Positions 1 through 64,000 of a stretch of 64,000 bases of DNA are shown here, piece after piece. The stretch comes from Octopus vulgaris (Eukaryota). A program made the translations under genes and the position numbers. The stretch spans positions 159,774,001 through 159,838,000 of the forward strand of contig OX597814.1 of NCBI GenBank assembly GCA_951406725.2, in the 5' to 3' direction. How positions within the stretch are numbered: the stretch's first letter is position 1; every line of letters starts with the position of its first letter. Under the pieces are notes generated by a model. The model had not been told where the DNA came from. It did no database searches and saw only the letters and a list, made by a program, of their open reading frames with translations.

Positions 1-128
1 AGCAGCAGCAGCAGCAACAGCAGCGGTAGTAGTAGTAGCAGCAGCAGCGGTAGTGGCAGTAGTAGTAGTTGTAGTAGTTGTAGTAGTAGTTGCTGTTATT
101 GCTGTTATTGTTGCCGTCGTCGTTGTTT
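1..128. repeat. Compound trinucleotide microsatellite (CAG/TAG/TTG/TCG)
   Basis: Directly visible tandem triplets. Confidence 0.9.
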
Positions 129-1249
129 AGCCCCAGGTAATCTCTGAGCAGTCTATGATCAAAAGGCATTAGCGTTATTTTTATTTATTTATTTATTTAT
201 TTATTTTTATATTTAATTATTGCAAGTATTGTGTTCTTGTACTGTGTCCTTTTGTTTTTTTTTAACACTTTGAAGTGTGATCTAAAGGAGATTTGGCTGC
301 TATATCTAACAAGTCGAACGATCACGTGGAAACTCTCATATTGACTCGTCTCTCGCTCTAAACAGAAATTTATAGTAACCATCTTTGAAGAAACTTAAAT
401 CGTATTTTACACAAGTTCATCGTAAACTTTGTACCGAAACGTTGAAACATATGTTTATATATTCTGGATTTCACGTTGTTGTCTCTGTTGCTGTTTAGCT
501 TCAGATCAGCCCCGCTCGGACATCTATTTACGAATGCGTTCCAGTCATGACCATCCTGTCATCATGCTTTTATTTATATATGTTTGATTTATTTATCATT
601 ATTTTAATATATAAATATATAAAGCTCTACATCCTTGTGTAATGTGTTCTTCATTATTTTAGAAAGTAAGGTGTGATTTAAGGGAGATTTAGTTCTTATT
701 TCCAGCAGGCCGAGCAATGACGTACAAAAACTCCCACTATGCGGGGTAACTAGAAATGTTAGAGTACCGATGATATGAGAGCTTATGGAAGAAATAGTTG
801 CACGAGCATTCGCTTTTTTCCTTTTCAGCTGAGTAGGCTTGAGCCAAGTATACAACGCGTTGCTCGAGTCAGGAATCGAACTTAAGACCTTAAATTCGTG
901 AGCCTAATACACGAACTGCTGAATCACGCGCCTTCATTTGAGAATAGTTAAAGTAGATAATAATTGAAGTCAGATCCTATAAATTGATTAATTAAATCCT
1001 TATAGCAAATATTTACGAAATCATGTCATGATATGTGTGTACGCGCGTGCGCGAAAATATGTATGCGCGCGTCTTAAACGATATGGTTAAAAAGCTTCAG
1101 CTTTTCCAACTGACAACAAAGTGTTCAGTATCTGTCCGCATAAAAGCTTGCAGAGCGCAGTATGCATACATACATATATGTGCATGCGTACGTGTGTGTA
1201 TATATGAATGTTTGTCTATATGCATATTTACAAATGTATGTATATTTGC

Positions 1250-1262
1250 ATATATATGTATG

Positions 1263-1339
<77 letters not shown>

Positions 1340-1385
1340 GTACATATATATATACATATATATATATACATATATATACATATAC

Positions 1386-1468
<83 letters not shown>

Positions 1469-1475
1469 TATATAC

Positions 1476-1526
<51 letters not shown>

Positions 1527-1560
1527 CATATATATATATACATATATATATATACATACA

Positions 1561-1615
<55 letters not shown>

Positions 1616-1686
1616 CATGTTAATATATATGTATGTATGTATATATATGTATGTATGTATGTATGTATATATGTTTGTTTATATGC

Positions 1687-1720
<34 letters not shown>
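1250..1720. repeat. (TA)n/(TACA)/(TATG) compound microsatellite
   Basis: Directly visible; the source of the spurious YIYI ORFs. Confidence 0.97.
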
Positions 1721-1723
<3 letters not shown>

Positions 1724-2190
1724 GTTTTTAATGCCCGTAGTTACTTTTTCGCCGTTTTATGAGAAATTTGGAGCCCGAGATCTTCAGGAGACTTTTGTTG
1801 TAATTGGCGGAGCAAAAGATAAACCAGTGGCATGTCCGGATGTTTCACATCGGCGCTTTATTTATTGCCCTGAAAAGAAGCAGCAAAATTATCATTCTGT
1901 TTGCAAGTCTGCAATGGCTTTGTCTTATTGATCATCAATAGCAAGCAAAAGGTGGTTTATAACATGATATATCTCAGCCAACCTAACGTGTACCGTTTTG
2001 AGAAGATACTGAATGGGGTAACTCTGTCGAAGATAAACCAAGCAATATCGGTAAACACACGGCATTTTTTTTTTGTTGCTAAATGTGCTTCGAGGATGAT
2101 ATTGTATGTCCACTGTGATGATGTTCGAAAGAGCTCATGAGCTGGTATCTAATGCAGGAGTAAATGTATAGTGAATGAGTCTATATCAAA

Positions 2191-2197
2191 TATAAAA
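2191..2197 (+). promoter_or_regulatory. Candidate TATA box (TATAAAA) upstream of the transglutaminase
   Basis: TATAAAA about 320 nt upstream of ATG 2515 and upstream of a putative 5'UTR exon ending at 2422. The AT-rich background makes a chance match likely. Confidence 0.25.
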
Positions 2198-2514
2198 AGC
2201 AAAGTATTGTGCTTTACTTCGACTTAATAGCAAACTCATTCACGGCTGACTGTATTAGCACATGAGCTCTTTCCAGTATCGCCACAAAGAAAATACAATA
2301 CTTGGTTAACACAACAGTACAAATTTTGTTGTACTACCAGCTCCGGTTAAATCCGTATAGGACTATGTCACGTGCGTAGATAAAAACATAATAACGTATT
2401 GGAATATGAAAGAAAATAACAGGTAAGAAAATGAAAAAACCGCTTACACGAAAGTATGAATTGTTGTTATTCGATATTCTTCCAGACACGAGCAGCAAAG
2501 ATAAGAAAGATCCT

Positions 2515-2702
2515 ATGGGGAGAATGCCGAGGGGAAATGTAAGACATTTTGGTCCCCCCTTTATGGGTCCGCCCATGCCAGGTGAAGGTTTTGAAGGGTT
2601 TCCACCACCACCACCTCCTTGTGCAATGAGTGCTCCTCCTCAATCGAGAAAGAAAAAAAACGCCGAGAAAGAGCGCTTGCAAGACGTGGAAGGCGAACCT
2701 AG
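2515..2702 (+). CDS. Transglutaminase coding exon 1 (Pro-rich N-terminus MGRMPRG...FPPPPPPC...SRKKKN)
   Basis: Acceptor ttccag at 2485, ATG at 2515, donor AG|gtgaat at 2703 (phase 2), matching the next exon. Confidence 0.8.
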
Positions 2703-3561
2703 GTGAATATGACTTATCGCAATAAATATTCTATGACAAACTTTCACAATTGATCAGAACTTCTATGCAATATTTTTTTAATGCGAAGGATGAGATGTAT
2801 TTTTTTAATGGATAGTATATGTATGGTTGTATTTTCTTAGATATGAGGATAATACAGAGAAACGACCTAAAAGCCCGGCAGCGACGCAGGAACGAAAATC
2901 GGAGGCCAAAGATAAGGATGTAAGAGAACCCAGGCAAGAAAATCACCATAACAGAAATGATCCCTGTGACAAACAAAGTGATGTTGGTAGTCAACATCGA
3001 AATTCTTCTGTTTTTGACACTGAATCAAAGTTTTCGGATTTAGAGAAGAGTAATAGATTTTACCCTTATCCAGAATTCGACAGGCATGGTATGATGCCTC
3101 CATTTGATATGATGCCTATGGGTTACGGTCCTCCTGACGGCATGAGACCTCCAGTGTATATGAATTATCCAGAAAAGCCTGTAGATATGTCTCGCATGAC
3201 AATGGATTTCGAAGGCAACTACATGGACAATAACGGACAATTCATGGATCCCTTAGATATGCCACAGCATAACGAAATGGATCTTCTTAGGGAGAATATG
3301 AACTTCCGTCCTCCATATATGGACCAATTTCCTGGAGATATGGATGGTTGTGTGGGTATACCTCCCATGGAAATGAAACGTTACACTCAAAGACGGAAAG
3401 ATGGGTTTGATGGTAAGTAGGAAAGAAATGCATTAAACTGCATGGTGCCTCCTTAATATAACTCATGCTTGCACATATAGACACACTTAAATTGCAAACA
3501 CAGAAAACCCTTAGGATACAAAATATACATACATGCATGCATACATATATATATGTATATG

Positions 3562-3613
<52 letters not shown>

Positions 3614-3635
3614 CATACATATATATATGTATATG

Positions 3636-3678
<43 letters not shown>

Positions 3679-3705
3679 GCATGCATACATATATATATGT
3701 ATATG

Positions 3706-3742
<37 letters not shown>

Positions 3743-3769
3743 GCATGCATACATATATATATGTATATG

Positions 3770-3860
<91 letters not shown>

Positions 3861-5101
3861 ATATAGGATAAAATTTTTTTCGGAAAAAATTTTTATCAAT
3901 GGCCAGCATATCATAAAATGCCTTTAAAGGTAAAATTTATACATAATTTACAAGATAAGAGCAGAAGAAAAATTCTAATGCCAAATATGCCGAAACAAAA
4001 GATTTTGTCGATAACCATTATAATTTATACGTCTCGAAAAAGACCGATAGAAATCTCTAAAAAATTCGTTATTACCGTATTGGTCCAATTTCGGGGTTAA
4101 TTCCTAAGAAATTTTCCCCTCTTCAGCGGCAAATACGCGAGATATAAATGAAATACTTACTCATACCCACGGAGAAAGCAAGCACTAAGTCCCGAGCAGA
4201 CTTAAATACCCCAAATATATCCAGATTTGGTATTAGAATTTTTCTTCAGCCCTTATCTTGTAAATTATGTATAAATTTTACCTTTAAAGGCATTTTTTGA
4301 TATGCTGGCCATTGATAAAATTTTTTTCCCGAAAAAAATTTTATCCTATATTAATTATAAATAGACTAGCAGTATCGCCCGGCGTTGCTCAGGTTTGTAA
4401 GGGAAATAACTATAAAGCATTTTTAGAGAGTTATAGCCCAAAAATAGCAAAAAAATGGAAAAAAATGATGGTAATTTTTTTTTTTTTAGTTAAAAAAAGG
4501 TGGAGTTGCGTCCCCTAGACAGGTTGCGGTTTGTGTTTCTGATTCTCGACCCCATGTCGAATTTATCGATTTTTTTCAGAACTGGGGGAACTTTTCAAAA
4601 TTTTCGCTGCGTTAGTTTTGAATTATGGCATTGAGCTATGTGTGTGTCAAGTTTCATCAGAATCGGTTGAAAGCCGTGGTCAGGGTGAGGGTACAAGCAA
4701 ACAGACACACAGAAACACGCACAGACAAACTGCCGTTTATATAGAGAGAGATTAGTGTTCACTTCCGGATTTTATCACTCTGTGAAAGTTTCTAGTTCGA
4801 GTCTCGAGGTGCGCCGAAGATTTTTCTATTTTTGATATATTTCGGGTACTTAAGTCTGCTCGGGACTTAGTGCTTGCTTTCTCCGTGGGTATGAGTAAGT
4901 ATTTCATTTATATCTCGCGTGTTTGCCGCTGAAGAGGGGAAATTTCTTAGGAATTAACCCCGAAATTGGACCAATACGGTAATAACGAATGTTTTAGAGA
5001 TTTCTATCGGTTTGTTTCGAGACGCATAAATTATAATGGTTATCGACAAAATTTTTTGTTTCGGCATATTTGGCATTAGAATTTTTCTTCTGCCCTTATC
5101 T

Positions 5102-5150
<49 letters not shown>

Positions 5151-5201
5151 ATATATATATGTATGTGTGTATATATATATGTATGTGTGTATATATATAT
5201 G

Positions 5202-5239
<38 letters not shown>

Positions 5240-5387
5240 TGCATATATATATGTATATATATATATGCATATATATATATATATGTATGTATGTATATAT
5301 ATATATATATATGCATATATATATATATATATATATATATAAACATAATTAAATAGGGTAATAAAATAAATTTATTATATTTTTTAT

Positions 5388-5431
<44 letters not shown>

Positions 5432-5854
5432 CTGACAAAATGCTTAGCGCCATTTTGCTCGTCTTTATGATCTGAGTTCAAATTCTGCGCGGTTGACTTT
5501 GCCTTTCATCCTTTCAGGGTCGATAAAATAAGTACCAGTTGAGTACTGGGTCGATATAATCGACTTACATTATTGGTAACCTGTTCGATTAACAAATAGC
5601 ATATATATATATATATATATATAACGGGAAGGTTTACGAAAATAAACAAAAGACGAAGGCAGGTGTAGTACAAACAAATAATGTATTAGTATGGCGCTCA
5701 GGAATAGAAATAAAACAAGTCTTTTACGTTTCGAGCCTACGCTCTTCGAAAGAAAGATACACAGACAAGAAACTATATATATACACACACACATATATAT
5801 ATATATACGGAGAGAGACAGACATATAAACAGACAGAGACCTACAGATAGACAA

Positions 5855-5931
<77 letters not shown>

Positions 5932-6148
5932 GATTATGTCTGTTTTCAACTACATAGGCACCTAAAGCAACTACCAAAAGAGTGGTACAAGCTTTCAGAT
6001 TATACTCACTTGTAGGGGAGGTCTACGCTTATAGATAGATAGATAGATAGATAATGATTGTCTGTTTTCAACTACATAGGCACCTAAAGCAACTACCAAA
6101 AGAGTGGTACAAGCTTCCAGATTATGCTACTTGTAGGGGAGGTCTACG

Positions 6149-6187
<39 letters not shown>

Positions 6188-7021
6188 AAACACACATACA
6201 TGTGTTGTATGTGTGTTTGACCTTATTTATATACTTCGTAATTCACATTTGAATTACATGTGTGTGTGTGTGTGTGTATGTGTAGATACATATGCTAAAG
6301 TAACAAATTAAGGAAAGAAATTTCTTCAAAGGGGTGTGTAAAACATCCAATTCACTGGTACATCAGTTGAGTACCACAGAAATGCAAGTTACAAACAATT
6401 GAATAGAGAGATTCAATTGACAATCTAATAATTTATTTATAATTCCGCAAAGAAAAATTATATAAGTTATATAAATGATAATATAGTATCATATTAATAT
6501 AATGGTAACAACCGCAGGCTGATATACTCATATGGCACAAATATAGTAAATTTTTCAATCATAAAGTTTATACAATATTCGTATGCCTATTTGCGATATA
6601 GGTCGCTTTTCCATTACCACTTAAAATGGTCAGACCCAAACAGAAATCGTTTATTTTCACTATAAAACACATATTGCTAGGTTCATACCACCCCCTTAAG
6701 ACCCAACTACAGTCTAGCTGAAAAATATAGAGTACCTCATAAGTAATATAAACGTTCTAAATTCAGTGGGGGCGTTAATGAAGATGTTACGCGTTAATTT
6801 AATGTGTTAAACTTATATTTATTAATGTATATCGAATTATACATAGATATATTAAAGATTTACACAGATATAAGAGTTAGAACTTAAGATCCACCCGCAG
6901 ACATTTTTCTTAGGAAATTTTTGCCCGCCGCAACTAAAAGGTTTCCCCACCTCTGGTTTTAGAGCAGCTAACAAAAAACTGTTCTTTATTTACGTAATTT
7001 ATAGAGTTAAGTTATAATAAT

Positions 7022-7087
<66 letters not shown>

Positions 7088-7373
7088 ATAACAATATAGG
7101 GTGAAGCCAATTAATTTGGAATAATCATTAATTTCACCAAATAGATTTCGGCATGTAAAAGCCCCATTCAAGGAAGGTTTAAGTAATACTAAGTAATTAA
7201 GGGTTTAGCAACAATTTGCCTCACCACACACCGAATTTAGAAATAGCAGTCAAAGAGTTATGGCTATTCTTTCTACTTAAAAGTAGAAAGAATAGCCATA
7301 ACTCTTTGACAGCTATTTCTAAATTCGGTGTGTGGTGAGGCAAATTGTTGCTAAACCCTTAATTACTTAGTAT

Positions 7374-7431
<58 letters not shown>

Positions 7432-7616
7432 AAAATCAAGGAACGGCCATAATAGGCCATTCACCCACTAGAAATAATAGTGGGTGAATGGCCTATTATG
7501 GCCGTTCCTTGATTTTGCTGTTAAATTTACAAATGGTCTATGACTATTTAATTTTTTTCCCACTAGGCAGCTGGTGGCAAAAAAATTCTACGAAATTTTT
7601 TGCCACCCTATATTGA

Positions 7617-7651
<35 letters not shown>

Positions 7652-7685
7652 AGTTAGATAGATAGATAGATAGATAGTTAGATAG

Positions 7686-7755
<70 letters not shown>

Positions 7756-8182
7756 TCAATTCAAATAAACGAGTAAAATTAACGGAAGACAAGAGGATGT
7801 GCACAAGAAATATAACTTGATACTCGGTGAAAAGAGAGAAAGGAAAAAGTCGAAAGAAGGAAAAGAAATCGCCAACTGCACGTGTGTAATTACATTGTTG
7901 ATGTATATGTGTGTCTGTTTATATGCGTATATACTTGTGCATATGCACACTCACATGTGCACAAGTTTCTCCTTGTTACAATTTTCTTTTAGCCATACCA
8001 GTCATCTGAAAAGGCGTGAGTTTGCAGAAACTCGAGCATAATTATTATTACTAAACTTGTTAACTTAAATATTCTTTTCTACTAGTACTGAGTACTTTTT
8101 CACTCACTCGTTCTTCTATTTAAACGACCTGTGTGCATGTATGGGTTTCTGGGTGTGATTTAATAATAACAATAATAATAAT

Positions 8183-8238
<56 letters not shown>

Positions 8239-8333
8239 TAAATATTTCAGTGTCACTTTGATGGCATGCACTGCTCTCTCACTCAATAATAATAATAATG
8301 ATAATAATGATGATAATAACAATAATAATGATG

Positions 8334-8397
<64 letters not shown>

Positions 8398-8836
8398 TCA
8401 TGATGATGATGTATTACATTACAATAATATATTTTAACTGCACACTACATATTTAATAAATATGAGCTCAGTTCCGCTGTGTCAGTAGTAAATCGGATGA
8501 AATAGACATTCACGATGAACTGATAATAGCTGAAGAAACTAGTCGTATTGTAATTTACAACGCTTAGAGGAGGCGAGCTAGTAGAATCAATTAGCCCGCC
8601 GGGCAAAATGCTTTGTTATTTCTTCCAGCTTTACATTCTGAGTTCAAATTCCGCTCAGGTTGACTTTGCTTTTCATCCCTTCGGAGTTGAAATAAATACC
8701 AATTGAGCACTGGGGGGTTGATGTAATCGACTTGCCCCTCAGCCAAAATTTCAGGCCTTGTTAAAGATTATTAAATACGCATATACATTTATGTACAAGC
8801 GTAACCACAAACATTGTGCCTCATGTAATTTTTGTA

Positions 8837-8921
<85 letters not shown>

Positions 8922-8970
8922 GTATGTATATGCATATACATACATATATATAAAATATATATATATATGT

Positions 8971-9016
<46 letters not shown>

Positions 9017-9030
9017 GTATGTATATGCAT

Positions 9031-9096
<66 letters not shown>

Positions 9097-9184
9097 GTAT
9101 GAATATGTATGTATTATGCTATTATGCACGTGCAAATTTATGTATATAATTTATGCATATAATAACATATATTATTATATTTGT

Positions 9185-9226
<42 letters not shown>

Positions 9227-12200
9227 CCATGCATGTGTATATACATGGGTTGGACAAAATAATGGAAACACCTTGCATCATAGCATCATAATTTTGAAAT
9301 ATCTATAAAAGCGTCAAAAGCTTGTTTATTTTTATGTTTCTTGATTTATTATTAGTGTTGTTTAATATGTTTTGCTAAAATTGCTGCTTCTTTTCAGATA
9401 TCATCAAAAAAAGGTAATTAAAATTCATTAAAATATCAGATCTACCGGACTTTCAAAGAGGTCAAATTGTTGGTGCTCATATGGCAGTCCATACCTCATA
9501 GAATTCAAGCTGTAATTACTACCAAAGGCGGTTCTACTCAATATTAAAATTAATTTGAAATGTTAAGGTGTTTCCGTTATTTTGTCCTGTATATCTGTAT
9601 ATAAATATACATACATGCATAATTACACCCCCCATCACGCCCCCCCCCCCACACACGATTATCTTAATCGAAGGATTAAGATGACCACTATTGAATATAG
9701 AACTCAAAACTTTGACTTCACTTTAAGAATTAGTTTGTGCGTGCGTGCGTGCGTGCGTGTGTGTGAGAGAGAGTGTGTGACATGTGAAATTGTAAGTATA
9801 GCAAATACAAGAAAAAAAAAAGAAAAGGAAAATATTTTAAAGTTTAAAATATAATTATTTTTCAGAGATGAGTCCTCAAGAACTCATGGAAAATGGAATG
9901 CTGATCGTTACTCACGTCGACTATCACTTGGATGAAACTTTGAGGCTTCATCACACTGACCAATATGATATTGGCCAGAATGGTCAATTGATAGTTCGAC
10001 GTGGACAACCATTTATGTTGACTATTGAATTTCATGAAGAATACAACGAGGAGAAACATAAAATAAGATTCATCTTCCAAATTGGTTAGTATTTCTGTGA
10101 TCGTTTACTGAATTAAAATTATTTATTTATACGTTGGCAGAATCGTTAGCACACCGCGCAAAATGCTTAGCGGCATTTCGTCCGTCGTTACGATCTTTGT
10201 TCAAATTCCGCCGAGGTCGATACTAGCTTTGTTCCAAATTTTGAAACTAAAATTATTTATTCATTTATCTATTAATTTACTAAACAATAATATGGTTTTC
10301 TTTGTTTCCATAAGGTGAACACCCTCTACCATCAAAGAAGTCTGACATCAGGTTTGGCCTGACCGACAAATGGTATCCAGAAGAATGGGGAGCAAAACTG
10401 GTGTCCAGGAGAGGCAGAATGATTACTGTCTGTGTTCACCCTGCTTGTGATTGTATTGTAGGAGTGTGGGATTTTATGATTAAAACTACAGTAAGCGGTA
10501 AAGGAAGCTACATTTTCGACAATTTTGAGCAAATCTACATCCTCTTCAACCCTTGGGGCCAAAGTAAGTTGCTGAAAATAAATAGCAATCTAAGACTTGT
10601 GATCTATTCGAGTATTTGTTGTTCATAGATTTGTGCACGTCTGTATGAGTGAAGACATGCATGCTTGACCTCTCGTGTCCAGAAGTGTACTGTGTGTGTG
10701 ACTGTGCGTGCGCGCGTGAATGCGTGCGTGTGTGCGCGTGTATGTGTGTGTGTACGTCATCTCCTTGAATTATTTAGTTGCCACTAGATTTCACCCCTTG
10801 CATGTATGTATGTATGTATGTATGTATGTATGTATGTATGTATGTATGTATGTATAGCACATTTAACTGCTTTTTTATTTATTGACCTGGTCTAGAAGTA
10901 GAGGCTGTGCCCAAACTTTCACAGGGCCTCTGTTAAGATCTTATATGAACTGTTAACCCTGTAGGAATGACATTTTGTGATGGTGAGGAGTAATGTTCTG
11001 AAGCGGAAGAAATGAACGAAGGGTTTAGTGTTGTGTATGGTGGGGATAACGTGTGAAGGAGGTAACAGGGCTAACGTGCGTATAATATGCATAACGTGTG
11101 AAAGAGTTGAATGAGTCAGGACTGTTTGAGTGGAGAAAGCACGACATCACCACTTCCAAGGAGTCGAGGCCACGACAGTAGTCGTAGAAAAAGCAAAGAG
11201 CAATAGCATGTCTGTGCCGTAGCGTAGCAGTAGTAGAGGAGGAAGCGACAAGAACGGTCCAACCCGGACGACGCTTTTGTGGGACCAGCATTTTTGCGCT
11301 GGTTGTATAAGCTTGGGGGCTTTGGGAGAGGTGGTATGGTCAAAATCAAGGGTTGTCCCAGACAGCACACTTTCTAGCCACGCCAGAGAGACAATTGTAA
11401 GAGTGTGAGGTGTGCGACTTTTAACCACTAAATCGAATGACCTTTCTTTGGGTGTAGCCTGGATTGTCTACGTGTATAGCAACAGCGCTATGTCAGACTT
11501 GGAAGCATTGCTCTATTGTTGGTTTATCTGAGCTTTGTAGAGGATCAATAGTTGTTGTGGGGAGCGGTACGAAATCTCTGAAGAGGAAGGTAAAGCTTCG
11601 TAATGCGATTTTTAATATATTAAGGATGTGTGTTCATCCTTAATAAGAGAAAGGCCTCTCATTTGAAGTCATCGTGAATTTTCTAGTTGCGTGTTGATCG
11701 TGGATTGTGATGGTGTATTCTTGATACGGGTAGCGATTGTGTCTTTTTTGTAAATATGTATATTCTACGAGATCTAATGTGCAAGTATATGTATGAATTT
11801 GCATAATTATTATTTAGATATTAGAAAGCTTCACTTCGAATGTGATAAGAGTGAAAGTGTTTGCTTTATTATTACATTGACGGAAAGGCTTTCCAAAACT
11901 TTAATTTCAGTTTTGACTTAGGCCATGTTGCATATAAAATAGACATCTTACTTATGTATTCTTACCAATGCCCTCCTCCTCCTCCTCCTCCTCGTCTTCC
12001 TCCTTTATCCACTTCTATCTCTTTCTCTCTCTTCTTTCTGTCAACATGTCTATATTTCAGTATAAATTGTTATTCTTTCCAGCTGATCAAGTATACATGG
12101 AAGATAAAGACCTTCTCTATGAATATGTGCTAAATGATCATGGACACATATTTCAAGGAAGCGGGTGTTCTTCCGTTTACCAGAAACCCTGGAATTATGG

Positions 12201-12506
12201 TCAGGTATGCTTTAAAAGTAACATGTTGCTTTCGTTTAACACTTTTCCATCGTTAAGCACACAGAAAATAACTGAGCGTCTTCTAGCAGATCAGTTTCGG
12301 AAATACTTCTACATCAGAGACGTACCACTATTCTTTGGATAACCAGCGAACTTTGAATCGAAATTGTAATATATATATAGCGGTAGTTTATCATTAATGG
12401 TCGTCCTCAATTATTTGCAATACATTATTTGCCGCGTAGTAAATTAAATAAAAAAAAAAATATTCATGTAGAAAACTTAATTCAAGATACTTGAAACATG
12501 TACAAA

Positions 12507-12566
<60 letters not shown>

Positions 12567-13098
12567 GGAGATTCAAAACCTTTCGAAGTATCAGAACAAT
12601 GGTGGTATAACATCTCTGATAAGAGCCAGTTATTCTGAAACAGATTTATAGGGAGATTCACAGTTTCTGTTTACTGAAAAGAACAACAGTTTCCTCATTA
12701 TCACAGACTTCGCAGCTAAGGCTTTCAAATAAGTAAGCATGTTTCAGGTATATCGAACTGCACTATATATATATATATATATATATATACACCTCCTTCT
12801 CTTACACTTTCCTGTCTGAGAAAGAACTTTTTCTTTGCCCATTCCCTTCCGGTTATTCCGAAAGGTAACTACATGTGGATTGTTGGCGATTTTTTTCCTC
12901 CATCTTTCTTTTCTCTTGGACTTTCTTCTGTCTCCTGTTTTTAAAGAAGAGCTTTGCTCGAAACGTAAAACACCCTTTCTTTCCTTCCCTGAGCGTTTTT
13001 TAATTCTTTGCATGTACCACGTCCTTGTGTTGTTTTTTTTCTTGTGTTTTTTCTTCGTTTTTTATTAACTATATATATATATATGCACACACATATAA

Positions 13099-13161
<63 letters not shown>

Positions 13162-15160
13162 AAGTTGCTCATTTACTATATTATTTTATTTACTTTTTCG
13201 TCTCTGAAAAGAAAAGGGAAATATTTGTTAATATTTGTATCTTTACAGTTTGACGAAGATATTTTGGATATCGCCTTATATCTGATGCGCCAGGGATTCT
13301 TGGAATATTGCCCTCAAATGAGTAGCCCTGTGCGGGTTGCACGAGTGCTTGTTCATGTGGTAAGTAATTTTGTGTTTATGTCTTGGTCGGGAAGGAATAA
13401 TAGGATTCATGACTTGTTTTCTCCGGATCTCCAAGACCGTGGGAGGAAAGTATTGAAGAACCAATGAGTTATAAGTTATCCTCAAAACAGCGACCTGGAT
13501 TAAATATTCACAACAATAACTTGTTAACCCGTCCGGCGAGTTAAGTCAGATGGTAACTAGATAATTTAATGAGCTGACGTATACACACACACGAACGTGC
13601 ACGCGCGCAAGCAAGCATACATACATACATACATACATACATACATACATACATACATACATACATGCATGCATGCATGCATACATACATACATACATAC
13701 ATACATACATACATACATACATACATACATACATACTGATACGCATCTAAATATACATATATGTTTGTTTATAATCATAATCCATGCTTAATACAAATTG
13801 TCTGAGTTGAATCATTCAACTCAAGATTATTTACACTGGTAACAAGAAAATATTATTCTTACTACTGTATAGAAAATATACATATTGATGGAATGTACAT
13901 GCTCAATATTGTCCTTTCGTTTTCCATAGAAATTTAGCTGAACAAAAAAATCTAAGATAGTAATATTTATTAATCCTGTTTAAATTATTAATTCAGCTGT
14001 ATTCTATTTTAAACGTTTTATTAATTTTTCTGAAGTAAATAACCCAGTGATTATGAATGCACAGTTCTATTGTCAGCCACATACAATCTGACCTGTGTAT
14101 ACATTTCTCTAAAGCATTTAGCATTGCCAAAAACTGATTTCACCCTTTTTTTTTAAAGCCAATAGAAGAGGAGGGCAGTGTCTATGACCTCTTAAGGCCT
14201 TTACAGAAATAGCAAGACTAATGTAAACGATGGCCAGTTTGAGCCTCAGCAAGCCAATGTCTGCAGGAAAAATATGGGTGGGTGGTGAATTATCTTTGTT
14301 CTTGACAGAATATTTGCAACAGGATAAGGCGGTAAACTGGGCGGTGCGCGGAGCAAAATGCTTAGCGGCATTTAGTCAGTCTTTACATTCTGAGTTCAAA
14401 TTCTGCCGAGGTAGGCTGTGCCTTTCATCCTTTGGGAATCGATAAAATAAGTACAAGTTGAACACTGGGGTCGATGTAATCGACTTATCCCCTCCCCGGA
14501 AATTGCTGGCTTTGTACCAAAATTTGAAATCAATATTTGTAACAAGGTGGTCTTCGCTACAGGCATCCATGAAACAGTTTGTGGTGTTAAACAGGGTGAT
14601 GATTTAGACCTCCTACCAAAATAAGCTGCTTAAATTGCATTATGGTTTCTTGATTGATATGAAATAACGAGGCATTGCTATCCTTTCCTTAGATAATTTT
14701 CAGTATTTCTTATTAGCGAATTGAATTTTCAACTGCCCAATCTAATTTGTTGCGCCTAATCTAGAAATTCAACTTAAATAATATCTAATTTCTTTTCTGA
14801 TGAAAAGTCATGCCCAACAGGTTCACAAACCTATTCGATTTTTCTATCTTTATTGTCTTTTAAATTTGTGTTGCTTTGTAGATCAATTCTCCTGAAAACA
14901 CTGGAGTAATGATGAGGTTTGATTCCGATAATTGTCAAAACGGCAAAAAACCAACAGCATGGGGTGGTAGTCGAAGAATTCTTCAGCAGTTTATTGATAC
15001 CAAAGAACCAGTTAAGTATGGACAGTGCTGGGTATTTTCTGGACTTCTTACTACAGGTATTCTTTTCAATATACTCTCTGTTGTGTCGTAAACAGAAACA
15101 TTGATCAAAGGATTTTAGTAAAGTCGTGAAAATGATGTAGTAATGCTTCGTGTGCCTCTG

Positions 15161-15198
<38 letters not shown>

Positions 15199-15445
15199 CA
15201 TTATTATTATTATTATTATTATTTGATGAAAACTCTCAGCATATTTTGCTGGATATGATGGAAAGTGTCACTTGTCCTAGCCAGCAGACTAATATGATAC
15301 TTTTTTTCTGAGTTCAAATTCCGCTGAGGTCGACTTTACCTTTCATCCTTTCGGGGTCAATTAAATAAATACCAGTTACGCACTAGGATCGATGTAATCG
15401 ACTTAATCCCCTCCCCCACGCTGCCCTTGTGGCACAAATTTGAAA

Positions 15446-15521
<76 letters not shown>

Positions 15522-16801
15522 GGCGGGGAACTGACGGATTCATTAGCACGCCGGGCCAAATACTTAGCAGCATTTCGTCCATCTTTATGCTCTGGGTTCA
15601 AATTACGCCGAAGTCGACTTTACCTTTCATCCTTTCGGGATGGAATAAAATAAGTACAATTTGAGTTACTGGGGGTCGATGTAATCGACTATCCCCCTAC
15701 CCCAGAATTTCGGGCATTGTGTCTATATTAGAAAAGATTATTATCATCGTTATTATTGAAATTACCTTGACCTCTACTTCACTTGAGATCACCTGCATAC
15801 CCTTTATGTCAATAAAATCTGCCCTCAGCTAAATGTCCCAACGTTGTCTACAAAGCTTAATTACTTCAAGCTAACTTATTTTACTCTGTATTGGTTGTCC
15901 AAAGTCGAATATTCATGAAGCAACATCAGCCGTCAGTAACTATCATCTTACTGATGAATGTTATATCACTATATGAAAACTTTTGTGGAGGCGCAATAGC
16001 CCAGTGGTTAGAGCAGCGGACTCGCGGTTGTAGGATTGCGGTTTCGATTCCCAGACCGGGCGTTAGGAGTGTTTATTGAGCGAAAACACCTAAAGCTCCA
16101 CGAGGCTCCGGCAGGGGGTGGTGGCGATCCTTGCTGTACTCTTTCGCCACAACTTTCTCTCACTCTCTTCTGTTGGCCTGCTCGCTTAGCCAGCAGGGTG
16201 GCGTCATTTGAAGGCTAAAACAATGCGAAGTGCATTGTGACCAGCGATGTGTAGTAACATCTGATAGCCTGGTCGGTCACGGTGATCACGGTGATATGAA
16301 GACTTTTATTTTTAGTAATCTCAACAATCGCATCTAAAAGAGTCCATTTTAAAAACATTTGTTTTGTTCATTCCTTTATTTATTTCCAGTTTGCCGGGCC
16401 CTGGGTATTCCTTGCAGAACTGTTACCAATTTTAACTCTAACCACGACAGTGATGATAACTTGTCTGTCAATGTTTATCTTGGAGAAGACGAGAAAGGAA
16501 ACATCTTTGAACAAAAGGAAGGAAATGTTTGGTTAGTTGATGTCAATTTTAAAAGTTTATAACGGTTGTAGATTGCTAGAATTGTTAAGCATCGCACACA
16601 AGCCTTGCAGTATGTCCCTGTACATTCTGAATTCAGATCTATCCCGGATCGTCTTTACTTTTATTTATTTATTATTATTATTATCATTATTCAGTAGTTT
16701 TATTTTTATAGCGTGCTTTCACTTCACTACCGAGCGCAGCTCTGTGTGCCTTGGGTATGTGCTGTGATTTGTTGTGATGCTCTGATGGTTATTGTATGGA
16801 A

Positions 16802-16862
<61 letters not shown>

Positions 16863-19800
16863 TTCTTGGAGTTAATAAAATAAGCACTAGTCAAATACTA
16901 GTGTCAATACAATCGACTGTACTCTCACTCACCAAAATTTGTCATTTAAAAAATTATTGTTGATTATTTAACTATACTAGAAATACATTAACTGCGGAAT
17001 TATAGTGTTAACCGGCTGAACACTTGGTCGTGTGTTAATCCATTATTAATACTTCAGAAGGCGGCAAGCTGGCAGAATCGTTAGCAAGCTGGGCTAAATG
17101 CTTAGCGGCATTTCTTCCGAGTTCTAATTCAGTTAAGGTCAGTTTTGCCTTTCATCCTTTCGGTAAATTAAAGTATCGGTTAAGCACTGGGGTTGATGGA
17201 ATCGACTAGCTTCCTGTCCCAAAATGTCAGGCTTTGTACCTATAGTAAAAAGGACTGTTAATACTTCAAAATCTGTCACGCACCAGGGCAACACCTTCAA
17301 ATATAGTTACGTCAGTCTACCTGGCTGCTAAACAGGTTTTTCTCCGGTTTCATGACTGCATAGTTAGCATCGAGCTACAAAATAATCGCCCTAAAAATAC
17401 ACAATACAATGAAAATAATCCCAGCCATTCTAAGACAGGAACATGGACGTAAAGCGATAGACAAAAGGTTATTCCATAAGAAATCAACATTTTTTTTTTG
17501 TTTGCAAAATGAATCAATATTTTATATTTAAACAACTCATCCAGGCTAAGACGTTGTATATGGATTCATAAGGAGGAGCAAGTGAGATTGTTTGGCATCC
17601 AGGATTTTCTGAAAAGAATTAGTAATTTAAGTGAGAAAGAGACTTAGTAATTTAAAGCTTTAACCATAAGTCGAAACTAAACCGTAGAATCAGCTCGTCG
17701 GAAGTTTATCTCTTGTCTCAACAGTGAATATCTGAATCCAATCTGTAACTTTACCAACACTACCTTGTTTGCTATTTCCACCAAACTGCAAATAGGTATT
17801 ATCTAGTTCTATAACTCGCCCTACTTAGGGTTTTGGTAACAGACACATACTCCCACCCCAGCCAAAACCTACAATAACTTGCGTAGCAATACAAGCATTA
17901 AGATATATTTTTACATTTTGAATGTTATAATAAATTTCAGCACACAGCATTCACTTTGCAAGGGCATGCGGCAAGCATATGAATCTGCAGTGAGAAGCCC
18001 TGTACAGTCGATCGTCCTTAGGAATATTCTACATTACCAATATATTCTTTATTCTATATTTCGATTAAGAAATAAATAAGTGATTAAATTTAAAACCAAA
18101 GTAAATTGCAAATCATAACACCAGCAGCGATATTGAATGATTCTTGAAATTCCTTCTTGATTTATATTGAAAAAAAAAATAATAAAAGGAATAAAAATAA
18201 TGCAGAAGATTAACAAATGATTCTTTTATGTATTTTTCATAATAAATTTTCATCTTTCATATTTTAACTATATTTAGGAATTTCCATGTTTGGAATGATG
18301 TTTGGATGAGTCGTTCAGATCTTCCTGTGGGATACTGTGGCTGGCAGGCTGTCGATCCAACCCCCCAAGAAGCAAGCGACGGTAAAACATACTTAACTGT
18401 TTTGTAATTATCTCATTTTTAAATATCATTTCTATTAGAAACAAATTGTTTTAATGTTGTGTATTCCTCTTAATTTTCCTTGAGTTAATCCAGGGAACCT
18501 TAAGTAAACAGGTACCATATTTTCGAAAAAAGGAAATATTTGAGATAAATCTTCTCGGGTCCAATATGCAAAGTTGAGCCTCCCATAAGTTTTAATCTAC
18601 TGATTGAACATAACTTGATATTTTGATGTGTTACTCCTATTGCATTAACCCATGTATTTCTTACTGCCTTTCCTTCAAGTAGTTCCTAGCATGGACGGTA
18701 CCTGTTCTTTTAGGAGGTAGACATATTCAGAATATATCACCTAAACATTAATAATCTCTCTGTTAATACTTATCCGATATTGTCGCATTAGGATCCTATG
18801 ATGAATATGTACAATTATTCCAAAGCTTCAACTTCATATCGCATGCCTTTTAGGTTTAAATTATATTTAAAACAAAAGTAAAACGAATAATTTCAATAAC
18901 TTTGTTCCTGTGTTAGGTATTTACTGCTGCGGACCTGCTCCTCTGAAAGCTATAAAGAATGGTGAAGTGAACCAAACTTTTGATACTAACTTTATATTTT
19001 CGGAGTTAAACGCTGATCGGGTCTACTGGAAGAAAAATCACCGTTCAGGAAAATGGGAAATTGTTCATATTGATAGAAATGCGTAAGTAGAGTTAACCAT
19101 TATTTTTCATTTCGATAACATGACCAATATATTCAATATTATCTGAGTGAATTGAAATTTTGAAAAACTGAATTTATTTTTCCATTGATAGATTGGGCAA
19201 GTTCATCTATACCAAGTACCCAAATTGCAAACCCGGTCATAATCGCAGTGGTGGTTTGATGGACATTACATTTGATTACAAGCTGGTCAATGGTATGTAT
19301 GGTAGAACAGTTCAAGAAATAACATATTGTAAATGGATCTAATTTGATAATATGAGTTATTGAAAGGATACAAGCTTTACTTTGAATGTATTAGCACTTA
19401 GAGTGCTGTTATTGTAATTGTGTTTACTATAGTAATATCATTTGTATATAGGGTATGTAAATCAAATATCGGCAATTAAAATTATGCGACACTCTTCAAC
19501 AGTAATGCACTGCTTCTAATTTGTTACGAAATTATGAACAATTTGCACGTGTAACAAATAAGATAGTATATTTGTTAGCGTTGATATGTTCACCTTAGCC
19601 CCATGTATACAAGGCGCTAACAATTCCGTTCTTTTTCTCAAGCCGTTACTGTCTTGAAGAATTTTTTTTTTTTTTTTGCTCAAAGTTCACATCACATTCA
19701 TGATTTGAAGCTATCGTTTTTGTACAGTTGTTCTTTATCTACAATCAACTAAGCCATATATTTACGGAATCAACATCTTCGGCTCACATAGTCTAATTCA

Positions 19801-20294
19801 ATTAGGTGCAAGAATGAACCGTCGTATGATATAATTTACCATTGAAGGATTTGCATTATATCCTTCAGAAATGAAATTTTTATCACAATCATTGGAGCAT
19901 TCTGTGTATTTTAAACTGTCCAGTGCAAAAGCCGATACTGTATTACCGTTTGTATGCAAGTATATTTGTATGGGCTGCTAGAGAACTATATTTATTAAGT
20001 TAGTGAACAATAATGTAATAATGTGAAGTTTCTCTATTGTTGCTTAATAATCTCCCTTTTTTTAAAATATCACACTTTCTATATTCAACTAATAATCATT
20101 CCAATAATCATTCTAAGGTTCAGAATATGATCGTATTGATGTAATCAATGTCCACCGGAAAAAAATGATGCTTCACAGGGCCAAGAAATCTTCACACTAT
20201 CAGGAGGTAGGAACACGTCAGTGTTACAAATTTCTCTCTGCTTTTCTATCTTTTCCCAAAAGTTTATTGGAAGTTTACCCTGTACACGCGCACA

Positions 20295-20365
<71 letters not shown>

Positions 20366-21688
20366 GGCAACACTACACTTGTTATGTCTAGAAATTGCTG
20401 TTTTACTTTTTTTTCTATAATGCAGCTTCAGTGTTTTCATAAATGTAAATGAATCCAAAATTGATAAGTTAGGTAGTAAATCTGCAAACTGAAGCATTTC
20501 TTTTCAATAATATAGGTTGTATTTTTCACATATACGGAATGATGAAGTAATGATATAAAGTTCATTTAAAGCACTGTTAACAAGAATCCAATATTTCATG
20601 AAATATAATTTCCTTTCCATTAAAATATAGAATCATAAATGGAAATATCTATGCAGTTTTCCCAGTTAATCTATAAATATGCAAAGATACTTACTTAATA
20701 TAACATTATATAAATAGTGAGAGACCAATAATATTTGAGATTAATTTCTGTGGTATTGCTCTTAAACTTAGACACAAGGTTGATTTATAGCTATTACAGA
20801 TGTAAATACTATTTATAATGTGAATCAGAAATGAAGCCTCTACACCGGCAATAGCAACCATATCTTCATCAAATCACACTTTACCGCCTTTAGATACAGA
20901 ATGTGTTAGAAAATATAGTCTGTGGCAACAACAACAATAATAATACTTTCTACTATACGCACAAGCCCTGAAATTTGTGGGGAGGGAACTAGTCGATTAT
21001 ATCAACCCCAATACTCAATTGATACTTAATTTATCGACCTCGAAAGGATGAAAAGCAAAGTTGACCTCGGTGGAATTTGAACTGTAGCGACAGACGAAAT
21101 ACCGCTAAGCATTTTGCCCGGCATGCTAACGATTCTGCCAGATCGCCCCCTTAATAACACATATAATAATAATAATAATCATAATAATAATGGTTTCAAA
21201 TTTTGGCATAAGGCCAATAATTCCGGGTATGCGGGTAAGTCGATTATATCGACCTCAGTGTTCAAATAGCACCTATTTTATCGACCTTTAAGTCGGTTAG
21301 AGGTTACATGGGGGAGATTTAGCTGCAATGTCTAGCAGAGCAAGTAACCATGTAGATAGCCATCATTGACTCCAAGAAACAGATGTAGTAGTATGGTATT
21401 GGTAGGTGAAGCGTTCAACTCCTCCTGCATAGAAAACTAATTAACATAAATCAGCATTTAATATTTCTGTGAAGAGGTTAAGGCGGCGAGCTGGCAGAAT
21501 CGTTAGCACACCCGACAAGATGCTTAGCAGTATTTCCGTACGTCTTTACATTGTGTTCAAATTACGCCGAGGTTGACTTTGCCTTTCATCCTTTCAGGGT
21601 TGATAAAATAAATGTCAGTTGTACACTGGGGTCGATATAATCGATTATATCGACTTATTCTCTCACCCGAATGGTTCAGATTCTTGCG

Positions 21689-21719
<31 letters not shown>

Positions 21720-22614
21720 TTGATGTGTACTTGTAGATATGTACATACAAATATCCACACATATGCTCATGCATACTTATGTAAATGCATTCAAATGATA
21801 GAAAATAAAATTAGATGTAAAGTTTTAATTTACATTACTGTAAGTTCTAATCTAAGACGATTATATATTTCCAATTCAAACACAATACAGGATGTGGAAT
21901 TCCGTATAAGTGAGAGGGAAAGTGTGATGGTTGGCCAAGATTTCAACATCACTCTCCACTGCCGCAATACTGGTCAAGATCAGCGTTACGTAAGCAGTTC
22001 AGTTTATTGCAAAATTGTCGACCACTTTGGTGAGAAGATTGGTATATGTCGTGAATTACATGTCAATAATTTCTTTGACGCCAAGAACAGTAAGTAGCTT
22101 TTTTCTAAATCTCTAGCTCTCTATCCAGCACGTGTTCTTCATCAAAATTCTTCTCTTTAACCTAATTCATAAAACTAAATTAATTCGTTCTCACTCGTTA
22201 TTTGTCCACAAGTTTCCTCGTAATTCACCCAATACTTTTCATTTATTTAGCGTAACCATTCATTTAGTTATTTCTCAGTTCACAAAATCAATATGTACAT
22301 AAAATCAGAAACTATAATTACACATTTTTTTTCGTTCTTCTAATATCCAGGTAAAATGATAGTCATGAACGTTGCTCCAGAAGACTATATGCCGTTTTTG
22401 GGACGTGACAATAACTCTCGTTTGTCAATGAGAATTATGGTCTATTGCAAAGTTAAACAGACTGACCAAATGTTCGTTTTCAATGACAGTTATCAACTTG
22501 ATTGGCCTTACTTGACCATTGAGGTTTGTTTTATTACCCTTTTAGCATGCTACAAGATATTTAAACGATCGTTCAAGTAACAGACAGGAATTTTATACAC
22601 ACACACAGACACAC

Positions 22615-22654
<40 letters not shown>

Positions 22655-22815
22655 CCACTCAACGATGAACCACTTCTACCTAGCTTTGATTGGCAGCCTC
22701 AACAACAACATGCTTTCAGTTGCAATCCCTGCCGGAGTTTTAGTGGTAAATCAAATCGAGCACTTATAGTACCTTCCTTATTACATTACGACATTTGACG
22801 AAAATCCTTTACCTA

Positions 22816-22867
<52 letters not shown>

Positions 22868-25010
22868 GCAAGGTTGTGTATGCGTGTGTGTGTATACATG
22901 TATGTATGAAGAATGATAATCTTTTCTACTCTAGGTACAAGGCCTGAAATTTCTGGGGAGGGGGCTAGTCGATTAAACCACCCCCAGTACGCAACTGGTA
23001 CTTAATTTATCGACCCCGAAAGGATGAAAGGCAAAGTCGACCTCGGCGGAATTTGAACTCAGAATATAAAGACAGACGAAATACCGCTGAGCATTTCGCC
23101 CGGCATGCTAACGCTTCTGCCAGCTCGCCGCCTTATGAATAATCTTTTTTACTTTAAGCACAAGGCCCGACATTTTGCGAGAAGTGGCCAGTCGATTAGA
23201 TCAACCCCAGTACACAACTTATGAGTAATGATAATAAAGTCAAAACAAGTATTAATATTTTGCATGCATTTAAAACACACGTTTCAGGTAATTAAACAAA
23301 AGAGAATTATTTTCTTTTTGCGGCATCATTCTTTCTAACTAATTTTGTTATGTTATTACAGGTTCCTCCGAAGATCAGAGTGAGAGATGAAGTCATGGCA
23401 CGCATATCTTTTGTTAATCCTTTGGATATTCCACTTACAAACTGTGAACTGATGTTGGAAGGAAATGGATTCGAACGCATTTATGAGATTCGTGTTAGGT
23501 AAGTTTCAGAATTTTGTCGAGAGTAAAAGTTTCTTTTTACAAATCTACCAGCTTCGGTCTGCAATTCTATCAGTTTACAACTATTTGTCAACGGGTTAAT
23601 GTGAAAGCCTTTTACGTGGCTAATTGACCTGTTAGAAATAACAGTCAAATCTTCTTGTAATACCTTATTATCTTAAAAAGGAGAAATTTACATTAGATAA
23701 AGTAATCGTACACACTCCTGAAAAGAAGCGATTATGGTTGCAATGCCTTTGATCTTAGCTGTGTTGAACGTATGCTAAATAAAACGACAACTAACATTGA
23801 TTTCTAGCATAGACAGAAGCTCACACCCTTGAGGATGGTGCCACAGTCGATTATATCGAACATAGTACTTAACTGCTAACATATCGACCAGATACTGCAA
23901 AATAATTTTCATTCACAAGAAACCTCATTTCGTAAATCATTTTTATTTTCCATTATATGCAACAGAATCAATACTAGACTAAGATAACTATTTATGAATG
24001 ATACTTAATATAAAAACACCGTGAAAAGCAAATTTATTGCGGTATTCACTCTGATGTATCTCTTATGAACATGCTGTGTTTAAAAATACAATATATATAT
24101 CGGAGGTAGACGAAAATCGCCCTAGTAGAGAATGCATCTAACATTCTCAGCCACCACTGCTAGGATGATTTTCGTCTGCCTCCGATAGATCTTGTTTTTT
24201 AAACGCAGCACGTTCATAAGAGATATTATTCCCAGATGAATACCGCACTAAATTTGCTTTTCTGATGTGTTTACATTGAATATGATACATAGATGTCCAC
24301 TTTTATTTCTTACGAAAACTGATCAATGAATATTTATTAGATTAAAGATTTCTCCTTATATATATATATATATTTCAATGACATAATACATCTTTTTTTT
24401 TTATGCTTATTTCAGGAATACTCCCTCCTTTTCTTTACGTATTTCAATATCTTACCCCTTTTTAAACAATTCAATTAAATTCATTCTAATTTATATATTT
24501 GGATTTTTTTCTCACTCTTTTACATATCTCAGTAACATTTTTACACATTCAATGAAATTCCTCCCTCCCTCTTTCTCTCTCTCTCTCACGCACACACACA
24601 CGCGCAAACACACACACGAATACTCACGCACATAAACAAACACAAACACACAGAGAAACACACACACACATAAAAAACACACACACACGAACGAACACAC
24701 ATTTTAGTGAAGATTTCAATGGAATCTTTCTCTTGTTACATATTTCAGTTTAATTCCCGCTCCTCCTATTTTTCCTCAAGTATTTTGCTAGAATATTATT
24801 TATTTATCTTGTTTACATATTTATTTCAAATCTGTAATTGACGTTCCTCTTTTCTTTTCTATTAACAGTGATGTTCCGCCACATGGTAACTTTATGGAAG
24901 AGATTGTATTCATCGGACGCAAGATTGGTGAAAAACAATTAGTTGCTACATTCTACTGCCAAGAACTATGCGATATCGTTGGTAGCTCCATGCTCCAAGT
25001 CTTCAAATAA
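2515..25010 (+). CDS. Transglutaminase (protein-glutamine gamma-glutamyltransferase, annulin/hemocyte-TGase-like), 16 coding exons, 962 aa, with a reflectin-motif N-terminal extension (whole gene span)
   Basis: Exons 2515-2702, 2841-3412, 9866-10084, 10315-10563, 12083-12204, 13249-13359, 14882-15056, 16390-16531, 18278-18381, 18917-19082, 19192-19292, 20118-20206, 21891-22089, 22351-22523, 23362-23498 and 24869-25010 splice (all GT-AG) into one 2889-nt open frame. TGase motifs: [30 protein letters not shown] (catalytic Cys), WNFHVWND (His), [11 protein letters not shown] (Asp), [17 protein letters not shown]. Confidence 0.95.
2841..3412 (+). CDS. Transglutaminase coding exon 2 (charged, then Met/Pro/Asp-rich; contains the reflectin motif)
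   Basis: Acceptor attttcttag|, 572-nt open frame, donor G|gtaagt (phase 1) compatible with exon 9866. Confidence 0.85.
3525..3857. repeat. (TA)n compound microsatellite with higher-order TACATGCATGCATACA...TGTATATGTATGTA unit
   Basis: Directly visible. Confidence 0.95.
3861..5103. repeat. Nested long inverted repeats (3861-3986 / 4225-4352 and ~3950-4222 / 4833-5103), flanked by (TA)n
   Basis: Reverse-complement identity read directly. ORFs 3918+ and 4954- encode nearly the same peptide. Confidence 0.9.
4366..4751 (-). mobile_element. Non-autonomous mini-Helitron (Lep1-like)
   Basis: Minus strand: A|TC start, internal gtctgt repeats, subterminal hairpin (cctgagcaacgccggg) and CTAG|T end. 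Confidence 0.75.
5103..5428. repeat. (TA)n/(TG) compound microsatellites
   Basis: Directly visible. Confidence 0.95.
5436..5570 (+). mobile_element. Abundant SINE (MetaSINE-like core gcctttcatcctttc..ggtcgataaaataagtacc), partial
   Basis: Same consensus as more than 10 other copies in this window. Confidence 0.8.
5621..5775 (-). mobile_element. Penelope-like element terminal-repeat (pLTR) fragment
   Basis: Homologous to 53395-53540, which lies directly downstream of a GIY-YIG remnant. Confidence 0.6.
5929..6152 (+). repeat. ~100-bp direct duplication (5929-6032, 6052-6152) separated by (GATA)n
   Basis: Near-identical units read directly. Confidence 0.9.
7182..7377. repeat. Near-perfect palindrome, 97-bp arms, 2-nt loop
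   Basis: 7182-7278 is the reverse complement of 7281-7377, with one mismatch seen. Confidence 0.93.
7432..7516. repeat. Perfect hairpin, 39-bp arms, 7-nt loop
   Basis: aaaatcaagg...cacccacta / tagtgggtg...ccttgatttt. Confidence 0.93.
8160..8410. repeat. (TAA)n microsatellite containing a ~40-bp retroelement 3'-end fragment (8247-8284)
   Basis: The fragment is the reverse complement of 63419-63456. Confidence 0.85.
8568..8762 (+). mobile_element. Abundant SINE copy (MetaSINE-like)
   Basis: aggcgagctagtagaatc...gactttgcttttcatcccttcgg...gatgtaatcgactt. Confidence 0.85.
9244..9590 (+). mobile_element. Internally deleted Tc1-like DNA transposon
   Basis: TIRs ggacaaaataatggaaacacct / aggtgtttccgttattttgtcc. 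Transposase N-terminus ([13 protein letters not shown]) lies beside its C-terminus ([18 protein letters not shown]). Confidence 0.8.
9866..10084 (+). CDS. Transglutaminase exon 3 (beta-sandwich: HHTDQYD...LIVRRGQPF)
   Basis: ttttcag| acceptor, G|gttagt donor, TGase N-domain motifs. Confidence 0.95.
10315..10563 (+). CDS. Transglutaminase exon 4 ([10 protein letters not shown]...CIVGVW...[10 protein letters not shown])
   Basis: ccataag| acceptor, A|gtaagt donor, conserved LFNPW. Confidence 0.95.
12083..12204 (+). CDS. Transglutaminase exon 5 (DQVYM...EYVLND...PWNYGQ)
   Basis: ttccag| acceptor, CAG|gtatgc donor. Confidence 0.95.
13249..13359 (+). CDS. Transglutaminase exon 6 ([10 protein letters not shown]...[12 protein letters not shown])
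   Basis: tttacag| acceptor, GTG|gtaagt donor. Confidence 0.95.
14325..14535 (+). mobile_element. Abundant SINE copy (MetaSINE-like)
   Basis: Matches the window consensus. Confidence 0.85.
14882..15056 (+). CDS. Transglutaminase exon 7 with catalytic Cys (YGQCWVF, TGC at 15026-15028)
   Basis: tttgtag| acceptor, G|gtattc donor, active-site signature. Confidence 0.97.
15300..15738 (+). mobile_element. Two tandem SINE copies (15300-15447 partial, 15518-15738) separated by (ATT)n
   Basis: Match the window consensus. Confidence 0.85.
15987..16293 (+). mobile_element. tRNA-derived SINE with target-site duplication
   Basis: A-box (TAGCCCAGTGG), B-box-like (GTTTCGATTCC), cggtgat tandem tail, and ~16-bp TSD atatgaa(a/g)actttt(g/a)t at 15971 and 16294. 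Confidence 0.8.
16390..16531 (+). CDS. Transglutaminase exon 8 ([19 protein letters not shown])
   Basis: ttccag| acceptor, TG|gttagt donor. Confidence 0.96.
16690..16800 (-). mobile_element. 3' end of a Dong/R4-clade LINE within (TAA)n
   Basis: Homologous to 63160-63368; flanked by (ATT)n. Confidence 0.65.
17058..17255 (+). mobile_element. Abundant SINE copy
   Basis: Matches the window consensus. Confidence 0.8.
18278..18381 (+). CDS. Transglutaminase exon 9 with catalytic His (18285-18287) and Asp (18354-18356): [17 protein letters not shown]...[11 protein letters not shown]
   Basis: tatttag| acceptor, G|gtaaaa donor. Absent from the ORF track; translated by hand. Confidence 0.97.
18917..19082 (+). 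CDS. Transglutaminase exon 10 ([16 protein letters not shown]...[11 protein letters not shown])
   Basis: tgttag| acceptor, GC|gtaagt donor. Confidence 0.96.
19192..19292 (+). CDS. Transglutaminase exon 11 (LGKFIYTK...DITFDYK)
   Basis: gatag| acceptor, G|gtatgt donor; G.xI.TK and DIT..YK motifs. Confidence 0.93.
20118..20206 (+). CDS. Transglutaminase exon 12 (GSEYDRIDV...HYQE)
   Basis: ttctaag| acceptor, GAG|gtagga donor; phase-compatible on both sides. Confidence 0.9.
20946..21153 (-). mobile_element. Abundant SINE copy
   Basis: Reverse complement of the consensus. Confidence 0.85.
21479..21668 (+). mobile_element. Abundant SINE copy
   Basis: taaggcggcgagctggcagaatcgttagc start. Confidence 0.85.
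21891..22089 (+). CDS. Transglutaminase exon 13 (beta-barrel 1: DVEFRI...VGQDF)
   Basis: aatacag| acceptor, A|gtaagt donor. Confidence 0.93.
22351..22523 (+). CDS. Transglutaminase exon 14 (PEDY...CKVKQTDQ...PYLTIE)
   Basis: atccag| acceptor, GAG|gtttgt donor. Confidence 0.93.
22921..23134 (-). mobile_element. Abundant SINE copy (near-consensus, CpG intact)
   Basis: Reverse complement of the consensus. Confidence 0.9.
23362..23498 (+). CDS. Transglutaminase exon 15 (beta-barrel 2: [12 protein letters not shown]...EGNG)
   Basis: ttacag| acceptor, AG|gtaagt donor. Confidence 0.95.
24010..24275. mobile_element. Fold-back/MITE-like element (~110-bp imperfect arms)
   Basis: aaaagcaaatttattgcggtattca...atcggaggtagacgaaaatc pairs with gattttcgtctgcctccgat...tgaataccgcactaaatttgctttt. 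Confidence 0.75.
24869..25010 (+). CDS. Transglutaminase exon 16, terminal (DVPP...GEKQLVATF...DIVGS...FK*)
   Basis: taacag| acceptor, TAA at 25008-25010; typical TGase C-terminus. Confidence 0.94.
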
Positions 25011-25618
25011 CTGAAGAACTGAAGAAGCTACACAACAATCGACGAAAGAAATACAAGGAATGAGAAAGATGACACTTCTTTTACTCTGATTCTATTCGAA
25101 TTTCAGTCGACACATATATAGAAACTATTATATTATTATTGATAGAATTTGTTATTTATTATGTTTTATTGTTGAAAATTTCATTATTATTGTCCAATGA
25201 GATAGTTTAACTCCAGCTCTCTGTATTCTTCTATTTATTTTACCGATTTCTGTCTTGCTAGGGGTAACATTTTCAAGGGTTTTAGTCGATTATATTGACA
25301 TCTGTTAACTATATTTAGTCGGGTATTTATCTTATAGATCTCTTTTCTTCAGATAGCGTAATTACCTTTAGACCTAAAGGGAAACACCTTGACGCACAGT
25401 TTCACACAGGTACATACGAATACACACACACACACACACACACAAACTTATGCACACACATTCATACATTTTTATATATATATATAAATATATATATATG
25501 CGATGTATGTATGACATTGACAAATAAAAAAAGTCCATCTCAAAATGCATTGCTTTCTTATACATACTTTTAGAATGCTTCCAACATATTTGCCATAAAA
25601 ATGTAGCATTCACACACA

Positions 25619-25684
<66 letters not shown>

Positions 25685-25953
25685 CACACATATAAATGTG
25701 TGTGTATATATATATATTTAATGTCAAAAGATATATGAAAGACTCTGGCTGTTACTGTCAGTTTCAAAACCATATTACAACAGTTGCTTTAAAACAGACA
25801 TTAATTTTTATACCCTGAATCCTACTTATATTTCTTTAAAAACTTTTTATCAGTATATTTCGCAGATATGACTGCTATCTTATGTTTCAATTCCCAGCTT
25901 GTGAATATATATACATATATATTCTTTACATTTTGTATGTATTTACATACCTT

Positions 25954-26009
<56 letters not shown>

Positions 26010-26062
26010 CATATATATACATATATTCCTATTTACTTATATGAATATGTATGTGTGTGTAT

Positions 26063-26160
<98 letters not shown>

Positions 26161-27085
26161 GCTTATCTATCCTAAGTCCAACAACAGAGGCTTCTACATA
26201 CGAGTTCGATCTGCTAGAAACATCAGTCAAAATTTCCCTCAAATCACGTCCTAACATCTTTAAAACAAGAAAACACATTGGATAATGTAGTCCAGAATGA
26301 ACACTGCCTGAGTTGGTCATGGCTGAGATGCCTTTGATCAACGGTCCGTTCGGTCAATTGATCAAAACAGTTCAGCATAACAGCAACACCATCAACAATC
26401 TGTCTGTCTATGTTGCTAACTAGATAGCTGTGCAATAAAACTTCCATTTGAGAGTCTAACATGCTTTTCACATTACATAAATATTGAATATATATTACGA
26501 TAATTTTCACATTAGATAGAGATTTCACTTATTTGTAAAGAATGAATTTGAAATTAGAACTAATGTTAGGTAAGAAATTTATCAAAATCCAAAATTGCTA
26601 GCATACAATAGATAATTTGTTATTTGTAAGGTATTAAAAGAACTGTTTGAAGATAATTTAACGAGATAGTCTGAGATAGTCTTGCTGACCTTTACTATTT
26701 ATATATGTTTAATTACTTGCGAAATTTCATATTTTTGGTTTCAATTTTAACAGAATCGGTAGAGTATCGGAAAGATTGCCTTGTGGTGTTTAGCTATGTC
26801 TCTTTGCGTTCTGTGATCAAATCCTACTGGGTTAACATTGCTTTTCATCTTTCTGTGCTCGATAAAATAATTACCATTTAAGCACAGTATCGATATAATC
26901 TGCTAAATATTGTGGCTTTATGCCAACTCTAGAAATTAATACTAGCCTAATTTTAAATATATTCCTTATAAAGCTTCTATAGAATCACCATCAAAGACCA
27001 GTTTTAAGAATTAGCTTACCATTTTTCAGCTTCCATTCATAAGAAAACTAATGAATTCACCATGCCTAAGTGAGAGATATTAAAA

Positions 27086-27197
<112 letters not shown>

Positions 27198-27456
27198 GCA
27201 TACATACATACATACATACATACATACATACATACATACATACATAGTCTACAGGTGAACTCCAGAGATTCTCAGTATAGAAGACACATAGTAGTGCTCA
27301 AATGATTCAAACTTAGATTCCGATGTCTTTACAGGAAATCAATTCCGTGGGGTAAAGAATGGCTATAAGAGGGATCAAGTTGAGCAGACACCCAAGCTGT
27401 TATATTTAATCTATCTAACTTGTTTAACAGCATAATTCTCTCTTTCTCTCTCTCTC

Positions 27457-27517
<61 letters not shown>

Positions 27518-27959
27518 ACTCCGTGGTTTGGTAGAGTAGATAGTGTGACGACATTGAATAAAATGCCACCGAGATCCACTTTGCTTATTATCCTTCTGTG
27601 GTTTACCACCTATCTGGTCCTTCGGTGCTTTAGTAGATCAGATCTTCTGTTTAAGAAGTTCTCCCACAGGTCAAGGAGGCACATGTAAAAGTTAATAGAT
27701 GCCGTTCTTCTGATTAGAACTTTAAAAAAAATGTACTAGTAATATACTGTATGTCCGAGGTCAATTCTCGACAAGGTGCACTTTACCTTCCATCCCTTGA
27801 GAGTGAGGGTCAATAAAATAAGCTCCAGTAATATACAGGATCGATTTAATTGATTTTACGCTCTCTCAAAATTTATAGCCGTTTACTAATTTTAGAAATC
27901 AATAGTGAATCTATATATAATTAACTACTGATTTTTTTTTCTAAATAAATAGAAACATA

Positions 27960-28330
27960 ATAGAAATGATATTAAACATTATAGGTACCTATATAAGACA
28001 GAGAACAGGATCAGTGACAAGAGACTACATTACATAGATTAATATACGTTTAGACATTGTAAACGTCAGTTAGAATATAAACAGGATCAGTGATGAGTGG
28101 CAACAAAATATATTAGCGAATATGTTATTTAGATATTATAGACAGCAATTAGTGATAGAAAATAGAAATACGATTAGTGATATAGTACTACATTACACAG
28201 ATTAGTTATTAAATATTTAGACATTATAAACATCAATTAGAAGATTAAACAGGATCATTGATAGATGAGCACATTACAGATTAGTAAATGTTATTTTGAT
28301 ACTATAAACAGCAATTTAGAAACACAGAAG
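27960..28330 (+). repeat. Degenerate minisatellite, ~80-90-bp unit (aggatcagtga..actacattaca..gatta..tttagacattataaac..)
   Basis: About 4 diverged tandem units visible. Confidence 0.7.
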
Positions 28331-30199
28331 AGAAAAAAGGCTGCCAGTGGGTCCGAGTCTCTTTTTTGTCTCTCAAGTTGATGCTTTATGATCGGAGCCG
28401 TCTTAGACTGCATTATAGGCCCCCAGGAAAAACAATGAAGTGCAGTCCCTGCTTAAATAACCATAGCATACATAGATTAGTATTGAGGTCCTTGGACCTA
28501 TGGAGGCTCCGGACAAATTACCAGGGTATCCATGCTTTAAGACGGCACGACATATAACATCTAACAACACTCGTTAAATTTTTAGCATAATAACGACAAT
28601 CCAAATACATTCAAATTTCTCACATTTAAAATTGTCACGCGGTATATAATATAATATTACTGTCTAACTCTGGTACTGAATCAGGAATTTTAGAGTAAGG
28701 GTGCAGTATTTAATAAGTGCTTTAACATTTAATAAGTACTTTTTTAATCGACTCTGGATAGATGAAAAGCAATGGTTTGGGCGCAGAGCATAAAGCGATG
28801 TAACTAAATGCTAGAAAACGTATTCCATCTGGCAAGATGAAAAGTTAACTCAATATCGGTGAGATTTGAACTCAGTCAAACTAGTATATAACTCGTACTT
28901 ATTTTATTGATCCTGGAGGAGGAAAGTCAGGATCTAGCTCGAAGGGATTTGAACTCAGAACGTAATGATTCGTAACTAAATACAGCAAGGCTTCTACCCA
29001 TTCTCTATCAATTCTATAAATTCCCTGATTTTATAACAAATATTGATTTCTAACATAGGGACAAAAACGTTTTTCTTTTAATTTCTTTTTAACAGTGAAA
29101 ATCTAGAAATAAGCTTCATATTGAGAACTTTAATATTTCAATTTTTATTTTTTCAATTTAATAAATATTCAACTTACATTAACTCTATTTTGATATTTGA
29201 ATTAGCCAATTCCACTGAGGTCTTCTCAGCCTCTCACTCTTTTGGGGTTGATAAAAATAAAGTACCAGTTGAACACTGGGCTGATCTATTAGATTCTAAC
29301 ACTTCCCTATTACATCTGTTTTAGAAATCAATATTTGAAATAATCCAGAAATATATTTTCATTAAGTTATATATATTGGTCATGTAAGTAACATCAAGCT
29401 TTGTTAGAAACTTTTTTGTGAGAAATAAACACAGACAAATTAACTAATAAAGAAAAATAAATGAACTTATATTTTTTTAAGTTTCTTCTTTATTATTGAT
29501 TTCCTTTGACGCCAATAAAGTTGCCAGAAATGGTGAACTGCCAAACTAAATGCGGTGCAGTATGTAGTTACGTCACTTTCCGTTCTGAGTTCAATTCTGG
29601 TAGAGGTCGATTTTGTCTTTAATCTTTGCAGGTTCAAAAGAATTAGTCCCAGTAATGATGTTGATACATCAACCAAATCTCTCCTGTTTATTGTGTCCTT
29701 TTAATGAGGCACAAGCTCAAAATTTCGATCAGATTCAATTAAAACTCCCCCACAATATAACTAACATTGTTTTCTGAGCGAAGAAATGCAAAACCTACCT
29801 CTGCAGGATTTGATCTCATAGCCACAGAGTAACGACAGCAGTACAGTACCGTATTTTATTTCCTAAACCATTTTTATCTCCACTATTCTTTAATCTCTTC
29901 TTTATTATTGCCAACTTTTGAGGAAGCATCAAGTTTTAAAGTGAGCAGGGTGAAACCAAGTCGGGATCTTTTAGTGCTCATAACCCCAAGAGCTATTCGA
30001 AGAAGTGAGCCCTCACCCATTTATGCTTTGCTATGTGTTCCCATAAGCTTCACTCCCCACTTAGCTACGCCCATAGCAATTACCTTAAGGCAGCACTTAT
30101 AAAGAGTACAAAGATTCCAAAGTATTATTGGTAAATATTTTATAATTTCCTGCAAGATGAAGTATAAAACATATTCAGCGGGCAGTATATTTTGCGAGA

Positions 30200-30660
30200 G
30201 CTAGATACTGTCTTTTATGCTCTGAGTTCCAATCACACTGAGGCCAGCAATACCTGCCATCCTTCTAGGGGCCGATAAAATAAAGTAACAGTCAAGTATT
30301 GCAATCGTCTTAATCGACCGTTCCCTTCCCCAAAATTGTGAGTCAATGCTAGAAACCAATATTGGTTTCAAATTTTGGCACAAGACCAGCAATTTTGGAG
30401 GAGAAGCTAAGCCAATAACGTCGATCCCCCCGCCAGTGCTCAATTGGTACTAATTTTATCGACCCCAAAAGGCAAAATCGACCTCGGCGAAATTTGATCT
30501 CACAAAGTAAAGACGGATGCAATACCGCTATGCATTTTGCGCGGCGTGCTAACGATTCTGCCAGCTCGCTGCCTTATGCTAGTAACCCAGTTGAACACTG
30601 ACGTCGATGTAACCGACTTATCTCATGCCCCGATATTGTGCCAAAATTTGAAACCAATAT
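30200..30660. mobile_element. Cluster of SINE copies (30200-30360 +, 30362-30575 -, 30585-30660 +)
   Basis: Match the consensus in both orientations. Confidence 0.8.
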
Positions 30661-31587
30661 TGAGATGGTGAAGTACATTCCTTTACGGTCTGATTCCGAC
30701 GTGGATAACATTATCATTCACCTTTTTATAGTTGTTATTGCTGTTGCTTAACCGAGGTCGCGCTTGACTGAGCAGCTCTATAACCAAAAACCGAACAAGC
30801 CATAACTATCCAACTTGTACGTCTATGATTATATGACTTAAATGCCAACCAAGTCGGTTGGGGGTGATATATAAAAGAGGCTACTAGTTTTAACAGGTCA
30901 AACGATCACGCAGAGACTCCTTCGTTGTATCTATATCCTTGTAGATCAGTATTTCTCGATTATTTTCAACCTATGGACCCCTTTGATTCCTATTTTACTT
31001 GGATGAACCCTTCAAGCCATTCGATGTTTTAAAAAAAGATCCTATTATATTTTTATAATTCAATATTGTAAGGAATTGTATAAAAATAAACTGTTACAAT
31101 ATTTTGTACATTGTAGAAGTATAAATAATTTATTGCAGATAAATCTTAACATCAAAATCTTATATGAACCCACAGGGTTTATAAAATTAGTACCAGTCAT
31201 ATACTGGTATCTATTCATTCGCCTATACCTCCTCTTTACAAATGTGGTATTATTTTAATGTCAAAATTCATTAAGACAAAGGAGATGAAGTAGAGAATGG
31301 ATGCTTTTATTTTGGTATATGCAATTTCATATCAAGAACGTTGCTGGCTACAGGTTTTCAAGGAGCCGATATTTAGTTCGCTGATATTTACGACGACGTA
31401 CGTGACAAGTGAATTCTGAGCAACTTGAACGGAATAAGGACAAGAAAAATGTTTGCCTCTTTCACCGACAAAAAAACACCGAAAAATTATGTGCGTGTCC
31501 GTGTTCACATAACGGAACAAAAGAATAAACAGGTTGTCATCAAGTATCAAATCAGTTTATAACATATTTGTACTTATACGCGCCTGT

Positions 31588-31878
31588 GAAGGTGCGTGGC
31601 TTAGTGGTTAGAGCATTCGATTCACTATTGTAAGGTCGTGAGTTATTTTATTTCACGTTGCTCCAGTCCACTCAGCTGGCAAAAATGCGTTGTACCTGTA
31701 TTTCAAAGGGCTGGCCTTGTCACACTCTGTGTCATGCTGAATCACCCTGAGAACTACGTTAGGGGTACGCGTGTCTGTGAATTGCTCAGTCACTTGCACG
31801 TTAATTTCACGAGCAGGCTGTTCCGTTGATCGTATCAGCTGGGACCATCGTCCTCATAACCGACGGAGTGCTCCTACT
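31588..31878 (+). mobile_element. tRNA-derived SINE (second family)
   Basis: tRNA-like head gcgtggcttagtggttagagc; body tttcacgttgctccagtccactcagctggcaaaaatg shared with 36642-37010. Confidence 0.7.
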
Positions 31879-32271
31879 TATATAACACATTGGAGAGAAA
31901 TGCAAATATACATAGAGGAATATGTATAACAGAAAGGTAGGAAGAGTCTGGAATGTAGAAACTTCGTAATAATTATTATGCGGTAGGTACACACCAGAAT
32001 AAGGTAGGAAAGAAATCTTGAGTGTCAATGAGACACAGTTTAGTAAGTAAGCCAATAGTGTCACAGGAAAAGAGCTTGGAAAATATAGAAAAGTGGTGTG
32101 CAGTCAGTCTTTACAGTCAGTCCTTCTAGATCGGTTGCATAATTGGTGCAGATAACTACCCACGTATTGACTGCACCACAAAAATTTACTGACAGCCCAT
32201 TCCATCTTCAGAAATACCCACGATTTTATATATAGGTTCTAATTGCTAATAAGCCATCCTTTTTAATTTGG

Positions 32272-32330
<59 letters not shown>

Positions 32331-32589
32331 TAATAACAATATAATAAATAAAATATATGCATATATACATACATATATGTACATACTTACATCTACATGT
32401 ATATATACAAGTATATATATATATATATATATATATATGAGTACAGGACACCACAAATAAACGTAGAACACAACGAGAAACGAAAAGATAAAATCAAACA
32501 AGGAAACGGACTTTTTTTTAACAACGAAAAAACAGAGTACAGGACAAACAATACAAGTAAGTTTTTATTTATATATATATATATATAAT

Positions 32590-32700
<111 letters not shown>

Positions 32701-32759
32701 CATATATATACATATATATACATATATATACATATACATACATACATACATATAGATAT

Positions 32760-32801
<42 letters not shown>

Positions 32802-32850
32802 GTCTGTATGTATGCATGTATGTATACATATATATGTATACATACATACA

Positions 32851-32881
<31 letters not shown>

Positions 32882-34114
32882 GTGAGGGTCGGCTGAAAAG
32901 TTCATAGGCTGATTGAGATACTCTCATGGAATATGACCAAATGTGCTTTAGTTTTCAACATAGTCCTCCTTGCGCTCCACACGCTTCGTCCATCGGAGTT
33001 GCAGTGCTTGGATCCCATTGGTAAAGAAACTTCAGCTCGTTAGTCTAACAAGTCAGATATGACGTTATCATCGCTGCGATACTGCTTCCCAGCCAAGTGT
33101 TTTTTTCATGTTGGGTAACAGATGATAGTCAGATGGGGTTAAATCAGGAGAATAGGGAGGGTGATCAATCAGTTCAAAGCCACACACACGCACAGCAGCC
33201 TGGAGCATTGTCCTGATGAAACGAACCCTTTTTGTCAGTTTTCCTTGGCATTTGGTCTTGATAGCCTTTCGTAGCTACCTCAGTAAGTTGGCATGCTATT
33301 CTCCATTAATGGTGTGGCCCTTTTCAAGATAGTTAATAAACACATTGTCTTTTGTATCCCAAAACACTGAGGCCATTACATTCCCTGAAGATGAAACGAC
33401 CTTAGCTTTCTTTGGAGCAGGTGAGGAGGAGTGTTTCCACTGCAGGGATTGTCTTTTTGTCTCTGGCTCAAAGTAGTGAAGCCAACATTCATCTTGGCTT
33501 GGGAAACGTTCAATGAAACCAGCTGGATCTATTTCAAACAATGTCAGATCTTCCCGGGATGTGATCAGCCTGGTTCACTTTTGATTTGGTGTTAGAAGTT
33601 ATGACACCCACTAAGCAGAAACCTTCGTCAAGCCAATTTCATTGTGCATAATATTATCAACGCTCTCGTGAGCTATGCTATTAACATTGGCTGTTTGATT
33701 TATAGTCAGTCGCTTGTCATCTATCACCATATGGTGAACACGATCAATGTTCTCCTTGGTGGTGACAGTTGCAGGATGTCAAAACTTTGGGTCTTCTTCA
33801 AGATTTTCCCTTTCCCTCCTAAATTCAGTTGCCCACTTTTGCACTGTTGACAAAACTGGAGCATCCCCTAATGTAGCAAGCATGTCAGCATGAATGTCCT
33901 TTTCCTGCAGGGGTTTGATAACATCACGATGCGAAATTTAGTCCATTTTCAAGAAAAGTTGCTAATAGTTACTTTTGAAGTCTTCTTTGAACAGTCAAAT
34001 GTCAGTTTACCTGGAAAGAAACAATGCGATTATTGACAAGAAGTGTTGAAATTAATGTACGCAAGATTTCACAGCTGTAGCATCATACTTTCATAGTCAG
34101 CCTTATGAACTTTT
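32882..34114 (-). mobile_element. Mariner-like transposon, decayed
   Basis: TIR pair aaaagttcataggctga / tcagcc(t)tatgaactttt. Transposase motifs DECWLHYFEPETKRQSLQW...VMASVFWD and HPPYSPDLTPSD; stops and frameshifts present. Confidence 0.92.
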
Positions 34115-35039
34115 ATATATATATATATAAAATGTGCTGCAATGTTGTTTATGCCAATGACGAAAGAACAATAAATGTTGCAAAAGCCCAAGAAAGGAAA
34201 GCATTCATGCAAAATGCGAGTAGCGAAAAACAAATGAAATACATGATAAGAATTCCAGAAGTGACTGCATTATGGATTGTTTGTAGGCGAAAGGCATCAT
34301 AAAAACGGTTAAACGAGGACTGCCTGCATGTGAGTCTGAAGGTGTTTAATAAGCATCGCATAAAGTTGAACATTGCTATTTTGCGATATTTTTACGAAAC
34401 ACATGCAAGGTTTTTCATTACACAAAATTAAACCACGTTTAGAAAGGCAAAATTGGTCCATCTCGTCTTGCTGTGTTTTCCGGTATACTAGTCGATGTTG
34501 TGTATATCATAAACATTAAAACATCGTCACATTTCCCTCCCAAACCCTGCAGCATTTCGTACAGTATTGTAAGTCCTCCAAAGTCATCTTGGTATATAAG
34601 TTGACTTGCCTTTTTGAGCTGTAAATTTTGGTCTGAAAAAGTCGACTCCTATGCCAAAAGATACGGAATAGGTTTCCAAGTAATGAAACCATAGAGTCAT
34701 TGTTAAGTGAATTAGTTGATAATTCTTCTTACAAGGTCAACGTTATATCAAGAAAAAATAAAATAGGTAAATTGTACAAAAATACAAAGGAATGACTTTA
34801 AACAAACCTAGAAAAACATCACGAAGTAATTTTCTAACTCAACTGAGTGATTTTATATGTATTTCAGTTATATAGAGATTAACTTAGCTTCTGAAAATTG
34901 ATTTCGACTTGAGTTCAAGAATTTGGACGAGGTAATAAACAGAATGTCAAATTTGCCATTAAAACATCAAACAGGTATTTTTCGGGAAATAATATGGTTT
35001 ATGACGAAGCTAAAATTAATGAGCTGTCATGTCTATTTG

Positions 35040-35340
35040 CTATCCTAGGTAGAAGCCCGTTGTATGTATGTATGTATGTATGAATGTATGTATGTATGTA
35101 TGTATGTATGTATGTATGTATGTATGTATGTATATTTACTTGTGTGTATTTTTGCTTGTCTGTCGCCATCGTTTGACAACCATTGTTGGTTTGTTTACGT
35201 TCCCGTAACTTAATGGTTCTGCAAAAGGTATAGAATAAGTACCAGACTTAAAAATAAGTACTGGAGTCCATTTCTTCGACCTTTTAAGGCAGTGCTCCAA
35301 CATGGCCACAGTGCAATGACTGAAACAAGTAAAAGATGAA
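35040..35340 (+). mobile_element. 3' part of a CORE-like SINE with internal (GTAT)n
   Basis: gaagcccgt-[microsatellite]-...tgacaacc...ggccacagt..aatgactgaaacaagtaaaaga; homologous to 60010-60469. Confidence 0.7.
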
Positions 35341-36811
35341 AAATATAGATATCATCAGTTGCAGTTTCAGGAGTTGCAGTTTCAAATGTGCCTTCATGCA
35401 ATGTGTCTGAGAGTGAATATAGGTTTTCTGCGAAAACTTCTTTGAGTAGTTGTACTGAATCCGTCACCGATGGGCATCGAGATAAACGACTTCTTGATAG
35501 TTACTAGTCGGTCATATTTCTTTTCTGATTCTATTTCGTGGTTAACAGAATACTAGACATTCGTTTCCATGCAACGTTAATAAGAAGGTAATATCTCTCT
35601 CAAAATTACTTGAGTTACCTTGAGACGAAATTTCACGTCGAACGTTACACGAAAATACTTTTTATCGCGGATTGCTTGTAAGAAAAGAAATGTGCTATCA
35701 TATGGCTTATTGAGCTGTGTTTGAATAGCTGAAAGTGGAAATATAAACCACAGAAACTAGAAATATGTTCATAGAAATACGCTATAAACTAGAAATATGT
35801 CTTCCAAAGTTTTCTTCACACAAGTAAAAAGTCTTCCAAAGTTTTCTTCACACAAGTAAAAATCTAAGAAATAGTTTTGTTTTCAGGGAAATTATAAGTG
35901 TATCAGTGGAAGTAACCAGTTTTGAATAGATGAATTAAGTTCAAATTGTAATATTGTTGTAACATTTCTTGGGTGAAAAAGTATAAAACTGTTGTAGTAT
36001 TTCGTAGGTTAGTAAGACTTGAAACCTTTGTAATACTTCACGGTTGAATGAAGGTGAAACTATAGTAACGCTTCATGTGAATGAAGACCTAAGTGTCAAA
36101 ATGTTTATAGATGAATTAGGGTAAACTCTCGTAATACTTCATAGGCGAATAGGGGTCGAAGTGTTGAATAAGTGAATATGGTTAAATTGTGGTAACATTT
36201 CATAGATAATGGTTTCAAATTTTAGCATAGGGCCAGCAGTTTTTGAGGCAAAGGTGAGTCGATTATATCAACCTCAACGCTTAACTGGTACTTATTTTAT
36301 CAACCCCGAAAGCAAATAATACTTTACACACAAAATAGTAATGACGTCAGTGCATCCTCACCCATAGAGAAATCTCCTGCACTTCCTCTAAGTAAACGAA
36401 CGGAACGTTGAACATTAATATAGATAGTAACGGTAGAAAATTTCTTACTAAAACAATTAGAAATCTATTAAGGATTTTATGCTCAACTTTATGAATTACC
36501 CTCCCACCATATTCTCAACTTATCTAAAGCCAAACTAGGAAGAATCAGGAAAACACATTAGATAACTTCAACCACAATAACCAGAAAAGCTTTGGATTAG
36601 CACCTTGAAATAATAATTCCACAGTTATCAGTTGATTAGTGATGGCATGTGGCTTAATGTTTAGAGTGTTGGACTCATGATCGTAAGATTATGGTTTCGT
36701 TTCCTCAGCTGGCTGATGCGTTGTGTTCTTGAGCAAAACATTTCATTTCACGTTGTTCCAGTCCACTCAGCTGGCAAAAATGAGTGGCCTTCCGTACAGG
36801 AGGTGAACATA

Positions 36812-36965
36812 CAGTTGTGGCCAAAAGTTTGGAACATTTTTTTAAAAATCAAAATTGTTACGCTCAAGTACAATTCAATTCAAATATATACAACGTCAAT
36901 ATTTGAGCACTTAATATAAAAATTCTAATTTCCAGACCTATGTTCCAAACTTTTGGGCACGAGTG
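36812..36965. mobile_element. Tc1-type MITE inserted in a tRNA-SINE (36642-37010)
   Basis: TIRs cagttgtggccaaaagtttggaaca / tgttccaaacttttgggcacgagtg, preceded by TA. Confidence 0.8.
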
Positions 36966-37274
36966 TGTACTCCTCGGAAAGCGGGAAACCGACCCTATGA
37001 GTCTGTGTGATTTATACACATGTGAGAAAAACAAGAATTCACAATCATCCAGTTTTATATAATTACCTAATACTTAAAAGGATTTTCTCTAGATATCACA
37101 CAATTCCTCTCTCCCAGCTGACAACGATATACAAACAAAAATGTACTCCAGGAAACTGGTATTTTTCTCTAACGACAGTATAAGGATTTTAAAAAAAACA
37201 GCACAGTACCATTTGATGTTAGTGTGAGAGACAAAGATTTAGCAGAAATTTCAAATTTCACTGGATTTTTTGTT

Positions 37275-37697
37275 ATCTTTTACTGGTTTCAGTCATTGAA
37301 CTGCAGACATGCTGAGGCATTGTCTTGAAAGGTTTACCTGAATAAATCGATACCTGTAATTATCTTTTAAGTCTGGTACTTATTCGATCGGTGTCGTTGG
37401 TCGAACTGCTAAGTTACGAGAACATAAATCAACAGCGATTGTCAAGCGATTGTGATGGGACAAACATATACACAAACACACAGACACACACCTATATAAA
37501 CGTATATATATATATATATTTGTGTGTGTGTGTGTGTAACGGGCTTCCGCATAGATTCCGTCAAGCAATACATTCACGTGGGATTGGCCGACCGGTACTA
37601 TAGCTCAGGACATTTGTCGAAGGTGCCACGCAACAGGATCGAACCTGAATCTGTGTGGCTGCAAAGCGAGTTTTTCAATCACACGCCCATGCCTGCA
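37275..37697 (-). mobile_element. CORE-like SINE with internal microsatellite
   Basis: Homologous to 60010-60469. Confidence 0.75.
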
Positions 37698-38150
37698 CCT
37701 ACATCTTGAACTTAAAGCACAAAAAATTCCACACAATTATCAGAGAAAATTATGGAGATGGTGGACTATTAATTACCAAAAATATAACAAACCAGGAGAG
37801 AATATGACAAAACTGAAATTATATGAACGTACAATTACAATAAGTTGTAACTGCAAACTAGTTTGTTTCTTAGACGCAACATTCAACTTTATCGATGAAA
37901 AGTACCAACCTTATATGTAACAAAACGATTTAAAATTATGTATATAGATAGTAATTTTAAACAATTACTGTGTGTTCTTAAAAATTTACCCATCAATTTG
38001 AATAAACCAATAACAATAATCTTTTACGAGGAAACAACTGTATGTGCGTGTATGGATAGATAGACATACATATATACATGCATACATGCATACATGCATG
38101 CATACGTACATACATACACATACCGACAGACAAGCAGGCAGGCAGACAGG

Positions 38151-38255
<105 letters not shown>

Positions 38256-39935
38256 TGATTGATTGATTGATTGATTGATTAATTGATTGATTGATTGATT
38301 GATTGATAAATGTGATAATGCACTGGCATTTAGTGATTTCAAAGAAACCATTATATCACATAAGCATACACATCACAGCTGAAGAAAATGCAAGAGAAAG
38401 AAAACATGGTTTACCGCTTAATTTTCAATAAATCTACGCACTGCAATAGACAAAACCTTTCTCCACCATATTAAAATTCACTTTCCCTCTAGACATAAGT
38501 ACAGGAAAATACTTTTACAAATTTATTTAAAATAAGCAACTCAACATCGACAACCTTCCCTTGCTCACTAGCATCGATAAATAATAAATGAAAGGAAATA
38601 ATATGAAATACCAGAACCTAACCAACAACAAAACACGAGAATACTTCCACTCCCAGAGCATGTACCTAGTCAACAATAACTGGGGAAATCTGTTGTCTAC
38701 ACAACTAACGTCACATTTTTGTATTAAGCGAAAGGCATTGACAATACAAACTGACTACAAAGCAATTTAAGAACAGACGCTATCAACATTCTTACATATT
38801 TAGAATATTACAAAGAAGACTGAACAAAAAACATCAACGTGTATCTGGTTTTTAACCAATATCAATTTACTCATATTATTAAATATAAACTCGATAGAAC
38901 ACCACAAATCCTGAAACACGGATACAAAACATTGAATTAACACAAAGAATTGATTTCTTTTTTCCAGTCCTCACATAAACAGGAATTTTCTTAAATACCA
39001 TACAGCATACCAACAGCATAATCTGAAATCCAAACGGAATACGATATTTCTTTTCTTTTTCTTTTTTTTTCCCTTTCCTCCTCAATCAATATTTCCCATC
39101 CGAACTAGTAATAACACCAGAGATATTTTCCCCAGTACTGATATATCCTGCACTGCACCAAATAAAATGACGTTCAATCATTCAACATATAAAACTGTTT
39201 TTTTTTTCTTCTTCCAAAGAATTGTTCATTTTGTAAGTCCACAGAGGAAATAATTGAACAATATTTTCTTTTCTTTTTTTCTTTCTTCCTACCACAAGCA
39301 ATAATTCATTTCTGATCTAGTAATACCACTGGATTGACCCCAACCCCCTTTACAGTGATCTCTTACACCTTTTCCAATTAAATGTTCATACTTTCATTCA
39401 CATCTGACAGTTTCTTCTCCCAGCTACCTTCTTTTCAGAAACACACACACACACAAGCATTCGTCTTCTTTCTTTTTGACAAATCCACATATCAACTGCC
39501 ACAATACCATTTCTACAGAAATACAGGTCTTAGACATATAAAGACCGTTGCCGGTCAAAATGAATCATGCATCTGCTACATGTTTTTTTGAGAAAGATTT
39601 GTAATTGCCTATATAGGTAAGTCTCTTCTCTTCACGCTACTGATTTTACCTTAGAGAAAAATTACCGATATAGCCTGGCATCAGTATCATCACAGGTGTT
39701 GTTATCAGAACGCAAAGAGCTGGAACGGATACTGCTAGGCATTTTGCTTAAATCTCGAACAGTTCTGCGAACCCATCGCCCATAATTGATATTTTTTAAT
39801 CGAACCCAAAAAGATGAATGGTAAATCGATCTTGACGTCAATCCAACGAGTTAATAACCCTACTAAATCACAATAAACACAGATGCTCATACATATACGT
39901 CAGAACATGTACACACACAGACACAAACACACACG

Positions 39936-39966
<31 letters not shown>

Positions 39967-40829
39967 TTTAAATTTAATTTTGCGAAAAGATTATATAGAT
40001 TTATATAGATTTCCATTTATATAGATTTATATATATTTCGCTTATATAGATTTCCCTTGCAGTGGCCTCGCCTGTAATTATTTCAACATTGTTTACAAGT
40101 AGAAGAGCAACTTGTTCTGTCCTTAAACTGCTATCCAACTTCACACACACAACAAAATCTCTGAGTGTAATACTGGCAAAAGATCTGGACAGAGGTTCGG
40201 AAGTAGACCGAGCCGAAAGTTTGAGATCAGCACTCAATGTCTCACAGCTTTGCATTTGAGGACTTGGTCGAACCTGAGAGAATGTCAGACATAACACTAG
40301 CTTTCTGGCGATTTCAGGCAAATTCTGCCAGTCATCCCAAAGAGTACATCTACTAATGAGCTGAGTATGTGCTTTAAAGAATCCTTTATTGGGAGACGAG
40401 AGAAAAGAACTTTCATCTTCCTGCTAACATGACAGTTTCACTCAGAGATGTTCCAACATTTTTTCTTTACTTCATTTGGGAGCTATGGTCAATGACTGGT
40501 TGATACTGAGAGTGAAGAATTCAAAATTCAATAAAAAGGAAAATAAAAGGAAAACAGAAAACAGTAAAATACAGAACAGCCAACAAGCGCAAGCATTGCT
40601 CTGGGCGCAAGCATGGCCATGTGGCTCAGAAGTTCGCTTTGGAGCTACGTTGTTTCGAGTTCAGTCTCACTGCACGATACCTTGGGCAAGTGTTTTCTAT
40701 TATAGTCCTGGGCTGACCAATGCCTTGTGAGGGAATTTGGTTGATGGAAGCAGTGTGGAATTTTGTCGTCATTTCTCTCACTCTGTATCTCTCTCTCTCT
40801 CTGTCCCTCCCTATAGTCCAATAATGAAG

Positions 40830-43800
40830 GGGACTAGAAAAGGTAGCCTAAAGAAAGCCTGCCCTACACCGTCTTTCCAGTTTACCGCAGCTGGCAAACT
40901 TACCCATTTGCGGTCGATTCCAACTGAAAAAGAAACTCATCATTGGGACGTAGAACGTACGTATCCTTCTAGACCGTGACAATGTTTCAAGGCCCCAGAG
41001 AAGGAGAGCCTACTACATCGACATTACTGCCTTGAGTGAAACCAGACTGACCGAAGAAGGATCGGTGACCGAATCCAACGGATACACCTTTTTCTGAAAA
41101 GGAAAGGCATAGAGCGAAGACTGCATCCACAGGATTGGACTTGCCATCAGGACAAAACTCCTCAAACAGATCCCCGATCTCCCGACTGGTGTCAATGACA
41201 ATGAAAGGCTAATGAAGATTCGCCTCTCCATCAGCAACAGTCGGTTCATCACTATCATCAGTGCCTACGCTCCCACCATGATATCCACGGAGAAGAGTCT
41301 AGGAGCAGTTCTACACCGACTCTTCTACGCACCACGTCTGTCACTGACAAGCTCATCCTACTAGGTGGTTTCAATGCCAGAGTTGGCAGCGACAGCAACG
41401 AATGGAGGGGAGCGATCGGGAAGCCCTGTGTAGACAAAATGAATAGCAACGGACTTCTCCTGCTGAGCAAATGTGCAGAACATGAACTGCTCATCACAAA
41501 TACAGTCTTTAGGCAGGCTGATAAATACAAGAACACGTGGATGCACCCCCGATCCAAACATTGGCATCTCATAGATTACATCATCGCCCGTCAATGAGAC
41601 AGTAGTGACGTCCTGACCACCAGGGCAATGCGCGGCACAGACCACCGCCTTGTTCCAGCCAAGCTCAACATTCGCATAGTCCCCCACCACCACAAGCGCA
41701 CCAAGCTCATCAAGCAGGCCTTCATCACAGCAAGACTCCAGTCTACTCAATACGAGCGGAACTTCTAGAACAGCCCTGATGAAAGACCCAATACAGCAGG
41801 TCTGCTTACTGGTGGACCAGAGGAAAAATGGAACCAGTTCAAAGAAGCGGGCACTGAGACAGCCAAAGCAGTCATTGGCTCCAAGAGAAGATATCATTAA
41901 GACTAGTTTGAAGAAAACAATGAAGCCATAGAAGCCCTGCTGATTGAGAAGAGAGCTGCCTACATCAACTGGCAGAACTATCCCAGCTGTGTCTCACGAC
42001 GCGATAAGTTCAAGGAATGCAAGGCCAAAGTTCAGCGTGAACTCTGCACCATGCAAGATGCTTGGTAAGATAAGAAGGCTGACGAAGTGCAGTTCTACGC
42101 CGACACAAACAACTCCAAGCAGTTGTTTGACGCCATCAAAGCCATCTACGGGTCTTCAAGTAGAGGATTGGCATCCTTACTCTCTGCTGAAGGCTCTATC
42201 ATCATCAAAGACAAGAATGGTCTTAGCGCAAGGTGGCAGGAACACTTAAGCCAGCTCCTCAACTACCTTTCCATCGTCGACCAAACAGCCCTACAGCAGA
42301 TCGCCCAGAAGCCAATCCAGGAGGATCTGAACCACCCGCCTAACGAAGGAGCACAGACAGCCATCAACAGATGACCTGCGACAAAGCACCAGGAAGGGAT
42401 GAGATATCTACTGAGCTGTTCAAGTCGCTCGAACCTACAGCCTTTAACACCTACCATGACATCCTCTTGACCATCTGGGACCAGGAAGACATACTCAAAT
42501 ATCTGCGAGATGCCACCATAGTCGCTCTATATAAGAACAAAGGAGCCAAGGCATACTGTAGCAACTACAGAGGGATCTTCCTAGGCAAGATCCTCGCCTG
42601 CATCCTTCTTAACAAACTCATCGCCAACAACTCCCAGAGCAACCTGCCTGAGACCCAGTGTGGTTTCCGACCTGGTTGCAGCACCATAGACATGGTGTTT
42701 GCTGTGAGACAAGTGCAGGAGAAGTGCATTGAGCAGCAGATGGACCTGTACACTGTGTTCGTTGACCTAACCAAGGCGTTTGTCACAGTCAACTGGAAGA
42801 ACTTATTGATCATCCTCAGCAAGCTGGGTTGCCTACAAAAATTCACAACTCTAATCAAGTTCTTCTACAACATGAAGGGATAAGTCCTTTGTAACGGAGA
42901 CTACACGAACTCCTTCAACATCTTTAATGGAATCAGAGTTGTGTCCTTGCCCCAGTGCTCTCCAGCTTGTTCTTCACGCAGGTCCTCCTCCACGCTACGA
43001 AGAACCTTGACCTTGGCGTGTACATCATGTACCGAAGTGATGGCTCCGTATTCGACCTCCGCCGCCTGTCTGCCAAAACAAGGACCAGGGAAAAGCTCAT
43101 CCTCGATCATCGTCAACTGCTTCACCGAAGCACCCAGACTCTTTGACCTGACCATCAGCCTTGGAAAGACGGAGGTCCTGCTCCAGGCAGCCCCGAATTC
43201 AACAAAAACCTTAGCCAGCAATCACCATTGATGGATTTGAGCAGAACTGTGTCGAAAGCTTCAGGTACCTAGGCAGCACTATTTCTGCAGATGGTTCACT
43301 GGATAAAGAGATCACATCAAGGATCCAGAAAGCCAGCCAAGCATTCGGTAGACTCAGGGTTAAAATACTACTACAGAAAGGCATGCGGCTATCCACGAAA
43401 CTCAAGATATACAAAGCTGTAGTTCTCTACACGCTGCTGTATGGATGTGAGACGGCACATGAAGCTGTTGGAACAGTTCCATACAAGATAACTACGCACA
43501 ATCATGGGCATCTGCTGTCAGGACAAAGTATCCAATCAAGAAGTTCTAGGCAGTGCAGAGTCCACAAGCATCGAGGCACTTCTGCCCAAAGCTCAGTTAC
43601 GTTGGATTGGCCACGGCATCAGAATGAGCGACCACCGCATCTCCAGACACCTAATGTACGGTGAGCTGAAGGAAGGCACAAAGCAACAGGGAAGACCAAA
43701 GTTGAAGTATAAGGACACCCTAAAGGAAAACCTAAAGTGTTGTGACATCCAGCCTGGAAAATCTCGAGACCGCAGCCACAAACAGGGATTCCTGTAGGTC

Positions 43801-44025
43801 AATCACCAACACTGCTGCAGCTGCCTTTGAGAAGGATAGCCGGCTATGCCTCGCAGACACAAGAGACAGACATTACTGGGTCACATCCTCCTCAGTCCTT
43901 AACACAGATTATCAGTGTCCAACCTGCGGGCGCTGTGTGCTTCCGGCTGCGGAGCCACGAGCGTTCTCACTACTGACTGCTGAGACCACAGACTATGTCT
44001 TCATCGGAGATCGATGGACTACCAA
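40830..44025 (+). mobile_element. RTE-clade (BovB-like) LINE, near full length but inactivated
   Basis: APE motifs (ALSETR, IISAYAPT, LGGFNARVG, TWMHPRSKHWHLIDY), RT motifs (KAPG.DEI, CSNYRGI, ETQCGFRPGCSTIDM, FVDLTKAF, LLYGCET, QLRWIGH), a C-terminal CPTCGR, and a typical tcatcg..cgatggacta 3' end. Many stops and frameshifts. Confidence 0.93.
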
Positions 44026-44429
44026 GATTTGGGCAGGGGAATGGCAAACTCAAGAGTCCGGAAAATTTATACTAGCCTCTTACAGAATAATAGAAACCAT
44101 AAGTGTCTTTAAGAGCGTGCCGTCCTAGTCTCCAAAATGAAATTTCAGAATACAAACTACAATCATTCGGCATAAAACTTCAAAGCCAATATTTCCCAAA
44201 GTTTCCTGAAAAAAATTCAAGGGTTCCAAGGAATAAGATGTCATTTAATAGGTATTTGTTCTCTTTTTTTTTTTTTTGTGAGGGGAAGTGCTCATTTTCA
44301 AAATAGCAAGTAATTACAAGTTGTTTTTGTCATTTGTTCAAAAGAATTAATTTCTCTCACGAAAGCAAATGTTTCATTTAGAATTTGACGCCAAAATTTG
44401 TCCTCAAATACAGATGAATTTCGCAGCTT

Positions 44430-45290
44430 CATCGGCGAGGTACTCCGCGCGATGGCTGAACCTGATGTGGCCTAGGAACTGGAGCTAGCTCTTGTCGATT
44501 GGACTGCTAAAGGCCTTGCCGTCCCCCAGCAAAGAGATGTCCAGCGTAATTGGGTCAATATCAGATGCAAATCTGCCCTCGGGCGGAATGAGATATCCTT
44601 AGATCAGCGTCACCTCGCCTGCCACCGTTCCGCCTTGCAGCCCCAAATCAGCGTATGGCTCAATTCGGTACCCTTCTCGTCTACCGGTATCCTTTTTTAA
44701 TGATGACTGCCCTCGTATCGAAGTGACCCAGCGCTTCGTTCTCCGTGTGTGTGAGCTGCACAAATGACGTTGTGGATGGTAGTCGATGAATTCGGCCTGC
44801 ATCCATTATTCTGCATCTTTAACGTGGACTGGTTTCCTTGACACGCTGCTCTGAATAACATAATTAAAAGAGACCTCGACGCGACTGGCTTCCCATCTCA
44901 ACTGGAGCCAGTAAGTGTCGACCGCGGACCGTTAGTAGCCTGATGGAATAACCTCCTTTCTGTGCGCGCGACAGATCCCCGATCTAAGACGCGGCGTGCA
45001 GCGACACGTTCTACGGCTCTAACCTTGCTACATCGGACGCAAAGCTTAGTATCGCCGCCCGTAACGCAGAAGTGAGAAAAATAAATAAATATAGGAGGCT
45101 GACCAGCTGCTATCAGTTTCTACCGATCGCTATCGAAATCTCGAGTGTGTTTCGCACAGCCGATTTCCTCTGCAAAATCACGAGGTGGGGTGGATGCTGC
45201 AGCGAGCATTGCTGGCAATTCTCCGCGACAGCACCATCGCGGTCGTGTCCACAGCGCGCGGCTGAACACGCCATTTGTTCCGGGGGTGTA
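44430..45290 (+). mobile_element. C-terminal fragment of a CRE-clade-like (restriction-like endonuclease) non-LTR retrotransposon
   Basis: Decayed translation WLNSVP...VCELHK*RCG..VDEFGLHPLFC...HAALNNIIKR...LEP...PDGIT...CSDT...AEVRKINKY...FLPIAIE, i.e. a zinc knuckle followed by a PD-(D/E)xK nuclease layout. Confidence 0.75.
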
Positions 45291-45569
45291 CCCGACCCCA
45301 CAATCTTCTGCTGCTTAATCTCACTAGTTGCTTTTTTTTATGCTTGTTTCCTTGTAATTAAATTGTGTTTTAATTTTTATGTAGCTATCACGGATTTCAA
45401 GCCCTGAAACAAGATTTCAGAACCAAAATAAATTGAATGATTCTTCTACGCATATCAGCCTTCTTTCTATTTATTTATCTGCATAATTACATGTCAGTGC
45501 TCAACACCAATGAAAACTTTGTTTCCTCATAATGTTATACTGTTTTTAACTGCATATATTTTTGGCACA

Positions 45570-46625
45570 CCTACACAAGTGGGCCGAGGTAAAGGATATG
45601 GACCGCACCCCCTTTCGGTTATTTTTGGTGGGGTTTTCGGTAAATTTCTGTATTAACACCCGCACGATTTTCACTAAGAAAAAAAAAACTCGGATTTTTT
45701 GCGTAGAATCAAGTACCCTGACCTCCTAATATGAATTCCTGTGCCCTAATATGCTACAAAATTCTTTTTGGGGTCAGAAAAACGGGGTGAGGAGGTGGAA
45801 ACCGCGGAAATTTCACCCCACCCCACCTCATTGATCTTTTCCCCCGCACGAATAAAATGGGAGGTGCGGACCCCCTCACCCTTTTTTCCGAACCAAAATA
45901 AGGATTTGCAGCATATCAGGTCAAGGTACTTGATTCCGCGCCTAAAAAATCCTATTTTTTTTTCCTTAGAGAAAATCGGGCAAGTGAAAAGATCAATGGG
46001 GGTGGGGGTGGGGAAATTTTCGAGGCTTCCACCTCACCCCATCACGTTTTTCGGACCCCTAAAAGAGTTTTGTAGCATATTAGGAAGTCACAGGAATTCA
46101 TTCAACGAAAAAAAAAAAAAAAATTCCGAAACAAAATAAGGGATTTACAGCATATTAGGAGGTCAGGGTACTTGATTCCACGCAAAAAATCCGAAGTTTT
46201 TTTTGTTTTTTCTTTGTGAAAATCGTGAAGGTGTTAATACAGAAATTTACTGGATTTTCTATAAAAACCCACCTTTTCGACTGCGGAGATTCTGAATCTA
46301 CGAAAAAATCGGCATTTCAAAATTTCAATTTTTCAAAAAGAAAAAAAACAAAAAAAAACACCCCTCCCTTCCTACTAAAATAGCAGACGTAAAATGTATC
46401 TAAACAGAAAACTCGACATGCTAGAAACAGCAGCCAAACAACGAGTCACATTTTCAAAATTTTAATTTCCCCCACCCTCTTTTTTTTTTTTTCTTGGATC
46501 TTTTCATTTTGAAGGCCAGATTTTTCAGATTTTCAGATGAAAAGATCCTTTTTCTTTGCCAGAGGGGTAGAGAGGGGGAAAATTAAAATTTTGAAAACGT
46601 GTTTTGGGGATTTTCAAAATCTTCA
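45570..46625. mobile_element. Nested fold-back element(s), probably a non-autonomous DNA transposon
   Basis: 45640-45810 is inverted at ~46010-46250; a second hairpin lies at ~46450-46598. Confidence 0.6.
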
Positions 46626-46829
46626 ATTTTTCACTACGCTCCAACCGGAAAGCCCAACTAGCTAGAAACAACAGCCAGATAGTGTAGATTACGATTATAT
46701 TGGAATTCGTTATGACAATTTTCGTTGTTGGGTGTGTTGAGAAGTTTCGAAAAATTCACACGATTTGGCTTTGTTTCCTCATAACTTGCAGAAAATTGGG
46801 TATTATTAGGATTACATTGGAAATTAATA

Positions 46830-47339
46830 TCTATATAAAACTGTAGTTGTGTGAGTGTCTGTCCCCTTCGATTTAGATTCCTAACTACTCCCACATTTTG
46901 CGGTGCAGTTTAACCAAATTCGGGTATCTTATAGTCGTGATTCATATCGAGCCCGTCTGAGTATTAGCGCGCGTCTACGATGAGTCTACGATTTTAAAAA
47001 TAATTTAACATCATTTTTTATTCCATTTTAATGCATAATTTTTCGTGTGTCGATGGCGGCGGAGTTGGCGTCCATGGTCACACCTGCACCTGTTTGCTTC
47101 TCCCCCTTCTTCCCTCCCTCGTGAAGCTGTGGGGAAGGGAGTGTAAGGAAATCAACGTCGTAAAGCGTTGTCAAGGAGACCAGCGTTCTTTTAGAACAAC
47201 GACTTCATGGCTTGAAGACACCAAAAATAGAAATGGCTAAGAAAGCCCGAATTGGGATCTATAAGGGAAGTAACTCTCTAAAAATGCTTATATAGTTATT
47301 TCCCTTACAAACCCGAGCAACGCCGGGCGATACTGCTAG
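46830..47339 (+). mobile_element. Non-autonomous mini-Helitron
   Basis: A|TC start, hairpin cccgagcaacgccggg, CTAG|T end. The 3' ~80 bp are shared with 4366-4450. Confidence 0.8.
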
Positions 47340-48218
47340 TTGAATATAAAATTATAGGCGCGCACACATATACACTAACACACCAGAATTTCTTCAAACT
47401 TCCAAGTTTCATTTTGTAGATTTGACGGGTGTCACTATATATGTGTGCGACAACCAACTTTAAAAAAAAAAATTCATTAAATTCTAATATATTTGTAATC
47501 TACACCATCTGAAGCCTATGTGTAAAAAATTTCATTAAAAAAATTATCCATTTTTCTGAAAGTTATGAGGAAATAAATTCGGGGGTAGGGCACAATTGTG
47601 GAGGTATGACGTATTTTCACACACGCAAAGGAATCAGCCAAATTATTTTCCATTTTGAAAATGTTTCTAATTCGGGGTTTAAACTCCAGGATACTCGAAG
47701 ATTGGTAAGCGAGACGCTGTGATATGAACTCACGCCATTAAATTCATAAGCTGATATTTTATTCACGGTTAATCAGTAAGTTTTAAAATGCAATTATATA
47801 AACCTGTATTCTCTGATAATCCAACAAGTGCAAACTGAAACTTGGAAAGAAAGAACTTTTCTGTACCCAAGACGACCGTTAAGTTTACATCAAGTTTGTT
47901 TATATGTTTAAACAAGATCGTCGTTTTATCCCCGGAGTTGCATTTTACTGAAAGTAATCAAAATAAAATTCTGAACATAATATTCCTCTAAATATTTAAA
48001 TATTCCAAAATGAATATTTAAATTGTATATTTTTTGTTTAAGCGTTATGTGATTTAAATTATCTGTAATTCTATAATACGAAGCTATGACTTGAAATAAA
48101 CTATATCAAAGCGCCAGTTTACGAACTATAATGGCAAGTTGCGACAGGTTGTTGATAATGTTGCTATGACTAAAATAATCAACTGAAATTTGTGATTTGT
48201 CGATTATATTCTGTAAAT

Positions 48219-48295
48219 ATGCAATATTTGGATGTTTGCAGAAAGTGCGATGGGCGAATATGGCACAGAAAACCTTCACCATCAAATCAAGATGG
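48219..48295 (+). CDS. TBC1D31: TBC1 domain family member 31 (WDR67), coding exon 1: MQYLDVCRKCDGRIWHRKPSPSNQDG
   Basis: Matches the recalled vertebrate N-terminus MQSTDLGNKESGKIWHRKPSPATRDG. Donor GG|gtaatt (phase 2). Confidence 0.88.
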
Positions 48296-50394
48296 GTAAT
48301 TTAAATATTTTTTTCCTTTCTCTGTTTCCGTTAATTAAGTTCTGCTAGGTAACATTTTAAAGTAAGCCTTGACCTAATCGTTGAAATATCCTATCGGTAT
48401 ATTTCTAGTTATAAATGGATCCTTTTCAACTGAATCTTAGACTATGCATTGGAAATAGAAGTATAGGATATATAATTATTTAGTGATCGCAAGGCTTCTG
48501 CTTTTATAAGCGATGTGACATAAGTAACATGAACTGAAGTTGTTTACTATTCAGGTTCGAAGTTGATTCACGGTCTATATATTATCTGGGATTTATATTC
48601 TGTCTTTCTTTAATATTCATTATATTCTTTATAAGACCACCAGGCTTCAGATTTTATGTGACTAGAGAAAGTTGTGATCTTCATGTCTTTCCCTATACAA
48701 TTTTGTGCGAGTGAAATTATGAGTTCTGTCCAGAGTCGAAACCGAGTGGAAAACACGCTTGGAAATGTTTTCTCTCAAAACATATTTCTTTCACTACAAA
48801 ACATATTTCTTCAATCTCAAGTATTCTTAACACTGATAATTTAATCCCTAATATTTTCTTTAAACACCACACTTAACCCTATTATTTCTGACGATTAAAA
48901 CAGTGGAAATTATCACACCCAACATTTAACATTTATTAGTGGGTCACCCTTCAGATTATGGTCTTTAGACTCACGAGAAAATACAAACAAGCCAAAATAA
49001 CAAAAGAATAAAATACCGAGCACGAACCAAATTTCAAATATTACATATGCAATCATTTCTCTTTAATTTTCAAATACTTATTTACAAAGATTAGTATTGT
49101 TTGATCAAGTGCATAACTGATTCCACAGGAATCTCTACTATACTGGATTAAAGAATACTACCCTTGTTAAATATATATCTGTAGTAATTACATATTTTAT
49201 TCTTAAAAATAAAAATCATTGTTAAATATACATAACTGAAGCATTATCGTTTGTTTCTTTTGAAAATTTAATGACTTTCGTAATTGTTGTATTCTATTGC
49301 TCTGGTTTCTGTATTACTTTTGGGGTTAACGGCCATAATACGAAGGGTCACTGATTAATGATTATATGGCAATGAAATCTCATTAACAGCATTCAGAAAA
49401 TAGCTATTACATAATTAAATAGCAATCCATCAACATTTTTGTCGTATGATGCAATTCTTCGGATTCCTTCACATTCCGCGAATAATCGAAACACTGTTTT
49501 TGCCATACAGTGATAGCCAATAATTGAAGCTGTTTAACAACTCATTAGACCTATGATCAATAGCTTTTTTTTTTTCAGACGAGGCTATCTCAGGCTACAT
49601 AACTCAATATGTCCTTCCATTTTTGAAAAAACAGTAGGGTGTGATTTCAGAAAAATTGAGCTGCTATTTTTAACAGCTCATTGTCTGGAGGCGGTGGGTA
49701 AAGAGACACTATTGATAAGAATGACGCACAGATAGGATCCCGAAATCCAACTTTCAGTAACACAACATTACTCCTAATTCTAAAATTTCTAACTGGTACA
49801 AAACCACATGTATGTGTATATGTGGGGTGAGAGATGAGTTAATTAGATCAGCTTCGGTACTCGACTGGTACCTGTTTTATCACTCCCAAAAGTATAAAAA
49901 ACAAAACTGACTGCAGAGGAATTTGAGCTCAGAACGTAAACGCTGTTACTAAATGTTGTAAGGCATTTTATTGCACATCATGAAATTTTCTTGCTCTGCC
50001 TTTCAGTTTAATATGTATCAGTGGTGTTGTTGTTTAATCCCAGGTCAACTCTGGTCAGAGTTTTCTCAGAGAGCAGACATATTGTATTTTGAGATTGACT
50101 TCCTGGAAATATATGGCACACTGTACAAGCAGGCTTGACCATTGTCTTTTCCAAGGCATGAAACTAATAGCAGCTTGAATTAAAATTTTGTGTATCTTAA
50201 ATGGTGTTATACACACACACACACACATTACCATCATCATCATCCTTTTGACATCTGCTTTTCCATCTTTGACCAGATAGTTTTTCTGTAACCAATCCTC
50301 ATCTGTTATCAAGATAGTAATATTTCTCTATGCCCTGACATGTTTGTGTGAAACACTGGAAATGAGTGATACCACTTGTATGGCAATGACACAC

Positions 50395-50712
50395 CATCAT
50401 TGGTTAACATCTGCTTTCCATACTTGCATGGGTTGGACGATTTGACTGAGGTCTGGCAAACCAGATGGCTGCACCAGGATCCAATCTTATCTGGCAGAGT
50501 TTCTACAGCTGGATGCCCTTCCTAATGCCAACCACTTCGAGAGTGCAGTGGGTGCTTTTATGTACCACTAGCACAGGGGCCAATCAAGCGGCACTGGCAA
50601 TGGCCATGCTAAAATGGTGCTTTTTATATGCTACCTACACAGGAGCCAGTCCAGTGACACTGGCAACAGCCTTGCTCGAATGTTTTTACATGTGCCACCA
50701 GCACAAGTGCCA
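50395..50712 (-). mobile_element. 3'UTR fragment of an RTE-like LINE family (ggtgctttttacgtgccac subrepeats)
   Basis: Homologous to 61351-61830. Confidence 0.75.
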
Positions 50713-50912
50713 ATGCAATATGAACACAAGGATCCACAAACACATGCGTTATACATGCATACATAGGTACATACATATGTGAATAGACTCATAAGGTCCA
50801 GTTGTAGGAGAGAACACTTTCCCTAGTTGTGATGCAGGAGGAAACAGAGACTGAAACCATGTTGGTGGGAAGCAAGCTTCTTAACCACAACCATGCCTGC
50901 ATGTGTGTGTGC

Positions 50913-50950
<38 letters not shown>

Positions 50951-50959
50951 ATGTATATA

Positions 50960-51010
<51 letters not shown>

Positions 51011-51057
51011 ATGTATATATATGTGTGTGTGTGTGTATGTATATATATGTGTATGTG

Positions 51058-51095
<38 letters not shown>

Positions 51096-51096
<1 letters not shown>

Positions 51097-51324
51097 CTTT
51101 ACTACCCACAAGGGGCTAAACACAGAGGGGACAAACAAGGACAGACAAAGGGATTAAGTCGATTACATCGACTCCAGTGCGTAACTGGTACTTAATTTAT
51201 CGACCCCGAAAGGATGAAAGGCAAAGTCGACCTCGGCGGAATTTGAACTCGGAACATAACGACAAATGAAATACGGCTACGAATTTCGCCCAGCGTGCTA
51301 ACGTTTCTACCAGCTCGCTGCCTT
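51096..51324 (-). mobile_element. Abundant SINE copy (CpG intact)
   Basis: Reverse complement of the consensus. Confidence 0.85.
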
Positions 51325-51337
51325 TTATATATATATA

Positions 51338-51922
<585 letters not shown>

Positions 51923-51923
51923 G

Positions 51924-51956
<33 letters not shown>

Positions 51957-51962
51957 GTATAC

Positions 51963-51996
<34 letters not shown>

Positions 51997-52001
51997 GTGT
52001 G

Positions 52002-52089
<88 letters not shown>

Positions 52090-52099
52090 CATTATAGAT

Positions 52100-52530
52100 A
52101 TAGGGTAAAAAATTATTAATTTAATAATTAATAAATTTTACCAAGTAGTTTCAGTATGGAAAAGAACCATATTTGGTGAAAACTTATACAAAAGATTTTC
52201 TTATATATATATAAATATAATTAAGGGTTTAGCAACAAGTTGCTTCACCACATACCGAAAATTTAGAAATAGTAGCCAAAAGACCATTATTTCTTTTCAC
52301 TACAAAATATTGACAAAGGAAATGAATTTTTATAATTCTAATCCAGAAACATGTCTATAATTAATCAAAGACTGTTTGATTTCATTATTTTCCTTTTTTT
52401 TACCTATGTGAGTTACTGGTATTGTTATCTGTGGAGTCATAATTTGTAGCCAAAAGAAATAATGGTCTATTGGCCGCTATTTCTAAATTTTCAGTATGTG
52501 GTAAAGCAACTTCTTGCTAAACTCTTAATT
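52100..52530. repeat. Fold-back of the same family as 7095-7377 (arms ~52219-52307 / 52441-52530)
   Basis: Shared ttaagggtttagcaacaa..tgc.tcaccaca.accgaa..ttagaaatag sequence. Confidence 0.75.
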
Positions 52531-52537
52531 ATTGTTA

Positions 52538-52584
<47 letters not shown>

Positions 52585-52864
52585 GAAAAATACAAACTGG
52601 GACAAGAACATAAAACATTTAGAAGACGATACAAAAAACACGGACGGGACATACAAAGCCTTCAATCTTCAGTCAAGAACCGGATCATCCTAGCAATTTC
52701 GGCTGATTAATCTTGAGATCGTTCTGATCCGGCCAGCCCCAAGGAAAAACTAAGCTACGAGCATTAGATTTCTTGGAAGAAGGATCGAATGTATACGAAA
52801 CAAGGACAGAAAAAACGTACGATGCCACACGAATATAAAATACAAAATATACATATACATATAT

Positions 52865-52908
<44 letters not shown>

Positions 52909-53093
52909 GTACATATATATATGTATATATATATATGCATATATATATACATATATATATATGTATATATATATATGCATATATTTATGTATATATATAT
53001 CTGTGTATGTATATATATATATGCATATGTATATGTATATCTATGTATGTATATATATATGTGTGTGTGTGTATATATATCTATGTGTATATA

Positions 53094-53164
<71 letters not shown>

Positions 53165-53225
53165 ATGTGTGTATATATATATATATCTATCTATATATAT
53201 GTATATATATATCTATGTGTATATA

Positions 53226-53257
<32 letters not shown>

Positions 53258-53357
53258 CACACACAAATATAAAGACAAATATGGTCTTTTCCATACCGAC
53301 AAATCTACTAGGTGAAATTGATTAATTTTATTAAATTAATTACATTCCACCCTTTAT

Positions 53358-53394
<37 letters not shown>

Positions 53395-53400
<6 letters not shown>

Positions 53401-54290
53401 AGAATTCACAAAAAAAGATGAAGACAGGTGGTGTAGACAACAAACAGATGTATTAGTATAACGCTCAGGAAGTGAAAAAGTCTTGAACGTCTCAAGCTTA
53501 TATTCTTCCACAGAAAGAAACAAGGAGAGAAAATAAAGAATATGTAGTGGCTAGCTATCTATCATGGCGAATGCTGGACAGAAGGGTCACACAGGAGAGC
53601 TCGAGAGAAGGGGAGATAATAAAGTAGTGGTGATCCCAAAATGAAGATGCGCGTGCATGTGTATAAGAGAGTTTGTATGTGCATGTGGAAGAGGGCTGGT
53701 TGCCTTGACGCATGCATTTGTGTATGTGTAGGTGTGAAAATGTGGGCTTGGGAAGTGGTCAGTGCTGATGTGTGTGTGGTGGTTTGATGTGATGTGATGT
53801 GTTGTGTGGTGTTGGGAGGTGGGTAAAGCAAGGGTGGTGTGTGGGTTAGGCTGATGGTGGGGGTAGAGGTGGGGTATGTGAGTAGGTGGAGGGTGGGTGG
53901 GGAAGGTGAGGGTAGAATGTGTAGGGATGGGGTGGGCTTACAAGGGAGGAGTGATGATGAAGGGGAGAAGGAGAAGGTGGATAGGAGTGAAGAGAAGTAG
54001 ATGGAGCTAGAGAAGAGAGGTGGGTGGGAGGAAGTAGGTGTGAGGGGGAGAGAGGTGAGTGGAGGAGGTTAGATGAAGAGGGGAGGAGAGTTGAGCCCAT
54101 GTGGCACAAAGGAACAAAGATGGCCCCTGTGCAAGGACAATCCGAACATGGACTGGTGTTGCAAAGAGTGACCGGTAGATCGGAAATGGCACAAGACCGG
54201 AGTGTCATTGCCGAGTCAGATGTCTCGGAACTGGTCAGCCAAGTGGTGTTCCATTTGCCTGATGTATAGAGAAGGGCAAAGAGAGCAGGA
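53395..54290 (-). mobile_element. Penelope-like element 3' part: GIY-YIG endonuclease remnant, low-complexity 3'UTR and pLTR
   Basis: Minus strand SCSLCPSLYI.Q...LAD...NDTPV..HFRSTGHS...VPHGLNSPPLFI* (stop at 54069-54071). Confidence 0.75.
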
Positions 54291-54685
54291 GTGTGCTTCT
54301 TTTCCCGATTTATGTTCTACCAACAATCCGATATATATGTGTATGTGTATAATTTCAGTGATTTCTTTTTTTTCTAATCAATGAGAGCAAGGGCTTTGTC
54401 TATAGCCTGATCAGGCCATCTTTATCTGGTGGAATTAATATAGTTGATATTTAACTTAAACAGCTGCTACCCAAGCTCTGAAGGAAAAATATGCAGGAGA
54501 GAATTACAGAGGGTTGATGTTCTTGGAATAGGAATAAGATTTGGTTAGAGTGGTGTGAACATAGACGATAGAGATGTATGATGTAAATACAGGTAGTTTT
54601 ATATGGATATAGAACTATAGCCATCACCACCGTTTTTAGTTTGTTTTTCCATGTTATCATAAATTGGAGGAGTTTTCAGAAGCAG

Positions 54686-54751
<66 letters not shown>

Positions 54752-55223
54752 GTCAACTCTTTTAGATGCCTTTTACTATATGCAAGGACACAATGTACCT
54801 ATTCTAAAATAGGTACATGCACAGTAAGATTTAAATAGAGAGAGATTTTGAATATGGTGTTATTGAAAAGAGACTGCAAAGAAGTAGTTATATGTCTGCT
54901 TTTATTAACTCTTTTACAGCCAGATTTCTAATGAAGTACACTACCTATTTGTTTCATTTAATATTGAAAACTATCAGGAATTTAGAGAGATGTACTAAAA
55001 TATCTAACTTTTTCTTTATTAAACTAATGTTTAACCCCTTATTTTTCCTGTTATTCTGACAACTATATTGCTTGTTTATTCATATTGTTTTGAATCATTC
55101 ATGCATTACCTTGTTGCTCTGAGAGTTTGATAATGTGATTGCTTATTCTTAGAATAACATTGTAGTGTAGGTGTGATATGCCAGATCTGGCCTGTTTGAA
55201 CATTAAACAGGTAGAATATTTGG

Positions 55224-55548
55224 GCTGGCACGTAAAAAGCACCATCTGAATGTGGCTGATGCCAGCGCCGCCTTGGCTGGCTTCTGTGCCTGTGGCACAT
55301 AAAAAGCACCAACCAATTGTGGCCATTGCCAGCCTCCTCTGGCCCCTGTGCCAGTGGTATGTAAAAAGCACCCACTATACTCATGGAGTGGTTGGCGTTA
55401 GGAAGGGCATCCAGCTGTAGAAACACTGCCAGATCTGACTGGAGCCTGATGCAGCCTCCTGGCTTCCCAGACCCCAGTCAAACTGTCCAACCCATGCTAG
55501 CATGGAAAACAGATGTTAAATGATGATGATGATGATGATGATGATGAT
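55224..55548 (+). mobile_element. RTE-like LINE 3'UTR fragment with (GAT)n tail
   Basis: ggcacgtaaaaagcacc subrepeats; ends gttaaatgatgatgat. Confidence 0.8.
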
Positions 55549-55783
55549 ATGGCCAGTTTAAATGCTAAAGGGTTAAAATATATCTTAACAAAATTCTTAT
55601 ATAAAACTTTAATAGAAAGTTTTAAATTAAATATGACCAGGAATTTACGTATCTTAGTAATGAACAGCCACAGGTGGGGTGATATCAGAAAGATTAAACT
55701 TTTTAATATTTCGTTATTATAAACTGAAGTCACTCATTTTTGCACTTCATGTCTTTATGTTTCTCTCATTTCTGATATTGCAG

Positions 55784-55942
55784 AATAATTGTTCAAGTAT
55801 GTCACAGTGTTTTAGATTGCTCAGTCACTTATCCTTCTCGGACAATCCGCTTCCTCTATGCATCCTTTGACCGTACTGGAGAACAATTTATTGCTGCTGA
55901 CCATCATGGAAATATTTTTGCTTTCAACTTAAATACAAACTG
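55784..55942 (+). CDS. TBC1D31: TBC1D31 coding exon 2: IIVQVCHSV...IRFLYASFDRTGEQFIAADHHGNIFAFNLNTN
   Basis: ttgcag| acceptor and TG|gtgaga donor, phase-compatible with exon 1. Matches the recalled IIVNIIH...LRFLNVAFDGTGDCLIAGDHQGNIYVFDLHGN WD40 start. No further exon recognised in the window. Confidence 0.9.
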
Positions 55943-56844
55943 GTGAGATATTTTTCTTTTTTCTTTTTCTCATATATATGTATGTGTGTGTGTGTGTGCC
56001 CATCCAACCCATGCCAGCATGGAGAACAGATGTTAAAAAAATGGTGATGGTATATATTAATGTTTTTTCATGTCAAGTTACATATAAAAACTATTAACAT
56101 TAAACTAAAGAATTACACAATACTTTTGTGTAGAGTACATGTTTATTAAACTTTTGCTAAAAGAGGAGTGACATTAACTTGAGTGTCAGTCTGCTGGCCT
56201 TCATTTCATTGGTGTGTGTGTGTGTTTATAATTTATTCATTTTATGAATTGTGACTAATTAATTTTGAAAGGGTTTTCTGTAATTAACAATTTTCCTTTT
56301 TACTATATGAATAGTAAAATTTATTCAAAACATGCACACTGTAAAAACAGCAATATCAAAATAAAACAAAGACACTCCCTACTCTCTGTTAAATAACTTG
56401 TCAACATCCTACAGATAAGATGACAAACCACTTCATCAGTCACTTTATCTCATGGGGTTCTTTTCTAAGCCATAATGTTTTCATCCCAATTTAATGGAAT
56501 AAAATGTCAGTTGAAGGATTGAGGACTGTCAAAGTCTTTCCATCTATTGGTGCCAAAAAAGATTCTGTCCAGTTATCTGAACAGATTCTTAACTGAACAG
56601 ATTCTGATGTTCAGTTATCTTCTGCTCCTCTGCTTTGTTTAGTGCTGCTCCTGGATTTTATAGCTGGTGTGACAAGGTTAGCACTGGAGAATATATCATA
56701 ACCCATGGTATCCCAGAGAATAAATACCCCTCTTCCCTTTAAAAGGAAAGTGTATCCTGTTTAGATGCCTACCATTCAAGTGTTTGAGGTGAACAGGCTC
56801 CTGTTATGATGGGAAACTGACAGCATTGCAGCACCTTTTAATAT

Positions 56845-57069
56845 CAATTTCAAATTTTGGCACAAGGTCAGTAAGTTTGTGGGTGGGGGAAAGTCAATTA
56901 CATTGACTCCAGTGCTCAACTGGTACTTATTTTATCAATGCTGAAATGATGAAAGGTAAATTTGACCTTGGCAGAATTTGAACTCAGAATGTAAGGGCAG
57001 ACAAAATGCTGAAAATACTGCTAAGCATTTTACCAGGCATGCTAATGACTCTGCCAGCTCACCACCTTA
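56845..57069 (-). mobile_element. Abundant SINE copy (CpG-depleted)
   Basis: Consensus match with CpG to TpG/CpA changes. Confidence 0.85.
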
Positions 57070-57701
57070 AGGTACCTTTTAATATCATTCAGTGCAGTAC
57101 GGTGGAATAAAGACAGCAGACACAGTCCAAACTTGTTGACAGTCTCCACATCATTATTTATATGGCTTACCATGCATAGTCTGCAGTACAGGCCAACTTT
57201 GATACGCATAAACTCATTACCATAAAGGAAGTTGGTTAATGAAAGGTATATTACATTGAGCTACACACCACTTCTTGGTTGCAAAACTGTTCTGAGGCAA
57301 GTGAAGCTGTGTTGGTCAAAGGATGAGTGGATTTTCATGCAAGTGGAATTATATTTAATATTGCATTGTTTGGCTGTACCCTAGGGTATGTTGACCTCAC
57401 CAAGAATCAGATAGATTGCACTGTCTCATACTCAAAGTCTTACATAAGGCTACAAAAGTCTCATGGATAAGTGCACAGCTGGAGGTGACAGAGGGAAAAC
57501 GGATCAGCAATATGCAGTGGGTTGTTGAGCTAAAGTAGCTGAACTTCACAGGAAATTTCTCTTGCTGTCTCCGGTGTTATCAAATGTAATATTGCACGAA
57601 AATTCTGCACATAAACAAATAATAGCATTGAGTTTCTTGAGATATTTTAAATGGAGATAGCACAGTATGCTGCACAGTTAAAAGTTGAATTTAGGAAGGT
57701 A

Positions 57702-58215
57702 GTGTTTCTACAGCTGGATGCCCTTCCTAATGCTAACCACTCCGTGAGTGTAGTGGGTGCTTTTTACATGCCACCAGCACAGGGGCCAGAGGAGGCTGGC
57801 AACGGCCACGATCGGTTGGTGCTTTTTTATGTGCCACCGGCATAGAAGCCAGTCAAGGCGGTGCTGACATCGGCCATGTTCAGATGGTGCTTTTTACGTG
57901 CCACTGGCACAGGTATCACAACTACAATTTCCATTTGATTTTTATTTTGATGTTGATGTACTTGACTCAATAAGTTTCCTCAAGCACAGCAGGTCGCCCT
58001 ATGATCCAAGGTAAGCACAGCAGGTCATCCTACAATCCAAGGTACTTTGAATGGGCTGGGGCTGGTGTAGGATACGCTGTGGACTCACTTTATTTGTCAG
58101 GTCTTCGCAGTCACAGCATATCTCTAGAGGTCTAGGTCTTTATTTATTGCCTCTGTAAGGCCCAACGTTTGAAGGTCATGCTTGACCACCTCATCCCATG
58201 TCTTCCTGGGTCTAC
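57702..58215 (-). mobile_element. RTE-like LINE 3' fragment (ORF end plus 3'UTR)
   Basis: Minus strand RPRKTWDEVVKHDLQTLGLTEA, plus the subrepeat UTR. Confidence 0.8.
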
Positions 58216-58358
58216 TCACTTGTCTTTCACTATTCATGCCCGCATTATATATCCAGTGGGGCATGCTCTTTCTAGCTATTTTTGATCAATTAACATAAGA
58301 ATAAGCAAATTAGCTAGTTAGCAAATCTCTGTAAGAGATGAAAGAAGACTATACTGAA

Positions 58359-58571
58359 AAGTAATGCTTATTGCCACTTCAACATGGCTGTCCCTCAGGA
58401 ACCGATGTTACTACTGTTTTTAACCCCAGGGGAATGCCTCCTCCAGCTGGTTATTGACGCAATCAGATTGCAACGGTAACAAGCTGGAGGAAGCATTCTC
58501 CTGGGGTTAAAAACAGTAGTAACATCAGTTCCAATGGAACAAGCATGTTGAAGTAACAATAAACATTACTT
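58359..58571. mobile_element. Fold-back/MITE-like element (~100-bp arms)
   Basis: gatgttactactgtttttaaccccagg..ctccagct pairs with agctggagg..cctggggttaaaaacagtagtaacatc. Confidence 0.8.
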
Positions 58572-59789
58572 AACATAAAATATTTCTGCATTTGTTTTTG
58601 TGTTATATGCAGCAAAGATAGGGGTAACACACATCTTACGATGTGTTGCTACTGGGATGCAAGCCAGGATGTCATTGACCTCAGCTGGCTCAACTAAGCT
58701 AAGGGGTCTGATGCTGAAAGACCCCAAATTCCTTATAAACCCAGGAACATCACTATTGAAGTGCCCCAGAGTATCTGAGAGTTGTATCTTGAAACCTTAG
58801 TGCTACATTTTATTAGAAATTTTATTTTATGTTTTATTACTAACTATATGAAATTTAAATATTCTTGAATGCTTTTCCATATCAGATTAAGTGTATAGAA
58901 ATTAAACTATTAAAACTAAATATAGTGTTCTTGAACCCAAATTACTAAATTGGCATGCTGCAAAGATAATTATCTTCAAATAGAATTTCACATTCCAGTA
59001 TAGACATTCCATATAAGATAACTAATTATCGAATTTATATAGACAGACCAAACTGTAATTAAACAATTGCACTTTACATTCCAATTAAAGCCATCTAAAA
59101 ATATAAAGTTAGTTATATCAAAGAATTTAAGAAATGACTGTGTAAAACAACAGCTTCCAAAAAACAGCTGTTACTTTTTCTCTGTCACATATTTGTGCTT
59201 ATTAAGGAGTGATAATGTAAGCGAAAGTCAGTATGAGTCTAATAATTGAAAAATTTAAATAGTTATATGTTTTATCAACTAATCCATTAGACAGGAGGCA
59301 ATTTTTCCTGCCTGTTGCATAAGAATTACTGACAACGACGACAATGATGATATGTGTGTGAATCAACTTGTAAAAATAAGTAGTGTTCTCATGAGCCCCT
59401 ATTACAAAGGCAGGTATCCTGCAAAGGTAATTGTTGTGGTTGCCAGTCCCCCTTCTTATCTCTTGAAGGGAATGTCCCCCAGTGCAAGTTGTATGTAAAA
59501 TAATATAATATATGTATATGTATGTGTGTGTGTGTATATATATGTATGTCTGTATATATATTTATATATATGCATGTGTATATATATGCGTGTGTATATA
59601 TGTATACTTACAGTGTTTAATAAAATGAAATAGCATGAAACAATTGTACTACTCTACCTCGGATATACTTGTTGCTTATTTTGATTATAATCACCCCATA
59701 TATGGATAATACCATACAAAATTCTGGTGCCTTTGACTTAAGTACCATATTCATCTGAATCTAAATTTTGCTGAACTTATATGTGTGTG

Positions 59790-59842
<53 letters not shown>

Positions 59843-59867
59843 ATGTATGTATGTATGTGTATACACA

Positions 59868-59907
<40 letters not shown>

Positions 59908-60009
59908 CATCATCGTTTAATGTAGTAAACGGAAGTTAAACTATGATGATGATGTTTATATATATATGCATATATATGCATATATATATACATGCATTTT
60001 TTTTTCTTT

Positions 60010-60217
60010 TATTCTTTTATTTGTTTCAGTCATTTGACTGTGGCCATGCTGGAGCACCACCTTTAGTCGAGCAAATCGACCCCAGGACTTATTCTTTGTA
60101 AGCCTAGTACTTATTCTATCGGCCTCTTTTGCCGAACCGCTAAGTTACGGGGACATAAACACACCAGCATCAGTTGTCAAGCAATGTTGGGGGACAAACA
60201 CAGACACACAAACATAT

Positions 60218-60299
<82 letters not shown>

Positions 60300-60469
60300 C
60301 ATATATACGACGGGCTTCTTTCAGTTTCCGTTTACCAAATCCACTCACAAGGCTTTGGTTGGCCCAAGGCTATAGTAGAAGACACTTGCCCAAGGTGCCA
60401 CGCAGTGGGACTGAACCTGGAACCATGTGATTCGTAAGCAAGCTACTTACCACACAGCCACTCCTATGC
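60010..60469 (-). mobile_element. CORE-like tRNA-SINE with internal (TA)n expansion
   Basis: Minus-strand head gcataggagtggctgtgtggtaag..ggttcagtccc..gcaccttgggcaagtgtctt; 3' end gactgaaacaaataaaagaataaaag. Confidence 0.8.
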
Positions 60470-60769
60470 ATATATACATGCATATATACACATGCATATA
60501 TATATATGCATGTGTATATATATGCATGTATATATATGTGTGTATATATATATATGTGTGTATATATATATGTATGTATATATGTGTATATATGTATGTA
60601 TATATATATATATATGTGTGTATATATATATGTATGTATATATGTGTATATATTATATGTGTGTATATATATGTGTGTGTGTGTGTATATATATATGTGT
60701 GTGTGTGTGTATATATATGTGTGTGTGTGTGTGTGTATATATGTATATGTTTGTATATATATATATATG

Positions 60770-61106
60770 TTTCTGTGCCGGTGGCACGTAAAAAGCACCA
60801 TCCGAACGTGGCCGATGCCAGCGCCACCTTGACTGGCTTCCATGCCGGTGGCATGTTAAAAGCACCAACCAATCGTGGCCACTGCCAGACTCCCCTGGCA
60901 CCTGTGCCGGTGGCATGTAAAAAGCACCCACTACACTCGCGGAGTGGTTGGCGTTAGGAAGGGCATCCAGCTGTAGAAACACTGCCAGATCTGACTGGAG
61001 CCTGGTGCAGCCTCCTGGCTTCCCAGACCCCGGTCAAACCATCCAACCCGTGCTAGCGCGGAAAATGGACGTTAAACGATGATGATGGTAATGATGATGA
61101 TGATGA
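60770..61106 (+). mobile_element. RTE-like LINE 3'UTR fragment with (GAT)n tail
   Basis: Same family as 55224-55548. Confidence 0.8.
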
Positions 61107-61350
61107 TATATATATGCCAGAAGGTTTGCAAATCCAACGGAGGCCTCAAAAGACATGTTGAGATCCACAAACAGCAGAGCTTATCTGCAGGTTTTGGTGG
61201 TCCAAATCAGAGATGCAATCTATGTAGGTGTCTTTTCAGAACATTGTCTGGTTTAAAAAGCTAGCTCAGACGCCATGATGATGCTAAGGTTTAGGTACAG
61301 GAGGTGGTCAAACTCTGTATAAGGAGTAGACAACCACCATATATATATAT

Positions 61351-62342
61351 ATCATTATCATCATTGTTTAACGTCCGCTTTCCATGCTGGCATGGGTTGG
61401 ACGGTTTGACTGGGGACTGGTGAGCCAGATGGCTGCCCCAGGTTTCTGATCTGGCAGAGTTTCTACAGCTGGATGCCCTTCCTAATGCCAACCACTCCGG
61501 GTGTGTAGTGGGTGCTTTTACATGCCACCGGCACGAATGCCAGTCAGGCGGTACTGGCAACGGCCACACTCATATGGTGTTTTTACATGTCACCTGCACA
61601 GGAGCCAGTCCAGTGGCACTGGCAATGCCCTCGCTCGAATGTTGTTTTTCACAATGTTGTTTTTCACATACCACCTGCACAAGTGCTTGTAAGACGACGC
61701 TGGTAATGATCATACTCGAATGGTGCTTTTTACGTGCCACTGGCATAGGGGCCAGTCAGTGGCCCTGGCAATGATCACGCTCGGATGGTGCTCTTAGCAC
61801 TCCACTAACATGGATGCCAGTCATGCGCTGCTGTCATCGAATTTGATTTCGATTTCACTTGCCTCAACAGGTCTTCACAAGCAGAGTTTTGTGTCCAATG
61901 AAAGAAGGGTACGCCTAAGTGGGCTGGTTAAACCACTGGCATAGACCACGGGTTATGGTCTCACTTGGCTTGCCGGGTCTTCTCAAGCACAGCATATTTC
62001 CAAAGGTCTTGGTCACTAGTTATTGCCTTGGTGAGGCCTAATATTTGAAGGTTGTGCTTCACCACATCATCCCAGGTCTTCCTGGGTCTACCTCTTCCAC
62101 AGTTTCCCTCACCCGCTTGGGTGTGACACTTTTTCACACAGCTATCCTCATCCATTCTTGCCACATGACCATACCAGTGCAGTCATCTCTCTTGCACACT
62201 ACATCTGATGCTTCTTAGGTCCAACTTTTCTCTCAAGGCACTTACACTCTGTCGAGTATGCACACTGACATTACACATCCAGCATTGCATACTGGCTTCA
62301 TTTCTTGCAAGCTTACGCATGTCTTCAACTGTCATGGCCCAT
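61351..62342 (-). mobile_element. 5'-truncated RTE-like LINE (RT C-terminus plus subrepeat 3'UTR)
   Basis: WAMTVEDMRKLARNEASM..WMCNV...LHWYGHVARMDEDSCVKKC...RGRPRKTW. Confidence 0.85.
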
Positions 62343-62761
62343 GTGTTTTCCTCTCTCCTTGTCTTGATATGTGCTAGTTGTAAACAAATGTCACTGTCAT
62401 GCAAACAGTGTCATTAAATTTTGGTCTTTTGTGAAAAACATGTTTGGTCTTGAGGTAAGGGCATCTTCTTACTGCAGAGACTCTGCCTCTACAAATTCCA
62501 TCCAACCCATACTAGTAATAGAAGTTAAATCTCCTTCAAATCACATCGTACCATTTTTTTAAAAAAGTGAAAGACACATTAAATAAATAAGTTATAGTTA
62601 CACTGTATCTGTGAAATATTAAACAAAAATGTAGATTTGATGCCAATTGCTGGAATACCTTTGACTGTAGATTTGCTGAATTAGAGTTGGATTGGTGTTA
62701 AATAGCACCTATGTTGAATTTATGGTCACATTGGAATAAAATCACTTCTTATCACATATTG

Positions 62762-62793
<32 letters not shown>

Positions 62794-62814
62794 GGTACTG
62801 CTGCTGCTGCTGCA

Positions 62815-63022
62815 GTGAGCTGGCAGAAGTGTTAGAACATCAGGCAAAATGCTTAGTGGCATTTTGTCTGTCTTTATGTTTTAAGTTCAGATTCCACCTA
62901 GACTGATTTTACTGTCATTCTGTTGAGGTCGATAAAATAAGTACCGGCTGAGCACTGTGGTCAATGTTATTGATTTATCCACTGTTCTGAATTTGCTGCC
63001 CTTACACCAAAATTTGAAACCA
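62815..63022 (+). mobile_element. Abundant SINE copy (CpG-depleted)
   Basis: Consensus match. Confidence 0.8.
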
Positions 63023-63148
<126 letters not shown>

Positions 63149-63159
63149 TTATTTATTTA

Positions 63160-63362
63160 TTTTTTTTTATAACATGCTTTCATTCACTACCGAATGGTGC
63201 TCTGTGTGTCTTGGGTATGTACTGTGGTTTGTTGTGATGCTCTTATTGTTACTGTATTGAAAGTGTTTTATGTAGGATGTGTGCGGTGCCTAGTAGTGCT
63301 CTTTTCTGTATGTTATATATATTTGTTAGTCCTGGTGTTTTTGTTATGTATTTGTCTGAATA

Positions 63363-63368
<6 letters not shown>
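63160..63368 (-). mobile_element. 5'-truncated Dong/R4-clade LINE in (TAA)n
   Basis: Minus strand SDKYITKTPGLTNIYNIQKRALLGTAHILHKTLSIQ*, like the R4/Dong C-terminal IQK.ALLGTA.IL motif. Flanked by (ATT)n on both sides. Confidence 0.7.
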
Positions 63369-63418
<50 letters not shown>

Positions 63419-63942
63419 GAGTGAGAGAGCAGTTCATGCCATCAAAGTGACACTGGGGTAAAATATACGAAGCCCAATATACCCATCATGACTACCCGTC
63501 TGATAAGGGCACACCAGGCACATGCATCACAACCATATGTGCACGACATGGTGATCTCATATCAAGATAAACTGCACATGACCTTGCAGGTGGGGCCCAG
63601 TTAGAATTTTCTTCAGGTTGAGTAGCCCATCCCGCTCAAACGGTCCCTGAATAAGGGTTGTTTAAGGATGTTGAAAAAGCCACCCATGTCTCCAGAGGTG
63701 AATTATTCAAATCCCGAAGAATCCCTCTCAACACATGGCTATGATGCTCCCCCACTACTTCTGCTCGTGATCAGAGATGCACATATCGTCAGCCACTAAG
63801 GGACATGCTTAACTGGTTACGGTCAAACAACTGACAAGCAAATCTGTGGTATTGAGCAGAATATTTGCTGTAGCCCATCTTTTATACCAAGACAGAACAA
63901 TGTACATGATAACACTTCCAATCAGTTAAGATCAGAAGCCAT
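63419..63942 (-). mobile_element. Interspersed repeat embedded in (TAA)n, probably a retroelement 3' region
   Basis: Its terminal ~40 bp recur at 8247-8284, also inside (TAA)n. Confidence 0.55.
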
Positions 63943-64000
63943 ATTATTATTATTATTATGTTGTTGTTGTTATATTCATTAATGTTTTTTTCTTTTTTTG

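Follow-up and report, generated by a model that had tools for sequence, protein, structure and literature searches.

The transglutaminase gene that we describe here, on the plus strand of a 64,000-nucleotide window of the Octopus vulgaris genome (C1:159,774,001-159,838,000), carries in one of its exons a motif whose homology to the reflectins, as judged from sequence, is confirmed beyond chance. The encoded protein is a reflectin-motif-bearing enzyme, not a reflectin, and what is new is the fusion itself, the enzyme belonging to the transglutaminase family and not to the reflectin family. We regard it as a strong candidate modifier of reflectin structures.

Within the window, sixteen exons with ag/gt ends (2486-25010, plus strand) encode 971 residues with no internal stops, a product identical to residues 22-992 of the 992-aa NCBI model P0002; outside the window, on its upstream side, the gene has two alternative first coding exons, at about -31.3 kb and about -0.8 kb. 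The gene spans 22.5 kb. Cassette exon A (2486..2702, plus strand; phase 1 in, phase 2 out) encodes the Pro/Met-rich and then Lys/Glu-rich part of an N-terminal extension, and cassette exon B (2841..3412, plus strand; phase 2 in, phase 1 out) encodes the reflectin motif at 3157..3252 (residues 199-230), in frame in the translation of 3100-3300 and within the open frame 2809-3417. The donor of exon B (G, then gtaagt) joins an acceptor at 9866 (ttcag, then AG) across a microsatellite-rich, phase-1 gt-ag intron of 6,453 nt (3413..9865). An earlier note on this DNA had proposed that the motif exon splices in phase onto a complete transglutaminase, and we find the same 3412/9866 junction, on the basis of gene models and of the contigs of an orthologue described below. 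The note's "exon 2" corresponds to the third coding exon of the long NCBI models, which start outside the window. Exon A is present in models P0002, P0005, P0007, P0008 and P0010 and missing in P0003 and P0004, and the 789 nt of exons A and B amount to 263 codons, the exact difference in length between P0002 (992 aa) and P0003 (729 aa). The motif exons are thus an optional, frame-keeping cassette, and the annotated short isoforms P0003 and P0004 are without the motif. By eye, the intron that follows the motif exon contains inverted copies of an approximately 300-nt repeat (4028-4330 and 4760-5100), and a GC-rich stretch at 41000-44100 with broken endonuclease- and reverse-transcriptase-like frames reads, from its translations, as a decayed LINE.

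Several lines of evidence identify the motif. Against a strict HMM built only from 18 in-register motifs of eight named Sepia and Euprymna (cuttlefish and bobtail squid) reflectins, the Met/Asp-rich 120 aa of the motif exon score 30.6 bits, a value reached by none of 3000 composition-preserving shuffles of that stretch (shuffle maximum, 10.5 bits). With a broader HMM of 82 motifs, some of its rows out of register, the exon scores 41.5 bits and none of 5000 shuffles scores as high, so that the comparison with shuffled Met/Asp-rich controls on which the earlier note had staked its claim is decided in favor of the motif under both models. The note's gapless identity at 15 of the 22 core residues is reproduced against a real reflectin N-terminal motif of the same genome, and the MD(X)5MD spacing it had pointed out is part of a longer MD(X)5MD(X)5MD (3202-3249, plus strand) that conforms to the RM pattern as defined in the literature, [M/F]D(X)5MD(X)5MD (PMC9779258). 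When two real reflectin motifs were searched against the whole 2.8-Gb genome, the 45 and 14 matches all fell in eight ORFs: six reflectin ORFs, one ORF on C20 and the enzyme's motif exon, the last at E 0.0065 and 0.021. A search of 1.84 billion representatives returned eight matches, six of them reflectins or reflectin-motif proteins; the other two (P0017 and P0018) are unrelated repeat proteins, one from a fish, and were dropped. No Pfam family matches the motif exon, and at the DNA level the likeness of exon B to reflectin genes is confined to the motif codons (32-48 nt at 79-88%).

As to type, the picture is a mixed one. The label "N-terminal motif" was right about reflectin homology but not about class, since the lead-in YPE[KR] is a feature of internal motifs. 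The octopus motif aligns with the internal-type motif of the 922-aa orthologue P0035, and the features of an RMN motif, a MEPM start near the start of the protein, are absent from it: there is no EPM, and the motif sits at residues 199-230 (RMN and RM are defined in PMC9779258 and bioRxiv 10.1101/2025.08.12.669908). It is best described as a hybrid, with an internal-motif lead-in and an N-terminal-like middle, identical at 16/29 positions to the best N-terminal type and at 15/29 to the best internal type. The loss of arginines and the resulting acidity hold for the octopods, with a net charge of -4 in Octopus and Argonauta, but not as a general trait, as the orthologue's motif has a net charge of -1, inside the range of -5 to +1 found for this genome's own reflectin motifs. 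Likewise, the change of Q to E is present in the octopus motif yet is not distinctive, the position being D or E in 14/43 of the genome's reflectin motifs.

Downstream of the cassette, all of the expected transglutaminase domains are recognized by Pfam past its cut-offs: the N-terminal beta-sandwich (PF00868, E 1.7e-27; 9866..10563, exons 9866-10084 and 10315-10563), the catalytic core (PF01841, E 1.6e-15; residues 548-650), which lies with the linker in exons spanning 12083..20206 (12083-12204, 13249-13359, 14882-15056, 16390-16531, 18278-18381, 18917-19082, 19192-19292 and 20118-20206), and two stretches of C-terminal beta-barrel (PF00927, E 6.7e-13; 21891..25010, exons 21891-22089, 22351-22523, 23362-23498 and 24869-25010, the last with the stop), all on the plus strand. 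The enzyme matches factor XIII A at E 3e-112, and alignment to that protein places the intact catalytic residues Cys566 (within YGQCWVF; codon 15026..15028), His626 (18285..18287) and Asp649 (18354..18356), together with Trp544. Of three positions that we take to be calcium ligands of transglutaminases, N689 and D691 are kept, but at the third the octopus enzyme has Asn746 in place of the Glu in the family consensus YKxxEG. At residue 746 (window 19192-20206) the octopus Asn is matched by Ser in P0035 and Cys in the paralogs, and if the Glu is a calcium ligand, the calcium dependence of the clade may be altered. The clade is fast-evolving, with a stem of 0.86 changes per column and about 39% identity to other mollusc enzymes. 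In an AlphaFold model (65-row alignment, pTM 0.73), residues 285-992 are folded confidently and the extension has pLDDT below 50 except at the motif, where it is 60-67. The N-terminal extension, of 260-280 aa, is thus predicted to be mostly disordered; it has a net charge of -8, 8.7% Y+W+F, 14% Pro and 18 Lys, and it holds a single motif without aromatic, Arg-rich linkers.

The fusion extends well beyond O. vulgaris. Long, motif-bearing NCBI models exist for O. vulgaris, O. sinensis, O. bimaculoides and Argonauta hians, and the motif is also found in Logan exon reads P0012-P0014. A transglutaminase search yielded 1236 matches; among the 120 that were listed and scored for the motif, P0002 and P0035 have it and the other 118 score at most 1.5 bits. 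P0035/P0154, of 922 aa, has 69.7% core identity to the octopus enzyme, as against 85.8% between Octopus and Argonauta, and a quick tree, built from 46 rows picked from the 120 listed matches and cluster members and with SH-aLRT as its only support measure, joins it to the octopod sequences as their sister (SH-aLRT 99). It is probably from a decapodiform. Four full-length members of its cluster lie on Logan contigs of 3.3-4.0 kb, one of them on 20 contigs, and given the 22.5-kb octopus gene these contigs are almost certainly spliced transcripts. The orthologue's extension has a degenerate N-terminal-type motif at 55-80 (11.6 bits) and a near-canonical internal motif at 162-187, followed by the same exon boundary as in octopus, where the genomic exon reads P0216 and P0020 run off; P0020 retains an intact N-terminal-type motif (45.7 bits). 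To judge from these sequences, the ancestral extension would have looked like a miniature reflectin. Between octopus and P0035 the motif is identical at 18/32 positions with gapless MD spacing, the enzyme start at 30/47, and the flanks at 14/72, 11/73, 11/33 and 6/53. The motif is therefore the best-kept part of the extension and selectively conserved, which bears out the conservation in orthologues that the earlier note's reading called for. The ESM Atlas held no usable match for the orthologue's extension.

A sister clade (P0036/P0038/P0160/P0163), whose cluster includes Sepia pharaonis CAE1272223.1, is without the motif and has Asp in place of the catalytic Cys, with the His, Asp and Trp kept. 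It is 79% identical between two lineages, and by its residues it is a conserved pseudo-enzyme, its catalytic site dead. We found no octopus counterpart of this paralog, as a gene of its own, among the at least three other transglutaminase loci that we located in the O. vulgaris genome (C1:68.9, C1:215.7 and C5:90.3 Mb), and in two genome-wide motif searches no reflectin-motif match fell near those three loci.

In the genome, all six reflectin ORFs that we found lie at C1:159.57-159.72 Mb (159,572,921-159,717,792; L036, L038, L043, L046, L048 and L051), and the distance from the nearest of them is about 59 kb to the motif exon and about 25 kb to the first coding exon upstream. Since that reflectin is on the minus strand and the enzyme on the plus strand, the two genes diverge head to head. 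The six single-ORF reflectins are in mixed orientation, and the pair at 159.573 and 159.601 Mb is near-identical, His-rich and oppositely oriented. In O. bimaculoides, the consecutive accessions of the enzyme models (XP_014779607-10) and a reflectin (XP_014779611) suggest the same adjacency; NCBI names that reflectin "TBC1 domain family member 5 homolog A". Elsewhere in the O. vulgaris genome, an 822-codon ORF, apparently of one exon, at C20:72,680,264-72,682,729 (L059:4264-6729, plus strand) has a single reflectin-like motif, with 26 bits against the 82-motif HMM and a genome-wide E of 0.1. On this sequence likeness it is, beside the enzyme, another protein of this genome that bears the motif without being a reflectin; no usable look-alike was found in the ESM Atlas. 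The idea that it is part of a PAK7-like kinase was rejected, as it has its own stop, with no kinase exons in the surrounding 170 kb and no PBD match within 11 Mb.

Published squid data speak to the expression of homologues. In the excerpted tables of a Loligo vulgaris head single-cell atlas, where clusters 20 and 22 are called reflectin-positive and whose columns we identified from the header of a sister file (PMC9839350), two transcripts with best hits to XP_014779610 and XP_014779607 rank 3 and 6 among the markers of cluster 22. Both are detected in 83.6% of cluster 22 cells, compared with 2.8% and 9.4% elsewhere (log2 fold 2.9 and 2.7), and the same list includes reflectins A1, B1, A2, 8 and 1a, with reflectin A1 at 80.5% versus 8.0%. 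Of ten glutamyltransferase rows in the top-100 marker table for 34 clusters, two have this gene as best hit, both in cluster 22, and the remaining eight are three different transglutaminases in other clusters; neither enzyme transcript is in the top 100 of any other cluster in that table, reflectin-positive cluster 20 included. A re-clustered L. vulgaris table draws on the same cells and is not independent of the first, and the enzyme goes unmentioned in the excerpted main text of the same paper. The co-expression with reflectins that the earlier note had anticipated is thus supported for squid homologues in cluster 22 and not in cluster 20, for transcripts named by best hit only. The motif-less Cys-to-Asp paralog matches the same octopus gene equally well, so the dead paralog could account for one of these markers or even for both. 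Scores tie within 3 raw points, and we accordingly set aside the X1/X2 labels as a means of telling orthologue from paralog in the squid tables. The sister paralog may be the second transcript that marks the cluster. Co-expression could also be explained by shared enhancers of neighboring genes.

At the protein level, excerpted tables of a Doryteuthis pealeii chromatophore proteome list two homologues with counts of 3/8/19 and 2/9/16 in brown, red and yellow chromatophores, where reflectins A2 and B1 have 35/58/83 and 31/44/76; the rise from brown to yellow is also common to histones and ATP synthase (PMC6397165). In octopus, no match was found in the excerpts of three supplementary files of a brain atlas (PMC9712504), and the available passages of the PMC6386654 supplements contain human synteny rows only. 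Other strong markers of cluster 22, in the excerpted atlas table, are nucleoredoxin-like 2, an Rh ammonium transporter, an aquaporin, a PAK7-like kinase, a PP6 regulatory ankyrin subunit and Lhx1, and together these are a candidate parts list for the control of reflectin phosphorylation, redox state and water. Transglutaminase reactions release ammonia, and the Rh ammonium transporter fits with this, though it proves nothing.

Overall, we consider it somewhat better than an even bet that this protein is an intracellular transglutaminase of reflector cells, a candidate enzyme whose captured reflectin fragment recruits it to reflectin assemblies, where it acts on reflectin glutamines. Under this model, the gene would have captured, in a coleoid ancestor, a short reflectin-like stretch from its neighbors as an in-frame, phase-1 cassette comprising an N-terminal motif, a linker and an internal motif, of which the octopods would have retained the internal-type motif only. 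Contacts between motifs would then draw the long isoform into reflectin condensates or platelets, or it would enter them by Cu(I) bridging such as has been reported for reflectin peptides, and the short isoform would serve ordinary transglutaminase roles. Inside the assemblies, the enzyme would act on reflectin Gln. The 17 reflectins that we examined have 8-31 Gln each and nine of them have no Lys, and for proteins so Gln-rich and Lys-poor, a general mesh of reflectin with reflectin is less likely than amine incorporation, deamidation or a link to some Lys-bearing partner. Two of the octopus reflectins could be such partners, as could the 18-Lys extension of the enzyme itself. Reflectins are reported to condense upon charge neutralization through phosphorylation (PMC9779258); deamidation would neutralize charge likewise, and irreversibly. 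The outcome would be that charge is set, or assemblies fixed, during the maturation of reflector cells. At the same time, several points stand against recruitment: the octopods have one motif in an acidic extension, and single reflectin motifs fused to GFP are reported to spread freely in HEK-293T cells, in a test with no reflectin host present (PMC9986269).

A less probable but still serious reading keeps the fusion real and selected, and the enzyme in reflector cells, and gives it other substrates: the motif would anchor the protein at lamellar membranes or the cytoskeleton, bind Cu(I) or regulate the enzyme, and scaffold proteins would be cross-linked in place of reflectins. The scarcity of Lys in reflectins fits this reading, as do excerpted data showing that one squid homologue, D. 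pealeii protein 16456, has 46 peptide counts in a pigment-granule fraction where no reflectin was found (PMC6397165), that cluster 22 also marks talin, spectrin and laminins, and that reflectins themselves are reported to bind membranes (PMC9779258). Nonetheless, in a reflectin-filled cell a reflectin motif would most simply pair with reflectin, which has many glutamines to offer.

We think it unlikely that the motif is a mere passenger, a relic of the neighboring cluster tolerated in a disordered, skippable extension, with co-expression a product of shared enhancers. The cassette is indeed skipped in the annotated P0003 and P0004, the N-terminal-type motif decays in P0035 and is gone from the octopods, and a lone motif confers no localization in HEK cells (PMC9986269). 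The deepest comparison available speaks against this reading: at 18/32 the motif stands near the enzyme start (30/47) and above flanks of 11-33%, with no gap in its MD spacing.

The direction of transfer is a separate question, compatible with any of the proposed functions. The motif might have arisen in the transglutaminase extension, the reflectins then budding off by local duplication and repeat expansion, and both the position of the gene beside the reflectin cluster and the intermediate character of the motif (16/29 to the N-terminal type, 15/29 to the internal type) accord with such a course. We hold this to be improbable, in that the sister paralog and 116 more distant transglutaminases, among the 120 of 1236 listed, lack the motif, the orthologue's extension is already in reflectin order, N-terminal motif and then internal motif, and an origin of the motif from a bacterial transposon has been proposed (cited in PMC9779258). 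A bolder and similarly doubtful version would make the motif a portable address tag and not a repeat peculiar to reflectins. Originating in this calcium-regulated enzyme, or first employed by it, the tag would now carry into photonic condensates the enzyme, together in squid with its dead sister subunit, and further passengers of which the single-motif C20 protein is an example, the reflectins being an amplified copy of the targeting exon. If true, a host origin of the reflectins from the enzyme's targeting exon would compete with the proposed bacterial-transposon origin. Finally, it is very improbable that annotation has misjoined to the enzyme a small reflectin-like gene made up of the motif exons: the octopus junction is known from gene models, an ATG begins at the third base of the first enzyme exon and motif-less models exist, but exon B stops at its donor with no stop-terminated ORF of its own beyond two codons, the models of four species agree, and in the orthologue a single ORF of 922 codons, on contigs of 3.3-4.0 kb, encodes both motif and enzyme, with genomic reads (P0216 and P0020) that leave the protein at the same boundary.

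In the full-text literature we found no report of a fusion of a reflectin motif with a transglutaminase, most subscription papers, including the original reflectin and reflectin-origin papers, lying outside that search, and the excerpted texts of the Argonauta, Architeuthis, Doryteuthis and Sepia genome papers make no mention of a transglutaminase. The Architeuthis "reflectin-like" genes (Fig. S3) might include this exon. Structural proteins are where reflectin motifs have been described, and the database label "hemocyte" transglutaminase hides the connection. The function of the conserved motif has been called unknown (bioRxiv 10.1101/2025.08.12.669908), and this enzyme offers a natural test of what a single motif does, whether as an address tag or as a Cu site. 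It is also a concrete, knock-out-able candidate for the maturing, fixing or charge-tuning of reflectin platelets beyond phosphorylation. As a dated gene fusion it bears on the origin of the reflectins, and a reflectin-targeting enzyme would also serve reflectin-based optical materials.

Regulation or targeting of the enzyme by an N-terminal extension is known from factor XIII A and TG1. With these and other transglutaminases (factor XIII A, PDB 1EX0/1F13; TG2; TG3; hemocyte transglutaminase; annulin), the octopus enzyme shares the same four domains and the Cys-His-Asp triad with its Trp, and it differs from them in an extension of 260-280 aa, predicted to be disordered, with a reflectin motif that none of the 118 other relatives listed has. 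The sister paralog finds its analogue in protein 4.2 (PDB 7TVZ), which is described as inactive and structural (PMC13073648), whereas the octopus enzyme keeps its triad. Two reflectin-like proteins from ENA/Logan records, P0016 (1103 aa) and P0022 (1270 aa), are the closest match to the orthologue's motif, at 20/29 identities compared with 17 (internal) and 14 (N-terminal) for canonical reflectins, and each has five motifs above 30 bits and no enzyme domain. They represent a distinct motif subtype, with Arg/Pro-rich linkers and an acidic C-terminal half, and a stricter first look at the octopus genome found no orthologue of them. With the cephalopod reflectins, the enzyme shares a homologous motif, the MD(X)5MD(X)5MD spacing and a genomic neighborhood, and squid transcripts with this gene as best hit appear in a reflectin-positive cluster. 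The reflectins, in turn, consist of an N-terminal motif and three to four or more repeats, with aromatic, Arg-rich linkers and no folded domain; unlike them, the octopus protein has one motif (its orthologue one to two), joined to a folded enzyme.

Follow-up and report, generated by a model that had tools for sequence, protein, structure and literature searches.

Introduction

Reflectins are the proteins behind the shine of cephalopod skin, and they have been treated as orphan proteins. Their octapeptide reportedly came from a transposon of Vibrio fischeri, an origin said to have been proposed by Guan et al. in 2017. A 24-bp fragment of that transposon is named as the proposed source of the octapeptide in passages of three articles (PMC9779258, PMC10552760, and PMC9259870). 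The canonical A-type reflectins combine an N-terminal motif (RMN) with internal repeats (RM), whose consensus patterns are given in a section of PMC9779258. According to portions of PMC9986269 and PMC9259870, single reflectin motifs stay freely dispersed in cells instead of condensing. A motif-only construct was found to co-localise with a linker-only construct in shared condensates in an excerpt of a recent preprint (bioRxiv 10.64898/2026.08.27.747642), which describes the motif's own role as still to be shown. In Architeuthis dux, three “reflectin-like” genes were reported on the reflectin scaffold (a section of PMC6962438). On the enzyme side, the invertebrate “hemocyte” transglutaminases, factor XIII-A, and TG2 share four domains and a catalytic triad, and the W241A replacement abolished the activity of TG2 (part of PMC2140088).

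The locus described here joins both systems. A transglutaminase gene of Octopus vulgaris, whose product P0001 has 992 aa, carries a 28-residue unit with the MD-x5-MD-x5-MD frame of the canonical A-type reflectins, and it lies in the same genomic neighbourhood as reflectins. Unlike these proteins, it has a single intact unit, optional by splicing. Among the papers listed for reflectin with transglutaminase, none dealt, by title or abstract start, with cephalopod enzymes, and the main texts of PMC6962438, PMC9068888, PMC6397165, PMC9839350, and PMC6386654 nowhere use the term transglutaminase. No announcement of a reflectin motif in another protein was found in the literature outside subscription papers and genome-paper supplements.

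Results

The Transglutaminase Gene and Its Optional Exons

The coordinates of the features are collected in Table 1; the window is the whole stretch of 64,000 nucleotides that was analysed.

Table 1. Features of the transglutaminase locus (window positions) and the lone motif on C20.
Feature	Position	Strand	Description	Evidence
Optional exon A	2486..2702	+	Pro-rich, basic; aa 21-93 of P0001	Splice ends, exon map, spliced contigs
Optional exon B	2841..3412	+	aa 94-283; AG/GT ends; phase 2 in, phase 1 out	
Left flank, a probable, strongly eroded repeat	3022..3105	+	Recognisable through orthologues only	
Intact H-type (hybrid) reflectin-family repeat	3169..3252	+	28 aa, aa 203-230	Profile scores, shuffles
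Right flank, eroded tandem repeat	3265..3348	+	In register, 32 residues after the intact unit	
Transglutaminase core	9866..25010	+	14 exons	Pfam, exon map, factor XIII and TG2 matches in PDB
Segment GVMMRFDS	14903..14926	+	At the place of the oxyanion tryptophan (TG2 Trp241); no Trp	
Catalytic Cys566	15017..15037	+	Motif YGQCWVF	
His626	18285-18287	+		
Asp649	18354-18356	+		
Lone motif on C20	C20:72,681,581-72,681,700			

Exons A and B together formed an N-terminal extension of about 265 aa ahead of a four-domain core (Transglut_N, core, and two C-terminal Ig-like domains; Transglut_N, core, and C above the Pfam cut-offs). Exon B consisted of a charged low-complexity half followed by a Met/Pro/Asp-rich, reflectin-derived half, and the peptides listed in the original prediction all lay in one frame of the plus strand, between 3052 and 3345. 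No Pfam family was found for this exon, and a word-indexed homologue search with the motif region gave no match among short proteins; among long proteins it returned P0001 itself and nothing else. Distant counterparts of exon B were nevertheless present in the proteins P0019 and P0144.

Both exons were joined to the transglutaminase core on one assembled contig in three of four public runs, and the exon and core pieces were split over two contigs in the fourth; the runs are presumed to be RNA, and their contigs skip introns. The extension was optional by annotation, since the isoforms P0002 (O. vulgaris) and P0003 (O. bimaculoides) skip both exons, a reading taken from annotated isoforms and not from skipping junctions in reads. 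Alternative first coding exons were observed at C1:159,742,655 and 159,773,237, in addition to an annotated start within exon A; together these starts provide for one short isoform besides three or more long N-termini.

The intron 3' of the motif exon held inverted copies of a repeat element (about 3870-4330 and 4930-5100, by eye from the ORF list), and a broken LINE-type retroelement occupied 41000-43800, with an RVT_1 match at 42344-42880. An exon-like frame at 55776-55943 was a fragment with no Pfam match, which we take to resemble the start of a WD-repeat protein, with a likeness to TBC1D31.

The enzyme had the complete Cys-His-Asp triad (C566, H626, and D649) and kept the equivalents of Trp332 and Thr360, as do the “hemocyte” transglutaminases, factor XIII-A, and TG2. 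It differed from all of these in the optional reflectin-repeat extension of 265 aa and in the loss of the Trp241 equivalent, the oxyanion tryptophan of active transglutaminases. This residue was present in 121 of 133 transglutaminase cores, and all 12 exceptions were members of the enzyme's own clade. Because of this loss, the sequence leaves the transglutaminase activity of the enzyme doubtful. The triad was strongly conserved in the clade that lacks the otherwise invariant tryptophan. Furthermore, the sister pair P0020/P0022 had Asp in place of the catalytic Cys, had also lost the Trp241 equivalent, and carried no extension; it is a probable pseudoenzyme lineage, and no orthologue of it was found among the three other O. 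vulgaris transglutaminase loci.

A Hybrid Repeat of the Reflectin Motif Family

The unit had been predicted to be a hybrid of the two reflectin motif types, and the scores bore this out. With profiles trained on reflectin units alone, columns 1-6 gave +7.4 bits as RM and -12.9 bits as RMN, whereas columns 7-28 gave 49.9 bits as RMN and 38.9 as RM, a split in which HMMER agreed. The hybrid unit was found to recur in further proteins as a third repeat type beside RMN and RM, named H here. Against an H profile made from the ten units of P0139 and P0146, the whole unit scored 62 bits, against 46 for RM and 37 for RMN, and the whole-motif scores were reached by none of 1500 composition-preserving shuffles. 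The internal repeat that the original prediction had given was found printed in a supplement row of PMC9986269. When a reflectin RMN was used to query the 2.8-Gb genome (14 matches in all), the enzyme motif came directly after the six reflectin RMNs (E 0.006), followed by the motif on C20 (E 0.087). An AlphaFold model from a 13-row alignment had a mean pLDDT of 33, too low to be informative.

The enzyme unit combined the frame of the reflectin motif family with a significant profile match. It shared the PE-x3-D start with canonical RM and the MTMDF..Y.D..G..hDP core with canonical RMN (consensus from the section of PMC9779258 that lists it), and the PE-x3-D start, T-M-D-F, and hydrophobic-D-P end placed it in the H type. 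It fell outside the RMN class, which begins with MEPM near the N-terminus, by the negative score of its first six columns and by its position. Canonical RM units have Y-Q-M-D in columns 10-13 (Gln in column 11 in 48/51) and usually Trp in column 18 (41/51); here the enzyme unit had M-T-M-D, with Thr in column 11, and Tyr. Nor did the protein itself have the architecture of a reflectin, a class with several motifs and cationic linkers rich in Tyr, Arg, and His that self-assembles into high-index platelets in iridophores or leucophores: it had one intact unit, acidic Pro-rich flanks, and an enzyme fusion, and its extension contained no such linkers, the Met-rich part having a net charge of -10.

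H-Type Units in Other Proteins

A phmmer search against 1.84 billion representatives gave nine matches at E <= 0.001. Three were canonical reflectins, three were P0144, P0139, and P0146, and the remaining three, P0140, P0141, and P0143, were dropped as unrelated tandem-repeat proteins. P0139 (1103 aa) and P0146 (1270 aa) were 54% identical and contained five tandem hybrid units each. Both were large and Met-rich; the middle was acidic and likewise rich in Met, and the C-terminus was conserved and looked helical. In P0146 the H repeats were preceded by a long tract of Gly-Met-x-x-like character. No match in O. vulgaris was obtained when the C-terminal stretch of P0139 served as query.

In the octopus genome itself, a single H-type motif was found on C20 in an uncharacterised single-ORF protein of 765-789 aa (P0016; orthologues P0017 and P0018). 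About 50 residues around this motif were invariant in three Octopus species, and its best non-self match in the genome was the enzyme motif. The C20 protein matched P0139 convincingly at the motif only, and orthology is therefore not claimed. Pfam held no family for the C20 protein or for P0139/P0146, and the ESM Atlas gave no usable match for the C20 protein or P0139. Querying the genome with an H unit produced 41 matches, 39 of them at the reflectin cluster, at the enzyme, or on C20. In another genome search, two matches on C6 (E 2.3, with a stop codon inside) were not recovered by the motif profile and were dropped.

None of the 51 RM units scored better outside RM, and monophyly of H in the unit tree had an AU p of 0.25 on 28 columns. 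Five H-type strings were searched in the literature, and no paper contained them. Reflectins with few or deviant motifs resembled the H-type proteins, the long Gly-Met-x-x-like tract being shared by P0146; they are small free proteins, unlike the enzyme fusion. RM*, the deviant motif of reflectin C, may overlap the H type. The “reflectin-like” genes of Architeuthis dux, which lie on a reflectin scaffold as the enzyme locus does, were compared by description and may overlap the H-type genes; the section of PMC6962438 that describes them mentions no transglutaminase.

The Reflectin Cluster Beside the Enzyme Gene

Synteny with reflectins had been suggested as a check on the motif's origin. A motif search of the own genome returned 35 matches: the motif itself, 33 in six reflectin ORFs, and one on C20. 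The six single-ORF reflectins formed a cluster at C1:159.573-159.718 Mb, adjoining the enzyme gene. The first coding exon of the enzyme (159,742,655) lay about 25 kb from the nearest reflectin ORF, head to head, and no long ORF resembling an ordinary gene was present in between, in a scan that could miss small exons. The enzyme and one reflectin had neighbouring gene-model accession numbers in O. vulgaris, O. sinensis, and O. bimaculoides, which is a hint that their order is conserved across the three Octopus species. The six reflectins, all intact, spanned C1:159,572,900-159,717,800 in mixed orientation; the two at 159.573 and 159.601 Mb were near-copies, one repeat apart, and of the six, one had an exact match in the protein collection for the start positions used.

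Four transglutaminase loci were found in the genome with a short peptide query, and the motif occurred at one only; it was absent from the three other transglutaminase regions (50 kb each). A search of the genome with the PF01841 family gave no match, probably because introns split the domain.

Eroded Repeats Around the Intact Unit

The segments on both sides of the motif had been predicted to be eroded extra repeats. This held for the right flank, which scored 6.1 bits against H with a shuffle p of 0.001-0.005, and which was also detected in P0011 (shuffle p 0.007) and Argonauta (0.014), all these values being uncorrected for three profiles. The left flank was not significant alone, as 80-97% of shuffles scored as well. 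Nevertheless, it aligned with a stretch of P0144 and P0019 that held a significant eroded repeat (24.5 and 19.7 bits, respectively), an alignment part of which was gapped by the aligner.

P0144 was a 154-aa fragment, 64% identical to and collinear with the extension of P0019, and it ended at the expected exon end; we infer its link to an enzyme core from P0019. It comprised, in order, a true RMN (63 bits), the eroded repeat, and an H unit that was intact (66 bits); P0019 had a worn RMN. From this architecture, the exon would be a decayed RMN-plus-repeats sequence with the layout of a reflectin. As judged by its sequence, exon B is thus a worn multi-repeat member of the reflectin family, and the description “single-copy” in the original prediction fits its intact unit only, in view of the eroded repeat on the right and of the RMN and eroded repeat in P0144/P0019.

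Discussion

Origin of the Exon

The reading that we consider probable is that the exon is the worn remnant of an early reflectin-family gene, taken long ago into the neighbouring transglutaminase gene. A gene with an N-terminal motif and several repeats would have entered the adjoining gene, and most of the captured repeats would have decayed afterwards while one stayed preserved. Capture had been one of two origins offered in the original prediction and stands as the best reading, although as an ancient and not a recent event, given that the motif is kept in P0019 at a core identity of 70% (86% in Argonauta). In a quick tree built from 53 of 137 proteins, P0019 grouped with the octopod enzymes at SH-aLRT 100 and lay about three times as deep as Argonauta. 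We infer that the exon was captured before the P0019 lineage split off, a split that is probably the one between octopus and squid if branch length is a guide to the date.

The reverse direction, in which the repeat arose in the transglutaminase exon and a partial duplication of this exon into the adjoining DNA founded the reflectins, with internal repeats later specialised to RM, accommodates the same observations and yet is unlikely. It would suit the position of the enzyme gene beside the cluster and the exon of P0144, which is already in reflectin order, with an RMN and then repeats, and whose RMN fell outside all eight canonical RMNs, at the weak support of 89/59. It would also suit the residues of column 11, Thr/Ser in all RMN (8/8) and H (10/10) units and in the six distinct enzyme and C20 units as against Gln in RM, and the unrooted unit trees, in which RM alone stood on one side of a 99/96 branch, RMN on one side of a 98/88 branch, and the enzyme unit outside both. 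Nevertheless, the exon was absent from 118 other transglutaminases, including the sister pair P0020/P0022, and none of them exceeded 2 bits for the motif. This set comprised gastropods, bivalves, chitons, a brachiopod, nemerteans, arthropods, chordates, and further records, so the presence outside coleoids that had been left to check was not found in gastropod and bivalve transglutaminases. Moreover, the erosion of all repeats except one resembles relaxation after a capture, and the free-standing H-repeat proteins P0139 and P0146 could be the source of both enzyme exon and reflectins.

It appears very unlikely that the octopus reflectins next to the gene recently donated the motif, by capture or gene conversion, and so produced a chimera with the start of RM and the core of RMN. 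Adjacency would favour it, as would a match of 28/32 nt to one RMN and the fact that the octopus unit equals a reflectin RMN exactly over MSRMTMDF, a stretch in which two positions are Leu and Phe in P0019 and P0144. Nesting within an octopus reflectin subfamily, the outcome that the original prediction had named as evidence of recent capture, was absent from the best trees; AU tests on alternative placements gave p 0.18-0.38 and, without power on 28 columns, could not reject it (one AU/tree run left out six long or truncated RM units). Against such an event, P0019 carried an H unit at the equivalent place (17/28 identical, as in P0144) despite the divergence of the cores, the best score of the motif was with the H profile, built from unrelated proteins, and the codons shared with reflectins (181/381, or 0.48) were at the rate found between reflectin genes; none of 42 reflectin units shared more than 52/84 of the motif DNA. 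Within octopods a short local conversion may have happened, which would leave the exon unexplained.

That both RMN and RM descend directly from the lone enzyme motif, the second origin offered in the original prediction, is hardly credible: the unit is intermediate in sequence and lies between RMN and RM in the unrooted tree, but an eroded repeat follows it on the right, P0144/P0019 have a true RMN and an eroded repeat, and since the P0144 exon begins with its own RMN, RMN predates the formation of the exon, which removes this reading. It is just as improbable that the motif is left over without a function, or is a low-complexity, Met-rich stretch of convergent origin, as its low-complexity surroundings and the equally conserved flanks within octopods might suggest, because no shuffle reached its score, its identity at deep divergence was 61% against about 22% in the flanks, and its place beside a reflectin cluster would be a coincidence.

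The last comparison depended on depth. Against P0019, the unit (17/28) was far better kept than the Met-rich flanks (20/91; Fisher p 0.0002), with 491/708 identical in the core. Against Argonauta there was no contrast between the unit (23/28) and the Met-rich flanks (67/91; p 0.26), and the unit was no more conserved than the left flank (32/38). Neither of the two outcomes that had been named as grounds for rejecting the idea came about: nesting was absent from the best trees, and at the deep distance the unit was far more constrained than its flanks.

The Octapeptide and the Root of the Motif Family

The original prediction held that an ancestral motif would compete with the bacterial-transposon origin of the reflectin core peptide. 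The transposon idea is weakened by the distribution of the string DMSGYQ, carried by 12 RM units and absent from the other classes, although it is not refuted, the tree being unrooted. An octapeptide confined to one of three unit types, with the other types in more gene contexts, fits a derived state, and by these sequences a root on the RM branch is possible. What survives of the ancestor idea, with an unrooted tree of 28 columns, is a weaker form in which the internal repeats would go back to the hybrid type. Additionally, a degenerate 24-base pattern of the octapeptide matched five times in GTDB species genomes, against two for a shuffled control. None of the five matches was titled Vibrio or Aliivibrio, and the exact octapeptide was present in two, both in frames with stops. 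This shows that the pattern matches GTDB genomes at chance level; a mismatched DNA match would be outside its reach.

A more far-reaching version, speculative and on balance improbable, is that H is the ancestral reflectin unit, that reflectins arose here in a coleoid genome out of or beside the transglutaminase exon, that the octapeptide came late, and that the motif was first a docking tag. If this were true, a docking tag common to the enzyme and other proteins would later have been multiplied into an optical material.

A Possible Docking Tag

Returning to the favoured reading of an ancient capture, we tentatively propose, as a suggestion that may well fail, that the preserved repeat is a tag through which reflectin assemblies take up the long isoform. 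Single motifs that do not condense, and a motif-only construct that joins a linker-only one, would suit such a tag. Splicing would switch the tag on or off, and the enzyme would not assemble with itself, most of its repeats having decayed. Once recruited, the long isoform could modify glutamines of reflectins by deamidation or amine attachment, which would lower their net charge; alternatively, as the oxyanion tryptophan is absent, the recruited protein might be a scaffold. The octopus reflectins contained 9-31 Gln and 0-11 Lys each, and with so few lysines they would be poor crosslinking partners. Judging from these compositions, crosslinking of reflectin to reflectin is less likely than a scaffold role or a weak activity in deamidation or amine attachment. 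The long enzyme transcript and reflectin contigs were both present in run X1, the only one of the four runs with reflectin contigs; there were none in X9, which has the exon, or in X21 and X24, although blank contigs do not amount to absence.

The locus shows a reflectin motif outside reflectins, with one intact copy under selection in a spliceable enzyme exon beside the cluster, and it reveals a third repeat type in further proteins. The H-type paralogues are material for rooting the motif tree in combination with Nautilus and Vampyroteuthis, and the exon is a natural single-motif construct for studying motif binding. The enzyme becomes a candidate modifier or scaffold for reflectin platelets, and the locus offers a new handle on the origin of reflectins and on the role of their repeat.
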